Source: Escherichia coli (GTDB taxonomy: Bacteria > Pseudomonadota > Gammaproteobacteria > Enterobacterales > Enterobacteriaceae). Taken from it: DNA of 64,000 bases. Both the position numbers and the translations under genes were made by a program. The stretch lies in assembly GCF_044324875.1 (NCBI RefSeq), contig NZ_CP172186.1. One strand, given 5' to 3'. How positions within the stretch are numbered: position 1 is the stretch's first letter; each line of letters starts with the position of its first letter. This document shows positions 1 to 64,000 of the stretch, piece after piece. A model generated the notes under the pieces. It had not been told where the DNA came from. It searched no databases and worked only from the letters and a program-made list of their open reading frames with translations.

Positions 1-855
1 ACGGTCATCACGGACGTAGACCCACAGCCGGGCTGTCCGGGTTTTACCGCTGCCCGGCTCCTGGACCGGGACGGGGATATCATCAGCATGGACTTTACCG
101 GGCATCAGCACATACTGGCGCAGGACGTCATACAGCGGCTCCAGCAGTTCAGCAACAGCACCTGTCCAGCGCCCCAGTGTGGCACGGCTCAGCTCCACTC
201 CCTGACGACGGTATATTTCTGACTGGCGGTATAACGGCAGATGGTCTGCATATTTCCCGGTGACAACATGGGCCAGAAGCCCCGCTCCGGCATAACTGCG
301 TGCAATGGGTTTTGAAGGTACTGGTGCCTGCACGATATGGTCGCACCGGCAACAGGCCTGTTTCGGACGTTGTGTTTCGATAACCTTAAAGGCGCTGCTG
401 ATAAGCTCCAGTTGCTCTGACACATCACATCCCAGAGAACTGAGTTCACCACCACAGGCAGGACAGCATTCCTCTTCCGGCCGGATAACCCGGGTTTCAC
501 GGGGAAGTGAGGCCGGTAACGGTTTACGGGCTGAAGACTGGCGCAGGGCGGATGGCAGTACCGGGTCATATTGCTCACCCAGCGTTTCCGCCATTTCTTC
601 CTGAAGTGCGCTGATTCGCTCCTGTGCTTCCTGTATCTGCCGTTCGGTTTTTGCACGAAGTTTTTCTGAGCTTTTACCGAACTGCATACGTTGCAGTTTC
701 GCAACCAGCGCCTTCAGCCGGTTGATTTCGGAAGCATAAGCCGCCACCCGCTGTGAGAGCAGGCGGTTGTATTCAGCCATCTGGCGGATGGTGTCCTGTT
801 GCGTCTGCAACAGTGCCCGCAGGCGGGCGTTCTCATGAGCAAGTGAGGTGTCCAT
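1..855 (-). CDS. tnpC: IS66-family transposase TnpC, N-terminal 285 codons (3' end outside window)
   Basis: Manual translation of minus strand from ATG at 855 is open to position 1: MDTSLAHENARLRALLQ...CCPACGG...[20 protein letters not shown]...LWVYVRDDR; colinear with the 512-aa TnpC at 8504-10042. Not in ORF track because it runs off the edge. Confidence 0.9.
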   Translation of the reverse strand, partial: MDTSLAHENARLRALLQTQQDTIRQMAEYNRLLSQRVAAYASEINRLKALVAKLQRMQFGKSSEKLRAKTERQIQEAQERISALQEEMAETLGEQYDPVLPSALRQSSARKPLPASLPRETRVIRPEEECCPACGGELSSLGCDVSEQLELISSAFKVIETQRPKQACCRCDHIVQAPVPSKPIARSYAGAGLLAHVVTGKYADHLPLYRQSEIYRRQGVELSRATLGRWTGAVAELLEPLYDVLRQYVLMPGKVHADDIPVPVQEPGSGKTRTARLWVYVRDDR

Positions 856-874
856 ATCCTCACTTTACAACGGG

Positions 875-1222
875 TTATATGCGGATTCCAGCGCGTTCCG
901 TTCGTTTCGGGTGCTTCCAGTTGATACCTTCAAGAAGCATGGATAACTGAGCCGGAGTAAGGTGCACCTTGCCGTCACGGGTGACTGGCCAGACGAAGCG
1001 GCCCCGCTCCAGGCGTTTGGTGAAGAGGCACAGTCCGTCACTGTCAGCCCACAACACTTTTATCTGGTCACCCCGGCGTCCGCGGAAGATGAACAGGTGT
1101 CCGGAGAACGGGTCATCCTTCAGGACGTTCTGAACTTTTGATGCCAGGCCGTTAAAGCCATTTCGCATATCGGTGATACCTGCAACCAGCCAGATACGCG
1201 AACCTGCAGGGAGAGATATCAT
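875..1222 (-). CDS. tnpB: IS66-family TnpB (orf2)
   Basis: 115 aa, about 75 percent identical to the TnpB at 8107-8454 ([17 protein letters not shown] motif). Confidence 0.9.
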   Translation of the reverse strand: MISLPAGSRIWLVAGITDMRNGFNGLASKVQNVLKDDPFSGHLFIFRGRRGDQIKVLWADSDGLCLFTKRLERGRFVWPVTRDGKVHLTPAQLSMLLEGINWKHPKRTERAGIRI

Positions 1223-1899
1223 CAGTGGCTGCTCCCTTTTATTTCGCGGATAAGTGTCTGTAATAACGCCGGCGTCAGTTTACCTTTAAGCCTGAGAGTT
1301 CCGGCCGGCAGAACCAGCTCACAACACAGACTGTCGGACGGTGTATTTATCTGCTCTGGTTCCTGTGCGGGGGCCGGGATTTTATTATCCGGCTCCGGCG
1401 TTAACGTCACGGGAAGCAGTGCCGGCATATTTTTTCCGGAAGGCAGCAGGCCACCTTTCCGGTATTGATGGCGCCAGTTGAAGAGCAGGTTATCGTTGAT
1501 TCCGTTTTCCCGGGCGATCTGCGCCACACAGGCTCCGGGCTGCAGTGACTGCTCCACTAAGGCGATTTTAAACTCATAAGGGAAGTTGGGCCGCCGGGGA
1601 CGTTTTTTTACCACGGGGGCTTCGGATATAACGGTGCTTTCAGGACGTACGACTGGTACCGTGGAAAATTGTCCGTAAAGGCAGGCATCAAGTTCCTGCT
1701 CCGACATGCCTGCGGGCAAAGGCCACGAAAGGCCAGCTCTCCGAAAGCGCACGAACATACTACAAACTGTTGATTTTGGTACACCCAGGCGACGCCCGGC
1801 CACAACCCGGGGTAAATGTTCTTCAAAGTGAAGACGTAAAGCTTCAGTGATCCAGGTCCGGTGTTTCATACGATAGTGTCCATTAAAAATGATGGACAT
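1222..1899 (-). CDS. tnpA: IS66-family TnpA (orf1); start codon uncertain
   Basis: C-terminal half matches IS66 orf1 of second copy (NDNLLFNWRHQYRKG...LRLKGKLTPALLQTLIREIK); upstream part of tracked ORF may be read-through. Confidence 0.75.
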   Translation of the reverse strand: MSIIFNGHYRMKHRTWITEALRLHFEEHLPRVVAGRRLGVPKSTVCSMFVRFRRAGLSWPLPAGMSEQELDACLYGQFSTVPVVRPESTVISEAPVVKKRPRRPNFPYEFKIALVEQSLQPGACVAQIARENGINDNLLFNWRHQYRKGGLLPSGKNMPALLPVTLTPEPDNKIPAPAQEPEQINTPSDSLCCELVLPAGTLRLKGKLTPALLQTLIREIKGSSH

Positions 1900-1952
1900 T
1901 ATTTTTGTAGAGCCGGAGGAAACAGACCAGACGGTTTAAATGAGCCGGTTAC

Positions 1953-2699
1953 GTTTTTCCAGCTCTTACGGTGTATTACCTCCGCTTTGTAAAGGCCATT
2001 GATGCTCTCCGCCATCGCGTTGTCATACGAGTCACCAGTACTTCCTGTTGATGCCAGTAATCCGGCTTCCTTAAGCCGCTGTGTGTAGGCCAGCGATACA
2101 TACTGAGAACCTTTATCACTGTGATGGACTGTGCCGGACGGTCGACGGGCCCATAACGCCTGCTCCAGAGCATCCAGCACGAATGTCGTTTCCATAGACG
2201 ATGAGACCCGCCACCCCACGATGTATCCGGCAAACACATCAATGATGAACGCCACATAGACGACCCCCTGCCATGTGCTGACGTAAGTAAAATCAGCCAC
2301 CCACAACTGGTCAGGACGTTCTGCCACAAACTGACGGTTTACGCGGTCGCCTGCGGCAACGGCTTTCCGGCTGACGGTAGTGCGGACCTTTTTACCCCGG
2401 AGAACACCGGCAAGTCCCATAACCGCCATGAGGCGCGCCACTGTACATCTGGCTACCCTGATTCCTTCCCGTAACAACTGACGCCAGACTTTACGCACAC
2501 CGTATACCTGATGATTCCCATCGTATACGCGCAGTATCTCTTTCTTCAGCCAGTCATCGCGCTGCGCACGGGCACTGCGTTTATAAGGATGATGTCGCTG
2601 TTGCTGACAGTGGTAATACGTTGACGGGGCAATATGTAGTTCACTGCATACCGGTCCGACCCCGTACAGCTTACGCAGCTTATCCAGCAGTGGCATCAC
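1953..2699 (-). pseudogene. IS3-family transposase OrfB, C-terminally truncated
   Basis: About 95 percent identical to orfB at 15556-16401 up to ...EVIHRKSWKN, then reads into IS66 sequence (tracked ORF 1899-2699). Confidence 0.8.
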
Positions 2700-3022
2700 T
2701 TTTTCCAGAGGCGGTCGAACTCCGCCTTCGCAAAATAAGCGGAAGCCTGGCGAAGGATATCGTTACTGCGGCGCAGTTCACGATTTTCACGTTCCAGCTC
2801 TTTCAGACGCTGACGTTCAGCGGTGGTGAGCCCGCCATCACCGCCTCCGGTATCCCGCTCATGCTGGCGTACCCAGACACGCAGAGTCTCCGGTGTACAG
2901 CCAATCTTTGGGGCAATGGAACAAATTGCCGCCCACTGTGAGTCATATTCGCCCTGACTTTCCAGAACCATACGAATCGCCCTCTGACGGACTTCGGGGG
3001 AAAAACGAGTATTTTTAGTCAT
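2696..3022 (-). CDS. IS3-family transposase OrfA (HTH)
   Basis: 108 aa [15 protein letters not shown]..., near-identical to 15208-15534 and 58909-59235. Confidence 0.9.
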
Positions 3023-3076
3023 TCTGTTTACCTCTTTCTCAGGGAGTTTAGTCTCCAGGATTCCCGGGGCGGTTCA

Positions 3077-3631
3077 GTTTATGAAAACATATCATCATTC
3101 ATTCGAGATGTTTTTATACACTCTGAAGAAAATGATCTCATTCCTGATTTTCTTAATTCGACATTCGTTGACTGGGATGATGCAAAGTACATGACAGAAA
3201 GTATGAGCTTCGTACTGGAAGAAGTATCAGTTATCCTGAACAAAGAGAATACCGAAACAACAGAAATTTCTTATGATCAAAACCTGTATTCACTTCTGGC
3301 TCATCATAATCATATTACCCCTTGCTGGAATAATGTTATTTCTCTACTGAGTGAAGATGCGTCACTTGCTGGTGATACTTTTTGTAAGTGGCTTAATATT
3401 AATTATTCTTTATTGCCAAATGACTCGTTGCCTTTGACTGATGTTCAGTTCTCGCAATTACTTATTAAGGCTGTTACATCACCTCATATCAGTAAAGAAG
3501 CGTTAATAGCGATAACCATGGCATTTAGGATAACTCTTATTAATGTACCAGAAAACTTACCACTGAATAATGCTGCGGTACTAATCAAGCAAAAATGGCT
3601 GGCACCAACCAGTACTGTGTTTGAACAACTT
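3077..3631 (+). pseudogene. Internal fragment of a low-GC gene of unknown function, truncated 5' by IS629-like and 3' by IS1
   Basis: Frame of tracked ORF 3191-3658 is open upstream to the IS boundary at 3076 and its stop codon lies inside the IS1 IR; AT-rich composition. Confidence 0.4.
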
Positions 3632-3686
3632 GGTGATGCTGCCAACTTACTGATTTAGTGTATGATGGTGTTTTTGAGGTGCTCCA

Positions 3687-3962
3687 GTGGCTTCTGTTTC
3701 TATCAGCTGTCCCTCCTGTTCAGCTACTGACGGGGTGGTGCGTAACGGCAAAAGCACCGCCGGACATCAGCGCTATCTCTGCTCTCACTGCCGTAAAACA
3801 TGGCAACTGCAGTTCACTTACACCGCTTCTCAACCCGGTACGCACCAGAAAATCATTGATATGGCCATGAATGGCGTTGGATGCCGGGCAACTGCCCGCA
3901 TTATGGGCGTTGGCCTCAACACGATTTTACGTCACTTAAAAAACTCAGGCCGCAGTCGGTAA
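3687..3962 (+). CDS. insA: IS1 InsA
   Basis: 91 aa [40 protein letters not shown]... Confidence 0.95.
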
Positions 3963-4384
3963 CCTCGCGCATACAGCCGGGCAGTGACGTCATCGTCTGC
4001 GCGGAAATGGACGAACAGTGGGGCTATGTCGGGGCTAAATCGCGCCAGCGCTGGCTGTTTTACGCGTATGACAGGCTCCGGAAGACGGTTGTTGCGCACG
4101 TATTCTGTGAACGCACGATGGCGACGCTGGGGCGTCTTATGAGCCTGCTGTCACCCTTTGACGTGGTGATATGGATGACGGATGGCTGGCCGCTGTATGA
4201 ATCCCGCCTGAAGGGAAAGCTGCACGTAATCAGCAAGCGATATACGCAGCGAATTGAGCGGCATAACCTGAATCTGAGGCAGCACCTGGCACGGCTGGGA
4301 CGGAAGTCGCTGTCGTTCTCAAAATCGGTGGAGCTGCATGACAAAGTCATCGGGCATTATCTGAACATAAAACACTATCAATAA
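3881..4384 (+). CDS. insB: IS1 InsB (expressed as InsAB' by frameshift)
   Basis: 167 aa, overlapping insA in -1 frame. Confidence 0.9.
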
Positions 4385-4399
4385 GTTGGAGTCATTACC

Positions 4400-4542
4400 T
4401 AACAAGAGATAAAATCCCCTTCTATATGCTTTCAAAAAATAGTATAAATCGTTATTCTGATATGAGTGATTTTATTCAATCCAATAATGAAACAACTCCA
4501 GAAAAGGCATTTATTAAAGAAGTTATGGGAACAGGGGACTGA
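4400..4542 (+). pseudogene. 3' remnant (about 46 codons) of the gene that preceded mcbG, truncated by IS1
   Basis: Frame is open from the IS1 junction to a TGA 4 nt before the mcbG-like start (...PEKAFIKEVMGTGD*). Confidence 0.35.
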
Positions 4543-4545
4543 CAC

Positions 4546-5109
4546 ATGGATATAATAGAAAAAAGAATCACAAAACGACACCTCAGTGAAAGTAAATTAT
4601 CAGGTGTAAATTATTACAATTGTATATTTGAACGAATACAGCTTGACAACTTTAACTTTCGCGATTGTGAGTTCGAAAAATGTCGCTTCGTAAACTGCTC
4701 AATAAAGAATTTAAAACTTAATTTTTTTAAACTTATTGACTGTGAATTCAAAGATTGTTTATTACAAGGAGTAAATGCAGCAGACATTATGTTTCCCTGT
4801 ACTTTTTCTCTTGTAAATTGTGATTTGAGATTTGTTGATTTTATTAGTTTACGGTTACAGAAATCTGTTTTTTTATCCAGTCGCTTCCGTGATTGTTTAT
4901 TTGAGGAAACAGACCTTCGTAAATCTGATTTTACTGGTTCGGAGTTTAATAATACAGAGTTCAGACATTCTGATTTGTCTCACTGTGATTTTTCAATGAC
5001 AGAAGGTCTCGATATAAATCCTGAGATAAACAGGATCTTATCTATAAAGATACCACAGGAAGCAGGTTTAAAAATACTTAAACGAATGGGAGTGGTTGTA
5101 GGGGGATGA
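4546..5109 (+). CDS. mcbG: Pentapeptide-repeat protein, McbG-like (microcin B17 immunity / gyrase protection; Qnr-like fold)
   Basis: 187 aa; MDIIEK... N-terminus and LGVVVGG C-terminus as in Qnr/McbG proteins; tandem pentapeptide repeats (CEFEKCRFVNCSIKNLKL...); AT-rich. Confidence 0.6.
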   Translation: MDIIEKRITKRHLSESKLSGVNYYNCIFERIQLDNFNFRDCEFEKCRFVNCSIKNLKLNFFKLIDCEFKDCLLQGVNAADIMFPCTFSLVNCDLRFVDFISLRLQKSVFLSSRFRDCLFEETDLRKSDFTGSEFNNTEFRHSDLSHCDFSMTEGLDINPEINRILSIKIPQEAGLKILKRMGVVVGG

Positions 5110-5511
5110 GGTGAGTAGACCCGCCGGTTGCCCGGACGGGCCCCTCCTCAGAACCGGACCTGCGGAACTACCGCATCCGGCTCCCGACAGATCAGTGTCC
5201 CCACACATATTTCAGAAAGAATGGAACATTGACTGAGTTCTCCATCTCGATGGGTATCCCAGCATTTTGAGAATCAGATCCAGCTTTTCTCATGTCATTG
5301 GGTGTGGGGTTTGAAGCCCAATGGAGCGGAAACGTACGCTAAGAAGCTAACTATATGATTTTAAGTCAATAAAGTCGTGGCGTTGTTAGGCAGGTTTACG
5401 TTGATTTGATTACCGAGTTTATTAACACTGAAAGTCCCTGAAACCGCATGGCTACTGGCATTGACGGGAAGAGTAAACAAAACCCTCGTTTTCTTTACTC
5501 ACCTCTTCTGC

Positions 5512-5814
5512 TCAAAAAATGAACTTAGCGTACGATCTCGTACGGTTGGGCCTCAAACCCCTTGTATCAATAGATTCAGTCAATGATCGGAAAGCAATGC
5601 CACGAATTTTCAGGTCTTCAATAATTCGGAGCAAATGTGAGAGTGAACGACCAAGTCGATCCAGTTTCCAGACTATCAGTACATCACCTTCGCGAAGTTC
5701 AGCGAGACAGGACTTAAGTCCCGGGCGATTATCACGAGCACCTGAAGCATGATCCTGATGTAAATGCCGGGGATCCACTCCGGCAGCAATCAACGCATCA
5801 CGCTGTAAAGCAAC
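5512..5814 (-). pseudogene. Serine recombinase (resolvase/invertase) fragment, N-terminus removed by IS66-family insertion
   Basis: ...YVALQRDAL..SGARDNRPGL...GDVLIVWKLDRLGRSL...SLTESIDT matches Hin/Gin/resolvase catalytic domain; catalytic Ser region absent; premature end. Confidence 0.7.
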
Positions 5815-6500
5815 GTAAGCGTCAACGGAGCACCGTATTGACGCTTATTTATTGGTGAGTACTACGTTCCATGGCAGGAGTTCGTCAACTCGGTTGGAAA
5901 GCCATTCCGGCAGTACGCTCAGAATATGGCGCAGATACGCTTCCGGATCGATACCGTTCAGACGGCAGGTGCCGATCAGCCCGTACAGCAGTGCACCACG
6001 CTCGCCGCCGTGATCGCTACCGAAGAACACGTAATTTTTCTTTCCGAGACAGACTGCACGAAGCGCTCTTTCCGCTGTGTTATTGTCCGCCTCCGCCAGA
6101 CCGTCATCACAGAAGTTGCACAACGCAACCCAGTGCTTCCTGATATACCGGAACGCATCTCTCAGACGGCATTTTTTCGATAACGTGTGTTCTTTCTCCT
6201 GCATCAGCTTATACAGGGAAGTCAGTAGCGGTTTACTCTGCATTTGCCTGACCGCCAGGCGTTCAGACACCGGCAACCCGCGTATTTCGTGCTCAATGGC
6301 GTACAGTTCGGGCATCAGGATTATGCCGCTTTCCTCACAGAGAGGAATTATCGTAGCATTCCCCGTAGTGATGCCATGTGGCAACTGGCTGTCCAGCTGG
6401 GAAATAGTGGATTTATCAGGCCGCCGAAACTTACTCACGCTGATACACGTATTCGTATAGAGCCCTTTTTTAACGCTGAAAATGAATACGACTGACATCG
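5815..6500 (-). mobile_element. IS66-family element, 3' fragment with terminal IR
   Basis: Terminal GTAAGCGTCAACGGAGCACCGTATTGACG at 5815 resembles the IS66 IR; contains tnpC C-terminal coding region. Confidence 0.7.
5845..6498 (-). pseudogene. IS66-family TnpC, C-terminal fragment
   Basis: ...[54 protein letters not shown]... aligns with C-terminus of TnpC at 8504-10042. Confidence 0.8.
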
Positions 6501-6510
6501 CAAAATAGTG

Positions 6511-6535
6511 GTAAGGCCGTCGGGGGCGGCCTTAC
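6511..6535 (-). terminator. Stem-loop downstream of vapC copy 1
   Basis: GTAAGGCCG-tcggggg-CGGCCTTAC, followed on the minus strand by a T-rich run. Confidence 0.45.
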
Positions 6536-6539
6536 TCCT

Positions 6540-6956
6540 TTATCCTGCCCAGTCTTCCAGTACCAGTCCAGGCACCCGCTCAAACTCTCTCACATTATTC
6601 GTCACCAGTATTGCCCCGGTGGCGATGGCGTGCCCGGCGATCGCCGTGTCGTTCGGACCGATCGGCGTGCCGGCGAGGCGCAGCGCCACCTTAACCTCCG
6701 TGGTTGCATCCACCGCAGCGCGATCCCAGGGCAGGATGGCATCGAGACGGGCGCAGAACGCGTCAACCAGCTGCACGTGGCGTGGCGATGCCTTTGGACC
6801 GGTGGCGCCGAAGCGCATCTCGGAGTAGGTGATGGCCGAGACCACTATACGGTGACCGCGCAGCACCGCCTGCTCCAGATTCTTAAGCACTGCTTCAGGC
6901 TGCTCGCGCATGATGAACGAGCAGATGTTCGTGTCGAGCATATAGATCTTGTTCAC
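6540..6956 (-). CDS. vapC: VapC toxin (PIN-domain RNase), copy 1
   Basis: 138 aa MNKIYMLDTNICSFIM...; overlaps vapB by 4 nt. Confidence 0.9.
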   Translation of the reverse strand: MNKIYMLDTNICSFIMREQPEAVLKNLEQAVLRGHRIVVSAITYSEMRFGATGPKASPRHVQLVDAFCARLDAILPWDRAAVDATTEVKVALRLAGTPIGPNDTAIAGHAIATGAILVTNNVREFERVPGLVLEDWAG

Positions 6957-7183
6957 AGGTTAAATCGTCCTTCGTCGCAGACAACGTCCTCGCGTTCCGT
7001 CATAAAGCCCGGATCGGCCTTTTCTAGCTCCAGGAATGAGCTCCAGCTCGGGCGGAGGGGACGCAGAATGATTCTGTCCCCTTCCCGTACAATCTCCAGC
7101 TCACTCACCCCCTCAAAATCCAGATCGCGGGGCAGACGGATCGCGCGGTTATTGCCATTTTTGAAAATAGATACGGTTCTCAT
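6953..7183 (-). CDS. vapB: VapB antitoxin (AbrB/SpoVT-type), copy 1
   Basis: 76 aa MRTVSIFKNGNNRAIRLPRDLDFEG... Confidence 0.9.
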   Translation of the reverse strand: MRTVSIFKNGNNRAIRLPRDLDFEGVSELEIVREGDRIILRPLRPSWSSFLELEKADPGFMTEREDVVCDEGRFNL

Positions 7184-7222
7184 GTCTTCCTCCTGGCAAG
7201 ATGGCTTTTATATATGTTTAGT

Positions 7223-7301
7223 ATATGCAGATGTGATACATATGTATATGTTATAGATATGCAGATGTGTGAGATATGCGTATGCCTGTCATATGCAGAT
7301 G
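7223..7301. promoter_or_regulatory. Three direct ATATGCAGATG repeats at exact 34-bp spacing upstream of vapB copy 1
   Basis: Repeats start at 7223, 7257, 7291; an inverted copy (TATCTGCATG) follows at about 7324. Confidence 0.4.
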
Positions 7302-7708
7302 CCAAACATATGGATATGCATGGTATCTGCATGTTTCTCTCTTTTTTCACCGGGATCCGAAAAATATCAGTCACGGATCTTCCTCTCCCCCACACAACAC
7401 CACCTCCTGTAAGTACAACATGTAGTACTTCCTTCGGCTGCTCATGACACTATATGTTGTGTTATTTCCCTGACTTGTGATGCGCCACGCAGGGGCGGAA
7501 AACAGCGATATGATGATTTCCTCATCGTGTAGACTGGCCCCCTGAATCTCCAGACAACCAGTATCACTTATTTAAGTGATAGTCTTAATACTAGTTTTTA
7601 GACTAGTCATTGGAGAGCAGATGATTGATGTCTTAGGGTAAGCGTACAGCCTGAACCGTCTGGTCAGAATCTGACGAATTAGACAAAGTGGTGTCCACCA
7701 AATAAGTA

Positions 7709-8110
7709 GTGGGAACCAAAGTGTCAGATATGCAGAAAAATGTGACTCCCGGCAGGCGAAAAGGCTGCCCTAATTATCCTCCCGAATTTAAACAGCAGCT
7801 CGTTGCTGCCTCCTGTGAACCCGGGATATCCATCTCAAAACTTGCTCTTGAAAATGGCATTAACGCCAATCTGTTGTTCAAATGGCGACAACAATGGCGC
7901 GAGGGAAAGCTGCTATTACCTTCTTCAGAGAGCCCCCAGCTACTTCCTGTGACTCTCGATGCAGCTGCCGAACAGCCAGAATCGCTCGCAGAGGACCCGG
8001 AAACCCTCAGTATCAGCTGTGAGGTAACGTTCCGGCACGGGACGCTCCGCTTCAATGGCAATGTCAGCGAAAAGCTCCTGACTCTGCTGATACAGGAACT
8101 GAAGCGATGA
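7709..8110 (+). CDS. tnpA: IS66-family TnpA (orf1)
   Basis: 133 aa, HTH-containing. Confidence 0.9.
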   Translation: MGTKVSDMQKNVTPGRRKGCPNYPPEFKQQLVAASCEPGISISKLALENGINANLLFKWRQQWREGKLLLPSSESPQLLPVTLDAAAEQPESLAEDPETLSISCEVTFRHGTLRFNGNVSEKLLTLLIQELKR

Positions 8111-8454
8111 TCCCTTTACCTTCCGGGACCAAAATTTGGCTGGTTGCCGGTATCACCGATATGAGAAATGGCTTCAACGGCCTGGCTGCGAAAGTACAGA
8201 CGGCGCTGAAAGACGATCCCATGTCCGGCCATGTTTTCATTTTCCGGGGCCGCAGCGGCAGTCAGGTTAAACTGCTGTGGTCCACCGGTGACGGACTGTG
8301 CCTCCTGACCAAACGGCTGGAGCGTGGGCGCTTCGCCTGGCCGTCAGCCCGTGATGGCAAAGTGTTCCTTACACAGGCGCAGCTGGCGATGCTGCTGGAA
8401 GGTATCGACTGGCGACAGCCTAAGCGGCTGCTGACCTCCCTGACCATGCTGTAA
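8107..8454 (+). CDS. tnpB: IS66-family TnpB (orf2)
   Basis: 115 aa; overlaps tnpA stop. Confidence 0.9.
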
Positions 8455-8503
8455 ATCTCTTTATCCTGGTTGTCACAGAATAAGCCCGGTAAAATACGGG
8501 CTT

Positions 8504-10042
8504 ATGAACGACATCTCTTCTGACGACATCTTCCTGCTGAAACAGCGCCTGGCCGAACAGGAAGCGCTGATCCACGCCCTGCAGGAAAAGCTGAGCAACC
8601 GGGAGCGCGAAATAGACCATCTGCAGGCGCAGCTGGATAAACTCCGCCGGATGAACTTCGGCAGTCGTTCCGAAAAAGTCTCCCGCCGTATCGCACAAAT
8701 GGAAGCCGATCTGAACCAGCTTCAGAAAGAGAGCGATACGCTGACTGGTAGGGTGTATGACCCGGCAGTACAGCGTCCGTTGCGTCAGACCCGCATCCGT
8801 AAGCCGTTCCCTGAATCACTACCCCGTGACGAAAAGCGACTGTTGCCTGCGGCGCCGTGCTGCCCGAACTGCGGCGGTTCACTGAGCTATCTGGGCGAGG
8901 ATACCGCCGAACAGCTGGAGTTGATGCGTAGCGCCTTCCGGGTTATCCGGACGGTACGGGAAAAACATGCCTGTACTCAGTGCGATGCCATCGTGCAGGC
9001 ACCTGCACCTTCGCGGCCCATCGAGCGGGGTATCGCCGGACCGGGGCTGCTGGCCCGCGTGCTGACCTCGAAGTATGCAGAGCACACCCCGCTGTATCGC
9101 CAGTCAGAAATATACGGCCGGCAAGGTGTGGAGCTGAGCCGTTCACTGCTGTCGGGCTGGGTGGATGCATGCTGCCGGCTGCTGTCTCCGCTGGAAGAGG
9201 CGCTTCATGGCTATGTCATGACTGACGGCAAACTCCATGCCGATGATACCCCGGTCCAGGTACTGATGCCGGGTAATAAGAAGACGAAGACCGGGCGGTT
9301 GTGGGCGTATGTTCGTGATGACCGCAATGCCGGGTCAGCGTTGGCACCTGCAGTGTGGTTCGCTTACAGCCCGGACAGAAAAGGCATCCATCCGCAGACT
9401 CATCTTGCTTGCTTCAGCGGTGTGCTGCAAGCGGATGCGTACGCCGGGTTCAACGAGCTGTATCGCAATGGTGGGATAACGGAAGCTGCCTGCTGGGCTC
9501 ATGCCCGCCGAAAGATCCACGATGTGCACGTCCGCATCCCGTCAGCACTGACGGAAGAAGCCCTGGAGCAGATCGGTCAGTTGTACGCCATAGAGGCGGA
9601 TATAAGGGGAATGCCGGCAGAGCAGCGGCTTGCTGAACGTCAGCGAAAAACGAAACCGCTGTTGAAATCCCTGGAAAGCTGGTTGCGTGAAAAGATGAAG
9701 ACCCTGTCGCGACACTCAGAGTTGGCGAAGGCGTTCGCGTACGCACTTAACCAGTGGCCGGCACTGACGTACTATGCGAACGATGGCTGGGTGGAAATCG
9801 ACAACAACATCGCTGAAAATGCCCTGCGGGCGGTAAGTCTGGGTCGTAAAAACTTCCTGTTCTTCGGCTCTGGCCATGGTGGTGAGCGGGGAGCGCTACT
9901 GTACAGCCTGATAGGGACGTGCAAACTGAATGACGTGGATCCAGAAAGCTACCTTCGCCATGTGCTTGGCGTCATAGCAGACTGGCCGGTCAACCGGGTC
10001 AGCGAACTGCTTCCGTGGCGCATAGCACTGCCAGCTGAATAA
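8504..10042 (+). CDS. tnpC: IS66-family transposase TnpC
   Basis: 512 aa; N-terminal leucine zipper, CxxC...C zinc motif, DDE core. Confidence 0.95.
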
Positions 10043-10087
10043 CACATCCCCGTCAATACGGCCCTCGCTGTACGCTTACGTCTTAGG

Positions 10088-10436
10088 ACCGGAGAAACGC
10101 AGACGGCGTACCACACAGGAAAAGATCGCAATTGTTCAGCAGAGCTTTGAACCGGGGATGACGGTCTCCCTCGTTGCCCGGCAACATGGTGTAGCAGCCA
10201 GCCAGTTATTTCTCTGGCGTAAGCAATACCAGGAAGGAAGTCTTACTGCTGTCGCCGCCGGAGAACAGGTTGTTCCTGCCTCTGAACTTGCTGCCGCCAT
10301 GAAGCAGATTAAAGAACTCCAGCGCCTGCTCGGCAAGAAAACGATGGAAAATGAACTCCTCAAAGAAGCCGTTGAATATGGACGGGCAAAAAAGTGGATA
10401 GCGCACGCGCCCTTATTGCCCGGGGATGGGGAGTAA
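10088..10436 (+). pseudogene. insC: IS2 insC (OrfA), split by the IS66 insertion after codon 6
   Basis: ATGATTGATGTCTTAGGG at 7621-7638 encodes MIDVLG; remainder [18 protein letters not shown]... resumes at 10088. Confidence 0.85.
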
Positions 10437-11299
10437 GCTTAGTCAGCCGTTGTCTCCGGGTGTCGCGTGCGCAGTTGCACGTCATTCTCAGACGAACCGA
10501 TGACTGGATGGATGGCCGCCGCAGTCGTCACACTGATGATACGGATGTGCTTCTCCGTATACACCATGTTATCGGAGAGCTGCCAACGTATGGTTATCGT
10601 CGGGTATGGGCGCTGCTTCGCAGACAGGCAGAACTTGATGGTATGCCTGCGATCAATGCCAAACGTGTTTACCGGATCATGCGCCAGAATGCGCTGTTGC
10701 TTGAGCGAAAACCTGCTGTACCGCCATCGAAACGGGCACATACAGGCAGAGTGGCTGTGAAAGAAAGTAATCAGCGATGGTGCTCTGACGGGTTCGAGTT
10801 CCGCTGTGATAACGGAGAAAAACTGCGAGTCACGTTCGCGCTGGACTGCTGTGACCGTGAGGCACTGCACTGGGCGGTCACTACGGGCGGCTTCAACAGT
10901 GAAACAGTACAGGACGTCATGCTGGGAGCGGTGGAACGCCGCTTCGGCAACGAGCTTCCGGCGTCTCCAGTAGAGTGGCTGACGGATAATGGTTCATGCT
11001 ACCGGGCTAATGAAACACGGCAGTTTGCCCGGATGTTGGGGCTTGAACCGAAGAGCACGGCGGTGCGGAGTCCGGAGAGTAACGGCATAGCAGAGAGCTT
11101 CGTGAAAACGATAAAGCGTGACTACATCAGTGTCATGCCCAAACCAGACGGGTTAACGGCAGCAAAGAACCTTGCAGAGGCGTTCGAGCATTATAACGAA
11201 TGGCATCCGCATAGTGCACTGGGTTATCGCTCGCCACGGGAATATCTACGGCAGCAAGCCAGTAATGGGTTAAGTGATAACAGGTGTCTGGAAATATAG
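10394..11299 (+). CDS. insD: IS2 InsD (OrfB, DDE transposase)
   Basis: 301 aa [21 protein letters not shown]... Confidence 0.9.
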
Positions 11300-11563
11300 G
11301 GGCAAATCCAAAAAATACTTAGGAATAATTTATGTAAAACAGGTTGTCGTCTTCATGATTTAAACGCAGTACATATATATACTCTATAATAAATACAGGG
11401 AGTATCACGAGACGTCTGGATAAGAGGAATAACCAGAATAAATTGGTAAGGAATAAAGACACTTATTTCTATTGAGAAAAAACATTTATCCTGATGTGAT
11501 TAGTATCAATGAAATAATGTGCTTGTATGGTTGATAAAAATGCATCACTAAAGAAAAAACAGT

Positions 11564-14500
11564 ATGAATAAGAATATACGAATTTTACAGTTTCTGGTCA
11601 GTATACTTTATTCTGTGCAGTCTCATTTTTCTGGTGCGCAAACAATACAACTGAATGGTAATGGTATACCTGAAAGTATAACCAGGAGTATTACAGGTGT
11701 TGATGGAAACGCGGCGCTTAATATCAGCGTGCCGTATAAAACAAGTTATACTCAAAATATACTATCTGTTGAAAGCAGTATTAACATCAAAGGAGGAACA
11801 AGCAATACATCAATCGGTGGTGCAGGTGTCTACGGTGAAAACTTTACGCTAAATAATAATGGTAGTGTTTGGGGAGGAGATGGATATAATGGTGGAGTTG
11901 CTGTTAGTGGCAACAAAATATCTATAAACAATTACAGAAATGTATATGGGGGTAATGGTCTTGGTGGCTCAGGAAGTAGCGGAGGTGCAGGGTTAAGCGG
12001 GGATGATATTATAGTTGATAATTACAGAAGTATATACGGAGGTGATGATCTAGGTGGGACAGGTGGTTCCGGTGTAACCGGGAGCAATATTACAGTGCAT
12101 AATTCCGGAGGAATATGGGGTGGTAATGGCGTAAACGGTGGTGATGGTATTAATGGTAGTAATCTTTTCATTACTAACGACAACATGATATCTGGAGGAT
12201 ATGGAATAAAACAAGGGGGAGATGCTATTTCTGGAAATCAAATCACTTTGAATAATAACGGTATTGTTCAGGGGGGATATGGCCCCGACGGTAGTTGCTC
12301 TGTTTATGGAGAAGATATCCATATTAATAATCATGGTAATATTTCAGGCTCATATAATAGCCAAAAAGATGCTTATAACACATCAATAATTTTTTCTGCT
12401 GGGTATAATTCATTAGATATTTATTCAGATTCTGTGATTAATGGTGATATTAAACTAGCTAGTATACCTGTTAATGGTACAAATGAATTAATTATTAAAA
12501 ACATCAATAACGCAACAGCAATTAATGGTGGGCTAATGATTGGGAATGGCTCGTCTGTTTATCTGTCAAGCAAGAACATCATTTTTAACGGAAATATAAG
12601 TATTGATGAAGACGCATCTATGAACCTGTCTGCAGGAAATGCTAATGTTCACGCAAATACTATTACATTAAAAAGTGATTCATGGCTTAATATAGACACA
12701 TCAATTAAGAACTGGACTCAGGACTATTACACATTATTGTCGTCAGACACAGGTATCTCGATCGCTGATAATAGTCACATTGTACAATACAATGTATTAC
12801 TGACAGAAGGTGCTGAAAGTTATGTTTATACGTCTTTAAATGACGACGATAACAAACTGATATCCATGCTGAGATGGAATAATACAAAAGGGATGGGATA
12901 TGGAACCTTTAATATAGAAAAAGATGCCACTCTGAACATAGGAGTTTCTCTTTCCGATAATCTTTCACCTTTATTATATGATGGCTGGGACGGCAAAAGT
13001 CTGACAAAATCAGGTAATGGTACTCTTATACTTTCTGCAACAAACAACTATACAGGAAATACAGAGGTTAAATCTGGCGTATTAATTCTTGCTGCACCTG
13101 ATGCTCTTGGTCGGACTGAGTATTTATATTTATCCCGTGGCGCAGAACTGGATATGAATGGGTATCCTCAGACAATAAGCAAACTACTGACGGCTGCAGG
13201 CTCTGTGCTGAACATTCATGGCGGAAGCCTGATACTGAATAATGGAGGAGAATCTGCAGGTACTATTGCAGGGGATGGTTCTCTGAACATAAATGGGGGA
13301 ATGCTTGATATAACGGGTAATAATCGTAATTTTTCCGGTGTTTTTACCGTGAATAAGGGGGCTCAGTTGGCTGTATCCACGGCTGATAATCTGGGGACAG
13401 CCTTTGTTGATAACTATGGCACATTAACTCTGAACAGTACATCAGCATGGCAGCTTACCAACAATATCAGTGGTTATGGTAATGTTCGCAAGACGGGAGC
13501 AGGTGCACTGAACATTAGCGATAACGCAAAATGGACCGGGATGACAGATATTATTCAGGGGACATTGATTCTGGGTAACGCAGATTCACCGGTGATGCTC
13601 GGCAGTAACCAGGTCATTGTTGAAGAGCAGGGCAAACTCTCCGGGTTTGGGGGCGTTGCAGGAAATCTGAGCAATAGTGGTATAGTCGATCTCACTACAT
13701 ATATGCCGGGTAATATACTGACTGTCGGAGGGAATTACACTGGCAGAAATGGACTTATTCTCCTCCAGACAGAAACAGGTGGTGACAATTCGAAAACAGA
13801 TCGTCTGGTGATTAAAGGTAATGCCAGTGGCCGTACCCGTGTCGCTGTTACTCAGGCCGGTGGTACTGGTGCAGAGACACTTAATGGGATTGAAGTGATT
13901 CACGTCAGTGGCAATGCTGATAATGCTGAATTCATTCAGACGGAACGTATTACAGCCGGAGCTTATGATTACATACTGAAACGTGGTCAGGGGATTAACA
14001 GCACTAACTGGTATCTGATTAGCAGAAAAGACATTCCTGTACCACAACCTGAAGCTGTACCGGAAAACCATGATAATAATTTGCGTCCTGAGGCAGGTAG
14101 CTATGTTGCCAGTATTGCTGCTGCAAATAATCTGTTTGTAACGAATCTGTATGAACGACAGGGACAGGAGTTGTATATCAGCCACATGACAGGAGAAGAA
14201 AATGAAGCAGGTATCTGGATGTATAATAAAGGAAAACATAATCGCTGGCGTGACAACAGTAGTCAGCTGAGAACCCGGGGGAATAGCTACGTTGTGTTAA
14301 TAGGGGGAGATATAGCTCAGTGGAGCCTGAATGGTACCGATCGCTGGCATACAGGTATGATGGCTGGCTATGGTCATAATCATAACAGTACGAATGCCCT
14401 GAGCACCGGATACCATTCGGAAGGAAGAATGAATGGATACACTGCGGGTCTTTATGCAACATGGTATGCCAATGATGAAACACACAATGGTTCTTATCTT

Positions 14501-15061
14501 GATAGCTGGCTGCAATACAGCTGGTTTGATAATCATATAAATGGAGAACGGCTGCCTGCTGAGTCATGGAAGTCAAAAGGGTTTACGGTATCTCTGGAAG
14601 CAGGATATTCATGGAAGGCTGGAGAGTTTACCGACAATTACAAGGGAAGTCATGAATGGTATGTTCAGCCGCAGCTTCAGGTTGTCCGGATGAATGTAAA
14701 ATCAGACAGACATCGTGAAAGTAACGGAACCAGTATTGAAAATACCGGTAACGGAAATATTCTCACTCGCCTGGGAGCGAGAACATGGTTTGTCAGTAAA
14801 AACGGTAAGAATTCACGGTATGCAGTTCCTCTCAGGCCATTTGTAGAAGTAAACTGGCTGCACAATAGTCGTGTTTTCGGCACCAGTATGAATGGTGTAA
14901 GTATTTACCAGGATGGGGCGCATAATATCGGAGAAATAAATGGTGGTGTTGTGGGAGTGATAACTCCAGAAGTGGTATTGCGGGCTGATGCAGGCATTCA
15001 ACTTGGAGAGCATGGATACCGCAATGCATCTGCTATGTTCGGCGTGGAATATCGTTTCTGA
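11564..15061 (+). CDS. Autotransporter (type Va) adhesin-like protein, AIDA-I/Ag43 type
   Basis: 1165 aa; N-terminal signal peptide; Gly-rich repetitive passenger (GGxGxxGG repeats); C-terminal beta-barrel ending ...FGVEYRF; AT-rich. Confidence 0.8.
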   Translation: MNKNIRILQFLVSILYSVQSHFSGAQTIQLNGNGIPESITRSITGVDGNAALNISVPYKTSYTQNILSVESSINIKGGTSNTSIGGAGVYGENFTLNNNGSVWGGDGYNGGVAVSGNKISINNYRNVYGGNGLGGSGSSGGAGLSGDDIIVDNYRSIYGGDDLGGTGGSGVTGSNITVHNSGGIWGGNGVNGGDGINGSNLFITNDNMISGGYGIKQGGDAISGNQITLNNNGIVQGGYGPDGSCSVYGEDIHINNHGNISGSYNSQKDAYNTSIIFSAGYNSLDIYSDSVINGDIKLASIPVNGTNELIIKNINNATAINGGLMIGNGSSVYLSSKNIIFNGNISIDEDASMNLSAGNANVHANTITLKSDSWLNIDTSIKNWTQDYYTLLSSDTGISIADNSHIVQYNVLLTEGAESYVYTSLNDDDNKLISMLRWNNTKGMGYGTFNIEKDATLNIGVSLSDNLSPLLYDGWDGKSLTKSGNGTLILSATNNYTGNTEVKSGVLILAAPDALGRTEYLYLSRGAELDMNGYPQTISKLLTAAGSVLNIHGGSLILNNGGESAGTIAGDGSLNINGGMLDITGNNRNFSGVFTVNKGAQLAVSTADNLGTAFVDNYGTLTLNSTSAWQLTNNISGYGNVRKTGAGALNISDNAKWTGMTDIIQGTLILGNADSPVMLGSNQVIVEEQGKLSGFGGVAGNLSNSGIVDLTTYMPGNILTVGGNYTGRNGLILLQTETGGDNSKTDRLVIKGNASGRTRVAVTQAGGTGAETLNGIEVIHVSGNADNAEFIQTERITAGAYDYILKRGQGINSTNWYLISRKDIPVPQPEAVPENHDNNLRPEAGSYVASIAAANNLFVTNLYERQGQELYISHMTGEENEAGIWMYNKGKHNRWRDNSSQLRTRGNSYVVLIGGDIAQWSLNGTDRWHTGMMAGYGHNHNSTNALSTGYHSEGRMNGYTAGLYATWYANDETHNGSYLDSWLQYSWFDNHINGERLPAESWKSKGFTVSLEAGYSWKAGEFTDNYKGSHEWYVQPQLQVVRMNVKSDRHRESNGTSIENTGNGNILTRLGARTWFVSKNGKNSRYAVPLRPFVEVNWLHNSRVFGTSMNGVSIYQDGAHNIGEINGGVVGVITPEVVLRADAGIQLGEHGYRNASAMFGVEYRF

Positions 15062-15207
15062 TGACTCTTTACATTATGAACATTCTTCGCAATATATTGT
15101 TTATAAGGCATGGTTAGCTGGGGGAAGCGGAAAATATGAAGACAGTAATGATTTGAACCGCCCCGGAAATCCTGGAGACTAAACTTCCTGAGAAAGATGT
15201 AAACAGG

Positions 15208-15534
15208 ATGACTAAAAATACTCGTTTTTCCCCCGAAGTCCGTCAACGGGCAGTTCGTATGGTTCTGGAAAGCCAGGGCGAATATGACTCACAATGGGCG
15301 GCAATTTGTTCCATTGCTCCAAAGATTGGCTGTACGCCAGAGACCCTGCGTGTCTGGGTTCGCCAGCATGAGCGGGATACCGGGGGCGGTGATGGTGGGC
15401 TCACCACCGCTGAACGTCAGCGTCTGAAAGAGCTGGAACGCGAAAATCGTGAACTGCGCCGCAGTAACGATATCCTTCGCCAGGCTTCCGCTTATTTTGC
15501 GAAGGCGGAGTTCGACCGCCTCTGGAAAAAATAA
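15208..15534 (+). CDS. IS3-family transposase OrfA
   Basis: 108 aa [26 protein letters not shown]... Confidence 0.9.
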
Positions 15535-15555
15535 TGCCACTGCTGGATAAGCTGC

Positions 15556-16401
15556 GTGAGCTGCAGTGAGCTGCATATTGCCCCGTCAACGTATTACCAC
15601 TGTCAGCAACAGCAGCATCATCCTGATAAACGCAGCGCCCGTGCGCAGCGTGATGACTGGCTGAAGAAAGAGATACAGCGCGTATACGATGAAAATCACC
15701 AGGTGTACGGTGTGCGTAAAGTCTGGCGTCAGTTGTTACGGGAAGGTATCAGAGTGGCCAGATGCACTGTGACACGTCTTATGGCGGTTATGGGTTTTGC
15801 CGATGTTCTCCGGGGTAAAAAGGTCCGCATTACCGTCAGCCGGAAAGCCGTTGCCGCAGGCGACCGCGTAAACCGTCATTTCGTGGCAGAACGTCCTGAC
15901 CAGCTGTGGGTGGCTGATTTTACTTACGTCAGCACATGGCAGGGCTTTGTTTATGTGGCGTTCATCATTGATGTGTTTGCCGGATACATCGTGGGATGGC
16001 GGGTCTCCTCGTCCATGGAAACGACATTCGTGCTGGATGCACTGGAGCAGGCGTTGTGGGCCCGTCGTCCATCTGGCACCATCCATCACAGCGATAAAGG
16101 CTCTCAGTATGTATCGCTGGCCTACACGCAGCGGCTTAAGGAAGTCGGATTACTGGCATCAACAGGGAGCACAGGCGACTCGTATGACAACGCGATGGCG
16201 GAGAGCATCAATGGTCTTTACAAGGCGGAGGTAATACACCGTAAGAGCTGGAAAAACCGGACAGAAGTGGAGCTGGCTACACTCACGTGGGTGGACTGGT
16301 ATAACAATCGACGATTGCTGGAAAGGCTGGGCCATACTCCCCCGGCAGAAGCAGAAAAAGCTTATTATGCTTCCATCGGAAACAATGATCTGGCAGCCTG
16401 A
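15556..16401 (+). CDS. IS3-family transposase OrfB (DDE; made as OrfAB fusion by -1 frameshift)
   Basis: 281 aa; tracked start is an alternative codon downstream of the frameshift window. Confidence 0.85.
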   Translation: MSCSELHIAPSTYYHCQQQQHHPDKRSARAQRDDWLKKEIQRVYDENHQVYGVRKVWRQLLREGIRVARCTVTRLMAVMGFADVLRGKKVRITVSRKAVAAGDRVNRHFVAERPDQLWVADFTYVSTWQGFVYVAFIIDVFAGYIVGWRVSSSMETTFVLDALEQALWARRPSGTIHHSDKGSQYVSLAYTQRLKEVGLLASTGSTGDSYDNAMAESINGLYKAEVIHRKSWKNRTEVELATLTWVDWYNNRRLLERLGHTPPAEAEKAYYASIGNNDLAA

Positions 16402-16493
16402 GTTCACAGACAAAACATTCTCCAGGAAACCCGGGGCGGTTCAATATGGATACCAGCTGTTCACTTCCAGAGCGGGCTGTTACCCGCTCTGCG

Positions 16494-17726
16494 TCATGTT
16501 GCCGCCAGCGGGCGACAGATCGCCCGCAGGGCGACGGCGCTGCACAGCGGAAACAGCGCCAGCAGAAGCCAGGGATAAACCGCCTGCGGCGACGGAATGA
16601 GCGCCTGGTCAAGTAAATGACCGAGCAGTAAATTCCCGGCTAACACCGCGCACCCTCCTGCGGTGGCGAGCGCTCCGTAGTGGGCGCCCAGCGTCGACTC
16701 CTCGGCGAACAGCGGGATCAGATCCTTGGCTGCGGGCACTAACAGCATCTGGCCGAGGGTGAGCAGCGTGACAAAACCAGCCGCCGGCATTAACCGCAGC
16801 CAACTTTCGGCGGGTGGGGCGGCGGCGAATAACGCCACGCTGGCAAAGGAAGCCGACAGCAGCAGAAAGCCCACCGGCAGGATGCGCACGGCGCCCATTC
16901 GCCGGGCGAAGCGGGCGAGAGGGAGCTGGAGGGTGATAATCAACAGCGAGGCCAGCATAAAGAGCGGCGCCAGATCCTGCTCGCGGCCGCCGGAACGTTG
17001 GATCTCCACCGGCAGAGCGAGGTAGAGTTGGTTGTAGCTCAACAGCCATGAGCTGTAGGCGAGAATAAACGCGACAAAGCGCGGCTGGCGCAAAGGCGTC
17101 CACCATGGGACTCGTCTGCGCGTTGTTGTCGTGTGCCCGTCGGCGGGCAGACCGAAAAAGAGCACCGCCAGCGCCAGAAGAAATATTCCCGCGCCGGCGA
17201 GGGCGATATGTCGAAAGCCGATCCCGCTCAGCACGCCTCCGGCCACCGGGCCGATCACCGCTCCCAGTTCACCGCATACCGCAAACAGCGCAAACCACTC
17301 GGCGCGGCTGCGTTTCCCGTTGGCCTGGCTGTGGGTACCGGCCCGCGCCAGCAGGGCCTCTATCGACGGGGAGAACAGGGCGCCGCCGACGCCGGTCAGG
17401 CAGGCGCCAAGGATAATGGCCCACAGCGACGCCCCGCACGCCAGCAGGAGAAAACCGGCGACGCGAACGACGCAGCCGGCGAGAATGATCGCCTTAGCGC
17501 CATAGCGGTCGGCCAGCGTCCCGCCGAGGATAAACATCCCCTGTTGGGAGAAGGTACGCAGCCCGAGGATCAGGCCGATAAGTCCGCCTGAGAGCAGCAT
17601 GTCGTCGCGCAGGAAGAGGGCGAGGAAAGGTACGACCGCGTAAAAGCCAATATTAAAAACGAACTGGCTTCCCAGTAACACCGGAGGCCAGAGGGTTGCC
17701 GCAGGGCGCAGGGAGAAAAGAGGCAT
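16494..17726 (-). CDS. MFS transporter
   Basis: 12-TM-like hydrophobic profile; ATG at 17726 chosen (tracked ORF extends to 17816 and overlaps the ATPase gene). Confidence 0.7.
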   Translation of the reverse strand: MPLFSLRPAATLWPPVLLGSQFVFNIGFYAVVPFLALFLRDDMLLSGGLIGLILGLRTFSQQGMFILGGTLADRYGAKAIILAGCVVRVAGFLLLACGASLWAIILGACLTGVGGALFSPSIEALLARAGTHSQANGKRSRAEWFALFAVCGELGAVIGPVAGGVLSGIGFRHIALAGAGIFLLALAVLFFGLPADGHTTTTRRRVPWWTPLRQPRFVAFILAYSSWLLSYNQLYLALPVEIQRSGGREQDLAPLFMLASLLIITLQLPLARFARRMGAVRILPVGFLLLSASFASVALFAAAPPAESWLRLMPAAGFVTLLTLGQMLLVPAAKDLIPLFAEESTLGAHYGALATAGGCAVLAGNLLLGHLLDQALIPSPQAVYPWLLLALFPLCSAVALRAICRPLAAT

Positions 17727-17737
17727 ATCCGCCCAAC

Positions 17738-18502
17738 CTAAACGATGAAATGAATGTGCTTTTTGCCGTGGTAAGGGGAGATCTCGATTTTGGTTTTCAC
17801 CCGGAAAACGTCCCACAGCAGCGCTTCGGACAAAATCTCCTCCGGCGTCCCGCTGGCGAGGATCTGCCCCTGCTGCATCACGATCAGCGAATCGCAGAAC
17901 ATCGCGGCATGGTTAAGATCGTGAATGGCCACAATGCTGGTTACCGGCAGCTCGCTGATCAACTGCATTAACTGCATCTGATGGTGTATATCCAGATGGT
18001 TGGTCGGCTCATCCAGCAGGATTTCGCTCGGGCTCTGCGCCAGCGCGCGGGCGATATGCACCCGCTGCCGCTCGCCGCCGGAGAGGCTTAACCATCCCTG
18101 TTCGCTTTTCTCCAGCATCGCTACCCGCTGCAGCGCGGCGGCAATCGCTTCGTCATCCTGAGCGCTCCAGTTTGAGAACGGAGAGTGGTGGGGAATGCGT
18201 CCCAGGCGCACGACGTCGCGCACCCGCATATTGGCCTCGGTCATGCCGTGTTGCTCGACGCAAGCCACGCGGCGGGCGAGCTGCTTTTTCGCCATCCGGG
18301 CGATATCCTGGCCGTCGAGGGTGACGCGACCTGCATCCGGGCGGCGCAGGCCCGCCAGAACGCGCAGCAGCGAGGATTTGCCGCAGCCGTTGGGCCCCAG
18401 CAGTCCGACCGTTTCTCCGCGCGGCACCCGCAGCGAGACATTATTGACGATGACCTTTTTGCCTGCCTTCCAGGTGATATTTTCAGCGCAAATACTCATC
18501 AC
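17738..18502 (-). CDS. ABC transporter ATP-binding protein (FecE/FepC-like, iron-chelate uptake)
   Basis: Walker A GPNGCGKSS, signature LSGGERQR, Walker B ILLDEPT. Confidence 0.9.
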   Translation of the reverse strand: MMSICAENITWKAGKKVIVNNVSLRVPRGETVGLLGPNGCGKSSLLRVLAGLRRPDAGRVTLDGQDIARMAKKQLARRVACVEQHGMTEANMRVRDVVRLGRIPHHSPFSNWSAQDDEAIAAALQRVAMLEKSEQGWLSLSGGERQRVHIARALAQSPSEILLDEPTNHLDIHHQMQLMQLISELPVTSIVAIHDLNHAAMFCDSLIVMQQGQILASGTPEEILSEALLWDVFRVKTKIEISPYHGKKHIHFIV

Positions 18503-19536
18503 TTATTCCTTGAGCGGTAGATAATCACGGCAAAGAAAGGCACCCCAACCAGGGCGGTTACTACCCCAACGGGCAGACTTTGCGGGGCAATCAGCAGGCG
18601 CGACGCAATGTCCGCCAGTACCATCAATATCGCCCCTGCCAGCGCGCTGGCGATCAGCAACGTTCGGTGCAGCGGGCCAAAGAAGAAACGCATCACGTGC
18701 GGCACCACCAGGCCAACAAAGCCGATTGAGCCGGCCATGCTGACGATGGTGGCGGTGATCAGCGCCGCAGTGGTGAAGAGGATCAGGCGCACGCGCGGCA
18801 CAGCAATCCCCAGCGAGGCGGCGGCATCGTCGCCGAAGGTGAACGCGTCCAGCGCCCGGGCATACCACAGGCAGACCGCCAGACCCGCGAGCACCACCAC
18901 GATGACCAACTGGAATTCGGGCCAGCGGACGCCGCTGAAGCTGCCCAGCAGCCAGAACATCACATCGCGCGCCTGCTGCGCGCTGGCGGTGGTGCTGATG
19001 GTATAGGCCGTGATGGCGTTAAATAACTGCGAGGCGGCGACGCCCGCAAGAATCGTACGCTCATTGCCGCCGCGCGCGCCGTTAGTCAGCAAGGCGACAA
19101 AGGCGAAGGCGGCGAAGGCCCCGGCAAAGGCGCCTGCCGAGAGGGAAATTGCGCCAGAGCCAAGGCCCAGCACCACGATCGACACCGCGCCGGTGGAGGC
19201 CCCGGCGGAGACGCCGAGGACGTAGGGTTCGGCGAGGGCATTCTTCAGCAAGCTTTGCAGCACGACACCGCAGATAGCGAGGCCGGCGCCGCAGCAGGCG
19301 GCGACCAGCGCGCGGCTGAGGCGGAAATCCCAGATAACGCTCTCATAGATACGGTTGAGCGGCTCAGCGGTTAAGCCGGTTCTGTTGCTGATAGCATAAA
19401 AGACATTCTGCAGCGGGATGGCCAGCTCGCCAACGCTGACGCCCACAGCGATCACCAGCGCCAGCACGATCGCTGCCAGTACACACCAGCCGGTGAGCAG
19501 TATGCTGCGGCACGTCTCAATCGCGCCGACGCTCAT
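18499..19536 (-). CDS. ABC transporter permease (FecCD family)
   Basis: 345 aa, multi-TM; overlaps the ATPase gene start by 4 nt. Confidence 0.85.
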   Translation of the reverse strand: MSVGAIETCRSILLTGWCVLAAIVLALVIAVGVSVGELAIPLQNVFYAISNRTGLTAEPLNRIYESVIWDFRLSRALVAACCGAGLAICGVVLQSLLKNALAEPYVLGVSAGASTGAVSIVVLGLGSGAISLSAGAFAGAFAAFAFVALLTNGARGGNERTILAGVAASQLFNAITAYTISTTASAQQARDVMFWLLGSFSGVRWPEFQLVIVVVLAGLAVCLWYARALDAFTFGDDAAASLGIAVPRVRLILFTTAALITATIVSMAGSIGFVGLVVPHVMRFFFGPLHRTLLIASALAGAILMVLADIASRLLIAPQSLPVGVVTALVGVPFFAVIIYRSRNK

Positions 19537-20534
19537 CAGTTCAGCCCCATTTTTCTCAGCTGCTCGCCCACCTGCTCCGCGCCGTAAAGCGTGCGAATGG
19601 TCGGATTCATCGCCTGACCGTCCATGACCACGATATGGCCTTTTTTCACCGCCTCCAGCTGGCTGACGGCGGGATCGCTTTTGAGGAATTTGATCTTCTC
19701 CTCGGCTTTATCCAGCGCCCAGCGGTTACGATCCAGGCTGGCGACCACGATCACATCCGGGTTGGCGGCAATAATGCTCTCCCAGCTCACCGTGGGCCAC
19801 TCGGTTTCGGAGGTAATCGCATTATGTCCGCCCAGCACGCTGGCGATAAATCCGGAGGCGCTGTTTTTGCCGCCGACATAGGCATCGGCCGAAGGTGAGG
19901 CGCTGGAGAACCAGAAGACGAAGGAGAGATCCTTTTTGCTTTTACCAAACTCCTGGCGCAGGTCGGCTTCACGTTTTTTGAAATCGGCAATCAGCGCCTG
20001 ACCACGATCTTCGACGTTGAAAATGCGGGAAAAATCGCTAATTTCCTGATACAGCCAGGTCATATCCCACAGCTTTTGCCGGCTGCCGTACATATCGCCG
20101 GTGGCCTTTTTGGTGGCGCACACCCCCGGTGAGACGTAGCTGTTCACGCCGACGGTGGCGAGATCTTCACGCCTGGCGACTTTGCTTTCCGGCCCCAGCA
20201 GCAGCGGCAACTGGGCGGGAACGAAATCAGGATTTTGCGCCAGCACCGATTCCAGGCTCGGAATTTCCACCGTCAAGGTTTTAATCTTCGCGTTTTGCTC
20301 AGCCAGCTGCGGTAAAACGCTGGTCGGCCAGAAGGCGCTGGCGACCACCTGCTTTTGCAGCCCGAGCAGCAGCAGAATTTCGACCGTATTTTGCCCCAGC
20401 GCGACCACGCGCTCCGGCGGCCGGGTGAAGGTCTCCTGATAGCCGCAGTTTTCAATCGTCAGGGGGTAGGTTGTTGCCAGCGCGGAACTGACGGCGGTGA
20501 ACATCAAGCCTAACGCGCAAAGGACCTTCTTCAT
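19536..20534 (-). CDS. Periplasmic substrate-binding protein (iron-siderophore/heme/B12 class)
   Basis: 332 aa with N-terminal signal peptide MKKVLCALGLMFTAVSSALA; first gene of a four-gene operon. Confidence 0.8.
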   Translation of the reverse strand: MKKVLCALGLMFTAVSSALATTYPLTIENCGYQETFTRPPERVVALGQNTVEILLLLGLQKQVVASAFWPTSVLPQLAEQNAKIKTLTVEIPSLESVLAQNPDFVPAQLPLLLGPESKVARREDLATVGVNSYVSPGVCATKKATGDMYGSRQKLWDMTWLYQEISDFSRIFNVEDRGQALIADFKKREADLRQEFGKSKKDLSFVFWFSSASPSADAYVGGKNSASGFIASVLGGHNAITSETEWPTVSWESIIAANPDVIVVASLDRNRWALDKAEEKIKFLKSDPAVSQLEAVKKGHIVVMDGQAMNPTIRTLYGAEQVGEQLRKMGLN

Positions 20535-20585
20535 TAAACGCTATCCTTGTAAACAGGCGAGTGGATGACCAGCAAATGGGAGTAA

Positions 20586-20607
20586 TGCAAATGAAACTCA
20601 TTATTAT
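20586..20607. promoter_or_regulatory. Fur-box-like site upstream of the ABC importer operon
   Basis: GCAAATGAAACTCATTATTATC; 14 of 19 matches to GATAATGATAATCATTATC, 50-70 bp upstream of the start codon. Confidence 0.45.
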
Positions 20608-20647
20608 CGCGGGGTTTTATACAATGCCATATTTACAGTGTCAATGT

Positions 20648-20850
20648 GTTCTTGCCCCCTTATTTCCAGACAGGGGTTGTATCTTAAGTTAATGTTACCC
20701 GCTGACGTCGATATTCTCGCGGAGAGCGATAACCCAACGCACTGTGCGGATGGTTTTCATTGTAATGTTCGATCGCCACTGCAAGATTATGCAATGCCGT
20801 TCTTACATTCGGTTTCGGCATGAACGCGATGTAGTCTTCCTTGGGGTCCG
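20648..20850 (-). mobile_element. Remnant of an IS2-related element (right end with IR)
   Basis: TTGCCCCCTTATTTCCAGACA ... GAGCGATAACCCAACGCACTGTGCGGATGG resembles the IS2 right end at 61063-61260 at roughly 75-80 percent identity. Confidence 0.5.
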
Positions 20851-20888
20851 CCTGGAAAACGGAAAATATCCCACGCTAAGACTATTTT

Positions 20889-21479
20889 CTATACAGTAAC
20901 AGTTTGCTGTTTCGCTCTAACTCTCAGAATTGTTTGCCGTGTGGTTCGGAATTCCCTGGCAATAGCACTTATACTTGCCCCAGACTTAATGTGTTCGAGT
21001 ACCTTCTGTTTTTGTTCTTCATTTAATACCGGTGGGCGACCAAAACGTTTTCCTGCATCCCGTGCTCTTGCTATCCCTGAATAAGTTCGTTCAAGTAAAA
21101 GATCTCGTTCAAATTCAGCGACCGCTGAAATCACTTGCATTGTCATTTTTCCTGCCGGACTGGTCAGATCAACACCACCTAATGCCAGGCAATGTACCCT
21201 GATGCCAGATTCGGTCAGTTGCTCCACTGTTTTCCTGATATCCATTGCATTACGACCGAGGCGATCCAGTTTTGTGACTATCAATACATCGCCACTTTCC
21301 AGACGATCAAGCAACCGGTTAAAACCTGGACGTTCACTGGCTGCTACTGATCCACTAATTTGTTCTTCGATTATTCGTTGGGGTCTGACGTTAAAACCCG
21401 CGCTTTCGATTTCCCGACGTTGATTTTCGGTCGTCTGTTCCAGAGTGGAAACCCGACAATAGGCAAAAATTCGAGACAT
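20889..21479 (-). CDS. Serine recombinase (resolvase) with C-terminal HTH
   Basis: 196 aa [15 protein letters not shown]... (catalytic Ser), ...[11 protein letters not shown]... Confidence 0.9.
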
Positions 21480-21521
21480 AGTGAGATCTTCTGTACGAAA
21501 TGGGTGTACATATTATAATGC

Positions 21522-21594
21522 ATGTCCGAAAGTAATTTCGCTGACTTTCGGATATATCTGTTTAACAATGTCCGAAACCGGTCGATTTCGGACA
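21522..21594. promoter_or_regulatory. res-like site: palindromic subsites upstream of the resolvase gene
   Basis: TGTCCGAAA-N8-TTTCGGACA perfect dyad at 21569-21594 plus TGTCCGAAAG...CTTTCGGATA at 21522-21555. Confidence 0.5.
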
Positions 21595-21979
21595 CCAAAA
21601 CCACTGTTGTCCCGCCATTCTGGCGATTCCTGAAAGCCCTTTGGCTAAAAAATAGTCTTAACATGGTTTATTTTCCGAATTCCAAACTGACCCCGCTAAC
21701 GCGGAGATACGTCCCGACTTCGGGTAAACCCTCGTCGGGACCACTCCGACCGCGCACAGAAGCTCTCTCATGGCTGAAAGCGGGTATGGCTTAGCAGGGC
21801 TGGGGATGGGTAAGGTGAAATCTATCAATCAGTACCGGCTTACGCCGGGCTTCGGCGGTTTTACTCCTGTGCCATATGCAACAACGGAGTGCCGCCTTAC
21901 ATGCGCTGACGCGCATTATTTGCCTTGTTCCGTCTGAAACTAATCACTATGATTAAATATGATTAACAACTAATCGGGT

Positions 21980-22264
21980 ATGCAAATGAAAAACAATACC
22001 GCACAGGCAACAAAAGTCATTACCGCGCATGTGCCATTACCAATGGCTGATAAAGTCGACCAGATGGCCGCCAGACTGGAACGCTCCCGGGGCTGGGTTA
22101 TCAAACAGGCGCTTTCTGCATGGCTTGCCCAGGAGGAGGAGCGTAATCGCCTGACGCTGGAAGCCCTGGACGATGTGAAATCCGGACAGGTTATCGACCA
22201 TCAGGCTGTACAGGCCTGGGCGGACAGCCTCAGTACTGACAATCCGTTACCGGTGCCACGCTGA
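21980..22264 (+). CDS. RHH (CopG/ParD-like) antitoxin
   Basis: 94 aa; precedes and abuts a RelE/ParE-like toxin gene. Confidence 0.75.
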   Translation: MQMKNNTAQATKVITAHVPLPMADKVDQMAARLERSRGWVIKQALSAWLAQEEERNRLTLEALDDVKSGQVIDHQAVQAWADSLSTDNPLPVPR

Positions 22265-22539
22265 TGGAACTGAAGTGGACCAGTAAGGCGCTTTCTGATT
22301 TGGCGCGGTTATATGATTTTCTGGTGCTGGCCAGTAAACCTGCGGCCACCAGAACGGTGCAGTCCCTGACACAGGCACCGGTCATTCTGTTAACTCATCC
22401 ACGTATGGGAGAACAGTTGTTTCAGTTTGAACCCAGGGAGGTCAGACGGATTTTTGCTGGCGAGTACGAAATCCGTTACGAACTTAATGGCCAGACTATT
22501 TATGTATTGCGCCTGTGGCACACACGAGAAAACAGGTAG
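22264..22539 (+). CDS. RelE/ParE-family toxin
   Basis: 91 aa MELKWTSKALSDLARLYDFL...IYVLRLWHTRENR. Confidence 0.8.
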   Translation: MELKWTSKALSDLARLYDFLVLASKPAATRTVQSLTQAPVILLTHPRMGEQLFQFEPREVRRIFAGEYEIRYELNGQTIYVLRLWHTRENR

Positions 22540-22644
22540 ATTGTGTGTGGGGACAACTTAACATAGCCTGCAGATATTAATTCTGGAACATTATTATCAG
22601 GCCAGATATTTTTCATTCCATTAAATAATCTTGTAGGAGATAAA

Positions 22645-22884
22645 ATGAATTACGATGAAATAACGAAAATTACCGCTGAACGTATTAGCGACTACATGAC
22701 CGAAGCAGTTAATACAGACTCTATAGCCGTTGCGGAAATGTTTCATAACGCTGCATGGGGAGTGCGAACATTGTGGTTTGAACTCGTCACAAAAATAGAT
22801 ATGGATATACATAAAAAGAACAGGTATGCGAGTTATGATCTTAGAAGGAAAATCGAAATACAGCATGAAGAGTTTCACGTATAG
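22645..22884 (+). CDS. Hypothetical small protein (low GC)
   Basis: 79 aa ORF with GGAG RBS (AGGAGATAAAATG); no recognisable motif. Confidence 0.3.
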
Positions 22885-23046
22885 GAAATTGAAAAACTAA
22901 GCGATACCACTGTCCGCGTCTTATGCCTCGTGCGGTAAGCTGTTTTTCACATCACGCCGGTGTTTTTTCTCTCTGCGTGGTCGGTTTTTATACTGCGGAT
23001 GGGGTTTTTTATCCTTTCCCCGGATTGCTGACACACTTACCCTGTA

Positions 23047-24339
23047 TCAGGCCGGCACATACCTCAGCAGACTGATATCCCGCGCGTTTTTCTTCAGCCC
23101 TGATACATTCAGCCCCGCAAGGGCCCGGCGGTATACCATCCGGCCGCCACACAGCACGCATTCGAACGGGTCACGACTCAGGAACTGTTTCACCATTTGT
23201 GCATAGCACACTTTCGCCACCGGTTCCGGTTTATCCATCCCCAGAGCTCGGTACACCTGCGGCAGCTTCTCTCCACACCCCCGGTTGGCAAGGAACCCGA
23301 AGTACCTCACCATCTTAAAAAACTTCTCCGGGATGTGCTGTTTCATCCTCGCGACCAGCTCACGCTGCGTCAGCGTTTCCGTCGCTGTCTCTCCCGTTTT
23401 GTGGTCCAGGTAACGGAAGCTCAGGCTCGCCCCTCCGTTGTAATGTGCCAGCCGGGAAGCCGCTATTGGTGGCTTCTTCAGATAACGACCCAGGTAGCGT
23501 GCCGTATTCCGCCCGCCGGCCGTCTTCTTCGACATGTACACATGCCAGTATTTTCCGCCGGCTTTCAGCACCAGGCTTCTCCACTGTGATTCCGTCGTGA
23601 TATGTGACAACGACTCCGGCATCGCCATCCCCTCTGACCACGCTTTCAGAAGCAACTGCCGTATATTCCACATCCACCGCGAACGCATTGCGTCTTTCAG
23701 GAAGCTCAGCTTTTTCCACTGACCGTGCTTATTCAGCCCCCCGCAGGTTACTGACACATGTACATGCGGATGCCAGTTGAGACGACGGCCATATGTGTGG
23801 ATGGCGCAGAAGATACCGGGTTCCAGCCCCCGTTTTCGGGCGGCATACAGCAGCCAACGGTTGCTTTCGAACACCGGCCACAGCGTGTCCGGCAGGGTGA
23901 AGACCAGGTGTACCCAGTCGCAGTCAGGAAGACGATTCAGCTGTGTCGCTGTCCACAGGTCTGTGGCCTTTTTTCCGCAGGACGGGCAGGCACGGCTGCC
24001 ACATGAGTTAGTGACGTATCTGACGTGGGGACAGTCAGGTTTATCGCAGTTGTATTCCTTCACGCCCAGTATCCGCGTGCCGCAGGCCAGCATTTTGGTG
24101 ACAGCCTCAACCTCGATATCGCGCAGACCGCCCGCATCCAGGAAGGACGTCCAGCACTGGTTGGCTGTGAACAGGCGTTTCAGCGGACGGGGCTGAAAAT
24201 CACCACCACTTCGGGTCATCCATCCTGCACGCTCCATCTGATAATGTTCTGACAGGTAAAAATAATATCCTGCATGATTTGTGTGCTCATGATTTCTGAT
24301 AATATCAGATATTGTTTTATCATCAATGATGAAAACCAT
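23047..24339 (-). CDS. IS91-family rolling-circle transposase (HUH, Y2)
   Basis: N-terminal Zn-finger CPHVRYVTNSCGSRACPSCG; HUH-like HTYGRRLNWHPHVHV; element ends not delimited. Confidence 0.85.
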   Translation of the reverse strand: MVFIIDDKTISDIIRNHEHTNHAGYYFYLSEHYQMERAGWMTRSGGDFQPRPLKRLFTANQCWTSFLDAGGLRDIEVEAVTKMLACGTRILGVKEYNCDKPDCPHVRYVTNSCGSRACPSCGKKATDLWTATQLNRLPDCDWVHLVFTLPDTLWPVFESNRWLLYAARKRGLEPGIFCAIHTYGRRLNWHPHVHVSVTCGGLNKHGQWKKLSFLKDAMRSRWMWNIRQLLLKAWSEGMAMPESLSHITTESQWRSLVLKAGGKYWHVYMSKKTAGGRNTARYLGRYLKKPPIAASRLAHYNGGASLSFRYLDHKTGETATETLTQRELVARMKQHIPEKFFKMVRYFGFLANRGCGEKLPQVYRALGMDKPEPVAKVCYAQMVKQFLSRDPFECVLCGGRMVYRRALAGLNVSGLKKNARDISLLRYVPA

Positions 24340-24576
24340 ATCTGATATGATTTTATATATATTTCTTAATTATCATATCATTTGCGTCTTTTCTGCCGCG
24401 CAGATCCGGTTTCCGGCTAAGTCGGATCGACCTAATCTTTGTTTCTGATATGAACACCTCGGAGAGGTGTAAGCAATGGTATAAACGAAATGTATTATGT
24501 ATCTGCATCACAGCATGCGGGCACATTTTGCGGAAGGATATGAATCCCCCCGGAATAACTGGCAAAGGACAGATAA

Positions 24577-26715
24577 ATGGACATTGAAATACGCCACTGC
24601 AATAACATCGTACGAGCACATATCACCCTCACTGCCGATAAACTGAACATTAAGTTTGCGCCAAATGGTACTGGAAAAAGTACGCTGTCACGGGCCATAA
24701 GCTGTGCGGCGCGGGACGACATTCAGGGACTACAGGCACTGATGCCCTTCCGGCTGCGCGGAGAAAACCCCGATAGCACCGGGCCCATTGTCATCGGTGC
24801 TGACGGGATTGGGGACGTGATGTGCTTCAACGAGGAGTACGTCAGTCAGTTTACGTTCCAACCGGACGAGCTCATCAGTGATAGCTTTAATATTCTTATC
24901 CGCAATCAAGCCCATGCGGAAAGAGAGCGTGAAATAGAAGAAATGACGCAAAAGATCCGGGCTGTTTTCACGGATCACACTGAGCTGAACTCTCTGATAG
25001 ACCATCTACAGGAACTCAGTAATGCTTTCAGATCAACCAGTTCCGGGATTTCACGTTCTTCAACCGGCATGAGAGGTCTGTCAGGCGGAAATAAAATACA
25101 CCACATTCCGGCTGGTCTTGAGAACTATCAACCCTACATCCGCAGTGAACGCCGCGTGGAATGGATTGACTGGCAGACAAAGGGACTCGAGTTTTCGCCC
25201 CTTTCGGATGGCTGCTGTCCGTTCTGTACCGGTGATATCACGGGAAAGGAAGCACAAATTCGCCAAGTCAGAGAGGAATACGATAAATCCACCATTAAAA
25301 ACCTGACCGCTATCATCAGACTGGTGGAAAACCTCGGTAATTACCTGACGGAGAGCGCCAGAGAACGCCTTCTGGCCATTACTATGCTTCAGAACGGTCC
25401 GGAAGCCGAACATATCGAGTACCTAGTGGCGTTGAAACGCCAGACCGATACGCTGACAGAGAAACTCACTGCGCTGAGAGGCCTGAATGTTTTCAGCCTG
25501 CAGGAACAGCAGAACGTTCGGGAGGTGCTCACTGCCAGGTTGATTGACCTGCAGTTCTTCCCTGATCTGCAATCCGAACTCATGCAGGGGATCACCGACA
25601 GACTGAACGCGGCCCTTATGGACCTGATAAACCTTGCCGGACCGCTGCAGGGAAAAATTAACCGGCACCGGGACAGCATGATCCGGCTGATCGCACAGCA
25701 CAAAACAAACATCAATAATTTCCTCACTTATGCAGGCTATAAATACAGGGTGGATATAGCCGGCGAGGGAGAGCAGAGAAAACTCAGGCTACGACACATA
25801 GATTTTGACGGGTACGTCAGCGGCGGTAGCCAGCATCTCAGCTATGGAGAACGGAACGCCTTTGCGATTGTGTTATTCATGTATGAATGCCTGTCAAAAA
25901 ACCCGGGACTGATTATCCTTGATGATCCCATATCTTCTTTTGATAAAAACAAGAAGTTTGCCATTCTTGAAATGCTGTTCAGACGTGCAAGTGGTGAATG
26001 CCTGAAGAACCGGACTGTACTTATGCTGACGCATGACGTGGAGCCTGTGATTGACACGCTGAAGTCAGTCAGAAGGTTGTTCAGTAATCAGGTGACCGCC
26101 TCCTGCCTGCGCCTGTCTGCTGGAGTCATAGAAGAATTACCTGTTAACGACGGCGATATCATGACATTCATGCAGATCTGCAAATCCATCACCGCGTCAG
26201 CAGACTGTGAGGAGATCATTAAGCTCATCTATCTTCGTCGCTACTTTGAAATCGTTGACGAACGTGGTGATGCTTATCAGCTTCTATCCAATCTATTCCA
26301 TCGACGCGTCGTCCCGCTGGATTATCGCGAGCCTGCCGCTGCGGGCTCGGGCTATCCCAAAATGGCTCCTGAGAAAATTCAGCAGGCCTTGCGGGATATC
26401 CGGGAGTATGTGGACAGTTTTGATTACCCGCGACTTCAGGCTCTCGTCAGCAGCCCAGATGAAATAAAAAACCTGTACCGTCGCTGTCGTAACGGCTATG
26501 AAAAACTGCAGGTATTCCGTTTACTGGAACTGGATCAGGACCATCCGGTAATACGAAAATTCGTTAACGAAACGTACCACATTGAAAATGAGTTCATCTG
26601 TCAACTAGATCCGTCCAGATTCGATCTCATCCCGGAGTACGTGATTATGGAATGTGACAAGCTCATCGCCCTGCCACCGGCAGCAAACCAGAGCTCGGTT
26701 GCCCGTATCGCTTGA
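24577..26715 (+). CDS. Solitary ABC-type ATPase with long coiled-coil insert containing a CxxC motif and an unassigned C-terminal domain (RloC/Rad50-like architecture); candidate defence protein
   Basis: 712 aa; Walker A FAPNGTGKST (aa 27-36); CPFC at about aa 209; signature-like LSYGER, Walker B LIILDDP, H-loop LMLTHD; last 220 aa without known motif. Confidence 0.6.
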   Translation: MDIEIRHCNNIVRAHITLTADKLNIKFAPNGTGKSTLSRAISCAARDDIQGLQALMPFRLRGENPDSTGPIVIGADGIGDVMCFNEEYVSQFTFQPDELISDSFNILIRNQAHAEREREIEEMTQKIRAVFTDHTELNSLIDHLQELSNAFRSTSSGISRSSTGMRGLSGGNKIHHIPAGLENYQPYIRSERRVEWIDWQTKGLEFSPLSDGCCPFCTGDITGKEAQIRQVREEYDKSTIKNLTAIIRLVENLGNYLTESARERLLAITMLQNGPEAEHIEYLVALKRQTDTLTEKLTALRGLNVFSLQEQQNVREVLTARLIDLQFFPDLQSELMQGITDRLNAALMDLINLAGPLQGKINRHRDSMIRLIAQHKTNINNFLTYAGYKYRVDIAGEGEQRKLRLRHIDFDGYVSGGSQHLSYGERNAFAIVLFMYECLSKNPGLIILDDPISSFDKNKKFAILEMLFRRASGECLKNRTVLMLTHDVEPVIDTLKSVRRLFSNQVTASCLRLSAGVIEELPVNDGDIMTFMQICKSITASADCEEIIKLIYLRRYFEIVDERGDAYQLLSNLFHRRVVPLDYREPAAAGSGYPKMAPEKIQQALRDIREYVDSFDYPRLQALVSSPDEIKNLYRRCRNGYEKLQVFRLLELDQDHPVIRKFVNETYHIENEFICQLDPSRFDLIPEYVIMECDKLIALPPAANQSSVARIA

Positions 26716-26816
26716 GCCACTGTTTTTGCCGCCGGAAGATAGGCTTTAGCTCCCTGATAGTCTGATCTTCGAAGATACCCTACAGTTTAGGACCGCTTAC
26801 TGTAGATATCTGTTAA

Positions 26817-26838
26817 AACAGCCCGTATACGGGCTGTT
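26817..26838. terminator. Hairpin between the ATPase gene and vapC copy 2
   Basis: ACAGCCCGTA/TACGGGCTGT perfect palindrome; T-run on the minus strand side. Confidence 0.5.
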
Positions 26839-26876
26839 TCTTGGTGCCCTTATCTCCTGACTTTGAAAAGAGTGTC

Positions 26877-27293
26877 TTACTTCACCCAGTCTTCCAGCAC
26901 CAGGTCAGGCACTCGCTCAAATTCTCTTGTATTATTCGTTACCAGTATCGCCCCGGCGGCGATGGCGTGCCCGGCAATCGCCGTGTCGTTCGGGCCGATC
27001 GGCGTCCCGGCCAGCCGCAGTGCCACTTTAATCTTCGTGGTGGCGTCTACTGCGGCGCGATCCCAGGGCAGGATGGCATCGAGGCGGGCGCAGAATTCAT
27101 CGACCAGTTGGACGTGACGTGGTGAGGCCTTTGGGCCGGTAGCCCCGAAGCGCATTTCAGAGTAGGTGATGGCCGAGACCACTATACGGTGGCCGCGTAG
27201 CACCGCCTGCTCCAGACGCTTCAGGACGGCTTCTGGCTGTTCACGCATGATGAACGAGCAGATACAGGTATCAAGCATATAAGTCTTGTTCAC
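26877..27293 (-). CDS. vapC: VapC toxin (PIN domain), copy 2 (divergent paralog)
   Basis: 138 aa; about 93 percent identical to copy 1. Confidence 0.9.
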   Translation of the reverse strand: MNKTYMLDTCICSFIMREQPEAVLKRLEQAVLRGHRIVVSAITYSEMRFGATGPKASPRHVQLVDEFCARLDAILPWDRAAVDATTKIKVALRLAGTPIGPNDTAIAGHAIAAGAILVTNNTREFERVPDLVLEDWVK

Positions 27294-27520
27294 AGGTTAA
27301 ATCGCCCTTCGTCGCTGACAACATCCTCGCGCTCCGCCATAAAATCTGGATCGGCTTTTTCGTACTCTAGGAATGATCCCCAGGTTGGCCGGACGGGGCG
27401 CAGGATGATGCTGTCCCCTTCCCGGACGATCTCGAGCTCGCTCACCCCCTCAAAATCCAGATCACGAGGCAGACGGATGGCGCGGTTGTTGCCATTTTTA
27501 AATATCGATACGGTTCTCAT
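27290..27520 (-). CDS. vapB: VapB antitoxin, copy 2
   Basis: 76 aa; paralog of 6953-7183. Confidence 0.9.
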   Translation of the reverse strand: MRTVSIFKNGNNRAIRLPRDLDFEGVSELEIVREGDSIILRPVRPTWGSFLEYEKADPDFMAEREDVVSDEGRFNL

Positions 27521-28079
27521 GTTCTTTCTCTCCCGAGCATATGGATATGTGAAACATATCCGGAATATTCAAAGCACCGGGTGTGTGCATATGTTTAGTA
27601 TAGGCAGATGTGTGGCATATGTATAGCGGTAGCATATGTAGATGCCAGGCATATGTTTAGCATATCCCTATTTCTTTCTTTTTTATCGGAGATCCGAAAA
27701 AAGGTTGTTCAGGATCTTCCTCTCCCCCCACACAACGCCACCTCCTGTAAGCACAACATGTGGTGCCGGATTCAGCTGCTGATGACACTATATGTTGTGT
27801 CATCTCCCTGACCTGTGATGCGTCGCGCAGGGGCGGAAAACAGCGATATGATGATTTCCTCAGCGTGGTACACTTCCGGAAAGTTGTGATATTCCGGAAA
27901 GTCGGATCTGACGGAAACGGCTCTCCGGTAATTTAACGGCGTGGTTATATGGATGCTTGTTATCATGGTGATGATGATAACGGCATGATGTTATCAGACG
28001 GCGTGACGGTAAGGGCAGTGATGATGGATGACGTTATCGCATGACCGTCCCTGCCCGGAAAAGAAAAAAGGAGTCACCC

Positions 28080-28493
28080 ATGTTTTTTATTAAGAATGAA
28101 GGTCAGGCTGTCGCCAGAACGGATTACTGGCAGTCTGTACAGGCGCAGGCCGGATATGTCTACCTCAGCTGGAATGCCGGCGCAGCCAGGCTGCTTGTCC
28201 CGGATGCGGCAAAACATTTACTCAGGGAGATGCGGGGGGCTGAGTACGTCATCATCAGTAAGGGAACGCTGCATGGCCGCGATGCGCTGGAACTGATATT
28301 TGAAGACGGCAGCGATGCGCCGTTCGTGATCCACATGCTGAGCGAGCAGTGCGATCGCCTGCTCCCCGAAAACAACCAGGGCGGGGGTTTTGTTGTCACC
28401 GTCTGGACGCGTGGCGGTAACCAGCTCCGTTATCCGGGAAAGTACCGTGTTGTGGAAAACCTGCCCGACGTTTCCCCGTGGAGTGAACACTGA
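28080..28493 (+). CDS. Hypothetical protein upstream of recombinase gene
   Basis: ATG at 28080 with AAAGGAG RBS; 137 aa. Confidence 0.6.
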   Translation: MFFIKNEGQAVARTDYWQSVQAQAGYVYLSWNAGAARLLVPDAAKHLLREMRGAEYVIISKGTLHGRDALELIFEDGSDAPFVIHMLSEQCDRLLPENNQGGGFVVTVWTRGGNQLRYPGKYRVVENLPDVSPWSEH

Positions 28494-28494
28494 T

Positions 28495-29280
28495 ATGCAG
28501 CACCTGCCGGCACCGATCCACCATGCCCGGGATGTCGCTCAGCTTCCTGTTGCCATCGATTATCCGGCAGCGCTGGCACTCCGCCAGATGTCGATGGTTC
28601 ATGATGAACTGCCAAAATACCTGCTGGCCCCTGAAGTGAGCGCCCTGCTCCATTACGTCCCGGATCTGCGCCGCAAGATGCTGCTGGCCACACTGTGGAA
28701 CACCGGTGCGCGCATTAATGAAGCACTGGCGCTGACGCGGGGGGATTTTTCGCTTGCGCCCCCGTATCCGTTTGTGCAGCTGGCCACTCTGAAGCAGCGG
28801 ACAGAAAAAGCCGCCAGGACGGCAGGAAGAATGCCCGCCGGTCAGCAGACTCACCGGCTGGTTCCGCTTTCCGACACCTGGTACCTCAGCCAGCTGCAGA
28901 CGATGGTGGCCACACTGAAAATCCCCATGGAACGGCGTAATAAACGAACAGGCAGGACAGAGAAAGCGCGGATCTGGGAAGTGACGGACAGAACGGTCAG
29001 GACCTGGATTGGGGAGGCGGTTGCCGCCGCTGCCGCTGATGGTGTGACGTTCTCTGTCCCGGTCACGCCACATACGTTCCGCCATTCCTATGCGATGCAC
29101 ATGCTGTATGCCGGTATACCGCTGAAGGTCCTGCAGAGCCTGATGGGGCATAAGTCCATCAGCTCAACGGAGGTCTACACGAAGGTGTTTGCACTGGATG
29201 TCGCGGCGCGCCATCGTGTGCAGTTCGCTATGCCGGAAGCCGATGCGGTAGCGCTGATAAAACAACTTGAGAGGCGTTAA
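28495..29280 (+). CDS. Tyrosine site-specific recombinase (phage-integrase family)
   Basis: 261 aa; C-terminal HTFRHSYAMHML...LMGHKSISSTEVYTKV (H-x-x-R, H and Y catalytic residues). Confidence 0.8.
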   Translation: MQHLPAPIHHARDVAQLPVAIDYPAALALRQMSMVHDELPKYLLAPEVSALLHYVPDLRRKMLLATLWNTGARINEALALTRGDFSLAPPYPFVQLATLKQRTEKAARTAGRMPAGQQTHRLVPLSDTWYLSQLQTMVATLKIPMERRNKRTGRTEKARIWEVTDRTVRTWIGEAVAAAAADGVTFSVPVTPHTFRHSYAMHMLYAGIPLKVLQSLMGHKSISSTEVYTKVFALDVAARHRVQFAMPEADAVALIKQLERR

Positions 29281-29519
29281 AAAGCCGTATTCGCGGTTCA
29301 GTCAAGGGGGAGCTGGTGCATCCATCTGTGGAAGATAGAGCACCAAACTCATAGAGGCCACGTTCTCAGGCCAGAACAGTCTTATATCTCTGGCGCTGAC
29401 AACCCATAGTACTTGCCTGGATGGGAAACTCTTCTTGTGCTGAGCGTAAGAGCCATCTGCCGGAACGCTTCCTCGCCAGTTCGCTCGCTACGCACAGTTA
29501 CATGGCTGCGGCGAGGGCT

Positions 29520-29880
29520 GCCTGATTCTAATAATGATATTTCAGCATGATAGCAGCAATAAAATAGATTGCAGCTATCATGCTGTACACATACGGCCTA
29601 GCGCTCTGCTTATGTTATGCTATCTGCAATCTTGCGGCAATCTTGCTTCATCTGTCGATGCGATTCTGAATGAGGTTTCTTTTATTGTTAACGTGACACA
29701 AGTATTCGGCTGTCAATTCCAGCACTCTGCTAAGTAGCAAGATTTAATCTTGCTACTAGATTTTTTATTGTTGCAATCTTGCTGCAAGCTGTTATCTTGT
29801 TCTGGAAGAGTTACTCTACCTAACCTCAATCTGGTTTATATTGATGTTTGCTGCAAGATAGCAGCAAGTAAAGGGGGCTA
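29520..29880. promoter_or_regulatory. Array of TTGCTGCAAGAT-like repeats upstream of parA (centromere/operator-like)
   Basis: At least 8 direct and inverted copies of GCAATCTTGC / TTGCTGCAAGAT in 360 bp. Confidence 0.55.
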
Positions 29881-29881
29881 A

Positions 29882-30514
29882 ATGGCCTGGATAGTTGGTT
29901 TTATTTCTCAGAAAGGTGGTGTGGGCAAAAGCACTAAAGCGAGAGCGTTAGCGCGTGAAGCATCCGCCTGTGGTATCAAAACAAAATTAGCTGATCTCGA
30001 CTTGGAACAGGCAACGAGTGCTGAGTGGCATCGTAGACGTCTGTCAGCTGGTTTGTCACCGGTTGCTTCAGTTGAAGTGTTTTCAACAGCAAAGCAGGCG
30101 ATAGAATCTGCCGGCGATTTTGACCTTCTGATTCTTGATGGCCCTGCTCGTGCAAGTAAAGGTACTTCAGAAATTGCTAAGGTCGCCGACCTTATCGTCC
30201 AGCCAACGGGGGCCTCCCTTGACGATCTTGTCCCGGCAATTAAAGTTTTCAACGCGTTGGTAAAAGAAGGTATACCACGTTCAAAACTGGTCTTCGCTTT
30301 AAGCCGGGTAGGTACCGAAGCGGAAGAGCTGGATGCTCGTGCATATATCAGTGAAGCAGGTTATGAAACTTTATCTGGATGCCTTTTTGAGAAGCCAGCA
30401 TACAGAAAAGCGATGAATTCAGGACTCGCTGTGACAGAAACACGTTATAAAGGTTTAAACGAGAGAGCTGATGAACTTATCCAGGCACTCATCGATAAGA
30501 TTGGAGAAGAGTAA
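29882..30514 (+). CDS. parA: ParA-family partition ATPase (small, type Ib)
   Basis: 210 aa; deviant Walker A KGGVGKST. Confidence 0.85.
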   Translation: MAWIVGFISQKGGVGKSTKARALAREASACGIKTKLADLDLEQATSAEWHRRRLSAGLSPVASVEVFSTAKQAIESAGDFDLLILDGPARASKGTSEIAKVADLIVQPTGASLDDLVPAIKVFNALVKEGIPRSKLVFALSRVGTEAEELDARAYISEAGYETLSGCLFEKPAYRKAMNSGLAVTETRYKGLNERADELIQALIDKIGEE

Positions 30515-30888
30515 TGGCTGATGCGTCAAAACTTAGAACTAAAAGAACCCGTAGTGGGTTGGGGGTACCCCCGGGCCCCGACGAAGTGGCTACCAGCTTG
30601 AATGCGCCTGAGATAGCTCCGGCTGTCGCTGCCACTGATGTTCAGAGACAACAGGCAGACTCATCGCCAGTGCACCATGAGCCTGTGGTTACGCAAACTG
30701 TGACCGAGGTATATACCCGCCGCGATGGCCGTTCTGCCAGAAAAACAAACAGGACGCTGGCATTTGCAACACGTGTCACACCTGCTTTCGACCAAGAGAT
30801 CCGGGATATCGCAGAGCGTGAGGGGTTGAAACTGGTGGAAGTTCTGGAAAAAGCAGTTGAGGCATATAAGGAAAAACAGGGCTATTAA
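30514..30888 (+). CDS. Small centromere-binding protein, ParG/ParB-like (C-terminal RHH-like)
   Basis: 124 aa; translationally coupled to parA; basic N-terminus. Confidence 0.6.
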   Translation: MADASKLRTKRTRSGLGVPPGPDEVATSLNAPEIAPAVAATDVQRQQADSSPVHHEPVVTQTVTEVYTRRDGRSARKTNRTLAFATRVTPAFDQEIRDIAEREGLKLVEVLEKAVEAYKEKQGY

Positions 30889-30894
30889 TCCGGG

Positions 30895-31000
30895 ATGCAG
30901 CAATCTTGCTGCATTCTTTTTTTGTGTGCAATCTTGCAGCAAGATTTATGCTAGATAAATGCTAGATTGCTGCAAGATAAATGATATAATGCTCAAATTG
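30895..31000. repeat. Second cluster of the GCAATCTTGC-type repeats downstream of the ParA operon
   Basis: GCAGCAATCTTGCTGCA, GCAATCTTGCAGCAAGAT, GATTGCTGCAAGATAA. Confidence 0.55.
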
Positions 31001-31110
31001 AGTAGTTAACTGCCCCAGGTAAGTACGCAGCTTGAGTACTTACCTGTGGTTTATGAACGTATTTACTTAATGTGAGTAGTTATTGGGTGAAGATTAATAC
31101 TCAAATTGAG
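31000..31110. promoter_or_regulatory. parC-like repeats upstream of parM (ParR binding site / promoter)
   Basis: Repeated CTCAAATTGAGTA / GAGTAGTTA motifs in the 110 bp before parM. Confidence 0.5.
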
Positions 31111-31126
31111 TATAAATGGAGATGGT

Positions 31127-32101
31127 ATGAGAATTTTTTGCGATGATGGTTCTACAAATGTGAAACTTGCCTGGTTTGAAGGCAAGACGCTGAAAAGTGC
31201 GGTATCAGTGAACTCTTTTCGCCATAACTGGAAAGTCGAGGGCTTAGGCAGCAGTCGTACCTATAACTATTTGCTTGATGGCCGTAAATATACCTACGAC
31301 CCGGTCAGCGAAGATGCGATCAGCACGACTCATATTGAGTATCAGTACTCTGATACAAATGTGTTGGCAGTTCACCACGCATTACTGAACAGTGGAATTG
31401 AACCCCAGGAGATCGATCTCACCGTTACGTTACCTATCAGCGAGTTTTACACGGCCGACTGCCAGAAAAATACGCTTAACATTGAGAGAAAAATTCGCAA
31501 CCTGATGCGGGAAGTCACCCTGAACAAAGGGGGAACTTTTACCATTAAAAGCGTTGAAGTGATGCCTGAATCACTCCCGGCTGTATTTACTCGCCTAGTT
31601 GCTGACAATGTTGGTCAGTACGAAAAATCATTGGTTATCGATCTCGGTGGTACAACTCTGGATGTCGGGGTTATTGTTGGCCAGTTTGAGGATGTTTCGG
31701 CTGTACATGGTAATCCTGATATTGGTGTATCAATGGTCACGAAAGCCACGCTCACTGCACTGAAAATGGCCAGCAGTGATACCAGTCCAATGATTGCTGA
31801 CGAGTTGATCAAAAACAGGAAGAACCTGGATTTTGTGGGGCAGGTTGTAAATGAGGTTTCTAAACTAAATCTGGTGCTGGATACCATTGATACAGCGATA
31901 AATAAACTGGGCGAGCTAGTTGTTGATGATTTGCTGCAGTATCGAAACGTAAACCGCGTATATATTGTCGGAGGCGGGGCTGCACTCATTGCTGATGCTG
32001 TTCGTAAGGCATGGAACCACCTTGGCGAAAAGGTGGTTCTTATGGATGAACCTCAGACAGCGCTGGTCCAGGCTATTGCACGCTTCAAAGCGGAGGAGTA
32101 A
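31127..32101 (+). CDS. parM: ParM/StbA actin-like partition ATPase
   Basis: MRIFCDDGSTNVKLAWF... resembles R1 ParM MLVFIDDGSTNIKLQW...; 324 aa from ATG 31127. Confidence 0.85.
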   Translation: MRIFCDDGSTNVKLAWFEGKTLKSAVSVNSFRHNWKVEGLGSSRTYNYLLDGRKYTYDPVSEDAISTTHIEYQYSDTNVLAVHHALLNSGIEPQEIDLTVTLPISEFYTADCQKNTLNIERKIRNLMREVTLNKGGTFTIKSVEVMPESLPAVFTRLVADNVGQYEKSLVIDLGGTTLDVGVIVGQFEDVSAVHGNPDIGVSMVTKATLTALKMASSDTSPMIADELIKNRKNLDFVGQVVNEVSKLNLVLDTIDTAINKLGELVVDDLLQYRNVNRVYIVGGGAALIADAVRKAWNHLGEKVVLMDEPQTALVQAIARFKAEE

Positions 32102-32104
32102 TCG

Positions 32105-32497
32105 ATGTACGACGGCGAAGAAAGGAAAAAACTTTCACTCTACCTTCACCCGGAGGACTCTGCCGATTGTCTTGCACTGGCTGAAATCGAAACTGTTCCC
32201 CGGAAAAAACGGGGGGAGTTATATCGGCAGGCTTTGATAACCGGCCTGATAATGCATCAGCTTGATGAGAGAATTCCCGCCGTGTTAACCGCGCTATTCA
32301 CCAGAGAACTGAATGCGGATGAGGTCATTAGTCAGATTGCCAGGATAACAGGCTGGAAACCCTCCTCCGGTGATTTAAAAGAGGTACTGAAGGCGTTGGG
32401 AGGGCTTCAGAGTACAGTTTCACCAGAACTCTCTCAGGATGACGGTGAACAGGCCCGTCTGAAAGCGGCTAGGGTGAAGATGCAAAACCTAATCTAA
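32105..32497 (+). CDS. parR: ParR/StbB partition adaptor
   Basis: 130 aa immediately downstream of parM; N-terminal RHH-like region. Confidence 0.7.
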   Translation: MYDGEERKKLSLYLHPEDSADCLALAEIETVPRKKRGELYRQALITGLIMHQLDERIPAVLTALFTRELNADEVISQIARITGWKPSSGDLKEVLKALGGLQSTVSPELSQDDGEQARLKAARVKMQNLI

Positions 32498-32652
32498 AAA
32501 AGTCTCGCTCCGTGAAACCTGCAAAATTTCTCGGGGTGTGCGGCTTAATTTTTAGATTTCCGCGTTTCCCGTCATTTGAGTCAATGGAGTGCTGGTTGAC
32601 AGCTCCCTGCTCTGAAGGACGGGGATTCCCACATATGCAGCCAGATTTCCGG

Positions 32653-32760
32653 CTAGTGTGGTTTCAGACGTTGTTCGATTTCATTCTGTAGCGCCTGAAG
32701 TGTGCCTGATTTGAGGTTTTTTGTGCTCTGGCGGTCGAAAAGAATTTCAATGCGGATCAT
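32653..32760 (-). CDS. DinI-like small ORF (35 codons before an in-frame TAG)
   Basis: MIRIEILFDRQSTKNLKSGTLQALQNEIEQRLKPH*; SD AGGGAG 9 nt upstream; read-through would give ...MWESPS...; LexA box in promoter. Confidence 0.4.
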   Translation of the reverse strand: MIRIEILFDRQSTKNLKSGTLQALQNEIEQRLKPH

Positions 32761-32781
32761 GTTCTCATCTCCCTTTTATTT

Positions 32782-32801
32782 TACTGTGTATATATACAGT
32801 A
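32782..32801. promoter_or_regulatory. LexA (SOS) box overlapping a sigma70 promoter on the minus strand
   Basis: TACTGTGTATATATACAGTA (CTGT-N8-ACAG); -35 TTGACT (revcomp of 32825-32830) and -10 TAGAAT (32801-32806) with 18-bp spacer. Confidence 0.75.
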
Positions 32802-33153
32802 TTCTAATAACTGAATCCACACACAGTCAAATGTCATTGTTGTGACTAAAAAACGCTCAATTCTCTGAGAGTGTGGCTGTATGCCTGCTGTGGACTGCTG
32901 TGTCCAGCTTATCCACAGCATTTTGTGCACGGTTCTGTGGACAAAATACCTGGTTACCCAGGCCGTGCCGGCACGTTAACCGGGCTGCATCCGATGCAAG
33001 TGTGTCGCTGTCGCCGGCCTTCTCACCCGGTCACGTTTCGTCGTTCCTCCTCCACGAGCTGCGGCTTCGGGGCCGCACCTGCATTCGTATGCGGTCGCCC
33101 GGTTACAGGTGCGGCACGGCCTGATGGAGGCCGCATGTGAGAGGAGAATTCCC

Positions 33154-34080
33154 ATGCCAAACTGGTGCTCAAATCGTATGTATTTTTCTGGTGAACCGGC
33201 ACAGATTGCTGAGATTAAACGACTGGCCAGCGGTGCAGTCACACCGTTTTATCGCCGCGCCACAAATGAAGGTATTCAGCTGTTTCTGGCCGGAAGTGCC
33301 GGACTTCTGCAGACCACTGAAGATGTGCGGTTTGAACCATGTCCCGGACTGACGGCTGCCGGACGTGGCGTTGTATCGCCGGAGAATATCGCGTTCACCC
33401 GCTGGCTGACATACCTGCAGGACGGTGTACTGCTGGATGAGCAAAACTGCCTGATGCTGCATGAACTCTGGCTGCAGAGCGGTACTGGACAGCGTCGCTG
33501 GGAAGGATTACCGGACGATGTCAGGGATACCATCACCGCACTTTTCACCGCAAAAAGAGGTGACTGGTGTGGCTTCTGGAGTAACGAAGATGTATCGGTG
33601 TGGTGGAACCGTCTGTGTGACAACGTACTGCCGGAAAAAACCATGCCGTTTGACCTGCTGACGGTTCTGCCCACCCGCCTGGATGTTGAAGTGAATGGCT
33701 TTAACGGTGGTGTTCTGAACGGTGTTCCTTCTGCATATCACTGGTATACGGAACGGTATGGCGTGAAGTGGCCTGTGGGGTATGAGGTGAATATCAGTAA
33801 TCAGGGAGACAACTTCATTAAGGTGGATTTCGACACGCCGTGGTGTCAGCCGGAAAGCGACGTTATTGCAGAATTAAGCCGCCGTTTCAGCTGCACGCTG
33901 GAGCACTGGTATGCCGAACAGGGCTGTGATTTCTGTGGCTGGCAGTTGTATGAGCGCGGAGAGCTCGTTGATGTGCTGTGGGGGGAACTGGAATGGTCTT
34001 CCCCGACAGATGACGATGAGCTGCCGGAAGTCACCGGACCTGCGTGGATAGTCGACAATGTGGCGCATTATGGCGGATGA
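33154..34080 (+). CDS. Conserved leading-region protein of unknown function
   Basis: ATG 33154 with GAGGAG RBS; 308 aa; Cys/Trp-rich. Confidence 0.6.
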   Translation: MPNWCSNRMYFSGEPAQIAEIKRLASGAVTPFYRRATNEGIQLFLAGSAGLLQTTEDVRFEPCPGLTAAGRGVVSPENIAFTRWLTYLQDGVLLDEQNCLMLHELWLQSGTGQRRWEGLPDDVRDTITALFTAKRGDWCGFWSNEDVSVWWNRLCDNVLPEKTMPFDLLTVLPTRLDVEVNGFNGGVLNGVPSAYHWYTERYGVKWPVGYEVNISNQGDNFIKVDFDTPWCQPESDVIAELSRRFSCTLEHWYAEQGCDFCGWQLYERGELVDVLWGELEWSSPTDDDELPEVTGPAWIVDNVAHYGG

Positions 34081-34462
34081 AGTATGACGGAGACGGGCGG
34101 GCAACTGCCCGTTTCTTTTCCGGTAAAGGATGTCGCCATGCTCCTCTTTTTACTGCGCCGGCTGACGCGGCGCGGCATAAACGCTGCCTGTGGTCAGTGT
34201 CCCGCGTCCGGTGGGCACGGGACGGGCGCTTTTACCGCTCCCGGCTGGCGTCGGTGACAGTGTACGCCAGCCTGTCGCCCTTTTCTGATGAACGCCCTTC
34301 AAGCCGCTTTCGCGGCATAACCTTGCCGTCAAACAGACGACGGCTGCGGTATTCCACGGTCGGCCTGACCCGTTACCGGACGCGGTGAACAGCCCACAGG
34401 CAGCGGGGAACGGGCACCACAGGGGTGCCCTCCCGGTGCCCCCTGTAAGAGAAGGAGCTGTT

Positions 34463-35146
34463 ATGTCCCGTTTTATCCTGGGTGACTGCGTGCGTGTTAT
34501 GGCCACGATTCCTGATAACGCCATTGATTTCATATTAACCGATCCGCCATATCTCGTCGGTTTCCGTGACCGTTCCGGGCGCACCATTGCCGGTGACGTT
34601 AATGATGACTGGCTGCAACCGGCCTGTAATGAGATGTACCGCGTACTCAAAAAAGACGCGCTGATGGTCAGCTTCTACGGCTGGCACCGTATTGACCGCT
34701 TTATGGCGGCCTGGAAACGCGCCGGATTCAGCGTGGTTGGCCACCTGGTCTTCACCAAAAACTACACATCCAAATCTGCGTATGTCGCGTACCGCCACGA
34801 ATGCGCTTACATCCTGGCAAAGGGCAGTCCGGCCCGGCCCCGTAACCCGCTGCCGGATGTGCTGGGCTGGAAATATTCGGGCAACCGCCATCACCCGACG
34901 GAAAAGCCCGTTACCAGCCTGCAACCGCTGATTGAGAGCTTCACACATCCGAACGCGATTGTGCTGGATCCGTTTGCAGGCAGCGGTTCAACCTGCGTGG
35001 CCGCCCTTCAGTCCGGACGCCGGTATATCGGTATCGAGCTGCTTGAACAGTATCACCGTGCCGGACAGCAACGACTGGCCGCCGTGCAACGGGCCATGCA
35101 GCAGGGGGCCGCGAATGATAACTGGTTTATGCCGGAGGCTGCGTAA
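34463..35146 (+). CDS. Orphan DNA N6-adenine/N4-cytosine methyltransferase (beta class)
   Basis: DPPY motif (ILTDPPYL) preceding FAGSGS AdoMet motif; no adjacent restriction gene. Confidence 0.8.
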   Translation: MSRFILGDCVRVMATIPDNAIDFILTDPPYLVGFRDRSGRTIAGDVNDDWLQPACNEMYRVLKKDALMVSFYGWHRIDRFMAAWKRAGFSVVGHLVFTKNYTSKSAYVAYRHECAYILAKGSPARPRNPLPDVLGWKYSGNRHHPTEKPVTSLQPLIESFTHPNAIVLDPFAGSGSTCVAALQSGRRYIGIELLEQYHRAGQQRLAAVQRAMQQGAANDNWFMPEAA

Positions 35147-35368
35147 ATGAACTATGCCGGACACGAAAAACTTCGCGCCGACGTGGCGGAGGTGGCCAAT
35201 GCCATGTGCGACCTGCGTACAACCATGAATGAGATGGAGCGGCGGTACAGCTTTAATGCTGACACCCTGCCGGAACGTCTGGTGCGTCAGACGTTGTTTC
35301 GCGCAAACCGCCTCCTGATGGAGGCATATACCGAAATTCTGGAACTGGATTCCTGCTTCAAAGATTGA
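35147..35368 (+). CDS. Hypothetical protein
   Basis: 73 aa, translationally coupled to the methyltransferase gene. Confidence 0.5.
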   Translation: MNYAGHEKLRADVAEVANAMCDLRTTMNEMERRYSFNADTLPERLVRQTLFRANRLLMEAYTEILELDSCFKD

Positions 35369-35381
35369 GAAGGAGACGAGA

Positions 35382-35816
35382 ATGTACGGAACATGCGAAA
35401 CGCTATGCCGGGCGCTGGCAGCAAAGTATCCGGGAGATACGCCGCTGATGCTGGTTATCTGGTCCCCGGAAGAAATTCAGGCCCTCGCTGACGGAATGGA
35501 TATTTCCCTGTCCGATCATGAAATCAGGACTGTCCTGGCGCGGCTGGCGGACATCCCGGAAGACCAGCGGACTGAGTCCGGTATTTCTTCCGGCGTGGCG
35601 ATGGAGATTATCAGCAACGTGAGCGAAAACCGCCAGGTGACCGTCCCGGCTGAACTGCTGGCGTCCCTGATTCAGACCGCCGAACAGGCACTGTGGAAAC
35701 GTGAATGGGCCGCCCGTGATTACGGCCTCGCCGTCCCGGAATGCGTCACCCGCCGTCAGGCGGTGGTTAATCAGGCCCGCATCCTGCTGAAAAACAACCC
35801 ACACGAAAACGACTGA
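35382..35816 (+). CDS. Hypothetical leading-region protein (paralog of 37518-37937)
   Basis: 144 aa; shares MY.T....I..VL......P......V......D...A.D.......E....RL pattern with the ORF at 37518. Confidence 0.6.
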   Translation: MYGTCETLCRALAAKYPGDTPLMLVIWSPEEIQALADGMDISLSDHEIRTVLARLADIPEDQRTESGISSGVAMEIISNVSENRQVTVPAELLASLIQTAEQALWKREWAARDYGLAVPECVTRRQAVVNQARILLKNNPHEND

Positions 35817-35860
35817 TGTTATCGCCGCCTTCGGGCGGCGATTCAGGGAGACCATGAATC

Positions 35861-36631
35861 ATGAACAAAACGCTGAATGCACTGGTTTGTCACCACGCCC
35901 GTAACCTGCTGCTGGCGCAGGGCTGGCCGGAAGAGACGGATGTTGACCAGCGTAACCCGAAGTATCCGGGCTGGATCAGCATTTATGTTCTGCTGGATGC
36001 GCCCCGGCTGGCGACGTTACTTATCAACCGTCACGGCGGCGTACTGCCGCCGCTCCTGGCCTCCGCCATTCACAAACTGACCGGAACCGGGGCGGAAGTT
36101 GTACTGTCCGGCAGTCAGTGGCAGTCGCTGCCGGTACTTCCGGCAGACGGAACGCAGGTGTCTTTCCCGTATGCCGGAGAATGGCTGACCGAAGACGAAA
36201 TCAGGGCAGTTCTTGATGCAGTGCGCGATGCGGTACGCAGTGTCAGTTGCCGGGTGACAGAAGATGCGCGGCGTATCAGGGCGGCGCTGACCACAACCGG
36301 TCAGACGTTGCTGACCCGCCAGACGCGGCGCTTTCGCCTGGTTGTGAAGGAAAGCGATCACCCCTGCTGGCTCGATGAAGACGACGAAAACCTGCCCGTG
36401 GTGCTCGATGCCATCCTGAACCGGGGCGCTCGTTTTTCTTCGGTGGAAATGTATCTGGTCAGTGAGTGTGTGGAGCATATCCTGTCCAGTGGGCTGGCCT
36501 GCGATGTGCTGCGTATACCGGATGAACCGCCCCGCCGGTGGTTTGACCGTGGTGTTCTGCGGGAGGTGGTCCGGGAAGCCCGGGCCGAAATCCGCAGCAT
36601 GGCGGATGCCCTGGCAAAAATCCGGAAATGA
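35861..36631 (+). CDS. Hypothetical leading-region protein
   Basis: 256 aa ORF with coding-like composition. Confidence 0.55.
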
Positions 36632-36690
36632 TGACGCTGGCGGGGAAAAATCTCCGCCTTTTCCAGCCGGTCCCCGGAAAGAGCAAAAGG

Positions 36691-37030
36691 ATGTCGCCGC
36701 AGGCTCCGCTTTACTCGGCCATGCGGGGCATGGCCTTGTGGGTTTTCAGTTATGTGGCCTCAGCGTCGTGTGCGGGCTGTGCCGTGCCTCCATCGTAGCC
36801 GGGCTTCTGCGGGCGGGTTGCAAGGTAAGGTGAACCGCTGCGGTCACCCGGTCCCTCCTTCCCGTCTGCCGTGATTTTCCGGTCGTTCACCCGCTCAGAT
36901 TTCGCGGTCTCACCCTCCAACTCCCGCCAGCCGTGTGCGTCAGGCTGCGGCTTCCCTTGCGCCCTTGCAACCCTGCAGGCCCGGCAAAGATGGAGGCACG
37001 GCACCGCCCGGTGTCGCGGAATATGTGAAC
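36691..37030 (+). repeat. GC-rich direct repeat family A, copy 1 (candidate single-strand promoter/ssi element upstream of klcA)
   Basis: About 340 bp, roughly 95 percent identical to 48927-49265; dense inverted repeats. Confidence 0.6.
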
Positions 37031-37045
37031 AACGGAGGAAATCCC

Positions 37046-37471
37046 ATGCAGTATGCGAAACCTGTCACCCTGAACGTTGAAGAGTGCGACCGCCTTTCTT
37101 TTCTGCCTTACCTGTTTGGCAACGATTTTCTGTATGCCGAGGCGTATGTGTACGCGCTGGCGCAAAAAATGATGCCGGAATATCAGGGAGGCTTCTGGCA
37201 TTTCATCCGCCTGCCGGACGGTGGCGGTTACATGATGCCGGATGGCGACCGTTTTCATCTGGTCAACGGTGAAAACTGGTTTGACCGCACTGTGAGTGCT
37301 GATGCCGCAGGCATCATTGTTACGTCTCTTGTGATTAACCGCCAGTTGTGGCTGTACCACGACAGCGGGGATGCGGGACTGACACACCTGTACCGGATGC
37401 GTGATGCGCAGTTGTGGCGTCACATCGAATTTCACCCCGAATGCAACGCGATTTACGCGGCACTGGACTGA
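37046..37471 (+). CDS. klcA: KlcA/ArdB-family antirestriction protein
   Basis: MQYAKPVTLNVEECDRLSFLPYLFGNDFLYAEAYVY...; ATG 37046 with GGAGGA RBS. Confidence 0.8.
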   Translation: MQYAKPVTLNVEECDRLSFLPYLFGNDFLYAEAYVYALAQKMMPEYQGGFWHFIRLPDGGGYMMPDGDRFHLVNGENWFDRTVSADAAGIIVTSLVINRQLWLYHDSGDAGLTHLYRMRDAQLWRHIEFHPECNAIYAALD

Positions 37472-37517
37472 TTAACGGACGGGGCGGCAATGCCGCCCCT
37501 GTAAAGGAGACGAGAAC

Positions 37518-37937
37518 ATGTACTGTACTGTTAAAGAAATTATCCGCGAAGTGCTGAATACAGACGTGCCGGACAGTGAATGTGTTTTTGCCGTGGTGCT
37601 GACCCGCGGGGATGTGCGCCACATAGCCCGGGACTGGAACCTGTCAGACGATGAGCTGGAAACCGTCATGCAGCGGCTGGACGATGCTTTTGTATATGGC
37701 GCATGTGACAGAGTTGTTTCCGATATTGTCAATGAACTGATGGAGGAAAAGCGCGTAAACCGTCTTGTAACAGTTCCTGCGGTGCTGCTGGAAAAAGTGA
37801 TGGTGATGGCTGGTAGTGAAATTTATCGCCTCCATGCTGTAGGGAGCGAGAACGGGGGCGACGGTGACGCATTTGTCAGGGAAGAACGTGAGATTATGCG
37901 GGTAATGCGTCAGGCGCTGGACGGGGAGAACGGGTAA
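37518..37937 (+). CDS. Hypothetical leading-region protein (paralog of 35382-35816)
   Basis: 139 aa. Confidence 0.6.
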   Translation: MYCTVKEIIREVLNTDVPDSECVFAVVLTRGDVRHIARDWNLSDDELETVMQRLDDAFVYGACDRVVSDIVNELMEEKRVNRLVTVPAVLLEKVMVMAGSEIYRLHAVGSENGGDGDAFVREEREIMRVMRQALDGENG

Positions 37938-38128
37938 TGAATATCAGCACGGAAACCCGCGAAATTCTGCGTAATTACAGGGCCGTGATTAATGCGCGGC
38001 GTCGTGAAATGGGGCAGAAACCGCTCACCACCGCGCAGATTGTTGATGAAATCTGTGATTTTGTGGCGAATCAGCAGGCGGTTTTCCTCGGTGGTCACTA
38101 TATCCTTCAGGGCAGCAGGCACAGGTGA
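37937..38128 (+). CDS. Hypothetical small protein
   Basis: 63 aa; start overlaps the previous stop (ATGA). Confidence 0.45.
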   Translation: MNISTETREILRNYRAVINARRREMGQKPLTTAQIVDEICDFVANQQAVFLGGHYILQGSRHR

Positions 38129-38299
38129 TACAGGGGCAGGCGGTGGAGGCCGCCTGTCAGCCCGCGCGAAAACCCCTGGCAGGCTGGCGCCTGCCGGAAG
38201 GGATGCGGGCCACGCTGGCGCGTCGCCCGTTACCCTTCCTGTTGGTGACAGGCGTTGTTTCAGGAAGTACCTGTTACAGACCTGTCGTTAAAGAACCTT

Positions 38300-38870
38300 C
38301 TTACACATGCGCCCCTTCGGCTCCCGGCTGCCTGGCGGCATCCGGTCGTCAGGCCCGACTCCGACAGGCAGCTGCTGGCGCACCCGCCAGTCTCCGCCGA
38401 ACCCGCTGGCGCGGTTTCGGGCTGTCGCTACGGTCCGATGCGTGAAAACCCGGGCTTGCAGCGACCGTTCCGGTCGCGCCGCCTCTGTCGCGCCGTGACC
38501 TGCGCTCCCTGCACACCTGACGGTGTGTGAGGAAACTGCGCCTGATGGCGCAGCAGTCCTCCCTCCTGCCGCCACCTCTGCGGCCTGTTTCCCGCTGTGG
38601 ACTTTCCGGGGGGCAGACGTAACCCCCTCCCGTTCCATCTGTCCAGGGTGAGATGCACCGGCCACAAAATTTTTAGCCATGAACCCGGCAAAAAATTTTG
38701 CGTCCGCCCCCGGACAGCTGCCCCGTGAGGCGGTAAACGGGCCCCCATCGGAAAGGTCCACTGCGGGGAGAAACCCCTGTGAAGTGGACGGCAGGAGGAG
38801 CTTTCGCTCCTCTGAAGGGGCACATGAACGTCCCGTCGCCGGTATCCGGTTTATCTCACATCTTTCAGTC
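38300..38870 (+). repeat. GC-rich direct repeat family B, copy 1 (upstream of ssb)
   Basis: Shares long near-identical blocks with 49960-50500 and 53020-53370 (e.g. CTTCGGCTCCCGGCTGCCTGGCGGCATCCGGTCGTC, GGAAAGGTCCACTGCGGGGAGAAACCCC). Confidence 0.6.
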
Positions 38871-38881
38871 AGGAGGTTCTT

Positions 38882-38920
38882 ATGAGTGCACGTGGTATCA
38901 ACAAGGTCATCCTCGTCGGG
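38882..38920 (+). CDS. ssb: ssb exon 1 (codons 1-13: MSARGINKVILVG)
   Basis: ATG 38882 preceded by AGGAGG; coding sequence interrupted by intron beginning GTGCG at 38921. Confidence 0.75.
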
Positions 38921-41581
38921 GTGCGCCGTTGAAGCGCGGTGTTTTATGGAGTGTTGCCTGAAAAGCAACATGGCTTAGTGGTATAGCCATTGCATACTGT
39001 GGTTAGCCTTGCTTGGTAACAGGCTCGGAGATCCTGAAAAGGAGAGGTGAACATAGCATCCACAGAAAAGGGTGGTGAATATGGAAATCGTTATAAGTAT
39101 CACCATTCAATGCAAGATGTATATGGATAAACTGGGTTTGTTGAAGTCGAGATCTATGTGGGAAACAGGAAACCAATAACGCAGAACGATTGAAGCGTTA
39201 TTCCCGTACTAGCACAAGAAATCCGTCCGACGTTGATTGTGACCACTCTAACGGGCCAGCTATTGATGAAATAGTTAAACGATCGAAAGACATCCTAAGT
39301 ACATCGCATCTCCACACCGTGAAACTACGGGACTACCTAAACTGGATTTATACCCAGCATGGTAGCGGAGTCTCCATAGTACTCAAGGTCGGCCTGTAAT
39401 GGGTTCCGGCAGTCCGCATTATACGGAAGCAGCAAAGGTATAAATCAACCGGAAGGAAGATGAAAGCCTCACAGTGCTGCGGGGAAGGGAGACAGTTGTT
39501 AGATACATCAATCTCTAAGAGGAGGGTTAGCCAATGCTGCCTGATGAACTTGAGAAAAGATTAGATGGAATTGAGGATGCTTCAAAAAAAGGGTATCCAG
39601 TACGTAATCTATACAAAATTGCGTGTGAGCCCGGACTGTGGCTGCAAGCCTACGTGAATATACGGGCCAATGCAGGTGCACTGACTCAAGGTGTATCAAC
39701 AGATACCATTGATGGCTTTTCTATCGAAAGAGCAGAGAAGCTGGCAAAAACATTGCGGAGTAGAGAATACGTAGCGAAACCTGTACGCAGAGTTCAGATC
39801 CCAAAAAAGGACGGAAAAACCAGACCGCTGGGGATTCCAGGTGGAGACGATAAACTGGCGCAAGAAGTAGCAAGAATTATTCTGGAAAGGGTTTATGAAC
39901 CAGTATTCTCTGAACACTCTCATGGATTCAGACCAAAACGTTCGTGTGAAACTGCGCTCAGATCTATTCGTCCAGTCTGGAACGGAGTTAAATGGATCGT
40001 GGATGTTGATATCAAAGGTTTCTTTGACAATATCCCCCACAAACTATTGCTGAATACACTGGCAGAGAAAATTAAGGATAAGAATTTCCTGAAATTAATC
40101 GAACAGTGGCTGAAGGCAGGATATGTGGACAATTGGAAATACCATCGCTCATATTCTGGCACGCCACAAGGTGGGATAATTTCTCCCTTACTGGCAAATA
40201 TATACCTCGACAAACTGGACCGTTTTGTAGAACAGAATTTAATTCCTGCATATACAAGCGGTACAAAACGAAGAGCGAATCCAGATATGAACAGGCTGGC
40301 CCATAAGATTCATAAACTACGAAAGAAAGTAGACGGTATGGCAACTGATTCTGAATCAGAAAAAGAAGCCATAAAGAAAGAAATTGAACGACTGCTTGAA
40401 GAAAAACGTTCTATACCATCTCAGGTCATGAACGATCCAAACTTCAGGCGTATGTACTATGTTCGATATGCTGATGACTTCGTAATCGGTGTCATCGGCT
40501 CGAAGAAAGATGCTGAACATATATCAAGACAGGTCAGAAACTTTATTACTACTTCACTGGGATTGGAAGTTAATGAAGCAAAGACCAGGATCCGCCATAT
40601 CTCAGAAGGAGTTAATTTTTTAGGCTATGAAATCAGACAGGCAGATGCAAAGAAATTGCTGAAGCAGAAAATGCAAGGGCGGCACGCTCTCCGGAGATCC
40701 ACCACAGGAATTGTGCAGCTCTTCGTTCCTGACAATATAGCCGCTAAATTTTGTCACCAAAAGAAATATGGCTGTTATGAGAATGTGAAGGCTGTACATC
40801 GTTCAAGTCTACAAAATCTCAGTGAAGCTGAAATTGTTCTGACTTTCAACGCGGAAATGCGCGGATTGGCGAACTACTACAGTCTGGCGCTGGACATGAA
40901 ATATAAATTATCAAAATTATATTTCATATGGCAAATAAGCCTTTTTAAGACCCTGGCGAATAAACGACGTAGTTCAGTGAATAAAGTCGCCAAATCGCTA
41001 CGGCAAAATAATGGAGATCTGGCTATTACCGTTCAGGCCAAAAATGGATCCCGAAAGATTGAGGTTTTCAAACTCAAACATGTCAATCGCAACCGAACAA
41101 CGATTGTCGATACGGAACCGAGAACCGCACATATCACAACCCGCACAACAGAGATCATGCGTCGATTAGGGGCAAGGATCTGCGAGTATTGTGCGAAGAC
41201 TGGGCGCTGCGAAGTACATCATGTCAGAAAGCTAAAAGACCTGAAGAAAGGTCGTAAGGCCGGATATAAACCCAGCTTGTGGCAACTAATGATGATCGCA
41301 CGCCGCCGGAAAACGATGATTTTGTGCGCAAGTTGCCACGACAAGTTACATAGCGGAAAACTACCCGATTTGAGACAGGAAAAGGGAAGAATACTCCTGC
41401 AACCACCTGTCTCAAGCGGGGATTCTGCTAAATGAGTTTATCCCCAATAAGCTAGCAATGGAGAGCCGTATGCACTGAAAGGTGCACGTACGGTTCGGAG
41501 GGGGGGTAACGGTGATCTAACTCAAGATAAGCAGGACATATTCGCCATTTATCTTGAAAGACCACACGTACCCTACCCTAC
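38921..41581 (+). mobile_element. Group II intron (2661 bp) inserted in ssb
   Basis: 5' GTGCG, 3' ...AC; domain V-like hairpin GAGCCGTATGCACTGAAAGGTGCACGTACGGTTC at about 41462; encodes RT/maturase/HNH protein; flanking exons splice in frame. Confidence 0.85.
39534..41435 (+). CDS. Group II intron-encoded protein (reverse transcriptase - maturase - HNH endonuclease)
   Basis: 633 aa; RT motifs incl. YADDFVIGV; C-terminal HNH CEYC...HHV...CASCHDKLH. Confidence 0.9.
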   Translation: MLPDELEKRLDGIEDASKKGYPVRNLYKIACEPGLWLQAYVNIRANAGALTQGVSTDTIDGFSIERAEKLAKTLRSREYVAKPVRRVQIPKKDGKTRPLGIPGGDDKLAQEVARIILERVYEPVFSEHSHGFRPKRSCETALRSIRPVWNGVKWIVDVDIKGFFDNIPHKLLLNTLAEKIKDKNFLKLIEQWLKAGYVDNWKYHRSYSGTPQGGIISPLLANIYLDKLDRFVEQNLIPAYTSGTKRRANPDMNRLAHKIHKLRKKVDGMATDSESEKEAIKKEIERLLEEKRSIPSQVMNDPNFRRMYYVRYADDFVIGVIGSKKDAEHISRQVRNFITTSLGLEVNEAKTRIRHISEGVNFLGYEIRQADAKKLLKQKMQGRHALRRSTTGIVQLFVPDNIAAKFCHQKKYGCYENVKAVHRSSLQNLSEAEIVLTFNAEMRGLANYYSLALDMKYKLSKLYFIWQISLFKTLANKRRSSVNKVAKSLRQNNGDLAITVQAKNGSRKIEVFKLKHVNRNRTTIVDTEPRTAHITTRTTEIMRRLGARICEYCAKTGRCEVHHVRKLKDLKKGRKAGYKPSLWQLMMIARRRKTMILCASCHDKLHSGKLPDLRQEKGRILLQPPVSSGDSAK

Positions 41582-42064
41582 CGTCTGGGCAATGATCCGG
41601 AAGTCTGTTACATCCCCAACGGGGGCGCAGTGGCAAACCTGCAGGTCGCCACGTCAGAAAGCTGGCGCGACAAACAGACGGGGGAGATGCGGGAGCAGAC
41701 GGAATGGCACCGCGTGGTGCTGTTCGGCAAGCTCGCGGAAGTGGCTGGTGAATATCTGCGCAAGGGCGCGCAGGTCTACATCGAGGGGCAACTCCGTACC
41801 CGTAGCTGGGAGGATAACGGTATCACCCGTTACGTCACTGAAATTCTTGTTAAGACCACGGGCACCATGCAGATGCTGGGGAGTGCACCACAGCAGAACG
41901 CTCAGGCGCAACCGAAGCCTCAGCAGAATGGGCAGCCACAGAGTGCTGACGCGACGAAAAAAGGTGGCGCGAAAACGAAAGGCCGTGGACGTAAGGCCGC
42001 GCAGCCGGAGCCTCAGCAGCCGTCTGAACCCGCGTATGACTTCGATGACGACATTCCGTTCTAA
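41582..42064 (+). CDS. ssb: ssb exon 2 (plasmid single-stranded DNA-binding protein, codons 14-173)
   Basis: [35 protein letters not shown]...DDDIPF (acidic C-terminal tail). Confidence 0.85.
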
Positions 42065-42119
42065 CGAAAGACAGTGACAACCGCCCCGTCCAGTGCGGGG
42101 CATCACCGGAGAGATGAGG

Positions 42120-42353
42120 ATGAGCGAATATTTCAGAATACTTCAGGGACTGCCTGACGGTCCTTTTACCCGCAAACATGCCGAAGCCGTTGCCGCACAG
42201 TACCGGAATGTCTTTATCGAGGATGATCAGGGAACGCATTTTCGCCTGGTTGTCCGCAATAACAGTGGCCTGGTCTGGCGTACCTGGAATTTTGAGGACG
42301 GTGCCGGGTACTGGATGAACCATGCCATCCGTGATTTCGGCATTCTTAAGTAA
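42120..42353 (+). CDS. Hypothetical small leading-region protein
   Basis: 77 aa from ATG 42120 ([10 protein letters not shown]...). Confidence 0.55.
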
Positions 42354-42416
42354 GAGAGGTGCCGGACGGGAACGCGTCCGGCAGACATACAACCATCCCG
42401 GTCAAAGGAGAAATAT

Positions 42417-44375
42417 ATGTCAGTTACAGAGTCTAAGACAAAAACGGAGCGTAAATCCAGCCGTAAACCTGCAAAAACGCAGGAAACCGTCCTGTCAGCC
42501 CTGCTGGCGCAGACGGAGGAAGTGAGCGTGCCGCTGGCCTCGCTGATTAAATCACCGCTGAATGTGCGCACGGTGCCGTATTCTGCGGAGTCTGTCAGCG
42601 AACTGGCGGACTCCATTAAAGGTGTCGGCCTGTTACAGAATCTGGTTGTTCATGCCCTGCCAGGTGACCGTTACGGTGTCGCCGCAGGCGGTCGCCGACT
42701 GGCTGCACTCAACATGCTGGCAGAGCGTGGCATCCTTACGGCTGACTGGCCTGTACGCGTGAAGGTTATTCCGCAGGAGCTGGCGACTGCCGCATCAATG
42801 ACTGAAAACGGTCATCGTCGGGATATGCACCCTGCTGAACAGATCGCCGGATTCCGCGCAATGGCGCAGGAAGGCAAAACACCTGAGCAGACTGGCGACC
42901 TGCTGGGCTATTCACCCCGCCACGTCCAGCGAATGCTGAAACTGGCAGACCTTGCACCCGTCATCCTTGATGCGCTGGCAGAAGACCGCATCACCACCGA
43001 ACACTGTCAGGCGCTGGCGCTGGAGAACGACACCGCGCGTCAGGTGCAGGTGTTTGAAGCCGCCTGCCAGTCAGGATGGGGCGGTAAACCGGATGTGCGG
43101 GTTATCCGCAACCTGATTACCGAAAGTGAAGTGGCGGTGGCGGGGAACAGTAAATTCCGCTTCGTGGGGGCTGATGCCTTCTCGCCAGACGAACTGCGCA
43201 CCGATTTGTTCAGCGATGACGGGGACGGTTATGTCGACCGCGTGGCGCTCGATGCCGCCCTGCTGGAAAAACTCCAGGCTGTCGCTGAACACCTTCGGGA
43301 AGCCGAAGGCTGGGAATGGTGCGCCGGGCGCATGGAGCCTGTCGGTGAGTGCCGTGAGGATGCCGGAACATACCGCTGTCTGCCGGAGCCGGAAGCGGTG
43401 CTGACGGAGGCGGAATACGAACGCCTGAACGAACTGATGACGCGTTACGACGCGCTGGAAAACCAGTGTGAGGAATCCGACCTGCTGGAAGCAGAAATGA
43501 AGCTGATGCGCTGCATGGCGAAGGTCAGAGCGTGGACGCCGGAGATACGTGCCGGAAGCGGTGTGGTGGTGTCCTGGCGTTATGGCAACGTATGTGTCCA
43601 GCGTGGTGTGCAGTTGCGCAGTGAAGATGACGCGACTGACGACGCTGACCGCACGGAACAGGTGCAGGAGAAAGCGTCAGTGGAGGAAATCAGCCTGCCG
43701 TTGCTGACGAAAATGTCCTCAGAGCGCACGCTGGCAGTCCAGGCGGCACTCATGCAGCAGCCGGACAAATCCCTGACACTGCTGGCATGGACGCTCTGCC
43801 TGAATGTGTTTGGCAGCGGGGCGTACAGTAAACCAGCACAAATCAGCCTGGAATGTGAACATTATTCGCTGACCAGCGATGCGCCATCGGGGAAGGAAGG
43901 TGCCGCATTCATGGCGCTGATGGCAGAAAAATCCCGTCTTGCAGCCCTGCTGCCGGAGGGATGGTCACGGGACATGACGACATTCCTGTCCCTCAGTCAG
44001 GAGGTGCTGTTATCCCTGCTCAGTTTCTGCACCGCATGCAGCCTTAACGGTGTCCAGACCCGTGAGTGTGGTCACACGTCACGCAGTCCGCTTGACTCGC
44101 TGGAAATCGCTATCGGATTCCACATGCGCGACTGGTGGCAGCCGACAAAAGCAAACTTCTTCGGACACCTGAAAAAGCCACAAATTATCGCAGCCCTGAA
44201 TGAGGCCGGACTGTCCGGTGCCGCACGGGACGCGGAGAAGATGAAGAAAGGTGATGCGGCTGAACATGCAGAGCACCATATGAAAGACAACCGCTGGGTT
44301 CCAGGCTGGATGTGTGCACCACATCCACAGACAGATGCCACTGAACGCACCGATAACCTGACTGATGCCGCCTGA
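42417..44375 (+). CDS. ParB-like nuclease-domain protein of plasmid leading regions
   Basis: 652 aa; N-terminal ParB/Srx-like region (..GLLQNLVVHALPGDRYGVAAGGRRLAAL..). Confidence 0.7.
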   Translation: MSVTESKTKTERKSSRKPAKTQETVLSALLAQTEEVSVPLASLIKSPLNVRTVPYSAESVSELADSIKGVGLLQNLVVHALPGDRYGVAAGGRRLAALNMLAERGILTADWPVRVKVIPQELATAASMTENGHRRDMHPAEQIAGFRAMAQEGKTPEQTGDLLGYSPRHVQRMLKLADLAPVILDALAEDRITTEHCQALALENDTARQVQVFEAACQSGWGGKPDVRVIRNLITESEVAVAGNSKFRFVGADAFSPDELRTDLFSDDGDGYVDRVALDAALLEKLQAVAEHLREAEGWEWCAGRMEPVGECREDAGTYRCLPEPEAVLTEAEYERLNELMTRYDALENQCEESDLLEAEMKLMRCMAKVRAWTPEIRAGSGVVVSWRYGNVCVQRGVQLRSEDDATDDADRTEQVQEKASVEEISLPLLTKMSSERTLAVQAALMQQPDKSLTLLAWTLCLNVFGSGAYSKPAQISLECEHYSLTSDAPSGKEGAAFMALMAEKSRLAALLPEGWSRDMTTFLSLSQEVLLSLLSFCTACSLNGVQTRECGHTSRSPLDSLEIAIGFHMRDWWQPTKANFFGHLKKPQIIAALNEAGLSGAARDAEKMKKGDAAEHAEHHMKDNRWVPGWMCAPHPQTDATERTDNLTDAA

Positions 44376-44426
44376 TGAACAACCACACCGCCCCGCCGGA
44401 GACGGGGCGGCAGCAAGGGAGATACC

Positions 44427-44864
44427 GTGATGAAAACTGAACTGACCCTGAATGCCCTGCAGTCCATGAACGCACAGGAATATGAAGATATCCGTGCTGC
44501 GGGAAGCGATATGCGCCGTAATCTCACTCACGAGGTGATGCGTGAAGTGGACGCACCGGCTAACTGGATGATGAATGGCGAGTATGGCAGTGAGTTCGGG
44601 GGCTTTTTCCCCGTCCAGGTTCGTTTCACGCCAGCCCACGAACGTTTCCACCTGGCATTATGTTCGCCGGGAGACGTCTCTCAGCTCTGGATGCTGGTTC
44701 TGGTGAGTGGTGGTGGACAGCCTTTCGCCGTCGTTCAGGTGCAACATATCTTCACGCCTGTCGCGATCAGTCACACGCTGGCGCTCGCCGCGACACTTGA
44801 TGCGCAGGGATACAGTGTTAACGACATCATTCATATTTTGATGGCAGAAGGAGGTCAGGCATGA
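44427..44864 (+). CDS. psiB: PsiB (plasmid SOS inhibition protein B)
   Basis: About 145 aa; stop TGA overlaps the psiA ATG (ATGA at 44861-44864). Confidence 0.8.
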
Positions 44865-44990
44865 GCGCATGCAAAATGGCATCTGAATCGATCGCAGTTT
44901 GGCATTCGAATCGATCATGATTTGGCATCCATCTCCGATCACAGTTTGGCATCACAATCGATCACGATTTGGCATGCTTCCGATCATTGA

Positions 44991-46637
44991 TTGGCATCCT
45001 GCCAGTCACTCCGGGAATTAACTCTTTTCACCACAGTCTCCATTGCCGTGTTTAAACCAGTGGAGACGTCAATGTCCAGAAAGAGAAAATCCAGGAGCAC
45101 TATGGAAACCTGTTTTAAGATCCTTCAGCTCAAGTTCGACAAGAAGCTGACTAACCGTTGTATCGGACTGACGTTACACATCAGCGCCTCAACCGTTTTT
45201 GAGGTTCTTGCCCGCTTCAAAGCCTCTTCTCTGTCATGGCCATTACCTGCTGATATATCCCATGACACGCTGGAGAAACTCATTTTTCCGCCCAAAGACA
45301 CCTTTGCATCAGAGCTTGTAATGCCTGACATGTTGTACTTCGATACGGAAATGAGAAAACCAGGTGTGACGCGGCAACTGTTGTGGATGGAATACAAGGC
45401 ACAGGCGGGTAACAAAGCGATGGGATACTCGCACTTCTGCCGTTGCTACCGGGAGTGGAAAAAAACGCGACGTCTCTCCATGCGCCAGGAGCATCGTGCC
45501 GGCGAAAAGCTTTTTATCGACTTCTGTGGTCCTACGGTTCCTGTTATTAATCCGGACACCGGTGAGATACGCCGCGTGGCAATCTTCGTGGCCGTAATGG
45601 GGGCGTCCAACTATACCTACGTTGAAGCGTGCGAAGGTCAGGACATGATGTCATGGTTAAATGCCCACAGCCGTTGCCTGACCTTCCTGGGCGGCGTACC
45701 GAAGCTGCTCATCCCCGATAACCTCAGAAGCGCAGTGAAAAAGGCCGATCGATATGAGCCTGTCATCAACGACAGTTATCAGGCACTGGCTGAGCACTAT
45801 GGCACGGTTATCATCCCGGCCCGACCACGCAAACCTAAAGATAAACCAAAAGCAGAAAACGGCGTCCTCATCGTTGAACGATGGCTTCTTGCCCGCATCC
45901 GTAATGAAACCTTCCACACGCTCAGGGCGCTGAATGCGCGCCTTAGGGAGTTACTGACAGACATGAATAACCGGCCAATGAAGGGGTACGGCAATCAAAC
46001 CCGTGCAGAACGCTTCCGCATACTGGATGCGCCAGCACTCTCTCCGCTGCCTCTGGCACCTTATGAATACACGGAATACAAAGCTGTGAAGGTTGGCCCT
46101 GACTACCACGTTGAATATGCCCGTCACTGGTACTCCGTTCCACACGAACTGGTCGGTCAGCGTCTGTCACTGAAGGCGGGGCAGTCGGTGGTACAGCTCT
46201 GGCACAAGGGGCAGTGTGTGGCGCAACATCCGCGCAGCACACATGAATATAAACACACAACCAATCCGCTTCACATGCCAGAGCGCCACCGGCAGCACGG
46301 GACATGGACACCGGAACGCCTGATCGAGCAGGGAAAACGTACGGGCCCGTCCACAGGCCGGGTGGTTGAATCCATGCTGAAGGCAAAACCCCATCCGGAA
46401 CTGGCTTATCGTGCAGTTCTGGGGCTGCTGGCACTTCAGAAAAAATACGGCCCGGAACGGCTGGAAAAGGCCTGTTACGTTGCCCTGCACTATAACGCCC
46501 CTGACAGACGCTTTATCGACAATCTGCTGCGTCACCATCGGGAGAACCTGGAGCTTCCATTATCCCGCCAGGGCGAACAACATCCGGCATATGCTTCAGA
46601 GCATGAAAACCTGCGTGGTCCGGGCTACTACCACTGA
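44991..46637 (+). CDS. istA: IS21-family transposase IstA (start codon uncertain)
   Basis: N-terminal HTH, DDE core (tracked ORF 548 aa). Confidence 0.85.
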   Translation: MASCQSLRELTLFTTVSIAVFKPVETSMSRKRKSRSTMETCFKILQLKFDKKLTNRCIGLTLHISASTVFEVLARFKASSLSWPLPADISHDTLEKLIFPPKDTFASELVMPDMLYFDTEMRKPGVTRQLLWMEYKAQAGNKAMGYSHFCRCYREWKKTRRLSMRQEHRAGEKLFIDFCGPTVPVINPDTGEIRRVAIFVAVMGASNYTYVEACEGQDMMSWLNAHSRCLTFLGGVPKLLIPDNLRSAVKKADRYEPVINDSYQALAEHYGTVIIPARPRKPKDKPKAENGVLIVERWLLARIRNETFHTLRALNARLRELLTDMNNRPMKGYGNQTRAERFRILDAPALSPLPLAPYEYTEYKAVKVGPDYHVEYARHWYSVPHELVGQRLSLKAGQSVVQLWHKGQCVAQHPRSTHEYKHTTNPLHMPERHRQHGTWTPERLIEQGKRTGPSTGRVVESMLKAKPHPELAYRAVLGLLALQKKYGPERLEKACYVALHYNAPDRRFIDNLLRHHRENLELPLSRQGEQHPAYASEHENLRGPGYYH

Positions 46638-46653
46638 CAGAAGGAACAACAGT

Positions 46654-47409
46654 ATGAGTGATAACCTGTTAAACAAACTGACCCAACTGAAACTCCCGGC
46701 GATGGCCGGGAGCCTGATACGGCAGCGGGAAACGCCTCAGACCTACGACGAACTGTCGTTCGAGGAAAGGCTGACGCTGCTGGTTGATGACGAGCTTCTG
46801 AGCAGGGAAAACAGCCGTGTGGCACGGTTGAGAAAAAATGCCGGCCTGAAATACCAGGCAACACCGGAAGGGCTGCGCTATCCGGCCTCAAGAGGTCTGC
46901 GGGCTGAACAGATGAGAGAACTGCTGAACGGCCACTACATAACCCACAGGAAAAACCTGCTGATAACCGGTCCGACAGGATGTGGCAAGAGCTGGATAGC
47001 CAATGCGCTGGGCGAACAGGCATGTCGACAGAAACACAGCGTCCGGTACTGTAGAACCGGGCGATTACTGGAACAACTGGCTCAGGGACGTGTTGATGGC
47101 AGCTGGCTGAAATATCTGAAACAGTTGCAAAAAATACAGGTTCTAATCCTGGACGATCTGGGGCTGGAACAGTTAAGTAACGCCCAGTGTAATGACCTTC
47201 TGGAGCTCATAGAGGATCGTTACGGACAAAGCAGCACGATAGTGGTAAGCCAGTTCCCGGTAGATAAATGGCATGGTCTGATGGAGAACCCAACAACAGC
47301 AGATGCCATCCTGGACAGACTGGTACATAACTCACACCGAGTGGTCCTTCAGGGAGAGTCACTGAGGAAAAATCCCCCGGTAGTGGAAAGCAGCGAAAAA
47401 ACGCGTTAA
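46654..47409 (+). CDS. istB: IS21-family helper ATPase IstB
   Basis: 251 aa; Walker A GPTGCGKS, Walker B VLILDDLG. Confidence 0.9.
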   Translation: MSDNLLNKLTQLKLPAMAGSLIRQRETPQTYDELSFEERLTLLVDDELLSRENSRVARLRKNAGLKYQATPEGLRYPASRGLRAEQMRELLNGHYITHRKNLLITGPTGCGKSWIANALGEQACRQKHSVRYCRTGRLLEQLAQGRVDGSWLKYLKQLQKIQVLILDDLGLEQLSNAQCNDLLELIEDRYGQSSTIVVSQFPVDKWHGLMENPTTADAILDRLVHNSHRVVLQGESLRKNPPVVESSEKTR

Positions 47410-47508
47410 AAAGCGGTAGAAAAAGTTAAGTTCCCGGTTGATCGAATGGATGCGAATCGCTGATCGGACTTCGATGCCAATCCGTGATCGAATAGAGCGG
47501 AATACGCA

Positions 47509-48225
47509 AGCGCACGTTCACGGGCACTGATCCCCCTCAGCGCAGAACAACAGGCCGCTATGCAGGCTGTGGCTGTCACCGAACAACGTCGTCGTCAGGG
47601 ACGCACACTTTCAGCATGGCCTTATGCCACCGCTTTCTTTCGCTGCCTGAATGGCAGTCGCCGGATTTCGCTGACCGATCTCCGCTTTTTTGCCCCTGCG
47701 CTGACGAAGGAGGAATTTCATGGCAACCGTCTCCTGTGGCTGGCTGCAGTGGACAAACTGATTGAAAGTTTTGGTGAAGTCTGTGTTCTTCCCCTGCCAT
47801 CCGATGCGGGGCATCGTTTGTTCCCGTCCGTTCCTTTTCGTGAAGGTGAGCGGCGTCGTCAGAAAACCACGCTGACAGAGCAGAAATACAGCCGCCAGCG
47901 GGAACGTGAGGCAGAACGACGGGAACGGGAATACCAGACATGTTTTGCTCAGGCGCAGATTGACCTTGCGTTTCATACTCCCGCCACGGTCGGAAGCTGG
48001 TTGTCCCGCTGGTCTGGTGTTGTTGAGGAGCATGATCTGGAAACGATTTTCTGGGGGTGGTGCGGGCGTTTTCCATCACTGTCATCATTTGACCGGTTTT
48101 TCTGGCAGGAGGAACCACTCTGGCGGTTGATTTTTGAAGCCGGTGAGGCCGGTCGTGGTGCACCGGTACAGGTACGTGCACTTGAGCAGTGGATGATCCC
48201 GAACAAGCTGGAGAACGTAATATGA
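47509..48225 (+). pseudogene. psiA: psiA, disrupted after codon 3 by the IS21-family element (an N-truncated product from ATG 47560 remains possible)
   Basis: ATG AGC GCA at 44861-44869 then IS; frame resumes SARSLAIPLSAEQQAAMQAV... Confidence 0.75.
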
Positions 48226-48818
48226 TGAAATCAGACGAAAAATACCAGGTTCCCGCGTGGATGCGACCTCTGTTGCCGTTGCTCTGCAACACCGGGGAGA
48301 ACGATCCGGAAGAACTGCTGAATGATACAGAAACCACTGCCAGTGCGAATGTTGTCCGTTATGTGCTGATAGTTGCTGTGCGGTCGCAGGTTGATCTGCT
48401 GCAGCTTCTGTACAGGAAAGGGCTGTTGCGCACAGAGATACCAGGTGGCTTTTCACCGGAAGAAGCGCAGGAACTCCTGGATAATCTGGTGCGCAGCCAT
48501 ATCAGCAGGGCGCTGTCGGGTGAGCGAATGGCAGCCCGTGACAGGAATGCCGATCTGGCCTGGATTCGACAGCAACTGGTCGATGCCGCCTGGTTTGTCC
48601 GTGCCACACTGGAAGCGCATGGGATGAGCGTCGGAAATGAGAGTCCCCCTGCTCAGCCGGAGACAATGCCGGACATACAGACACGGGAACTGGTGATGTT
48701 GATCAAGCGACTGGCATCATCGCTGAAAGCGGTGAAACCGGACAGTTGTGTGGTGCGTGAAGCGCAGGACTGGCTGCGCGACAGAAAACTTGTGAGCATC
48801 ACGGATGTTCTTCGGTGA
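48222..48818 (+). CDS. Hypothetical leading-region protein
   Basis: 198 aa from ATG 48222. Confidence 0.55.
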   Translation: MMKSDEKYQVPAWMRPLLPLLCNTGENDPEELLNDTETTASANVVRYVLIVAVRSQVDLLQLLYRKGLLRTEIPGGFSPEEAQELLDNLVRSHISRALSGERMAARDRNADLAWIRQQLVDAAWFVRATLEAHGMSVGNESPPAQPETMPDIQTRELVMLIKRLASSLKAVKPDSCVVREAQDWLRDRKLVSITDVLR

Positions 48819-48926
48819 ACCAGTGGAGGTATGCTTGAGGAGCAGGGACATGCCGGCCATGATCGTTTCGTTCCAGGGGTGGTCTGGAGATCATGCGGCG
48901 TGTCCTCTGCACTCGCCGGAATAAGG

Positions 48927-49265
48927 ACGTCGCCGCCGGCTCCGCTTTTACCCGGCCATGCGGGGCATGGCCTTGTGGGTTTTCAGCTCTGTGGCCTCAG
49001 CGTCGTGTGCGGGCTGTGCCGTGCCTCCATCGTAGCCGGGCTTCTGCGGGCGGGATGCAAGGTAAGATGAACCGCTGCGGTCACCCGGTCCCTCCTTCCC
49101 GTCTGCCGTGATTTTCCGGTCGTTCACCCGCTCAGATTTCGCGGTCTCACCCTCCAACTCCCGTCAGCCGTGCGCGTCGGGCTGCGGCTTTCCTTGCGCC
49201 CTTGCATCCCTGCAGGCCCGGCAAAGATGGAGGCACGGCACCGCCCGGTGTCGCAGAACATGTGA
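48927..49265 (+). repeat. GC-rich direct repeat family A, copy 2 (upstream of ardA)
   Basis: Near-identical to 36691-37030. Confidence 0.6.
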
Positions 49266-49282
49266 CTATGGAGGATTCGGGA

Positions 49283-49783
49283 ATGTCTGTTGTTGCACCT
49301 GCTGTATACGTTGGAACCTGGCACAAATATAACTGCGGAAGCATCGCCGGCCGCTGGTTTGACCTGACCACGTTTGATGATGAACGCGATTTTTTCGCCG
49401 CCTGCCGTGCCCTTCACCAGGATGAAACCGATCCGGAACTGATGTTTCAGGATTATGAGGGTTTCCCGGGGAATATGGCCTCTGAATGTCATATCAACTG
49501 GGCCTGGGTTGAAGGCTTCCGCCGGGCACGGGATGAAGGCTGCGAAGAGGCTTATCGTCTCTGGGTGGATGATACCGGTGAGACGGATTTTGACAGCTTC
49601 CGCGATGCCTGGTGGGGCGAGGCTGACAGTGAGGAGGCTTTTGCGGTTGAGTTCGTCAGTGATACCGGCCTGCTGGCTGACGTGCCGGAGACGGTGGCGC
49701 TCTATTTTGACTATGAGGCGTATGCGCGGGATTTATTCCTGGACTCCTTCACCTTTATTGACGGTCATGTGTTCCGTCGGTGA
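49283..49783 (+). CDS. ardA: ArdA antirestriction protein (DNA mimic)
   Basis: MSVVAPAVYVGTWHKYNCGSIAGRWFDL...; 166 aa, very acidic; GGAGGA RBS. Confidence 0.85.
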   Translation: MSVVAPAVYVGTWHKYNCGSIAGRWFDLTTFDDERDFFAACRALHQDETDPELMFQDYEGFPGNMASECHINWAWVEGFRRARDEGCEEAYRLWVDDTGETDFDSFRDAWWGEADSEEAFAVEFVSDTGLLADVPETVALYFDYEAYARDLFLDSFTFIDGHVFRR

Positions 49784-49959
49784 TTTACTCCCCCGCTCCG
49801 GCGGGGGTATGGCCTGCCGGGCCGCCGGAAAACCCTGGCAGGCTTACGCCTGCCTGAAATACAGGAGGGCCGCGCCTGCGGCGCTGCCCTTCCTGCCCGT
49901 CATGGTGTGAGGCATTTTTCTGTTTTGTCGTTTCTGTTGTTCTGATGCCCGGAGGCGGG

Positions 49960-50500
49960 GACACCCTTCGGCTCCCGGCTGCCTGGCGGCATCCGGTCGT
50001 CGGCCCGACTCCGACAGGCAGCTGCTGGCGCACCCGCCAGTCTCCGCCGAACCCGCTGGCGCGGTTTCGGGCTGCCGCTACGGTCCGATGTCTGAAAAAC
50101 CAGGCCTGCAGCGACCGTTCCGGTCGCGCCGCCCCTGTCGCGCCGGAAACGGCGCTCCCTGCACACCTGACGGTGTGTAAGGCCACTGCGCCTGATGGCG
50201 CAGTCAACCCTTCCGCCGCCACCCCTGCGGCCTGTTTCCCGCTGTGGACTTTCCGGGGGCTGAAGCGGCCACAACACGGGGCAGCCGTCCAGGGGAGAGA
50301 TGTACCAGCCACAAAACTTTTTGCCGCAGGCGTCAAAAACTTTTGCGTCTGCCCCCGGACAACTGCCCCGTGCCGTGGCAGTCGCTGCCCCATCGGAAAG
50401 GTCCACTGCGGGGAGAAACCCCGAAGAAGTGGACGGCAGAAGGGGCTTTCGCCCCTCCGGGGGAGCAACCGGTCGGCCCGGCGACCTGATTCAGCAGAAG
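49960..50500 (+). repeat. GC-rich direct repeat family B, copy 2
   Basis: See 38300-38870. Confidence 0.6.
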
Positions 50501-50511
50501 GAGACGTTTTC

Positions 50512-50946
50512 ATGACAGTCAGCAGCACGATTTCCGTTTTTTGCCGAGACGGGGTGTTCCGTACCGTTTACTGCCACCTGCACGGTGAGCCGACCTGGAA
50601 CGGTCGCATCCTGCATACCCACTATGCCACCGGTCAGCTGGCCGAAGCCCTGGTTGAACACGGAGATATCCGTTGCCTCGGTCCCCGTTGCGACAAACCC
50701 GCCGGGCATACGCTTCAGAACCCGGTGGACGGTGTGACGGCTTATTACGGACGTGACAGTGGTTTCCGGATGGACAGTGAGGCGCGTGAGTACCGTTCTT
50801 TCAGGGAGGCTATTGCCACTGAAAGCACTGAAGAGGTGCGCTTCCATTATGTGTTCATCGACGGCTACTGGAAGGTGATGTACCGCACGCCGGAAGGCTG
50901 GAAGATGAAAGCGCTCGCGCTGGCACTGCGTCGCTGTCCGGAATGA
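50512..50946 (+). CDS. Hypothetical leading-region protein
   Basis: 144 aa from ATG 50512 (MTVSSTISVF...), AGGAGA RBS; the tracked 333-aa ORF upstream part lies in repeat B. Confidence 0.6.
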   Translation: MTVSSTISVFCRDGVFRTVYCHLHGEPTWNGRILHTHYATGQLAEALVEHGDIRCLGPRCDKPAGHTLQNPVDGVTAYYGRDSGFRMDSEAREYRSFREAIATESTEEVRFHYVFIDGYWKVMYRTPEGWKMKALALALRRCPE

Positions 50947-51037
50947 AAAAAAGCAGGGCGATAAACCCTGCCTCTCTCCGCCGCTGCTTCCCGGCCAGGA
51001 AGAGCGGCAGTCATCAACAACATAAGGAGAAATATTT

Positions 51038-51304
51038 GTGAGACCATCAATTATCTTCGCAACCGCCGAGTATGTAAAGCGTCTGCGTGAAGAGTGCCTG
51101 CGGGAGAATAAACCCCTGCACCGCCATACCCGCTTCAGACGTCAGGAGCTGGCACAGGATGAGATTAACCCGGACGTCCTGGCGATGAGCGGTCATATCG
51201 CCAGACGCTGCAGTGAGCAGAAGCGGGTGCGTATCCCCGCCATGAAAGTCAGCGAATGGGGCCACCTGCTCCGCGCGCTTGAAATTGAACGGGTCTGTCA
51301 CTGA
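51038..51304 (+). CDS. Hypothetical protein
   Basis: 88 aa; GGAG RBS. Confidence 0.5.
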   Translation: MRPSIIFATAEYVKRLREECLRENKPLHRHTRFRRQELAQDEINPDVLAMSGHIARRCSEQKRVRIPAMKVSEWGHLLRALEIERVCH

Positions 51305-51368
51305 TTAACCCTTGCCGTCTGCCTGTGCAGGCGGCAGGATACGTTCAGACATCTCACCAGGAGGAACC

Positions 51369-52247
51369 GTGAGTAAGAAGAAAAACACCACAACGCCCAC
51401 GCCGCATGATGCCGCGTTCCGGTCGTTCCTGGCGAATCCCGACGTTGCCAGGGATTTTCTGGAGTTGCATCTTCCTGCGGAGTACCGGCAGTTGTGCGAC
51501 CTGTCCACCCTGAAGCTGGAACCCGCCACCTTTGTTGAGCCGGACCTGCATCAGTACGCCAGCGATATCCTCTGGAGTGTGAAAACCACCGGGGGTGAAG
51601 ACGGCTATGTTTATACGCTCATCGAGCACCAGAGCACCGAAAATCTGTACATGCCTTTTCGCATGTTACGTTACAGTGTGGCGGCGATGCAGAGACATCT
51701 GGAGCAGCACAAAACGTTGCCACTGGTCATTCCGGTGCTGTTCTATCACGGTGAGCGCAGCCCGTACCCGTACAGCATGAACTGGCTGGACTGTTTTGAG
51801 AATCCGGCACTTGCGGCTAAAATATACACAAAGCCGTTTCCGCTGGTTGATATCACTGTCGTTGATGACAATGAAATCATGAACCATCGCCGGATGGCCG
51901 CACTGACGCTGCTGATGAAGCATATCCGCCATCGTGACATGATGGAGCTGCTGGACAAACTCCCGCAGGTCATGGTGGAAATTTCAGACGAGCAGGTGCG
52001 TGTTCTGATTCATTACATCGTTAACGCAGGGGACACTGTATCACCGGAATTTATGCGGGCGCTGGCCGAGCGCCTGCCGCAGCATGAGGATAAACTGATG
52101 ACAATCGCAGAACGTCTTGAGCAGAAAGGTGCGCTTGAAAAAGCCCTGGCCATTGCGCGTCAGCTTCAGAAAATGGGGATGACACCTGAGCAGATTAAGC
52201 AGGCCACCGGACTTTCCGAAGCTGAACTGAAAAAAGTCATTCACTGA
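51369..52247 (+). CDS. Rpn/YhgA-like recombination-promoting nuclease family protein
   Basis: GTG 51369 after AGGAGG; N-terminal HDAAFRSFLANPDVARDFL...; about 292 aa. Confidence 0.65.
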   Translation: MSKKKNTTTPTPHDAAFRSFLANPDVARDFLELHLPAEYRQLCDLSTLKLEPATFVEPDLHQYASDILWSVKTTGGEDGYVYTLIEHQSTENLYMPFRMLRYSVAAMQRHLEQHKTLPLVIPVLFYHGERSPYPYSMNWLDCFENPALAAKIYTKPFPLVDITVVDDNEIMNHRRMAALTLLMKHIRHRDMMELLDKLPQVMVEISDEQVRVLIHYIVNAGDTVSPEFMRALAERLPQHEDKLMTIAERLEQKGALEKALAIARQLQKMGMTPEQIKQATGLSEAELKKVIH

Positions 52248-52308
52248 TGAGAGCATCACAGCCCGGCAAAATGCCGGGCTTTTTGCCAGCAGGAGCAGAG
52301 CAAACAGC

Positions 52309-52527
52309 ATGACGATTGCAGAACGTCTTATACAGAAAGGTTTCGACGAGGGTTTTAAAGAAGGTTTTAAACAAGGTTTTAAACAAGGTTTTAAACAAGG
52401 AGCTCTTGAAGTGGCGCGGGAAATAGCCTGCCGGCTTCGGGATATAGGCTGGTCGCCGGAACGGATTCAGGAGGTCACGGGACTTTCCGGTGAAGAACTG
52501 AAAAAGCTGTTTCCTGATGAGCAGTAG
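52309..52527 (+). CDS. Small ORF resembling the C-terminal tail of the Rpn-like protein, with GFK(E/Q)GFKQ tandem repeats
   Basis: MTIAERLIQKG...GLSGEELKK parallels ...MTIAERLEQKG...GLSEAELKK of the upstream gene. Confidence 0.4.
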   Translation: MTIAERLIQKGFDEGFKEGFKQGFKQGFKQGALEVAREIACRLRDIGWSPERIQEVTGLSGEELKKLFPDEQ

Positions 52528-52557
52528 CCTGGCATTCAGCCAGGCTGTGAATCACGC

Positions 52558-52809
52558 TCACACATCCTCTGCCGTTTCCCCCAGTTCATTTTCCAGTCGC
52601 CTGATGATATCTGCCTTACGCATCCCCTGCATGTGAGGCAGCAGGTCACGGACTGAAAGTGCCTGGGTGGTCCTCCAGACGGTGACGTCCACCTGTTCCG
52701 CATTTTCCCAGGCGTGCCATGTTCTCTGCGTCACGCCAAATTCTCTGGCCGCTTTTTCGCGTGACCAGAGCATGCTTTTTCGCCAGATTCGCAGTTCCCA
52801 TCCGGTCAT
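52558..52809 (-). CDS. HTH (XRE-like) DNA-binding protein
   Basis: 83 aa; AAREFGVTQRTWHAWE HTH-like segment; twin palindromes upstream. Confidence 0.5.
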   Translation of the reverse strand: MTGWELRIWRKSMLWSREKAAREFGVTQRTWHAWENAEQVDVTVWRTTQALSVRDLLPHMQGMRKADIIRRLENELGETAEDV

Positions 52810-52823
52810 AAAACACCTTTGAA

Positions 52824-52909
52824 AAAGTGAAAAAACTTCACTTTATTTTATCATCACAATTGCCAAATCAGCGCGATAAATAAGTGTAAAAAAGTGAAGA
52901 AATTTCACT
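52824..52909. promoter_or_regulatory. Two palindromic operator-like sites AAGTGAA-N5-TTCACTT upstream of the HTH gene
   Basis: 52824-52842 AAGTGAAAAAACTTCACTT and 52891-52909 AAGTGAAGAAATTTCACTT. Confidence 0.5.
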
Positions 52910-53019
52910 TTTTTTGGTTGTAAATGTCGTGCGGTTTTCTCTGTTTTCACCTGTGCGGGAGTGGTGTGCCAGTGACCACCACATGCCATTGTTGTGCCGT
53001 CGTTTTTCTTCAGTCGCGC

Positions 53020-53370
53020 CGGATGCGGCGCTCCCTGCACACCTTACGGTGTGTAAGGCCACTGCGCCTGATGGCGCAGCTGCCTCTGCCTGTCTGCCGC
53101 CGCACTGCGGCCTGTTCTCCGCAGACGGACTTTCCGGGGGTACATACACGACCACATCCCGTTTCAGTCGTCCAGGGGAGAGATGTACCAGCCACAAAAC
53201 TTTTTGCCGCAGGCGTCAAAAACTTTTGCGTCTGCCCCCGGACAACTGCCCCGTGACGTGGTGAGCGTCCCCCGTCGGAAAGGTCCACTGCGGGGAAATC
53301 CCCGAAGACCCGGACGGCAGAAGGAGCTTCGCTCCTCCGGGAAATGACCTGGCTGACCCGGCAGTCGTGA
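53020..53370 (+). repeat. GC-rich direct repeat family B, copy 3 (partial)
   Basis: See 38300-38870. Confidence 0.55.
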
Positions 53371-53388
53371 CGATGAGGAGACAATGTG

Positions 53389-54237
53389 ATGAATCAGACT
53401 TTACCCACTGCTGACCTGAATACTGCCGGCACGACAGATGTTATTCCGTCTGTGGCTATCGACCGCATCATCGCGCAGCGTAACGAAGGTATTGCACTGT
53501 TCATGCAGGCGATGGAATGCCTGGCGACAGCGCGCAGGATTCTGCTCGATGCTTCCGGTGACATTTTTCTCTACGGGTTTGAAGACTGCGTGACTGACTC
53601 CGTTCGATGCATGGATAAACCGGAAGAAGCGAAAAGGAATATCACCCGTCTTGCCGACCGGAAAATCTGGGACCGCCTGATGACAGATACGGGCATGTAC
53701 ACCTTCATGAGTTCATGCCAGCGTGATGAGTGGAACAGCCAGCTGATGAGCGACACCTGTCCTGAAATCACCCTGGACAATGTACTGGCAACATTCCGCC
53801 ATCTTAATGCCAGCAAGATGCAGACATTTGAACAGGGACTGATTGATGTCTACCGGAAATTGTCATGGGATTACAGAACCAATAATCCCTGCCGTCTGGG
53901 CAAGAAAATCATTATTGAAAACCTGCTGTACCGCTGGAGTAACGGGCGTGTGACGCTGGACTGCAGCAGACGGGAGGCACTGGATGACCTGGTACGTCCG
54001 TTTTATCTGCTGGAGGGGCGCAACGTTCCTGACTTCAGGAACAGCATCGGGGCGCAGTATGGTGAATTTCTCAGGAACGGCGACAATGTCGGTAAGTTGT
54101 TAGAAGGGGAATATTTTACGGTGCGTGGCTACCAGAAAGGGACCGTACACATTGTCTTTAAGCGTTCTGACCTTGTTGAAAAACTGAATGATATTATTGC
54201 ACGGCATTATCCTGGTGCATTGCCGCCACGAGTCTGA
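53389..54237 (+). CDS. Hypothetical leading-region protein
   Basis: 282 aa from ATG 53389, GAGGAG RBS. Confidence 0.6.
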   Translation: MNQTLPTADLNTAGTTDVIPSVAIDRIIAQRNEGIALFMQAMECLATARRILLDASGDIFLYGFEDCVTDSVRCMDKPEEAKRNITRLADRKIWDRLMTDTGMYTFMSSCQRDEWNSQLMSDTCPEITLDNVLATFRHLNASKMQTFEQGLIDVYRKLSWDYRTNNPCRLGKKIIIENLLYRWSNGRVTLDCSRREALDDLVRPFYLLEGRNVPDFRNSIGAQYGEFLRNGDNVGKLLEGEYFTVRGYQKGTVHIVFKRSDLVEKLNDIIARHYPGALPPRV

Positions 54238-54322
54238 TTAAACAGAAAAGCCCTGGTATTTATGCCGGGGCTTTTTTTTCTGTAATCATCATAATCTCAG
54301 AACACGATGTGACATTGTCACA

Positions 54323-54664
54323 TCAATTGTTGTTCATATCGATGCCATCTTTCCTGCCTGAATCTGTCTTTTTAGGTGCTGTTTTAGAGGAAGAACGGCG
54401 GGATGTTTTTTTCGATTCTGCTTCCCGAATAATGTCACGAAGTGCCTTCTCTCCTACTTCATACCCTGCATTTTTGAGCGTGTCACGAATATCTGCCAGT
54501 GTATAACCCTTTGTCCTTACCAGGACAATAATGTCATCACGAATGGCATCAAGAAAATCACGCAATGTTTTCCGTTGAGCGGTGAGATCTGGCAATTCCG
54601 ATAAAGCAGCTTTTGCCAGCTGGATGTCATCATCTGAGTAAAATTTTTTAGAAGCCATTGGCAC
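54323..54664 (-). CDS. Hypothetical protein (basic C-terminus)
   Basis: 113 aa ORF. Confidence 0.5.
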   Translation of the reverse strand: MPMASKKFYSDDDIQLAKAALSELPDLTAQRKTLRDFLDAIRDDIIVLVRTKGYTLADIRDTLKNAGYEVGEKALRDIIREAESKKTSRRSSSKTAPKKTDSGRKDGIDMNNN

Positions 54665-54699
54665 TTTCTCTCCGTTTAATCTTGAAGCCTGATTTTATC

Positions 54700-54890
54700 A
54701 TCAAAAACTGACTCCTGGCAGGGCTGCGCCCTGCCTCTGCCGTCTGCATAAGACTATGATGCACAAAAATAACAGGCTATAATGGCATGAAAAACGGGAC
54801 AGGATGTGTAATCGTATAACCGCGCACGCACGGCTATACGATTACCACCTGGTCAGGGCTTAGCCCCGACACCCCGGTAAGGAGCAGACC
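54700..54890. other. oriT-like region upstream of nikA
   Basis: 11-bp inverted repeat GTAATCGTATA / TATACGATTAC (54808-54845) immediately upstream of nikA-nikB. Confidence 0.5.
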
Positions 54891-55223
54891 ATGAGTGAGA
54901 AGAAAACCCGAAGTGGCAGTGAGAAACGGCAAAAGAATGTCCTCATTGCTGTTCGTTTTTCACCAGAAGAGGCTGAGATTGTTAAAGAAAAGGCAGAAAA
55001 AAACGGACTGACAGTTTCAACTCTGATAAGAAAAACTGTGCTGGGAAAACAGATAAATGCCCGCATTGATGAAGATTTTTTGAAAGAGCTGATGCGTCTT
55101 GGTCGCCTGCAGAAGCATCTGTTTGTGGAAGGAAAACGCACGGGAGATAAAGAGTATGCAGAGGTTCTCGTTGCTATTACAGAACTTGCTAATACTCTGC
55201 GAAGAGATTTAATGGGACGCTGA
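54891..55223 (+). CDS. nikA: NikA relaxosome accessory protein (RHH)
   Basis: 110 aa directly upstream of the relaxase gene. Confidence 0.8.
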   Translation: MSEKKTRSGSEKRQKNVLIAVRFSPEEAEIVKEKAEKNGLTVSTLIRKTVLGKQINARIDEDFLKELMRLGRLQKHLFVEGKRTGDKEYAEVLVAITELANTLRRDLMGR

Positions 55224-55234
55224 GATAATCGCTG

Positions 55235-57937
55235 ATGAATGCCATCATTCCGAAAAAAAGACGCGACGGAAAGTCTTCTTTTGAAGACCTGATTGCGTAC
55301 ACCTCAGTGCGGGATGATGTGCCGGAAGATGAACTCAGACCAGACACGGAAGTGAAAGGTGAGGTTCCGCACCGGAATCGCTTCAGACGTCTTGTTGATT
55401 ATGCAACACGTCTGCGTAATGAAAAATTTGTTTCCCTGATTGATGTGATGAAAGACGGCAGTCAGTGGGTGAATTTCTATGGTGTGACCTGCTTTCATAA
55501 CTGTTTGTCTCTTGAATCTGCGGCTGAAGAAATGCAGAAAGCAGCAGACCTTGCTTATTTTTCCAAAGATGATACAGATCCTGTTTTTCACTATATTCTC
55601 TCCTGGCCTGCGCACGAAAGTCCGCGTTCTGAGCAGCTTTTTGACTGTGTGCGTCACACCCTGAAATCCCTTGAGCTGTCAAAACATCAGTATGTGGCAG
55701 CCGTTCATACAGACACGGATAACCTGCATGTACATGTTGCAGTGAATCGTGTCCACCCTGAAACCGGCTATATCAATTGCCTTCCGTGGAGCCAGGAAAA
55801 ACTCAGCCGTGCATGTCGTGAACTTGAACTTAAGCACGGATTCGCGCCGGATAATGGCTGCTTTGTGCATGCACCCGGCAACCGTATTGTGCGCAAAACA
55901 GCGCTGGTACGTGAGCGCCGTAATGCCTGGCGACGCGGGAAAAAGCAGACGTTCAGGGAATATATTGCTCAGATGTCGATTGCCGGGCTGCGTGAAGAGC
56001 CTGCACAGGACTGGTTATCTTTGCATAAACGGCTGGCCAGCGATGGTCTGTATATCACGATGCAGGAAGGGGAACTGGTGGTGAAGGATGGCTGGGACAG
56101 AGCGCGGGAAGGTGTTGCACTCAGTTCGTTCGGACCGTCATGGACAGCTGAAAAACTGGGGCGGAAACTGGGGGAATATCAGCCTGTACCGACAGATATT
56201 TTCAGTCAGGTGGGGACACCCGGTCGTTATGATCCGGAAGCCATAAACGTTGATATCCGGCCGGAAAAAGTGGCAGAAACGGAGAGTCTGAAACAGTACG
56301 CCTGCCGTCACTTTGCTGAACGCTTACCGGCAATGGCGCGCAATGGTGAACTGAAAAGCTGCCTGGCTGTACACCGTACTCTGGCAGAGGCGGGATTATG
56401 GATGGGGATCCAGCACGGGCATCTGGTACTGCATGATGGATTTGATAAACAACAGACACCAGTACGTGCAGACAGTGTGTGGCCGTTGTTAACGCTGGAA
56501 AATATCAGAAAACTGAATGGCGGCTGGCAGTCTGTACCGAAGGATATTTTTACTCAGGTTGTACCACAAAGTCGCTTTAGTGGGCATCGAATGGATATGC
56601 ATCCGGTCAGTGATCATGAATGGCACAGAATGAGAACAGGGGCTGGCCCACAGGGGGCAATTAAGCGGGAGATTTTCTCTGACAAAGAGAGTCTGTGGGG
56701 ATATGCAGTCAGCCATTGTGCCCGTGATATTCAGTACATGATCTCTGAAGGGCGCTTTAGCTGGCAGAACTGCCATGAACTGTTTGCCCGCAGTGGACTG
56801 ATGTTACAGAAACTGCATCATGGTCTTGTGATTGTGGATGCGTTTAATCATGACCAGACACCGGTTAAAGCCAGCAGCATTCATCCGGATTTGACTTTGT
56901 CCAGAGCAGAGCCGCAGGCCGGGCCATTTGAAATTGCAGCGGCGGATATTTTCGATCGGGTGAAGCCTGAAAGCCGTTATAACCCTGATATGGCTGTCAG
57001 TGACAGTAAGGAACCCGGGTTTAAACGGGATCCTGAATTGCGCCGCCGTCGTCGTGAAACCCGTGCAGCTGCGCGGGAAGATTTGCGTGCGCGTTACCTT
57101 GCATGGAAGGAGCACTGGCGTAAACCCGATTTACGTTACGGCGAACGGTTACGGGAAGTTCATGCTGCCTGCCGCCGGCGCAAGGCGCATATCCGCGTAC
57201 AGTTCAGGGATCCGCAAGTGCGTAAGCTGCATTACCATATTGCGGAAGTGCAGCGAATGCAGGCGCTGATCAGGCTGAAGGAAAGCGTCAGGGAAGAGCG
57301 ACTGTCGCTGATGGCGGAAGGTAAGTGGTACCCGCTGTCTTACAGGCAGTGGGTGGAGCAGATGGCGGTTCAGGGGGATTCTGCTGCTGTATCTCAGTTA
57401 CGTGGATGGAATTATCGCGACAGAAGGAATGATGAGGTGCTTTTAACCACGCCTCAACGCTGTGTGGTTCTTTGTGAACCAGGCTCCACCCCGATTCACA
57501 GGGATATCGGTGGCATGGTGGCGACTTTGCAGCGTAATGGCAGTGTGCGTTTCCGTGATGCGACAACAGGAGAGTACGTCTGTACAGATTATGGTGATCG
57601 CGTTGTTTTCAGCAACAGTGCCGATAACAAAACACTGAAGAAAAGGATGGTCAGGGTGTCCAGTGTGCTTTTTGCAAGGGATCCCCGAATGGGGTTTGAG
57701 CCGGAAGGTCAGGATGCACAATTTAACCGTATGTTTGCTGATATGGTTGCGTGGAAAAACGTGCAGCGGGATGAGCGTAAGGGGCACTACAGGATAAGTC
57801 GTTCTGATGTTGATCAACTGAGGGTCAGTAGTGAAAAACGTTTTCGTGATTATCTTAAAGGGCGTGATACTGAATCACACACTTACCATCATGCAACGGA
57901 TGAAAATAAGTGGGAGCCGCCATCACCGGGGATGTAA
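55235..57937 (+). CDS. nikB: NikB-type relaxase (MOBP family)
   Basis: 900 aa; His-triad motif HTDTDNLHVHVAVNRV. Confidence 0.85.
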   Translation: MNAIIPKKRRDGKSSFEDLIAYTSVRDDVPEDELRPDTEVKGEVPHRNRFRRLVDYATRLRNEKFVSLIDVMKDGSQWVNFYGVTCFHNCLSLESAAEEMQKAADLAYFSKDDTDPVFHYILSWPAHESPRSEQLFDCVRHTLKSLELSKHQYVAAVHTDTDNLHVHVAVNRVHPETGYINCLPWSQEKLSRACRELELKHGFAPDNGCFVHAPGNRIVRKTALVRERRNAWRRGKKQTFREYIAQMSIAGLREEPAQDWLSLHKRLASDGLYITMQEGELVVKDGWDRAREGVALSSFGPSWTAEKLGRKLGEYQPVPTDIFSQVGTPGRYDPEAINVDIRPEKVAETESLKQYACRHFAERLPAMARNGELKSCLAVHRTLAEAGLWMGIQHGHLVLHDGFDKQQTPVRADSVWPLLTLENIRKLNGGWQSVPKDIFTQVVPQSRFSGHRMDMHPVSDHEWHRMRTGAGPQGAIKREIFSDKESLWGYAVSHCARDIQYMISEGRFSWQNCHELFARSGLMLQKLHHGLVIVDAFNHDQTPVKASSIHPDLTLSRAEPQAGPFEIAAADIFDRVKPESRYNPDMAVSDSKEPGFKRDPELRRRRRETRAAAREDLRARYLAWKEHWRKPDLRYGERLREVHAACRRRKAHIRVQFRDPQVRKLHYHIAEVQRMQALIRLKESVREERLSLMAEGKWYPLSYRQWVEQMAVQGDSAAVSQLRGWNYRDRRNDEVLLTTPQRCVVLCEPGSTPIHRDIGGMVATLQRNGSVRFRDATTGEYVCTDYGDRVVFSNSADNKTLKKRMVRVSSVLFARDPRMGFEPEGQDAQFNRMFADMVAWKNVQRDERKGHYRISRSDVDQLRVSSEKRFRDYLKGRDTESHTYHHATDENKWEPPSPGM

Positions 57938-58005
57938 AAATCATGTAGACAGGGTGATTAAATCACCGTAATGTGTCCTCGTTGTGTATACATTATGGGG
58001 GAGAT

Positions 58006-58254
58006 ATGCGAACACAGGTGACACTGCAAAAATGGGGCAACAGTATTGCTCTCCGGTTAACCGGAAATCTGAAAACCGTGCCGGGTTTTTCGGCAGGAGA
58101 TGTGGTTGATGTGGAAATCAGTGAGAAAGGATTGATCGTGGAAAAACCGGTGAGACCTCGTCTTACAGAGGCTGTATTGCTTGCGGGGCTGACGCCATTT
58201 TCCGCGCATGCAGATGAAGCTGCCACTCTTCTTGATAAGGAGAGTGAGTTCTGA
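58006..58254 (+). CDS. pemI: PemI/MazE-type antitoxin
   Basis: MRTQVTLQKWGNSIALRL (AbrB/SpoVT fold); 82 aa. Confidence 0.8.
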   Translation: MRTQVTLQKWGNSIALRLTGNLKTVPGFSAGDVVDVEISEKGLIVEKPVRPRLTEAVLLAGLTPFSAHADEAATLLDKESEF

Positions 58255-58598
58255 TGTTTGTTCCAAAGCGTGGTGATATTTGCTGGCTTGATTTTGAACC
58301 CCAAAAAGGAAAAGAAATTGGCAAATATCGTCCGGCATTAATCCTGTCCCATGAGCAATATAATCGTTTAACAGGGCTTGTCATATGCTGCCCTGTCAGT
58401 ACGAGTATCCGGGGCGCTCCAACAGAGGTTCCTGTTACTAATCTCGATGCACCAAGTGTGGTGGCCACAACGCTCATACAGACACTTGACTGGCGGCAAA
58501 GGCAAGTGCGTTTAATTACGGAAGCAGAAGAGGGCGTATTTGATGAGGTGCTTGAGAGAGTGATCACTCTGATTGGTGGTGAACATTTACTGAAGTGA
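58254..58598 (+). CDS. pemK: PemK/MazF-type toxin
   Basis: 114 aa MFVPKRGDICWLDFEPQKGKEIGKYRPALILS... Confidence 0.85.
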   Translation: MFVPKRGDICWLDFEPQKGKEIGKYRPALILSHEQYNRLTGLVICCPVSTSIRGAPTEVPVTNLDAPSVVATTLIQTLDWRQRQVRLITEAEEGVFDEVLERVITLIGGEHLLK

Positions 58599-58633
58599 AG
58601 GAGCCTGTTTAAGATTCTGTGTAAATGCCTTTC

Positions 58634-58852
58634 TCAGAAGTGACCGTCCAGGCGGTCACCGAACTCGATAATAAAGCGGCTCATTGCCATTCGCCAGTCC
58701 TTCAACGGCATCGTCCATTTCCGGGACGCAGACTGGATTGCCAGCCACACCACTTTTTTCACCGAGTCGTCTGTCGGGAACACTTTACGCTTTTTGATCG
58801 CATGGCGGATCACGCTGTTTAGCGACTCGATGGCATTCGTCGTATAGATCAC
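58634..58852 (-). pseudogene. IS256-family transposase, C-terminal fragment
   Basis: ...NAIESLNSVIRHAIKKRKVFPTDDSVKKVVWLAI... typical mutator-family C-terminus; abuts IS629-like copy C. Confidence 0.6.
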
Positions 58853-58908
58853 TTTGAACCGCCCCGGAAATCCTGGAGACTAAACTTCCTGAGAAAGATG
58901 TAAACAGG

Positions 58909-59235
58909 ATGACTAAAAATACTCGTTTTTCCCCCGAAGTCCGTCAACGGGCAGTTCGTATGGTTCTGGAAAGCCAGGGCGAATATGACTCACAATGGGC
59001 GGCAATTTGTTCCATTGCTCCAAAGATTGGCTGTACGCCAGAGACCCTGCGTGTCTGGGTTCGCCAGCATGAGCGGGATACCGGGGGCGGTGATGGTGGG
59101 CTCACCACCGCTGAACGTCAGCGTCTGAAAGAGCTGGAACGCGAAAATCGTGAACTGCGCCGCAGTAACGATATCCTTCGCCAGGCTTCCGCTTATTTTG
59201 CGAAGGCGGAGTTCGACCGCCTCTGGAAAAAATAA
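58909..59235 (+). CDS. IS3-family transposase OrfA
   Basis: Identical to 15208-15534 product. Confidence 0.9.
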
Positions 59236-59256
59236 TGCCACTGCTGGATAAGCTGC

Positions 59257-60102
59257 GTGAGCTGCAGTGAGCTGCATATTGCCCCGTCAACGTATTACCA
59301 CTGTCAGCAACAGCAGCATCATCCTGATAAACGCAGCGCCCGTGCGCAGCGTGATGACTGGCTGAAGAAAGAGATACAGCGCGTATACGATGAAAATCAC
59401 CAGGTGTACGGTGTGCGTAAAGTCTGGCGTCAGTTGTTACGGGAAGGTATCAGAGTGGCCAGATGCACTGTGACACGTCTTATGGCGGTTATGGGTTTTG
59501 CCGGTGTTCTCCGGGGTAAAAAGGTCCGCATTACCGTCAGCCGGAAAGCCGTTGCCGCAGGCGACCGCGTAAACCGTCATTTCGTGGCAGAACGTCCTGA
59601 CCAGCTGTGGGTGGCTGATTTTACTTACGTCAGCACATGGCAGGGCTTTGTTTATGTGGCGTTCATCATTGATGTGTTTGCCGGATACATCGTGGGATGG
59701 CGGGTCTCCTCGTCCATGGAAACGACATTCGTGCTGGATGCACTGGAGCAGGCGTTGTGGGCCCGTCGTCCGTCTGGCACCATCCATCACAGCGATAAAG
59801 GCTCTCAGTATGTATCGCTGGCCTACACGCAGCGGCTTAAGGAAGTCGGATTACTGGCATCAACAGGGAGCACAGGCGACTCGTATGACAACGCGATGGC
59901 GGAGAGCATCAATGGTCTTTACAAGGCGGAGGTAATACACCGTAAGAGCTGGAAAAACCGGACAGAAGTGGAGCTGGCTACACTCACGTGGGTGGACTGG
60001 TATAACAATCGACGATTGCTGGAAAGGCTGGGCCATACTCCCCCGGCAGAAGCAGAAAAAGCTTATTATGCTTCCATCGGAAACAATGATCTGGCAGCCT
60101 GA
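59257..60102 (+). CDS. IS3-family transposase OrfB
   Basis: 281 aa. Confidence 0.85.
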   Translation: MSCSELHIAPSTYYHCQQQQHHPDKRSARAQRDDWLKKEIQRVYDENHQVYGVRKVWRQLLREGIRVARCTVTRLMAVMGFAGVLRGKKVRITVSRKAVAAGDRVNRHFVAERPDQLWVADFTYVSTWQGFVYVAFIIDVFAGYIVGWRVSSSMETTFVLDALEQALWARRPSGTIHHSDKGSQYVSLAYTQRLKEVGLLASTGSTGDSYDNAMAESINGLYKAEVIHRKSWKNRTEVELATLTWVDWYNNRRLLERLGHTPPAEAEKAYYASIGNNDLAA

Positions 60103-60141
60103 GTTCACAGACAAAACATTCTCCAGGAAACCCGGGGCGGT

Positions 60142-60603
60142 TCAGTTTTGCCATTCTACAACCTGCTCCATCACGGCATCGGTAACCTTTGATATCAGTG
60201 CCGGTGAAACATCTGCGTCATACAGTTCTTTGAACGCAGCGGCTATCTCACGGGTGGTCATCCCTTTGGCATACAACGAGAGGATCTGGTTATCCATCCC
60301 GGTAATACGGGTCTGATTTTTCTTTACCAGTTGTGGTTCGAAGGTACCGTCACGATCGCGCGGAGTACGCAGTTCCAGTGGACCGTCGCCTGTGATAACG
60401 GTCTTTGTGGAATAACCGTTGCGGGAGTTAGCTCCTGGTCTGGACTGATTTTTCTCATACCCAAGATGGTGTGTCATCTCTGCATTGAGAGCGGCTTCAA
60501 CGCTGAGCTTTTTCAGCAGCCGATCAAACTGACTGAGGTCTTCAGGGGTTTTGAGGTTTTTGGCCAGTTCGTTAGCCAGAGCCTGTAACTGTTTTTCGTC
60601 CAT
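60142..60603 (-). pseudogene. IS256-family transposase, N-terminal fragment
   Basis: MDEKQLQALANELAKNLKTPEDL...RNGYSTKTV...PRDRDGTFEPQLV...SLYAKGMTTREI mutator-family N-terminus; ends at the IS629-like boundary. Confidence 0.7.
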
Positions 60604-60689
60604 AAATTAACCTTCATTTGATGCTGGATTGAACATATCAAAATCAGGCAATTACACAAATCTATGTACAGGCTCTTCCGCTGGCTGGC

Positions 60690-60935
60690 TCACCTGCGTC
60701 GCGCCGGCTGCCAGGTAAACGTGTTCTCTGCGGCACGATACGCTTTTGTTCGTTGAGCCTTTGCGGTTCTCGCTTTGCGCTCTGCCCGAATCATTCTCAA
60801 AACTTTTACACGCACTTTTCTCTTAACTTCCCGTGGCAGTTCATCCCTGCCGGACAACTTTAACTGTGCAGCCTGTGCGGCATAAGCATCGTTGATACGC
60901 TTACGTTCTGCTTCCGTCAGTTTCATCCAAGACAT
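60690..60935 (-). CDS. Hypothetical basic protein
   Basis: 81 aa ORF; Lys/Arg-rich. Confidence 0.3.
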   Translation of the reverse strand: MSWMKLTEAERKRINDAYAAQAAQLKLSGRDELPREVKRKVRVKVLRMIRAERKARTAKAQRTKAYRAAENTFTWQPARRR

Positions 60936-61073
60936 AATTCCTCCTGGTGACTTATCCGTGTTATGTCTTTAATCTGTATCCCCTTCGTTGCTATGCCTCC
61001 GGGATATCAGGTATTACCTTTCGAAGAATTTTATAAAAAACCACCTGTGCAGAGGGAAAGAGTGGATTTGCCC

Positions 61074-61979
61074 CTATATTTCCAGACATCTGTTATCACT
61101 TAACCCATTACAGGCCCGCTGCCGCAGATATTCCCGTGGCGAGCGATAACCCAACGCACTATGCGGATGCCATTCGTTATAATGCTCGAACGCCTCTGCA
61201 AGGTTCTTTGCTGCCGTTAACCCGTCTGGTTTGGGCATGACACTGATGTAGTCACGCTTTATCGTTTTCACGAAGCTCTCTGCTATGCCGTTACTCTCCG
61301 GACTCCGCACCGCCGTGTTCTTCGGTTCAAGCCCCAACATCCGGGCAAACTGCCGTGTTTCATTAGCCCGGTAGCATGAACCATTATCCGTCAGCCACTC
61401 TACTGGAGACGCCGGAAGCTCGTTGCCGAAGCGGCGTTCCACCGCTCCCAGCATGACGTCCTGTACTGTTTCACTGTTGAAGCCGCCCGTAGTGACCGCC
61501 CAGTGCAGTGCCTCACGGTCACAGCAGTCCAGCGCGAACGTGACTCGCAGTTTTTCTCCGTTATCACAGCGGAACTCGAACCCGTCAGAGCACCATCGCT
61601 GATTACTTTCTTTCACAGCCACTCTGCCGGTATGTGCCCGTTTCGATGGCGGTACAGCGGTTTTTCGCTCAAGCAACAGCGCATTCTGGCGCATGATCCG
61701 GTAAATACGTTTGGCATTGATCGCAGGCATACCATCAAGTTCTGTTTGTCTGCGAAGCAGCGCCCATACCCGACGATAACCATATGTGGGTAGCTCTCCG
61801 ATAACATGGTGTATACGGCGAAGCACATCCGTATCATCCGTGTGACGGCTGCGGCGGCCGTCCTTCCAGTCATCGGCTCGTCTGAGAATGACGTGCAACT
61901 GCGCACGCGACACCCGGAGACAACGGCTGACGAAGCTTACTCCCCATCCCCGGGCAATAAGGGCGCGTGCGCTATCCAC
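61074..61979 (-). CDS. insD: IS2 InsD
   Basis: 301 aa. Confidence 0.9.
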
Positions 61980-62302
61980 TTTTTTGCTCGCCCATATTCA
62001 ACGGCTTCTTTAAGGAGTTCATTTTCCATCGTTTTTTTGCCGAGCAGACGCTGGAGTTCTTTAATCTGCTTCATGGCGGCAGCAAGTTCAGAGGCAGGAA
62101 CGATCTGTTCTCCGGCAGCCACAGCAGTAAGACTTCCCTCCTGGTATTGCTTACGCCAGAGAAATAGCTGGCTGGCTGCCACACCATGTTGCCGGGCAAC
62201 AAGGGAGACCGTCATTCCCGGTTCAAAGCTCTGCTGAACGATAGCGATCTTTTCCTGTGTAGTACGCCGTCTGCGTTTCTCCGGCCCTAAGACATCAATC
62301 AT
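61937..62302 (-). CDS. insC: IS2 InsC
   Basis: [24 protein letters not shown]...; ATG at 62302. Confidence 0.9.
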
Positions 62303-63528
62303 CTGTTCTCCAATGACTAGTCTAAAAACTAGTATTAAGACTATCACTTATTTAAGTGATATTGGTTGTCTGGAGATTCAGGGGGCCAGTCTAAAGAGTA
62401 AGGAACTTACTGATTCATTTAATATTATTATCCATCAATAACTGAGCATACAAAAAAATAACAAAACTCTGACACAGATACAACCAGCTCTCTCTATATC
62501 AGACTGACATTCTTCTCAAAAAGAGGCGTGTTCTGGAACACGGAACAGAAGCAATGAACATTGTAGACAGAAACACACTCTGTTTTTTACACGAGGATAT
62601 ATGTCGGGAAAATCAGGCAGAAGAAATTAAAGGACTTTGTGCATACAAAGGGAAAGCGCGTTTCCGGTGCACCATATTAGATATTATCCCTGCTACAAAC
62701 ACCAGAGACGCGCTCATAACTCTTCTAGCGTAAAATATCCTTTCAGGCAAGGAAAAGGTCGTGATACAGAATCACGACCTTAATTTTATCGAAAACACGG
62801 ATTTTAGTATGCACATGACTGTACTCCTCAGGAGTACAGGGAAATCATAATCAGTAACAAAAACACCCGGCAACAAAAATTTAACGCGTTTACGCTATTT
62901 TTGTGACAAATATTGCAAATATGGAATCACTGTATTTTTACTGCAACAAAATCTGGTTGATCCACAGGCGGATCCGGGGTAAAAAATTATCCGGAATGTT
63001 TCTGCGTGGTGTGGTAAAACCTCTAGCCGGATTGCCTTTGCAGCAACGCAGGAACATTCCATCCTTTATCAGTACTCCTGACGCTGTAAAGACCTGGCTG
63101 ATGCAGACAGGACTGCTGATATCGAATCAAAGCTTTCTCATTTTTTCGCGTACACAAAATAAAACAAATCAGGCAATTCCTTACACTCCCCCTCTAAAAT
63201 TGAGGGTTTTTTTTTACCATATAAATTACTTGCACAGCTTTTAAAAAAATTGCAAATCTTTACTGTAGTGTCGGGCTTCATGTAGCTCAACAGGGCATGG
63301 ACTAAAAAGAAGTAAACCCATCTTTTATCTCCCTGATATGGGGGTCTTTGTGGCATAAAGAATTCCTTGAATTATTATTTTGATCATATCAACATGAAAA
63401 GAATAATACTCTGACTTTTGATTTCCAGTGCCAGATATAAAATCAAATTCACTGTAAATATCACATAATGATATCTGGCTGCCCCCAGTCACTTCCTGTA
63501 TTCAGCCACACATATAAGCCCCCTGAAT

Positions 63529-63565
63529 TTCCTTGTGGTTTTTATGTGATAAAAACCACAAGGAA
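63529..63565. repeat. Perfect 16-bp inverted repeat with 5-bp spacer in an AT-rich non-coding region
   Basis: TTCCTTGTGGTTTTTA-tgtga-TAAAAACCACAAGGAA. Confidence 0.7.
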
Positions 63566-63656
63566 ACGATGGTTGAAATAATATTTAAAATGTGAAAGAT
63601 ATCACCCGTAGAATTTTTCAATCCGACACTCCATAGAATGGACCTTTAAGATTTAA

Positions 63657-63683
63657 TCCTCATCATGTATGAGGATTTTTTTT
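63657..63683 (+). terminator. Possible rho-independent terminator
   Basis: TCCTCAT-catgt-ATGAGGA followed by T8. Confidence 0.35.
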
Positions 63684-63981
63684 CTGGCAGACAAAAATAT
63701 CTTTTCAGCAATCCCTGTTCAGTTCCGGTTCTGGTGACTCTGGAAGAGGTATTGTTACACGCTATAACCTGCCGGAATGACTCAGGTCCGTTCATCTCTG
63801 ATACCATTAAAAGAAGCATTAAGCACATTCTGAGCGCCTCTTACAGAAGAAGCGGAACGCGTTCCTGGCTCCTGTTGCATAATCTTACTAACCCCATGGT
63901 TTTCTTGACTGCCAGAAACGCGCCCACAGTTTTTTTAGCCTGTCTCCGGTTCCTTGTCTAGAATACTGTTGATTTTTTGTT

Positions 63982-64000
63982 TGAACCGCCCCGGGTTTCC
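63982..64000 (-). mobile_element. Terminal IR of a further IS3-family (IS629-like) copy, cut by the window end
   Basis: TGAACCGCCCCGGGTTTCC equals the reverse complement of the right ends of copies B and C. Confidence 0.55.

Follow-up and report, generated by a model that had tools for sequence, protein, structure and literature searches.

An IS2 copy without a target-site duplication upstream of aatA is an inherited scar of an IS-associated rearrangement

Why does one of two IS2 copies on a single stretch of Escherichia coli DNA lack the 5-bp target-site duplication of a simple insertion? The window (the whole 64,000-nucleotide stretch of contig NZ_CP172186.1 analysed here) holds a copy 1 flanked by TCGTG and AAAAA and a copy 2 flanked by AAGAG on both sides, as an earlier note on this DNA had correctly read from the letters. 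The relevant features are as follows.

6540-7183, minus strand: vapC (6540-6956) and vapB (6953-7183), an F-plasmid-type toxin-antitoxin pair with PIN and MazE/AbrB-type antitoxin domains.
7353-7380, no strand: probable rfsF-type recombination core, an inverted repeat GGATCCG ... CGGATC with variable spacer.
7370-7529, plus strand: relic of the rfsF-to-ccdA intergenic region, 160 bp, ending at IS2; last 5 bp TCGTG (7525-7529).
7530-7637, plus strand: left arm of IS2 copy 1 (IS2 positions 1-108), with IRL and, from the ATG at 7621, the opening 5.7 codons of orfA.
7638-10079, plus strand: ISEc8 (IS66 family, 2442 bp) within IS2 orfA; termini GTAAGCG...CGCTTAC.
10080-11310, plus strand: right part of IS2 copy 1 (positions 109-1331), starting with the second GTCTTAGG and containing orfB (10394-11299) and IRR.
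11311-11563, plus strand: native aatA upstream region, ending at IS2; first 5 bp AAAAA (11311-11315).
11564-15061, plus strand: aatA (APEC autotransporter adhesin A), a 3,498-bp ORF of 1165 aa.
61063-62393, minus strand: IS2 copy 2, 1331 bp, with AAGAG at 61058-61062 and 62394-62398.

Copy 1 (7530-11310, plus strand) spans 3781 bp, made up of 108 bp of IS2, the 2442-bp ISEc8, 8 bp of duplicated target and 1223 bp of IS2; minus ISEc8 and one copy of its duplication, 108 + 1223 gives exactly 1331 bp of IS2. In its observation on this copy the earlier note makes no reference to the ISEc8 interruption. I set the IS2 boundaries by copy 2, K-12 IS2A (1331 bp, same termini) and three more complete copies on pCh101, the closest relative. 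The tips of copy 1, TAGACTGG from 7530 and ...CAAATCCA up to 11310, fit the IS2 repeats exactly (IRL TAGACTGGCC..., IRR ...GGGGCAAATCCA), and it differs from K-12 IS2A by 29 mismatches in 1331 (97.8% identity), compared with 51 (96.2% identity) for copy 2. Its orfB carries rve, rve_3 and HTH_21 domains of the DDE transposase type, and its orfA is present, though ISEc8 interrupts it at codon 6. TCGTG matches AAAAA at none of the five positions. The 15-bp flanks, gatttcctcatcgtg and aaaaatacttaggaa, share no 4-mer, so boundary shifts of a few bases create no repeat, and none occurs at any nearby offset; redrawn boundaries that reveal a 5-bp repeat, the outcome named in the earlier note as fatal to its observation, were thus looked for and not found. 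Since a duplication is a property of the insertion event and not of the element, copy 1 still counts as IS2.

The inserted element is ISEc8 by its size, its termini, its three ORFs (tnpA 7709-8110, tnpB 8107-8454 and tnpC 8504-10042; 133, 115 and 512 aa), which carry IS66 transposase domains, and its 8-bp target duplication, GTCTTAGG, at 7630-7637 and 10080-10087. RefSeq labels identical copies in related records 'IS66-like element ISEc8 family transposase', and pCh101 holds a second ISEc8, 99.9% identical, at another locus. With orfA broken at codon 6, copy 1 is unable to make its own transposase, which favours host recombination for events after ISEc8 arrived. Matches in pSCZP1 and pHNAH968-1 looked like the IS2::ISEc8 composite at other loci, but ISEc8 and IS2 turned out to lie apart there, and nothing indicates that the composite transposes as a unit.

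A 5-bp match arises by chance with a probability of about 1/1024, so the AAGAG duplication of copy 2 is taken as real. The three complete IS2 copies of pCh101 each have their own duplication (CTGTT, CAAGA and CTCTT/CTATT), and GTATC flanks the IS2 of pPK8217-139kb that lies at +191 upstream of aatA. The CTCTT/CTATT pair, at the pCh101 homologue of copy 2, is a duplication with a single-base change. Given normal duplications around copy 2, the three pCh101 copies and the +191 copy, it is copy 1 that is the exception. The simple insertions (copy 2, K-12 IS2A and the +191 copy) and copy 1 all comprise 1331 bp with the same termini and 96-98% identity; simple insertions such as copy 2 and the +191 copy have 5-bp duplications, whereas copy 1 lacks one and has ISEc8 within its orfA.

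What, then, lies on either side? To the left, vapB and vapC are so annotated in pCh101, and many IncF plasmids match the vapB side at 98.8% identity. Homology then switches at 7353-7380: in many plasmids, vapB-side matches stop at 7369/7379 and ccd-side matches start at 7354 or 7368-7373, while homology to pAPEC-O1-ColBM starts at 7368. rfsF lies between vagCD/vapBC and resD and is an exchange point (PMC9412624, PMC8004404); by position, inverted repeat and clustered homology breakpoints, this core is probably an rfsF site. The following 160 bp align with uninterrupted sites in p113Kb, pRHB39-C20_2, pO157 and pSA31IncI1, which run on as GTACACTTCCGG... toward ccdA. In more than 2000 plasmids the left flank continues as ...CCTCA(G/T)CGTG followed directly by GTACACTTCCGG..., leading to ccdAB-resD or a resD-like integrase. 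To judge by these alignments, the 160 bp are a relic of the conserved F-type rfsF-ccdA region, cut exactly at the IS2 tip. The earlier note had copy 1 separating vapBC from the autotransporter island: an IS2 does stand at the join, although it is not alone responsible, as homology breaks a second time at the probable rfsF, 160 bp to its left.

To the right, the autotransporter ORF has autotransporter beta-domain, autochaperone, PATR and pertactin domains. Over 7368-13500 (6.1 kb, which takes in the first 1.9 kb of the ORF) the window shows 99.9% identity to pAPEC-O1-ColBM; that plasmid has an ORF of the same 3,498-bp length beside eitABCD. Tsh (Tsh/Hbp) is a protein of about 1377 aa. I rejected tsh as the identity of this gene: the ORF encodes 1165 aa, has eitABCD as its neighbour in pAPEC-O1-ColBM and fits the published 3,498-bp aatA, named in PMC2944236. 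This side is indeed AT-rich, as had been claimed (35-47% GC over 11500-15000, versus 55-61% in the IS elements and vapC). The flank that the window has upstream of aatA is carried by 227 plasmids, only 12 of which have IS2 at the point of copy 1. In other plasmids the sequence continues upstream as ...TCTCTGG followed by AAAAATACTTAGG..., and the uninterrupted ...TCTCTGGAAAAATACTTAGG... is present in L013, L010 and L011 and, with minor differences, in L009 and L007. The aatA upstream segment is thus truncated exactly at the IRR tip, and the comparison with related plasmids that the earlier note proposed does yield uninterrupted versions of both sites. On sequence grounds, copy 1 is a genuine IS2 with flanks from different ancestral loci.

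Nor was the join made in this plasmid. The junction of IRR with AAAAA and aatA occurs in 12 PLSDB plasmids, with at least three different left flanks. Only seven of the 12, all with ISEc8, share the window's left junction of rfsF relic and IRL: pAPEC-O1-ColBM, pCh101 and five more. On the same IRR junction, a cytochrome b562 flank (...ATCTGC up to IRL) is found in pSCZP1 without ISEc8 and in pLH50-c-A with ISEc8, and a flank ending ...AGCTTT in pEc673-2. A constant IRR junction with several IRL flanks marks the IRL side as the variable one. The two junctions of copy 1 are therefore inherited and old. Window positions 1953-21797 are 99.8% identical to pCh101, compared with 93-97% for the rest of the backbone. 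From 7368 onward pAPEC-O1-ColBM (NC_009837.1) has the same rfsF relic, IS2::ISEc8 and aatA, 99.9% identical, whereas left of the probable rfsF it has its own, different sequence in place of the vapBC pair.

The IS2 copies of this plasmid family, compared by haplotype, are visibly recombinant. In pCh101 the cytochrome b562-IRL junction lies on a second, inverted, truncated IS2 about 15.8 kb from the homologue of copy 1, so that junctions found on one IS2 in pSCZP1 and pLH50-c-A are split over two copies. The cytochrome b562-linked IS2 copies of pSCZP1 and pCh101 agree in a divergent haplotype on the left; in pLH50-c-A, whose two flanks are those of pSCZP1, the IS2 instead has the common haplotype plus ISEc8, with rare variants kept at about positions 897 and 916. 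A simple inversion linking pCh101 and pLH50-c-A fits poorly, as the predicted rfsF-IS2 junction is absent from pLH50-c-A, and the SNP patterns are the opposite of the single-crossover prediction. I also rejected copy 1 as an A-B-A chimera, a reading suggested by the K-12 IS2A comparison alone, since K-12, once ten more IS2 copies are added, turns out to be the one that deviates in the right half; copy 1 has no chimeric switch point and follows the common plasmid IS2 haplotype throughout.

The missing duplication is best read as a scar left by one or more rearrangements that followed insertion, and recombination between IS2 copies, to which I give a probability of about one in two, is the preferred mechanism. 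The identity and truncation of both flanks, how old and widespread the junctions are, and the lack of cognate junctions are observed; the mechanism and the following order of events I infer. An IS2 would have been placed directly upstream of aatA with its IRR against AAAAATACTT, the older, conserved junction, and ISEc8 would then have entered the orfA of this aatA-linked copy. Later the DNA on the IRL side would have been swapped, most likely by RecA-type homologous recombination with another IS2, one that had inserted at TCGTG between rfsF and ccdA on an F-type plasmid; the two copies may have shared a molecule or belonged to different plasmids in the same cell. Neither the reciprocal product nor the stretch that first separated the two sites would have been retained, and the block of rfsF relic, IS2::ISEc8 and aatA passed to ColBM plasmids of the pAPEC-O1-ColBM type and to the IncK/I-type hybrid of the window. 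Under this scheme the original insertion at aatA would read ...TCTCTGGAAAAA, IS2, AAAAATACTT..., and that at rfsF-ccdA ...CATCGTG, IS2, TCGTGGTACAC....

Such partners were sought widely. No IS2 with AAAAA against IRL or with IRR against TCGTG exists in the window or in pCh101, the closest complete replicon; a search of both for the missing halves of the two loci returned only the backbone's intact vapBC-rfsF-resD-like locus and an IS1. Chimeric BLAST queries (IS2-IRR joined to TCGTG-GTACAC..., and ...CTGGAAAAA joined to IS2-IRL) gave no spanning match, and hence no reciprocal junction, in PLSDB (72,556 plasmids) or 5,426 complete E. coli genomes. Two-piece matches were rejected as reciprocal junctions, being a remnant of IS2 that immediately precedes an intact rfsF (pCFSAN083829_2) and an IS2 at +84 of the aatA upstream region. 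Two exact-pattern scans, one of metagenome contigs for AAAAA-IRL and one of genome contigs for IRR-TCGTG, were also empty. The cognate half-site that the earlier note expected beside other IS2 copies thus did not appear in any collection searched, and for this reason recombination is not separated with certainty from deletion. All three IRL-flank classes lack an AAAAA duplication, so the site beside aatA is only a candidate for the place where this IS2 first inserted. These absences, like the lack of a chimeric switch point in copy 1, count against recombination.

The main rival, possible though less probable than recombination, is a transposase-mediated adjacent deletion or intramolecular transposition, in which an IS2 end, or the IRR-IRL junction of a tandem dimer or circle, attacks TCGTG or AAAAA in the same molecule; the DNA in between drops out, and what remains is a single IS2 that keeps one of its former flanks, gains a new one and shows no duplication. 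In favour of this, both truncations coincide with the IS2 tips to the base, and the absence of a reciprocal junction from all collections searched is as expected if the DNA was lost as a circle. The window and pLH50-c-A have near-identical IS2::ISEc8 bodies (4 differences) with different IRL flanks, which would confine a crossover to the 108-bp left arm, and to the first 31 bp for pLH50-c-A versus pSCZP1. Such tracts are short for RecA, and the pattern looks more as if something had happened precisely at the IS end; this counts against recombination. Another IS2 allele in the same aatA upstream region, at +84, is missing 134 bp beside its IRR in pLAO3, while in pB27_2 its IRR adjoins unrelated sequence, and IS2 does use a reactive minicircle junction for insertion (PMC3299598). 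However, copy-out-paste-in via the minicircle normally yields simple insertions with duplications, and IRL is donor-inactive in the first step (PMC3299598), so events on the IRR side would be more expected, whereas here it is the IRL side that varies; moreover, copy 1 has no intact orfA and would need transposase in trans. An extension of this idea, for which I would give long odds, is that the IRL tip of the aatA-linked IS2 may be a recurrent transposase-dependent docking point, with the transposase-defective IS2::ISEc8-aatA block moved in trans by other IS2 copies. If so, targeted IS2-end events and not host recombination would move the block between replicons, which would explain both the varied IRL flanks of identical IS2::ISEc8 and the absent reciprocal junctions.

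It is also unlikely, if slightly less so, that IS2::ISEc8, aatA and the downstream IS3-family element moved as a unit between replicons, as a composite-transposon-like block or by recombination at flanking IS copies or the nearby rfsF, the IS2 ends then adjoining whatever DNA the recipient offered. IS elements do lie on both sides of aatA (IS2 upstream; an IS3-family repeat of about 1.1 kb, 15152-16257, downstream), variable aatA flanks that contain mobile elements are reported in PMC2944236, and both the tract of near-identity to pCh101 and the breakpoint 160 bp left of IS2 agree with block movement. It leaves unexplained, however, why the breaks coincide exactly with the ends of the element, the left one with the IRL tip within the rfsF-ccdA spacer and that in the aatA upstream region with IRR, and different IS families at two ends cannot work as one transposon; such transfer accounts better for the spread of the block than for its origin. 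A simple insertion whose duplication never formed or was mutated away is effectively refuted: it is a general possibility, and one pCh101 duplication does carry a changed base, but here the flanks differ at 5/5 positions and come from loci contiguous in no record examined, with ccdA or a resD-like gene beyond the left one and aatA-upstream DNA beyond the right. Least credible of all is an assembly artefact; IS2 is multicopy and short-read assemblies can misjoin repeats, but both junctions recur in seven independently assembled complete plasmids from various countries and years, including the Sanger-era pAPEC-O1-ColBM.

The earlier note's proposal of an IS2-mediated deletion or inter-element recombination joining unrelated segments is therefore supported, since both segments end exactly at the IS2 termini, and copy 1 is an ordinary, inherited scar of an IS-associated rearrangement. 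The literature already has both an interrupted IS2 ahead of aatA and aatA flanks that vary: Dai et al. (2010; PMC2944236) draw the IS2 of pAPEC-O1-ColBM with its interruption and describe three distinct upstream regions for the gene, and the available part makes no mention of target duplications, the identity of ISEc8 or the origin of the left flank. The gains here are the identification of the left flank as an F-type rfsF-ccdA relic and of the autotransporter as aatA, with the join traced to a pAPEC-O1-ColBM-type ancestor; their importance beyond plasmid annotation is slight. The AT-rich aatA upstream region took IS2 at at least three sites, three without intact duplications, and these repeated arrivals help explain the many differing aatA flanks in avian E. 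coli.

How does copy 1 compare with known systems? Classical IS rearrangement scars, left by recombination of two copies or by adjacent deletion, are usually confirmed by reciprocal half-sites, whereas for copy 1 none was found in any collection searched. It shares with them the other features: one complete IS with its neighbours cut at the tips, no duplication, and sister copies that have normal 5-bp repeats.

A terminus search across the whole window recovered exactly two left and two right IS2 ends. These delimit two copies of the element, which are listed here with the features around them.

6540-7183: vapC and vapB, left of IS2 copy 1, followed by non-coding DNA
7530-11310, + strand: IS2 copy 1, split after IS2 position 108 by ISEc8
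7638-10079: ISEc8 (IS66 family, 2442 bp; termini GTAAGCG...CGCTTAC), in codon 6 of IS2 orfA
11564-15061: aatA ORF of 3,498 bp, right of copy 1, with autotransporter, autochaperone, PATR and pertactin domains
61063-62393, - strand: IS2 copy 2, with AAGAG at both ends

The earlier note held that copy 1 lacks a target-site duplication whereas copy 2 has one, and this is correct: copy 1 has TCGTG outside its left tip and AAAAA outside its right. Redefining the boundaries of copy 1 yields no matching 5-bp repeat, because the 15 bases on its left and the 15 on its right do not have a single 4-mer in common. Without ISEc8 and one copy of its duplication, copy 1 measures exactly 1331 bp, with identities of 97.8% to K-12 IS2A and 96.5% to copy 2. 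In pCh101 (NZ_CP127318.1), the closest complete relative in the collections, a separate 5-bp duplication borders each of the three other complete IS2 copies, whereas the homologue of copy 1 is likewise flanked by TCGTG and AAAAA. Thus, the observation holds, and among its sisters copy 1 stands out as the exception. ISEc8 itself is bordered by an 8-bp target duplication, GTCTTAGG (7630-7637 and 10080-10087), and, since it splits orfA at codon 6, copy 1 is transposase-defective and its own transposase was unavailable after that insertion. The identical insertion is found in pAPEC-O1-ColBM, pCh101 and pLH50-c-A, but is missing from the aatA-linked IS2 of pSCZP1 and pEc673-2.

Comparison with related plasmids, as the earlier note had advised, recovered uninterrupted versions of both flanking sites. 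To the right, window 7368-13500, a 6.1-kb stretch that takes in the first 1.9 kb of the ORF, matches pAPEC-O1-ColBM at 99.9% identity; the counterpart ORF there has the same length and adjoins eitABCD. The ORF is therefore aatA, APEC autotransporter adhesin A (PMC2944236), and not tsh. The 400 bp just right of copy 1 occur in 227 plasmids, only 12 of which have IS2 at this exact point. The uninterrupted sequence reads ...GGTCTTCTCTGG AAAAA TACTTAGG... in three loci of other plasmids (L013, L010, L011), with minor variants in two more (L009, L007). Therefore AAAAA is native aatA-upstream DNA, and everything further upstream was lost at the IRR (right terminal repeat) tip.

The AT-rich stretch of ~250 bp upstream of aatA (window 11311-11563) is an IS landing zone in other plasmids (loci L017, L011, L010, L008). 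For example, pPK8217-139kb has an IS2 at +191, bordered by an ordinary GTATC duplication, and pLR-25_1 has ISKpn26 at +7; in pPK8217-139kb the DNA upstream of CTGGAAAAA bears no relation to that of the other plasmids. A copy of IS1 at window 3630-4408 matches, at 98.5% identity, the one that p13C1065T-3 has upstream of aatA. An IS3-family repeat of ~1.1 kb is present in three copies (1953-3076, 15152-16257, 58853-59958; 93-100% identical), one directly downstream of aatA, with ORFs of 108 and 281 aa, and one marking the left end of the stretch in common with pCh101.

To the left, more than 2000 plasmids contain counterparts of the last 160 bp before IS2 (7370-7529), at 82-97% identity. In the uninterrupted p113Kb, pRHB39-C20_2, pO157 and pSA31IncI1 this stretch runs on through ...CCTCAGCGTG and, past the point of the IS2 tip, GTACACTTCCGG... 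to ccdAB-resD or a resD-like integrase, so the left flank is an rfsF-to-ccdA intergenic relic that stops at the tip of IRL (the left terminal repeat). The switch in homology to hundreds of plasmids falls at 7354-7379, within the inverted repeat GGATCCG...CGGATC (7353-7380), whose spacer is variable: vapB-side matches end at 7369 or 7379, ccd-side matches begin at 7354 or 7368-7373, and pAPEC-O1-ColBM homology also begins there, at 7368. In the literature, rfsF lies between vagCD/vapBC and resD and serves as an exchange point (PMC9412624, PMC8004404); by position and homology switch, the inverted repeat is probably an rfsF site for a ResD-type recombinase. The earlier note had copy 1 separating the vapBC region from an AT-rich autotransporter island. 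The island is indeed AT-rich (35-47% GC) and vapBC does lie to the left, but it is at this putative rfsF that the vapBC block actually ends and the relic beside IS2 begins. A second vapBC locus, with an rfsF-like site, a hypothetical gene and a resD-like integrase, lies intact at ~26885-29250 and belongs to the IncI/K-type backbone; between its rfsF-like stretch (27468-27867) and window 7130-7529 the identity is 77%. Therefore the copy beside IS2 is a second, F-type, truncated one, and the plasmid has a native vapBC system as well as one that came in with the virulence module.

The window's join is inherited. The left junction occurs in seven plasmids of PLSDB, including pAPEC-O1-ColBM, all seven contiguous through ISEc8 to aatA, and the right junction in 12. 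Five plasmids have the right junction only, and I examined three of them: in pSCZP1 and pLH50-c-A, IRL adjoins a cytochrome b562 gene (...ATCTGC at the tip), with ISEc8 present in pLH50-c-A but not in pSCZP1, while pEc673-2 has a third flank (...AGCTTT) without ISEc8. None of these IRL-flank classes has an AAAAA repeat at the left. Most simply, the IS2-aatA junction would have arisen first and ISEc8 entered afterwards, the IRL-side flank being swapped more than once. Window 1953-21797 is 99.8% identical to pCh101, against only 93-97% for the rest of the backbone, and window 1-1953 is a different IS66-family element; apparently the aatA/vapBC module was swapped between related IncI/K-type backbones. 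Two pairs of direct repeats in the backbone (36710-37009/48947-49246 and 38352-38553/50002-50203; 93-97% identical, ~12 kb apart) suggest a duplicated or paralogous segment.

The proposal that an IS2-mediated deletion or inter-element recombination joined unrelated segments is thus supported, the rfsF-ccdA relic and the aatA-upstream DNA each being cut at an IS2 tip. Homologous recombination between IS2 copies is the reading I favour, at a probability of roughly 0.5, because the IS2 population is visibly recombinant and ISEc8 splits orfA. The cytochrome-b562-linked copies of pSCZP1 and pCh101 have a common divergent left-hand haplotype; pLH50-c-A, with the same flanks, has the common haplotype plus ISEc8 and keeps rare right-hand variants. 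The pCh101 copy in question (45958-47036; L019 8959-10037) is truncated to IS2 positions 1-1079, is the only other irregular copy there, and lies inverted ~15.8 kb from the copy 1 homologue, with the same cytochrome b562-IRL junction as the aatA-linked IS2 of pSCZP1 and pLH50-c-A. The inverted orientation of this truncated copy suggests that IS2 copies once underwent inversion or exchange. The cytochrome b562-IRL and IRR-aatA junctions, which pSCZP1 and pLH50-c-A have on a single IS2, are borne in pCh101 by two inverted copies.

If two IS2 copies had recombined, whether in direct or inverted orientation, a partner IS2 should bear AAAAA next to its IRL and TCGTG next to its IRR. Copy 2, flanked by AAGAG, is not that partner, no IS2 in pCh101 has either half-site, and neither the window nor pCh101 contains the lost half of either interrupted locus. 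Chimeric queries for both reciprocal junctions gave no spanning match in 72,556 plasmids or 5,426 complete E. coli genomes, and one exact-pattern scan for AAAAA-IRL in metagenome contigs and one for IRR-TCGTG in genome contigs were both empty; the cognate half-duplication sought beside other IS2 copies was therefore not found in the window, pCh101 or the collections searched. This lack of a reciprocal product speaks for a transposase-mediated deletion or other event at an IS2 tip, as do the exactness of both truncations and the near-identical IS2::ISEc8 bodies with different IRL flanks, between which a crossover would need to fall within <=108 bp. So does a different IS2 allele, at +84 of the aatA upstream region: in pLAO3, 134 bp are deleted next to its IRR, and in pB27_2 its IRR flank is unrelated DNA. 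However, the usual IS2 pathway, through a figure-of-eight and a minicircle, begins with a step in which IRL is inactive as a donor (PMC3299598). This makes IRL-side transposase events less expected, although an abutted IRR-IRL junction could still drive such events. I consider this explanation less likely than recombination between IS2 copies. Block transfer as the main cause is improbable, and a decayed duplication or assembly artefact is negligible.

Non-matching flanks around a single IS are what textbooks describe for an IS-associated rearrangement, and the copy 1 finding is ordinary biology. A 2010 report (PMC2944236) already showed that on pAPEC-O1-ColBM the IS2 upstream of aatA is interrupted, and that aatA flanks vary. 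The present analysis shows in addition that the interrupting element is ISEc8, that the left flank is an F-type rfsF-ccdA relic, that the distributions of the two junctions are nested, and that searches for the reciprocal junctions came up empty.

Follow-up and report, generated by a model that had tools for sequence, protein, structure and literature searches.

The autotransporter gene between IS2 and an IS629-like element in an Escherichia coli plasmid is aatA, very probably inherited within a ColV/ColBM virulence region

Results

Identity of the open reading frame

The open reading frame at positions 11564..15061 (plus strand, as are its domains, its flanking regions and the bracketing ISs described below) of the window, the 64,000-nucleotide stretch of E. 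coli DNA analysed here, is by sequence identity aatA, the gene for APEC autotransporter adhesin A of poultry-pathogenic E. coli, which is already published and experimentally studied. Positions 11000-15500 are 100% identical at the nucleotide level to pAPEC-O1-ColBM (NC_009837.1 81366-85866, CDS WP_001038844.1), and the same interval is 100% identical in four further plasmids. The NC_009837.1 locus was named aatA, with a length of 3,498 bp and a 124 kDa product (Dai et al. 2010, PMC2944236); the window ORF has the same length, the complete match excludes that the published gene is a different one, and no evidence contradicted the assignment. The original description of aatA on pAPEC-O1-ColBM is attributed to Li et al. 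(2010, Infect Immun 78:898). We consider it very probable that aatA lies here in its known pAPEC-O1-ColBM context, as part of a segment truncated by insertion sequences (ISs) and inherited with the ColV/ColBM region, and that the IS-bracketed block does not transpose by itself.

Adhesion, expression and prevalence data for aatA are in print (PMC2944236). AatA mediates adhesion to DF-1 cells, an antibody inhibits this adhesion, and the effect was seen directly upon expression in a fim-negative K-12 strain (PMC2944236). The initial annotation, made from the sequence alone, had taken the ORF for an autotransporter adhesin; the published gene and the adhesion experiments support this assignment. 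Roles of AatA in virulence and aggregation are cited in PMC2944236 and PMC9289746, the former relaying from Li et al. that AatA of APEC_O1 contributes to full virulence in chickens.

Architecture of AatA

The ORF starts with ATG and encodes 1165 amino acids plus a stop, ending in ...FGVEYRF*, in agreement with the ORF list and with NC_009837.1. The ORF extends far beyond chance, given that 2000 shuffles of the segment gave no stop-free run longer than 169 codons. Inspection of charge and hydropathy predicts a Sec signal peptide at residues 1-25 (11564..11638) with cleavage between SGA and Q; judged by eye, it combines a basic MNKNIR, the hydrophobic stretch ILQFLVSILYSV (Kyte-Doolittle 2.3-2.6; a core of 12 residues) and small residues at -3 and -1, as expected for the Sec signal of a type Va protein. 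Dai et al. likewise predicted a signal peptide (PMC2944236).

Glycine-rich imperfect repeats occupy residues 94-251 (11843..12316), a region that aligns with the glycine-rich repeats of IcsA. Composition and autocorrelation resolve 6-7 imperfect units of 25-30 amino acids each (peak at offset 25, z = 6.6), with a glycine content of 32-34% across residues 101-200. The repeat is visible in the protein only, as TRF revealed no tandem array of note in the passenger DNA. Further towards the C-terminus follow a VirG/IcsA insertion domain (VID) at residues 377-434 (12692..12865; Pfam PF22364, E = 1.6e-07), with the IcsA passenger structure PDB 5ke1 aligning to residues 376-549, and a passenger-associated transport repeat (PATR) at residues 480-508 (13001..13087; PF12951, TIGR02601). 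A type 1 autochaperone domain (AC_1) spans residues 717-805 (13712..13978; PF18883, E = 6e-24) and is also aligned by PDB 3ml3 (IcsA autochaperone) and 4mee (AIDA-I).

The autotransporter beta-barrel was assigned to residues 884-1143 (14213..14992) by PF03797 (E = 9.5e-34; 117.7 bits vs a cutoff of 26 bits), TIGR01414 (320 bits) and PDB 4mee (E = 2e-74), and the terminal strand ...FGVEYRF ends at 15058. A 12-strand barrel with an aromatic C-terminal residue is thus preceded by a barrel-adjacent autochaperone and a predicted beta-helical passenger (AC_1, Pertactin, PATR and VID matches, together with sequence matches to IcsA and AIDA-I fragments). On this predicted domain content AatA is a classical type Va autotransporter. 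Neither Peptidase_S6 nor any other enzymatic domain matched in Pfam at E <= 0.01, and AatA accordingly lacks the hallmark of a SPATE. ORF, Pfam and composition data together bear out the protein features noticed initially, i.e. signal peptide, Gly-rich repetitive passenger, C-terminal barrel and a length of 1165 residues. Two findings that would have overturned the initial annotation are absent as well: Pfam detects no SPATE protease in the passenger, and the ORF is no frameshifted pseudogene, being intact and identical in at least 5 independent assemblies.

Relationship to other autotransporters

A homology search of the passenger, suggested by the initial annotation, pointed to IcsA (5ke1, VID), while likeness to AIDA-I was limited to the C-terminal part. 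IcsA (VirG) of Shigella is collinear with AatA in glycine-rich repeats, VID, PATR, autochaperone and barrel, at 33% identity over AatA residues 45-550 and 34% over residues 592-1165. Similarity at this level falls short of orthology, and IcsA is a distant homologue. The two also differ in reported function: recruitment of N-WASP and actin-based motility are features of IcsA, whereas reports on AatA describe an adhesin and aggregation factor made by an extracellular pathogen. A 2022 review of autotransporters assigns AatA, IcsA, MisL and ShdA to Group 8 (PMC9289746).

AIDA-I, TibA and Ag43, the self-associating autotransporters, are like AatA type Va surface adhesins, and their autochaperone and barrel are close to those of AatA (PDB 4mee, residues 711-1165, E = 2e-74). 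Against the NCBIfam AIDA-I model NF033176, however, AatA scored 274.9 bits vs a cutoff of 1200, and only the C-terminal 470 residues (696-1165) aligned. AIDA-type repeats are 19 residues long, unlike the units of 25-30 residues in AatA. The equivalog models for MisL, ShdA, YfaL and ECSE_1600 matched in the C-terminal half only, all below their cutoffs (MisL, 357 vs 1297; ECSE_1600, 495 vs 2335). Tsh and the other SPATEs of ColV-type plasmids share with AatA the type Va pathway and a location in the APEC plasmid virulence region, but AatA differs from them in having no Peptidase_S6 domain.

Base composition, promoter and expression

The GC content of the aatA module is 0.405, whereas the flanking ISs reach 0.54 and the remainder of the window 0.527, which agrees with the AT-rich setting noted initially; the module is low-GC, horizontally acquired DNA. 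The AT-rich upstream region (11311..11563; GC 0.289) contains the native promoter as placed by Dai et al., who located a functional aatA promoter no more than 100 bp from the ATG and predicted the APEC_O1 start site at -85 (PMC2944236). These 253 bp are 97.6-99.2% identical to four of five other contexts and 80% identical to the E. coli B context. A simple sigma-70 scan upstream of aatA returned no consensus promoter. A fusion promoter derived from IS2 was considered and dismissed, the same scan being empty at the junctions of the window, of E. coli B and of a third IS2 context (L008, see below). Expression of AatA from a pAPEC-O1-type context is disputed: according to PMC2944236, Li et al. 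could not find wild-type AatA made by APEC_O1 in vitro, but transcript and protein were both detected in this strain by Dai et al. (PMC2944236).

Bracketing insertion sequences

As initially described, the module lies exactly between the right end of IS2 at 11310 and the left end of an IS629-like element at 15154, and neither IS is flanked by a target site duplication (TSD). IS2 is split by ISEc8 (IS66 family; 7638..10079), annotated as such in NC_009837.1 and bordered by an 8-bp TSD, GTCTTAGG, at 7630-7637 and 10080-10087. The true left end of IS2 is therefore at 7530. Its left part (7530..7637) comprises IRL, identified by its match, and the start of the first ORF, which ISEc8 interrupts at about the fifth codon; its right part (10088..11310) ends with ...GGGGCAAATCCA at 11310, where IRR abuts the aatA module. 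The two parts of 108 and 1223 bp add up to 1331 bp, the length of a second IS2 copy in the window (61063..62393). On the other side, the IS629-like element of the IS3 family (15154..16443, 1290 bp) begins with IRL TGAACCGCCCCGG... at 15154, and its IRR ends at 16443. Alignment to IS629 revealed a 20-bp deletion right behind the orfA stop that closes the -1 frame; an ALIL frameshift pseudoknot is found at 15489-15575 (Rfam RF01497), and NC_009837.1 annotates the element as a frameshifted pseudogene. Judged from these lesions, both bracketing ISs look disabled in cis.

No 5-bp TSD surrounds the whole IS2 (flanks TCGTG / AAAAA), nor was a TSD found around the IS629-like element (flanks ..GATT / ATAT..). 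Besides the second IS2, the window holds a second IS629-like copy (58855..60144) and a partial IS629 (1953..3076). An exchange of TSD halves between copies was examined and rejected: an intact AAGAG duplication flanks the second IS2, and the IS629-type flanks match in no combination.

Distribution and history of the locus

Among 5,426 complete E. coli genomes, the aatA module was present in 687, occupying 486 positions on chromosomes and 252 on plasmids. Upstream of aatA, 413 genomes carry a continuous IS91-remnant type, 211 the E. coli B type and 30 the window type, so that the window junctions mark a minority lineage (~4% of aatA-carrying complete genomes). pAPEC-O1-ColBM has the same IS2::ISEc8 to the left of aatA and the same IS629-like element and eitD to the right, and is collinear with window positions 7368-27963 at 99.7-99.95%; on either side of this interval it differs from the window plasmid, having another backbone. 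PMC2944236 had described an interrupted IS2 5' and IS629 3' of aatA, and the eitD-flanked form as 'variant 3', found in 6.8% of aatA-positive strains.

Chromosomal aatA (APEC IMT5155, E. coli B/BL21/REL606; PMC2944236) encodes the same 1165-aa ORF, and its DNA is 97-100% identical to the window from the start codon to ~14790. Its flanks differ, consisting of an IS91 remnant, IS1, the selC island, or a diverged IS2-like remnant 8 bp further in. In other contexts ancestral sequence runs beyond 11311 and beyond 15153; a search across the window for these continuations (upstream ...CCTAGGTCTTCTCTGG, downstream TCTAAGAGATTTGAAATGCG...) found neither. Since ancestral sequence continues elsewhere past both breakpoints, the ISs cut a longer segment short and do not mark the ends of a unit.

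The 3' end of the window allele with its 3' flank (14791..15153) is divergent: in sliding comparisons with five other contexts it was 81-88% identical, vs 98-100% upstream. As the last ~270 bp of the ORF share in this divergence, the allele is mosaic. For AatA of APEC_O1, 19 C-terminal substitutions have been reported (PMC2944236), with which the divergent 3' end agrees.

Insertions of the IS2 family upstream of aatA have occurred at least three separate times within ~200 bp, each time in the orientation that points the right inverted repeat towards aatA. In the window type (30 genomes) the IS2 right end is at 11310, in the E. coli B type (211 genomes) a diverged IS2 relative lies 8 bp further in, and in the third type, L008 (49 genomes), IS2 is inserted 58 bp before the aatA ATG with an intact GTATC duplication. 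The right end of IS2 carries an outward-facing -35. For this reason the recurrence might go beyond an insertion hot spot and stem from selection, with the IS activating or de-silencing an AT-rich adhesin gene, an idea that we regard as unlikely.

Discussion

By its domain content and by established type Va biology, AatA would reach the periplasm via its 25-residue Sec signal, and its C-terminal 12-strand barrel would insert into the outer membrane. The passenger would then be threaded outward, folding from the autochaperone into a beta-helix retained on the cell surface, where it would present the IcsA-like glycine-rich repeats and the VirG-insertion domain. That the displayed passenger mediates adhesion to chicken cells and contributes to virulence is shown in the literature (PMC2944236). 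As for its origin, aatA belongs to a longer segment of low GC content, acquired horizontally and circulating among E. coli chromosomes and IncF plasmids. In the present lineage this segment was very probably cut into by IS2 from the left and by the IS629-like element from the right, and later IS-mediated adjacent deletion or IS-IS recombination probably swapped the outer flanks, leaving no TSDs. The block is very probably inherited within the ColV/ColBM virulence region without transposing alone.

Collinearity with IcsA, glycine-rich repeats and VID included, raises the question whether AatA is primarily an adhesin at all or rather acts intracellularly in IcsA-like actin nucleation via these repeats, or else as a secreted protease or toxin; that it has no known host receptor (PMC9289746) could be read the same way. 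Given an identity to IcsA of just 33-34%, the lack of Peptidase_S6 or any other enzymatic domain, and the direct adhesion and antibody inhibition obtained with the fim-negative K-12 strain (PMC2944236), we hold such a function to be extremely improbable. Actin-based motility is not known from APEC, which likewise speaks against it. With AatA taken as an adhesin, the gene might nevertheless be silent or decaying cargo on this plasmid, H-NS-silenced, with a displaced promoter and kept by ColV/ColBM linkage alone. The upstream GC of 0.29, the scan without a consensus promoter and the negative in vitro result of Li et al. (as relayed in PMC2944236) point in this direction. The detection of APEC_O1 transcript and protein by Dai et al. 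(PMC2944236) argues against it, as do the intact ORF shared by at least 5 independent assemblies, the conservation in four of five contexts of the 253 bp that include the experimentally defined promoter region, and the contribution to virulence in chickens that PMC2944236 relays from Li et al.; silent cargo is thus very unlikely.

The initial annotation had further viewed the IS2-aatA-IS629-like block as a translocatable unit, and a unit or compound transposon moving between replicons via its ISs would fit the mobile elements that flank aatA in every context seen, its presence on both chromosomes and plasmids, and the occurrence of both window junctions in one chromosome, MS 119-7. Like a compound transposon or an IS26-type translocatable unit, the block is cargo between two ISs of the same orientation. 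In contrast to these systems, however, the two ISs are different elements of different families with different terminal repeats, no TSD surrounds the whole block (outer flanks ..TCGTG vs ATATG..), no second independent site emerged from the three loci examined, and both ISs are damaged, IS2 by ISEc8 and the IS629-like element by its broken transposase frame. Neither thus appears to encode a functional transposase, which intact IS2 and true IS629 sequences in the window could still supply in trans. The same bracketing was sought elsewhere, as had been proposed, and its junctions occurred in only 30 of the 687 aatA genomes; the three examined loci with these inner junctions and other outer flanks are rearranged derivatives of one colicin-plasmid lineage, arisen by deletion or truncation, that lack window positions 15502-27711. 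Because they still carry the neighbouring colicin genes, whole plasmid regions rather than a unit have moved. An apparent second context in the H80-H86 plasmids, matching from IS2 IRL to IS629-like IRR, was discarded because the match had been stitched together from separate BLAST pieces: in those plasmids the IS629-like copy precedes aatA, and the gene is followed by the ancestral relE-phd-repA stretch. An IS1-aatA-IS1 arrangement in the selC island was likewise rejected as a compound transposon, since its outer ends lack a 9-bp duplication and the outer genes are truncated. With few shared junctions, no block TSD and two unlike, damaged ISs, a translocatable unit appears highly improbable. 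Most likely, IS-mediated deletion or recombination explains the missing TSDs; the notion of an assembly by IS recombination is accordingly plausible; neither an empty site nor a reciprocal product of the putative TSD-removing events was found.

The preferred reading therefore remains that of a published adhesin gene on an IS-truncated segment inherited with its plasmid region. To the descriptions of 2010 the present work adds a modest census of aatA contexts. AatA is already recognised in APEC as an adhesin, a virulence marker and a vaccine candidate, and its presence therefore merely marks the window as a virulence plasmid region of the ColV/ColBM type.

Identification of the window locus as aatA

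A single long ORF on the + strand (11564..15061) opens with ATG and encodes 1165 aa ending in ...FGVEYRF. When the 3.8-kb segment was shuffled 2000 times, no stop-free run exceeded 169 codons, so the ORF is real. The GC content of the segment (11311..15153) is 0.405, falling to 0.289 in the 253 bp upstream of the gene, compared with 0.527 for the remaining window and ~0.54 for the flanking insertion sequences (ISs), which bears out the initial annotation of a long ORF in AT-rich DNA. The reading frame is unbroken here, and hundreds of genomes have it annotated as intact; it is thus not a frameshifted pseudogene.

Window 11000-15500 is 100% identical to pAPEC-O1-ColBM (NC_009837.1 81366-85866), where an intact autotransporter is annotated with an IS3-family transposase on one side and the eit iron-transport genes on the other, and to four further E. 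coli plasmids. Dai et al. (2010) described an ORF of 3,498 bp encoding a 124-kDa autotransporter adhesin and listed the NC_009837.1 locus as a homologue 98% identical to their gene; the name aatA was taken from Li et al. (2010), whose study characterised the gene on the plasmid (as given in PMC2944236). On the 5′ side, Dai et al. reported IS2 (interrupted in their drawing) and IS91 sequences, and on the 3′ side IS1, IS30 and IS629 sequences. They used eitD as a flank marker and distinguished three flank variants, the eitD-linked APEC_O1 variant occurring in 6.8% of aatA-positive strains (PMC2944236). Given the complete match and these published IS and eitD flanks, the window locus is the known gene aatA in a known context.

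Domain organization and allelic divergence of AatA

The initial description of a signal peptide, a glycine-rich repetitive passenger and a C-terminal barrel proved correct in each feature. The predicted signal peptide comprises a basic n-region (MNKNIR), a hydrophobic core of 12 residues and the cleavage motif SGA|Q. Glycine accounts for 32-34% of residues 101-200, and residues 94-251 form 6-7 imperfect units of 25-30 residues each (autocorrelation peak at offset 25, z = 6.6); this repeat is visible at the protein level only, because TRF detected no tandem array in the underlying DNA. Pfam placed a VirG insertion domain at residues 377-434 (E = 1.6e-07), PATR repeats with their best stretch at 480-508 (E = 1.3e-09), a type 1 autochaperone at 717-805 (E = 6.1e-24) and the autotransporter barrel at 884-1143 (E = 9.5e-34). 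The same search revealed no Peptidase_S6 domain, and a SPATE protease passenger is thus not indicated. The only NCBIfam model passed was the generic barrel model; the named equivalogs AIDA-I, MisL, ShdA, YfaL and ECSE_1600 all scored far under cutoff and matched the C-terminal part only.

Among solved structures, AatA is related to the autochaperone and barrel of AIDA-I (4mee, E = 2e-74) and to two fragments of IcsA (5ke1, 3ml3). With full-length Shigella IcsA it is collinear: residues 45-550 share 33% identity with IcsA 84-597, glycine-rich repeats included, and residues 592-1165 share 34% with IcsA 494-1102. This collinearity fits the 2022 autotransporter classification, which placed AatA in Group 8 together with IcsA, MisL, ShdA and EhaA (PMC9289746). 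Judged from its domains, AatA would work by standard type Va biology: export through Sec would be followed by insertion of the barrel and threading of the passenger through it, the autochaperone would nucleate passenger folding, and the passenger would be displayed on the cell surface. The proposed adhesin function was right and had already been published, based on a fim-negative K-12 expression strain and on antibody inhibition on DF-1 cells (PMC2944236); a contribution to virulence, and aggregation, are also reported (PMC2944236, PMC9289746).

Compared with five other alleles, the window allele is 97-100% identical up to ~14790, while over 14791..15153, which spans the last ~90 codons plus the 3′ flank, identity to all alleles examined drops to 88% and 81%. 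This divergence matches the 19 C-terminal substitutions noted by Dai et al. in APEC_O1 AatA (PMC2944236), and indicates a recombinant 3′ end.

Structure of the bordering insertion sequences

The right inverted repeat of IS2 (...GGGGCAAATCCA) ends at 11310, as initially annotated; what had been missed is that this IS2, whose left end lies at 7530, is split by ISEc8 (IS66 family, 7638..10079). ISEc8 sits ~five codons into the first IS2 ORF, is bordered by a perfect 8-bp target duplication (GTCTTAGG, 7630-7637 and 10080-10087) and puts 2.4 kb between IS2 and its promoter-proximal end. Without ISEc8, the IS2 measures 1331 bp, exactly as the second IS2 of the window (61063..62393, - strand), which is intact and carries an AAGAG duplication. 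The two copies differ at 46/1331 positions and therefore represent separate acquisitions.

On the other side of aatA, an IS629-type left repeat (TGAACCGCCCCGG...) starts at 15154 and the right repeat ends at 16443. This element and a second copy (58855..60144) differ from each other at 2 positions, are 92.6% identical to true IS629 and lack, relative to it, 20 bp directly after the orfA stop, a deletion after which orfB lies in frame 0, downstream of a stop codon, with the -1 frame closed. RefSeq labels the transposase frameshifted; the ALIL frameshift pseudoknot is still detected at 15489-15575. Neither copy has a target duplication. That a defective element is present in two copies suggests that it was mobilised in trans or duplicated through recombination. 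The window also holds a partial true IS629 (1953..3076, - strand, left repeat ending at 3076), which shares 99.5-99.9% identity with IS629 copies of other loci and only ~92% with the window's IS629-like copies.

The observation that neither bordering IS has a target duplication was confirmed, the flanks being TCGTG versus AAAAA for IS2 and ..GATT versus ATAT.. for the IS629-like element. Two other IS2 copies served as positive controls for the 5-bp rule: the second IS2 is flanked by AAGAG, and an independent IS2 upstream of aatA in another locus (L008) by GTATC, on both sides.

The IS-bracketed block is not supported as a translocatable unit

Of 5,426 complete E. coli genomes, 687 carry the 3,843-bp module lying between the two ISs; 486 of its places are chromosomal and 252 are on plasmids. 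Its contexts include a selC tRNA island with IS1 at one or both sides, an island of E. coli B, and IncF plasmids with an IS91 remnant upstream and a phoA-fragment/relE-phd/repA(IncFII) stretch downstream. In other loci the sequence runs unbroken across the positions of both window junctions, upstream (11311) as ...CCTAGGTCTTCTCTGG|AAAAATAC... and downstream (15153) as ...AGTAATGATT|TCTAAGAGATTT...; the window's two ISs thus truncate an ancestral segment that was longer, and neither of its continuations was found elsewhere in the window. Junction-spanning queries assigned 413 complete genomes to the continuous IS91-remnant upstream type, 211 to the E. coli B type, 49 to a type with IS2 at -58 and 30 to the window type.

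To the initial annotation, the IS-bracketed island looked like a translocatable unit assembled by IS recombination, to be sought in other plasmids. The left and, likewise, the right junction do recur in 30 genomes, nearly all poultry plasmids of 155-207 kb, and the complete IS2::ISEc8-aatA-IS629-like-eitD arrangement in only eight, among plasmid records. The three exceptions examined are rearranged descendants of one lineage and do not represent the block inserted independently. Both inner junctions persist in the MS 119-7 chromosome and pEc673-2, where the IS629-like element breaks off at window 15501 and runs into 27712 onward; window 15502-27711 is thus lost there, with colicin genes still alongside. 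The third, pSCZP1, retains just 86 bp of the element. A further candidate context (H80-H86) was rejected, as non-collinear BLAST pieces had been joined. The bracketing ISs are moreover damaged and different elements, and the whole block (7530..16443) has no outer duplication, so that the compound-transposon or translocatable-unit reading fails on every criterion testable here. Adjacent deletion mediated by an IS, or recombination between IS copies, would be the simplest explanation for the missing duplications; no reciprocal product of such events, and no flank swap among IS copies within the window, was found.

On the E. coli AHM9C61I chromosome (selC island; L002 3935..9652), two IS1 copies in inverted orientation, with 6 differences, enclose aatA next to tRNA-Sec and a truncated integrase. 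This arrangement resembles a compound transposon but was rejected as one: its outer ends lack a 9-bp duplication, and truncated genes lie outside it. The MS 119-7 region (912000-938000) combines aatA and the window's inner junctions with genes for colicins V, B and M and a fimbrial cluster of the afa type, and appears to be a ColV/ColBM-type plasmid region integrated into the chromosome.

Plasmid surroundings

Directly right of the IS629-like element, four ORFs on the - strand (16494..20534) correspond to an MFS transporter, ABC ATPase, permease and substrate-binding protein in the pAPEC-O1-ColBM annotation and constitute the eit iron-uptake operon. Collinearity with pAPEC-O1-ColBM is limited to 7368-27963. 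The rest of the window is a different backbone; beyond 27963 it encodes ParM (31106), DUF1281 (33109), the reverse transcriptase of a group II intron (39534..41435), a ParB-like product (42417) and a MobA/VirD2-type relaxase (55235..57937), and it includes an IS21-like element (44991). The best plasmid match to 28000-52000 has 96% identity over 89%. The closest plasmid over 2989-21501, pCh101, is typed IncK2/Z, MOBP. With this typing and the different backbone, the virulence region seems to reside on a hybrid or non-IncF-typical plasmid.

Recurrent IS2-family insertions upstream of aatA

Three independent IS2-family insertions lie within ~200 bp upstream of aatA, each with the right repeat towards the gene: at window 11310/11311 (30 complete genomes), in E. 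coli B (L003 ~5000; 211) and at L008 4197-5528 (49). The E. coli B element is a diverged IS2 relative with 21/26 terminal bases in common with IS2; its right end abuts the aatA side 8 bp further in than that of the window's IS2, in the same orientation. Simple scans of these three junctions revealed no fusion promoter; an outward -35 carried by the IS2 right repeat is known to be able to form such promoters (PMC9330008). The recurrence could come from a hot spot for insertion or, as a low-probability lead, from selection acting on expression.

Follow-up and report, generated by a model that had tools for sequence, protein, structure and literature searches.

The ABC importers FecBCDE, FhuDBC, FepBDGC and BtuFCD of E. 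coli share one architecture and a common set of protein families, and the iron importers among them are controlled by Fur. A less familiar system of the same build is eitABCD, a named and published operon of avian-pathogenic E. coli virulence plasmids. Its Fur site and −35 box have been described before, the Fur site being reported in pKF3-70 (PMC2797631), as have its IS629 flank and a set of negative phenotype tests (PMC3251573), and its cassette-like spread is already in the literature (PMC2797631, PMC3251573). In those tests, the eitABCD plasmid pChi7122-2 produced no CAS agar signal, nor did it improve growth in iron-restricted medium, whether or not heme or hemoglobin was added (PMC3251573). 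In S. meliloti, CbtJKL has been described as a riboswitch-controlled Co(II) importer encoded on pSymB (PMC7689651).

We analysed a stretch of E. coli DNA of 64,000 nucleotides (hereafter the window), in which the locus at 16494-20534 is eitABCD. The analysis establishes the identity of this locus, its protein families, fold and gene organisation, and the conservation of its promoter and operator. Our main reading, which we hold at a probability of about 80%, is that eitABCD is a self-contained cassette that came by horizontal transfer from environmental or plant-associated Enterobacterales, has moved among IncF virulence plasmids with insertion sequences at both ends, and encodes a Fur-repressed importer of an iron-containing solute. 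Nothing in the finding as stated is new; what is added here is comparative, namely the invariance of the promoter and Fur core, the missing receptor in most native contexts, and the kinship with CbtJKL.

Identity, organisation and spread of the locus

The locus is identical to eitABCD of pAPEC-O1-ColBM (NC_009837.1) over 4257 bp, both IS junctions included. No difference of substance was found from the eitABCD loci of pAPEC-O1-ColBM, pAPEC-O2-ColV, pChi7122-2 and pKF3-70, and the gene order, Fur site and −35 box agree with the published description. At least 99% identity to eitABCD was found in 257 plasmid records, 222 plasmid records cover at least 80% of the locus, and the operon is present in 218 of 5426 complete E. 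coli genomes (∼4%). Collinearity with pAPEC-O1-ColBM is limited to approximately 7500-24000, indicating that the window comes from a different mosaic plasmid. Outside E. coli, the chromosomes of Serratia, Raoultella, Kluyvera, Lelliottia, Kosakonia and other genera encode EitA orthologues with 83-89% identity.

A preliminary description, made from the letters of the window alone, had read this region as a minus-strand operon of a binding protein, a FecCD permease, an ATPase and an MFS protein, markedly richer in GC than its surroundings, lying between an IS629-like copy and an IS2-related remnant and preceded, 50-70 bp upstream, by a 14/19 match to the Fur consensus. The open reading frames and Pfam matches bear out the four genes, both insertion sequences were identified, and the Fur match lies 53-71 nt upstream of the eitA ATG (Table 1). 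The GC content of the operon is 62.0% (GC3 73-80%) vs 51.3% for the rest of the window, making it the highest-GC 4-kb stretch of the 64 kb.

Table 1: Features of the eit locus and its flanks, in window coordinates.
Feature	Position	Strand	Description
IS629/IS1203-like element (‘copy B’)	15154-16443	+	IS3 family; ∼93% identical to IS629/IS1203 copies in E. coli genomes
orfA of this element	15208-15534		
ALIL frameshift pseudoknot of this element	15489-15575		
orfB of this element	15556-16401		
eitD	16494-17726	-	MFS transporter, 410 aa from ATG 17726; Pfam MFS_1 8e-31
eitC	17738-18499	-	ABC ATPase, 253 aa; Pfam ABC_tran
eitB	18499-19536	-	FecCD/BtuC-type permease, 345 aa; Pfam FecCD 4.5e-86
eitA	19536-20534	-	Periplasmic class III substrate-binding protein, 332 aa; N-terminal signal peptide MKKVLCALGLMFTAVSSALA
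Shine-Dalgarno-like AAGGA	20544-20548	-	9 nt before the eitA ATG; read from sequence
Putative Fur-box-like operator	20587-20605	.	14/19 match; 53-71 nt upstream of the eitA ATG (20534)
Putative Fur core palindrome AATGA-N3-TCATT	20590-20602	.	
Sigma-70-type promoter	20616-20644	-	−35 TTGACA 20644-20639, 17-nt spacer, −10 TATAAA 20621-20616
IS2-related transposase gene, 3′ remnant	20647-20842	-	IS3 family, ISEc48-like

The A/B and B/C junctions are 1-nt overlaps and the C/D gap is 11 nt, and such close junctions indicate a single transcript in the order A-B-C-D. RefSeq places the start of eitD at GTG 17681 (395 aa). The alternative ATG lies 45 nt upstream, and its methionine aligns with the start methionine of six EitD orthologues, located 11-14 nt after eitC; judging by this alignment, the upstream codon is probably the true start.

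The right end of the IS629/IS1203-like element abuts the eit module. Further copies occur in the window, one identical and in direct orientation (from 58853) and one diverged and inverted (1953-3076). On the other side, the IS2-related remnant has 74% nucleotide and 67% amino acid identity to IS2 and ∼97% to ISEc48-like copies. Its end lies 3 bp short of the −35 box, and the conserved eit promoter and operator are intact.

Promoter and putative Fur operator

The putative Fur box is placed just downstream of the −10 box. A score of 14/19 is reached at only three of the ∼128,000 positions in the window, and since one of the two other matches falls inside an IS copy, this score alone is weak evidence. 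The window contains a single copy of the core palindrome, where chance alone would give 0.13. Seven orthologous eit loci were compared, from E. coli, Klebsiella, Pantoea, Cronobacter, Serratia, Kluyvera and S. rubidaea. The core AATGA(G/T)TTTCATTTnCAT is invariant in all seven, where the upstream regions otherwise average 63% identity, as are TTGAC of the −35 box and GTATAA of the −10 box. GGATAG, in the ribosome-binding region of eitA, is also conserved in the orthologues. Both the match at the promoter and its conservation thus support a predicted Fur operator. An automatic scan had offered another promoter, ATGGCA/GATAAT at 20630-20603, which was rejected as its hexamers lack conservation in the orthologues.

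Protein families and nearest relatives

EitA matches Pfam Peripla_BP_2 and scores 696.1 bits against its NCBIfam equivalog NF052484 (cut-off 640), while EitC scores 518.7 bits against NF052485 (cut-off 485). EitC carries a Walker A motif (GPNGCGKS) at residue 35, the signature LSGGE at 139 and an H-loop at 193. EitB is strongly hydrophobic along its whole length and presumably forms a homodimer, as it is the sole permease gene of the locus. The AF2 model of EitA (pLDDT 88.6) has two lobes joined by a long helix (residues 175-197), and in a fold search its top PDB matches, which reached a TM-score of 0.82, were without exception class III binding proteins. They include the siderophore binders YfiY, YclQ, CeuE, FepB and BauB as well as ShuT, HmuT and BtuF; with binders of heme, B12, molybdate and siderophores all among the matches, the search does not discriminate between ligands. 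By its domains, motifs and predicted fold, EitABC is a type II (BtuCD/FecCD-type) ABC importer with a class III binding protein.

Within this shared architecture, Eit is distant from the E. coli systems. The homology check on the binding protein proposed in the preliminary description led to the equivalog above, with the IsdE, BtuF, FecB and FepB models far below their cut-offs (30 bits vs 320 for FecB and 24.5 vs 205 for FepB). Eit differs from Fec, Fhu, Fep and Btu in having one permease gene and an additional MFS gene, and in lacking a gene for a cognate outer-membrane receptor. The preliminary description had also noted the lack of a TonB-dependent receptor or siderophore-synthesis gene, and none is present among the annotated genes at ∼7500-24000 around eit. 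Its view that substrate and outer-membrane partner were open agrees with the published descriptions of eitABCD, which assign neither. Moreover, no TonB-dependent receptor is linked to eit in the contexts examined from Pantoea, Serratia, Kluyvera, S. rubidaea, Cronobacter, Rhizobium and E. coli. The cassette is without receptor or siderophore genes in most of the native contexts examined.

Among the relatives found, the closest characterised one is probably CbtJKL, to judge by sequence similarity. EitA, EitB and EitC align over their full length, and in the same gene order, with the products of an operon on S. meliloti pSymB (43, 54 and 46% identity; E-values of 2e-100, 1e-116 and 4e-74, respectively). 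The sequence record of this operon is unannotated, and we equate it with cbtJKL by its location and its riboswitch. A cobalamin riboswitch lies upstream in all seven operons of the clade of 37-46% identity to which it belongs (the Cbt clade), one of which adjoins cobalamin synthesis genes. Eit shares the ordered three-component homology but has a Fur-type operator in place of the riboswitch: searched against Rfam at E ≤ 1, 20400-20900 gave no cobalamin riboswitch, nor did any part of the window at gathering score, and none was found at any of 11 Eit-clade loci (the window and ten others, at least 62% identity). Furthermore, Eit in Enterobacterales carries an MFS gene in addition to the three genes of CbtJKL. 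Those Cbt-clade loci that come with gene tables resemble Eit in having no linked TonB receptor.

By its MFS_1 domain and its similarities, EitD resembles the DHA-type MFS drug/H+ antiporters. Its best NCBIfam match, MdtH, scores 119 bits, under the cut-off of 469, and the closest solved structure is the NorA efflux pump (4e-9); a crude hydropathy scan for the twelve transmembrane segments of this group showed 10 peaks. On K. pneumoniae virulence plasmids, an MFS protein 64% identical to EitD is likewise embedded in the operon of a metal-related ABC importer. That importer, however, is of an unrelated Nik/Opp-type family, with a NikA/CntA-like binding protein and a fused NikBC permease, and the site upstream of its operon is Zur-box-like rather than Fur-type. 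The partnering of EitD-type proteins with two unrelated metal-regulated importers is consistent with Eit being a sister lineage of CbtJKL.

Proposed mechanism and substrate of Eit

We propose that eit is transcribed from the conserved TTGACA/TATAAA promoter and that Fe(II)-Fur would bind the operator just downstream and block transcription, so that eit would be expressed only under iron starvation. EitA would be exported to the periplasm and capture a small solute, presumably containing iron, before docking on the EitB homodimer, a permease of the type II BtuCD/FecCD kind, and ATP hydrolysis by an EitC dimer would drive import. EitD, an efflux-type MFS protein from the same mRNA, may have an accessory role, most likely in exporting the ligand or a by-product. 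As to the form of the substrate, two options seem about equally likely to us: a ferric xenosiderophore or chelate that enters through an unlinked TonB-dependent receptor, or a small species with no need of a dedicated receptor. The ‘siderophore’ label of Eit is unproven.

The first of these would make Eit the inner-membrane importer of a ferric xenosiderophore that crosses the outer membrane by an unlinked receptor of the host, with EitD exporting or recycling the ligand. This is a serious candidate, at about one chance in three. The NCBIfam name ‘siderophore ABC transporter’ implies such import, the class III fold is common to many siderophore binders, and the predicted operator is Fur-type. 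Moreover, on one Klebsiella sp. plasmid eitABCD is directly followed by FecI/FecR and a FauA/FhuE-like TonB-dependent receptor, the sole receptor-linked case, and a Calothrix homologue (33% identity) is located behind a TonB-dependent receptor gene. Against this, the linkage is not conserved, the same FecI/FecR/receptor module being found in Rahnella without eit; no candidate siderophore is known; and the closest relatives in sequence and fold are all uncharacterised or, in one case, a probable cobalt importer.

More tentatively, Eit may be a Fur-controlled sister lineage of the riboswitch-controlled CbtJKL rather than a siderophore system. Its substrate would then be a small metal species, either iron in ionic or weakly chelated form or a different divalent metal, which passes the outer membrane with no TonB receptor dedicated to it. 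This would explain why the cassette is receptor-less in most native contexts and why the siderophore and heme assays failed. It would also mean that the name ‘siderophore ABC transporter EitA’, which is spreading through RefSeq, may be a misannotation.

It is unlikely that Eit imports a metal other than iron, such as cobalt in the manner of CbtJKL, with the Fur-like site either incidental or coupling uptake of the other metal to iron status. The three-protein similarity to the pSymB operon, in the same order and behind a cobalamin riboswitch, and the riboswitch throughout the Cbt clade favour this idea. However, the riboswitch is missing from the window and the ten other Eit-clade loci, a Fur-type operator is conserved instead, and binding proteins that share 43% identity need not bind the same ligand. 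E. coli also has little need for cobalt.

We similarly doubt that eit is silent or neutral cargo in E. coli, hitch-hiking with insertion sequences on successful virulence plasmids. The lack of a phenotype in the published tests (PMC3251573), the IS junctions on both sides and the occurrence in only 4% of complete genomes would fit such a view. Yet in 225 records the four open reading frames are all intact, with at least 99% identity, the IS2-related remnant has spared the conserved promoter and operator at a distance of 3 bp, and the cassette is retained in many chromosomes of other genera. Import of heme or a corrinoid is very improbable: some records do annotate orthologues as ‘hemin-binding periplasmic protein HmuT precursor’, and ShuT, HmuT and BtuF are among the fold matches, but EitA scores far under the cut-offs (IsdE 35 bits vs 299; BtuF 28 bits vs 234), Rfam found no riboswitch at eit in the window, and the eit plasmid conferred no growth benefit on heme or hemoglobin (PMC3251573).

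The eitABCD operon serves as a marker in APEC/ExPEC virulence typing, and the plasmids that carry it pass between poultry, humans and Klebsiella. The comparison made here cautions against the spread of the ‘siderophore’ label in automatic annotation. The conserved putative Fur operator, the receptor-poor contexts and the kinship with a cobalt importer together give a modest, testable pointer to the substrate of Eit. If Eit is indeed a sister lineage of CbtJKL, it would represent a transporter scaffold in which an iron-sensing protein repressor has taken the place of a B12-sensing RNA switch.

Identity of the operon and its plasmid setting

The four co-directional open reading frames at 16494-20534 on the minus strand, whose Pfam families (see the table) agree with the genes named in the preliminary description, are the known eitABCD operon. 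Over a 4257-bp interval the locus matches pAPEC-O1-ColBM (NC_009837.1, 86810-91066) at 100% identity and 257 plasmid records at 99% or higher, EitA and EitC pass their NCBIfam equivalog cut-offs, and the names eitA, eitC and eitD are used in recent RefSeq records. The operon occurs in 218 of 5426 complete E. coli genomes, always with at least 99% identity, and 224 of its 229 placements there are on plasmids. Its Fur site, TTGACA -35 box and spread "as an isolated genetic element" have already been described (PMC2797631), as has its IS629 flank in pAPEC-O1-ColBM (PMC3251573). Thus the preliminary description, although correct in its observation and supported in its interpretation, covers points that are already in the literature. 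Outside Johnson 2006 and Grim 2012, a literature search for functional data on eit gave no more than surveys of gene presence and a single phenotype study with a negative outcome. In that study, neither CAS agar nor tests with FeSO4, heme or hemoglobin revealed an iron-uptake phenotype (PMC3251573).

Coordinates of the eit genes and the elements that flank them
Feature	Position	Strand	Characteristics
IS3-family element, left flank	about 15152-16443		~93% identical to IS629/IS1203
Frameshift pseudoknot of the left-flank IS	15489-15575
MFS gene (eitD)	16494-17726/17816	minus	Pfam MFS_1
ATPase (eitC)	17738-18499	minus	Pfam ABC_tran; Walker A, signature and H-loop motifs
Permease (eitB)	18499-19536	minus	Pfam FecCD
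Binding protein (eitA)	19536-20534	minus	Pfam Peripla_BP_2; typical signal peptide
3' end of IS2-related transposase gene, right flank	20647-20842		74% nucleotide identity to IS2; ~97% to ISEc48-like copies

The eitA/eitB and eitB/eitC junctions each overlap by a single base. RefSeq places the start of eitD at GTG 17681 (395 aa), which removes a conserved N-terminal stretch. The methionine at 17726 aligns with the start methionine of six orthologues, and the true start is probably this ATG, giving a protein of 410 aa that begins 11 nt after eitC, as in those orthologues. The compositional contrast noted in the preliminary description is borne out: GC content is 62.0% in the operon (GC3 73-80%) against 51.3% in the rest of the window, making this the most GC-rich 4-kb stretch within the 64 kb.

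As described previously, the operon lies between an IS629-like copy (15154-16443) and an IS2-related remnant. The left-hand element has an identical direct copy 43.7 kb away at 58853-~60142, and a diverged inverted copy is found at 1953-3076. The ALIL frameshift element is shortened in both direct copies (87 nt, 63.8 bits) and full in the inverted one (117 nt, 116 bits). As a pair, the direct copies could serve either as the frame of a composite transposon or as a substrate for deletion. Immediately upstream of the insertion sequence and the 62% GC eit module is a gene for a 1165-aa autotransporter (11564-15061) with a low GC content of 33-47%, so that the insertion sequence joins two foreign segments of opposite composition.

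The possibility that the whole window corresponds to pAPEC-O1-ColBM was ruled out, as collinearity is restricted to about 7500-24000. Outside this range the matches are piecewise, to other IncF plasmids (NZ_CP032263.1, NZ_CP100501.1), which indicates that the window derives from a mosaic virulence plasmid for which the plasmid collection has no full-length counterpart. Rfam also gave a match (67.4 bits) to a group II catalytic intron domain at 41461-41581, a region in which an ltrA reverse transcriptase/maturase is annotated on related plasmids.

A conserved promoter and Fur-type operator

The Fur-box-like site that had been reported 50-70 bp upstream was found at 20587-20605, 53-71 nt 5' of the eitA ATG, where it matches 14 of the 19 consensus positions. 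This score is reached at just three positions in the window, counting both strands; the other two are at 62840-62858 and at 2099-2117, within the inverted IS629-like copy. Because one of these lies in an insertion sequence, the score counts for little by itself. The direct IS629-like copies themselves score 13/19 at 16093 and 59794. The central palindrome AATGA-N3-TCATT occurs once in the window, with 0.13 occurrences expected.

Much stronger support comes from conservation across loci. The regions upstream of eitA were aligned from seven loci, on plasmids of E. coli, Klebsiella sp. and Cronobacter, a Pantoea dispersa megaplasmid, and the chromosomes of Serratia, Kluyvera and S. rubidaea. Mean column identity was 63%, and three blocks were invariant: TTGAC (-35), GTATAA (-10) and AATGA(G/T)TTTCATTTnCAT, the last containing the core of the Fur-like site. 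Together these blocks define a promoter that is conserved and has a Fur-type operator immediately 3' of its -10 box. The IS2-related remnant ends 3 bp short of the -35 box. A promoter predicted by scanning (ATGGCA/GATAAT) was discarded, since its hexamers are not conserved in the orthologues, whereas TTGACA/TATAAA are. Alignment upstream of the alphaproteobacterial operons of the Eit clade (Rhizobium, Neorhizobium, Paracoccus) gave no convincing shared regulatory motif.

Native contexts and a probable relationship to cobalt importers

Chromosomal EitA orthologues with 83-89% identity are found in Serratia, Raoultella, Kluyvera, Lelliottia, Kosakonia, Phytobacter, Buttiauxella and others, and Pantoea carries orthologues in the same identity range on megaplasmids. 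The cassette is isolated among unrelated genes in Serratia, Kluyvera, S. rubidaea and Pantoea, and neither a gene for a TonB-dependent receptor nor one for siderophore synthesis lies within 10 kb of it. The lack of a linked receptor, to which the preliminary description had drawn attention, is thus normal for the cassette and not damage caused by the flanking insertion sequences. The MFS gene eitD is missing from the S. rubidaea locus, is divergently transcribed in Cronobacter, and is absent from Rhizobium chromids, which carry eitABC at ~65% identity. The only context found with an adjoining receptor was a Klebsiella sp. CTHL.F3a plasmid (NZ_CP082361.1, 8001-16683; EitA identity 87%), where a FecI-like sigma factor, FecR and a FauA/FhuE-like TonB-dependent receptor directly follow eitD. 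This receptor was rejected as the general outer-membrane partner, as the linkage is not conserved in other gene neighbourhoods.

For EitA, AlphaFold gives a model (pLDDT 88.6, pTM 0.86) with the class III binding-protein fold, in which a single long helix connects two lobes. Its top PDB matches are uncharacterised structural-genomics proteins (4mlz, 4n01, 5cr9), followed at similar scores by binders of heme, B12, molybdate and siderophores; since such different binders score alike, the fold does not discriminate the ligand.

EitA, EitB and EitC are 43%, 54% and 46% identical over their full length to the products of three Sinorhizobium meliloti pSymB genes, which are in the same order and lie directly behind a cobalamin riboswitch. 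The pSymB record carries no annotation in our collection; we infer that these genes are cbtJKL, which fits the published description of CbtJKL as a riboswitch-controlled Co(II) ABC importer on pSymB (PMC7689651; PMC12239276). Among the homologues sampled, seven intact operons have a binding protein that shares 37-46% identity with EitA (S. meliloti, Allorhizobium, Paracoccus alcaliphilus, Pseudosulfitobacter, Streptomyces, R. gallicum and S. chiapasense). Each of the seven has a cobalamin riboswitch immediately upstream, and cobalamin-synthesis genes adjoin one of them. In contrast, no riboswitch was found at the 11 loci, the window included, of the clade with at least 62% identity. Eit thus resembles CbtJKL in component homology and gene order and differs in the riboswitch, and on this comparison it appears to be a lineage sister to the cobalt importers, with another regulator in control. 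The binding proteins of both clades share many invariant Trp, Tyr, Glu and Arg residues and two Cys, with no conserved His. Further afield, a Calothrix sp. NIES-4105 plasmid (2150-8057) carries a homologous ABC operon of 33% identity behind a TonB-dependent receptor gene; the cobalamin riboswitch here follows the ATPase gene instead of preceding the binding-protein gene, and class I ribonucleotide reductase genes are next to it.

EitD and the likely role of the system

EitD resembles efflux-type MFS proteins, with an MdtH score under the cut-off and NorA as the nearest solved structure. A paralogue with 64% identity is found on K. pneumoniae virulence plasmids (e.g., pKP12-vir, NZ_CP082766.1, 5626-11925), inside a Nik/Opp-type ABC importer operon encoding a NikA/CntA-like binding protein, a fused NikBC permease and two ATPases. 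Upstream of this operon is the Zur-box-like AATGTTATGTTATCACATT, with zur-like, hisI and zigA genes close by; the operon may encode an as yet uncharacterised system of hypervirulence plasmids for uptake during zinc starvation. MFS proteins of the EitD type thus accompany metal-regulated importers from two ABC families that are unrelated to each other.

Eit would most likely be a Fur-repressed type II ABC importer of an iron-containing small solute, with EitD most likely an accessory MFS exporter beside it. The solute may be a xenosiderophore for which a receptor encoded elsewhere provides entry, or it may be a small species that can enter without one.

Follow-up and report, generated by a model that had tools for sequence, protein, structure and literature searches.

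A probable resolvase gene and its candidate res site in a hybrid, transposase-less Tn3-family element of Escherichia coli

The 64-kb window analysed here, a stretch of 64,000 nucleotides from Escherichia coli (NZ_CP172186.1), carries at 20889-21479 on the minus strand the intact gene tnpR, which codes for a small serine recombinase of 196 amino acids. The protein holds the Pfam domains Resolvase (E=1e-38) and HTH_7 (3e-9), and its alignment with the resolvases of gamma-delta and Tn3 spans the entire protein, the residues S11, D72, R73 and R76 matching the catalytic residues S10, D67, R68 and R71 of gamma-delta. The closest solved structures found by sequence were Gin (E=7e-30, 107 bits) and, at a lower score, the gamma-delta resolvase (E=7e-25, 91 bits). 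At NCBIfam the invertase models remained far under their cut-off (91 vs 272), the recombinase models were also below threshold, and the cluster to which the protein belongs is named only 'recombinase family protein'.

Two inverted repeats lie 5' of this gene, as an earlier sequence-only reading of the window had proposed. The distal one, TGTCCGAAACCGGTCGATTTCGGACA, was found at 21569-21594 with letters identical to those quoted in that reading, where it had been called a perfect 26-bp dyad. Sequence and coordinates were correct, whereas the word perfect was not, because the repeat has a 12-2-12 structure in which 11 of 13 pairs match. The repeat finder reported arms of 12 nt each at 21569-21580 and 21583-21594, 92% complementary and separated by a gap of 2 nt; the outer 9-bp arms TGTCCGAAA and TTTCGGACA pair perfectly, and the mismatches are confined to the central GT and the pair 10/17. 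The second dyad, placed by the same reading at 21522-21555, was recovered as TGTCCGAAAG-N12-CTTTCGGATA at 21523-21554, and the flanking A/T extends it to 34 bp. An additional half-site, TGTACGAAA, absent from the earlier list, is situated nearer to the gene at 21492-21500. Altogether five half-sites of the form TGT[A/C]CGAAA occur within 103 bp (21492-21594).

These half-sites can be grouped into an array of the res type. Site I, the putative crossover site, would comprise the 26 bp at 21569-21594 (TGTCCGAAACCG, GT, CGATTTCGGACA), with strand exchange presumably at the GT at 21581-21582, and site II, a putative accessory site, the 32 bp at 21523-21554. They are separated by a gap of 14 bp and their centres by 43 bp. 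Site III (21492-21510, TGTACGAAATGGGTGTACA) would lie in the predicted 5' untranslated leader of tnpR; it is not a clean dyad and consists of one conserved half-site and a GTACA element, and we label it tentatively, since its second half could be read in either orientation. Elsewhere in the 64-kb window there is no further copy of the dyad or of the res array, and none of the miniature element (TIME) described below.

The local concentration of the motif is far from random. With at most one mismatch the half-site 9-mer occurs 17 times in the window, where 15 copies are expected, and 5 of these 17 copies, including all three exact ones, are clustered in the 103 bp upstream of tnpR. The Poisson probability of such a cluster is about 7e-11 for a given 103-bp stretch and about 4e-8 after correction for all stretches, values that apply to a motif picked after the region had been viewed.

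Homologues of the recombinase down to approximately 55% identity were found by tblastn in 1894 plasmid records. Eight of these, with 69-99% amino-acid identity and originating from E. coli, Salmonella, Klebsiella, Serratia, Erwinia, Vibrio and Arsenophonus, were chosen for a comparison of the sequence preceding the gene. Across these eight homologues the half-sites recur at positions -115, -98, -75, -52 and -21 from the ATG. Mean column identity amounts to 0.88 and 0.93 for the half-sites of site I, 0.89 and 0.93 for those of site II and 0.92 for the proximal half-site at 21492-21500, whereas in the same alignment 0.53 is reached between the dyads and 0.46 past the distal dyad. A GTACA-containing element is present 12-13 bp upstream of the proximal half-site in all homologues, and a TIME with an unrelated left arm has the same 14-bp gap between sites I and II of its res. 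The central dinucleotide of site I, in contrast, varies among the relatives (AC, GT, TT, TA). The window half-sites are the best fits to the family consensus, three being exact and two deviating by one mismatch. A literature search for the half-site sequence gave nothing of relevance.

The alignment also points to a promoter. The hexamer TATAAT at 21512-21517 on the minus strand, located between sites II and III, or a one-off variant of it occupies the same alignment columns in 10 of 10 sequences, and it probably represents the -10 element of tnpR. A scan of 20800-21760 with sigma-70 and terminator consensus sequences gave no match, hence this assignment is based on the conserved TATAAT. A search of 19000-24000 against Rfam (E<=0.01) was likewise negative; the stretch at 21695-21900, GC-rich and structured in appearance, belongs to the replicon backbone and to no known RNA family.

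Gene and dyads are enclosed in a larger unit that the sequence-only reading had missed, an element of 852 bp (20843-21694) bounded on both sides by 38-bp inverted repeats of the Tn3 family and devoid of tnpA; tnpR is the only domain-bearing open reading frame inside it. The left repeat, IR-L (GGGGTCCGCCTGGAAAACGGAAAATATCCCACGCTAAG, 20843-20880, plus strand), is in 37 of 38 positions identical to the perfect inverted repeats of an autonomous transposon found in the sequences L022 and L005, and the stop codon of tnpR is only 8 bp away from it. The right repeat, IR-R (21657-21694, minus strand), reads GGGGTCAGTTTGGAATTCGGAAAATAAACCATGTTAAG as reverse complement and is identical in 37 of 38 positions to the IR-R of a TIME in L020. 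The repeat finder extended both to 49 nt with 80% complementarity (20843-20891 and 21646-21694). The outer 38 bp of each repeat start with GGGG and finish with TAAG, the terminal signature of the Tn3 family. Gene and sites together are, on sequence grounds, a Tn3-family transposon derivative of 852 bases without a transposase gene, an ordinary kind of element that has already been described.

The outer edge of IR-L interrupts the remnant of an IS3-family transposase (rve_3), and the right edge interrupts a replicon remnant: the sequence common to more than 5000 IncF and IncI plasmids, found downstream of repA, begins just outside IR-R at about 21692-21695, i.e. within 3 bp of its end. At least 80% of a 981-bp query consisting of the element and both flanks was matched by 89 plasmids, and at least 80% of the element by 139. 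The full-length copy in L001, whose flanks were aligned, has the same two flanks, and other records share the same left neighbours according to their annotation. A 5-bp target duplication is absent from the window element, which is flanked by TCCTT and GCTAA.

Outside the element, a second serine recombinase sequence is found at 5512-5814 on the minus strand. It matches positions 18-106 of 145 of the Pfam Resolvase profile (E=4e-22), the open reading frame covering 5512-5793 (minus strand) and the Resolvase homology about 5560-5808, and it is devoid of the N-terminus with the catalytic serine, of the C-terminal third and of the HTH. Judged by eye, it belongs to a different, Hin/Gin-like sequence type. 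The earlier view that a truncated resolvase gene exists here was right; the conclusion drawn from it, a former redundancy of multimer-resolution functions, is supported neither way. The fragment abuts an IS66-family transposase remnant (5845-6498). Both recombinase genes of the window are accompanied by remains of mobile elements.

A probable origin of the 852-bp element emerges from the comparison with two other elements. One is an autonomous transposon of 3815 bp, found in L005 and L022, with the order inverted repeat, tnpR (minus strand), res, tnpA (plus strand), inverted repeat. Its transposase comprises 994 amino acids and reached 1193 bits with the NCBIfam model for Tn3 family transposases when the L005 copy was scored; this generic name is the only one that NCBIfam gives to tnpA, and a literature search by size did not reveal a name for the transposon. 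The L022 copy (4501-8315) has perfect 38-bp inverted repeats and is bordered by the 5-bp target duplication CTATA, which makes the parent transposon a bona fide Tn3-family element; its TnpR is identical to that of the window in 195 of 196 residues. A homologue from Vibrio (L012) is likewise divergent from a Tn3-family tnpA. The other is a 284-bp miniature element (TIME) that is frequent on enterobacterial plasmids and here represented by L002, L020, L021 and L023; it has Tn3-family inverted repeats, matches 2363 plasmid records and contains an array of its own with a 32-bp site II, a 14-bp gap and a 26-bp site I. Target duplications were found neither at these four TIME copies nor at the L005 copy of the transposon, L022 being the only case.

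The window element resembles both. Its positions 20843-21595 are 97-98.6% identical to the autonomous transposon (L005, L022), and over the 112 bp at 21583-21694 the identity to the right portion of the 284-bp TIME (L002, L020, L021, L023) is 95-97%. The switch falls into site I. The window sequence reads TGTCCGAAACCG on the left, GT in the centre and CGATTTCGGACA on the right; the transposon (L022) has the same left arm and centre and CGTTTTCGGTCA on the right, and the TIME (L020) has TGTACAGAATTG on the left, TA in the centre and the right arm of the window. Thus, transposon homology stops and TIME homology starts at positions 15-16 of the dyad, the transposon differing from position 16 or 17 onward. 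The TIME-derived module would accordingly comprise 21583-21656, which is the right half of site I and a 62-bp spacer up to IR-R. Judged from these identities, the window element is a hybrid of an autonomous transposon on the left and a TIME on the right, as it was published for TIME-RES.

The same breakpoint is seen in other mosaics. In L019 the left arm of the TIME is kept and the sequence diverges beyond it, while L016 retains the right module next to an unrelated left side; the junctions among window, transposon, TIME, L016 and L019 are all located at positions 13-16 of the 26-bp dyad. In L006 site I and the right module are kept and the break lies inside site II. Hundreds of records share the breakpoint, many of which descend from single events. 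The concentration of junctions in the middle of the dyad would be the trace expected of site-specific exchange at res site I and provides indirect evidence for such a process. The centres of the two sampled parents differ (GT vs TA), which means that either the true parent is unsampled or the mismatch has been repaired. As differing centres would normally prevent a productive exchange, none of the sampled TIMEs is the exact parent.

We also considered that tnpA had simply been lost by internal deletion, and rejected this route, because 21595-21646 is unlike the 3' end of tnpA in L005, where only the inverted repeat region matches, and because a TIME shows 95-97% identity over this stretch. A search with a chimeric query for the parental arrangement, i.e. 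a TIME abutting the same backbone junction, did not find it; in the best matches the TIME is situated about 230 bp away, across that piece of backbone on its other side.

The suggestion of the sequence-only reading that the dyads are res subsites of the adjoining recombinase is thus supported in several ways: half-sites and spacing are kept upstream of diverged homologues, the sites of the relatives are placed between tnpR and a divergent tnpA in a Tn3-family transposon, and the mosaic junctions in other plasmids map to the middle of the 26-bp dyad. Very probably, the neighbouring resolvase binds and recombines DNA at these two palindromes. With good confidence, we regard 21492-21594 as the res of a Tn3-family module and 20889-21479 as the gene of its resolvase, both contained in the hybrid, transposase-less element of 852 bp.

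By analogy to Tn3 and gamma-delta, we infer that TnpR dimers bind the three subsites built from TGT[A/C]CGAAA half-sites, that strands would be exchanged at the GT in the middle of site I (21581-21582), and that sites II and III would serve as accessory sites on which the synapse is assembled. Since the latter two flank the conserved TATAAT, they may also repress tnpR, again in analogy to Tn3 and gamma-delta. IR-L, tnpR, sites III and II and the left half of site I would be derived from the 3815-bp autonomous transposon, and the right half of site I, the 62-bp spacer and IR-R from a 284-bp TIME with a related res. The most economical origin would be a resolvase-mediated recombination between the res of the transposon and that of the TIME at site I. 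In its present form the module might act on cointegrates or plasmid multimers in which it occurs twice as a direct repeat, and resolve them, and the element would be mobile only with a transposase supplied in trans. Several observations stand against this explanation: the element has no 5-bp duplication, no TIME was found at the backbone junction, site III is unclean, the consensus scan matched no sigma-70 promoter, the centres of the two proposed parents differ, the matches to solved structures favour Gin, and the 84%-identical PinQ/PinR proteins are reported to invert DNA (PMC12529663).

The last two points would fit a protein of the Hin/Gin/Pin type, that is, a DNA invertase for which the 26-bp dyad pairs with an inverted second copy so that the segment in between is flipped. 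The crossover sites hix, gix and pix are 26 bp long and have a 12-2-12 geometry, to which the geometry of site I is equal. Moreover, the top sequence matches in the PDB are Gin, phage homologues are labelled 'DNA invertase' in database records, and over-produced PinQ, a close relative, reportedly inverts the P segment of e14 (PMC12529663). Against this, the 64-kb window contains a single site cluster without second dyad or res copy, the proposed three-subsite array adjoining the gene corresponds to the layout of a resolvase and not to that of an invertase, and near-identical genes are divergent from tnpA in a Tn3-family transposon with target duplication, which makes an invertase very unlikely. 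Nor does it seem probable that the dyads now act only as operators, through which the protein would regulate its own promoter while the decayed res no longer recombines. This idea could draw on the conserved TATAAT flanked by sites II and III, on the hybrid site I with one mismatch in its arms and a non-palindromic centre, and on the prophage copies (pinR), whose sites are clearly degenerate. However, the half-sites of the window, three of them exact and two one-off, match the family consensus best, the gene is intact and in 195 of 196 residues identical to that of the transposon with target duplication, and the centre dinucleotide varies freely (AC, GT, TT, TA) in relatives that look functional.

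A further alternative, implied in the framing of the sequence-only reading, takes the module as a native multimer-resolution system of the IncF backbone instead of a part of a transposon. On some plasmids homologues are indeed located beside partition genes, for example on pEA29 near parA/parG, the module would resolve multimers wherever it is located, and Szuplewska et al. argue likewise on function for TIME-RES (PMC4133298). Nevertheless, an origin in the backbone has little probability, because Tn3-family inverted repeats bracket the module, the edges of the element cut an IS3-family remnant on the left and a replicon remnant on the right, and the right flank is found in more than 5000 plasmids whereas the element together with its flanks occurs in only 89 and the element in 139. 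As a statement on present function, multimer resolution is compatible with the preferred explanation of a transposon-derived resolvase module, and the two are not exclusive. Finally, the palindromes could be products of chance in an AT-rich promoter region, given that one 9-bp inverted repeat in 64 kb is nothing unusual and that the 9-mer is about as frequent in the whole window as expected. The clustering (P about 4e-8) and the conservation of position and spacing across genera leave a practically negligible probability for chance, which is effectively refuted.

Relatives of the module are common in prophages. The PinR protein is 84% identical to TnpR (163/193), with a DNA identity of about 84%, and pinR/pinQ matches, mostly in the band of 80-90% identity, were found in 3006 of 5426 complete E. 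coli genomes as well as in 11 records of lambdoid phages. Past the open reading frame of pinR/pinQ the homology goes on, and remnants of IR-L, of the three subsites, of the spacer and of IR-R are recognisable; this similarity outside the frame reaches z=7-10 compared with shuffled sequences, and IR-R is identical in 27-29 of 38 positions. The copies in the prophages Rac and Qin have degenerate dyads and repeat tips, are located beside tail-fibre genes and carry the annotation of invertases. In PinR of K-12 a Cys is found at the position of Arg76 of the window protein, which corresponds to R71 of gamma-delta. In their appearance pinR and pinQ resemble old, decayed copies of a cassette of the order IR-tnpR-res-IR. 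The paper from 2025 on PinQ treats the protein as an invertase; in its available text the term Tn3 is not used, and 'transpos-' and 'resolvase' appear only in generic statements on the class and in a cited title (PMC12529663). The balance of these observations tips slightly towards the view that the approximately 0.85-kb IR-tnpR-res-IR unit is an old, recurrent portable module of Enterobacterales, of which pinR/pinQ of Rac, Qin and functional lambdoid phages would be fossil copies, i.e. former resolvases with decayed res and not classical invertases. If this is true, the inversion of the e14 P segment by PinQ would be an off-target activity of a former resolvase.

With regard to plasmid evolution, the junction between the iron-transport region and the replicon remnant would be explained by a transposon insertion followed by res-mediated recombination. 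The site may represent a hot spot of site-specific recombination that is likely active and could delete, fuse or resolve plasmid DNA. In addition, the comparison defines the res of a widespread, uncharacterised TnpR clade, with the half-site TGT[A/C]CGAAA, a 26-bp site I, a 32-bp site II and a variable centre. Thousands of IncF, IncI and Col plasmids carry the 284-bp TIME with its related res and thereby offer many potential partner sites for a remodelling of plasmids by the resolvase. Neither the res module nor the hybrid element changes current concepts.

Among the known systems, the Hin, Gin, Cin and Pin invertases are characterised by a Fis-dependent enhancer in cis and by two inverted sites that flank an invertible segment beside the recombinase gene, whereas one site cluster was found here in 64 kb; the 12-2-12 geometry of site I is invertase-like, and the transposon context argues for resolution. 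With Tn3 and gamma-delta the module shares the small serine recombinase with a C-terminal HTH, the position of res between divergent tnpR and tnpA genes, as seen in its full-length relatives, subsites with inverted half-sites starting with TGT, of which site III is tentative here, a site II that is 6 bp longer than site I, and the overlap of the accessory sites with the putative tnpR promoter region. Resolvases of the Tn3 family act on directly repeated sites in one supercoiled molecule. The differences concern details of protein and sites. The whole-protein match of TnpR to the Tn3 and gamma-delta resolvases is moderate (E about 1e-24), the half-site TGT[A/C]CGAAA is a different one, the centre is GT instead of a palindromic AT/TA, and site III is atypical. 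In Tn3 site I has 28 bp and site II 34 bp, compared with 26 and 32 bp in the window, where the entire res covers about 103 bp. The Tn3 res, in contrast, has 114 bp with three dimer sites, as stated in the abstract of PMC2602789.

The 284-bp TIME (L020, 1329-1612) has parallels as well. According to the available text of PMC13367494, IS101 possesses a functional res and TIME244 a putative res of the Tn21 type, and our TIME, which is not among the TIMEs named in that text, similarly combines Tn3-family inverted repeats with an internal res array. Its inverted repeats are Tn21-like and its putative res belongs to the TGT[A/C]CGAAA family. The closest counterpart of the window element itself is TIME-RES from Pseudomonas (Szuplewska et al. 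2014, PMC4133298), a non-autonomous element with Tn3-family inverted repeats and without tnpA, in which a stretch by IRR is common to TIMEs and the core of tnpR and res is near-identical to an autonomous transposon; it was interpreted as a hybrid and portable recombination system. The window element shows all these traits, namely the inverted repeats, the missing tnpA, the right end shared with a TIME and the tnpR and res core from an autonomous transposon. The two differ in their hosts, plasmids of Enterobacterales versus Pseudomonas, and in the resolvase, which has 196 amino acids in the window and 309 amino acids of the Tn5563 type in TIME-RES, as well as in the sequences of inverted repeats and res. 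Transposition of TIME-RES was demonstrated with a trap plasmid, whereas the window copy is without target duplication. Its hybrid junction, on the other hand, maps to the middle of res site I.

In the window, the 852-bp element (20843-21694) is separated from iron ABC-transporter genes (17738-20534) by the 3' part of an IS3-family transposase gene with an rve_3 domain (20684-20842), which is truncated by IR-L. On the other side, IR-R adjoins a replicon remnant (21695-21916). In IncFII/IncI-type replicons, the corresponding region follows repA at a distance of about 600 bp, and it carries the label RepA4 in one record; in the window, the remnant is not accompanied by the repA gene. Directly to the right of this remnant, an intact pair of genes for an RHH (CopG-type) antitoxin and a ParE-family toxin was observed (21980-22539). 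According to the ORF list, the region 23047-26715 contains a 430-aa ORF and, behind it, one of 712 aa whose N-terminal part shows an ATPase-like motif. By eye, the 430-aa ORF looks like a putative IS91-family transposase gene, and two other records (L015 and L016) have annotated genes of the IS91 family close to the same backbone piece. Elsewhere in the window, a 187-aa ORF with pentapeptide-like repeats (4546-5109) is situated just downstream of the truncated serine recombinase fragment; its product may resemble a microcin or quinolone-type immunity protein.

The 284-bp Tn3-derived miniature element (TIME), the source of the right end of the window element, is found at 1329-1612 of L020, with further copies in L002 (2829-3113), L021 (1327-1612), L023 (1641-1925) and L018 (1501-1706). 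It contains res-like sites I and II of its own and is devoid of a gene. Matches were obtained in 2363 plasmid records, including IncF, IncI, IncK and small colicin plasmids, and colicin or microcin immunity genes often adjoin it. The 284-bp element was not found among the TIMEs named in the accessible part of the literature on these elements. On plasmid pFORC31.4 (L006, 4996-5243), a half-truncated res consisting of the right half of site II and site I is present together with IR-R. Because they stand back to back with a second Tn3-type IR and a different recombinase gene encoding 213 aa, this arrangement suggests that Tn3-family elements are nested or adjacent there.

Lambdoid prophages and phages carry pinR/pinQ genes to which tnpR of the window is about 84% identical. 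Comparison of the tnpR cassette with the K-12 Rac pinR locus (L007, 1385-2390), a pinR/pinQ-type locus in L004 (6985-7870) and phage records revealed decayed counterparts of the two 38-bp IRs, of the res dyads and of the TIME-type spacer around these genes. Judged from these sequences, the pinR/pinQ loci look like fossil copies of the cassette. K-12 PinR (gene at L007, 1481-2071) has Cys at residue 76. In the window protein and in its relatives, this position is occupied by Arg76, which pairs in the alignment with R71, a catalytic residue of gamma-delta resolvase; hence, catalysis may be impaired in the K-12 PinR copy.
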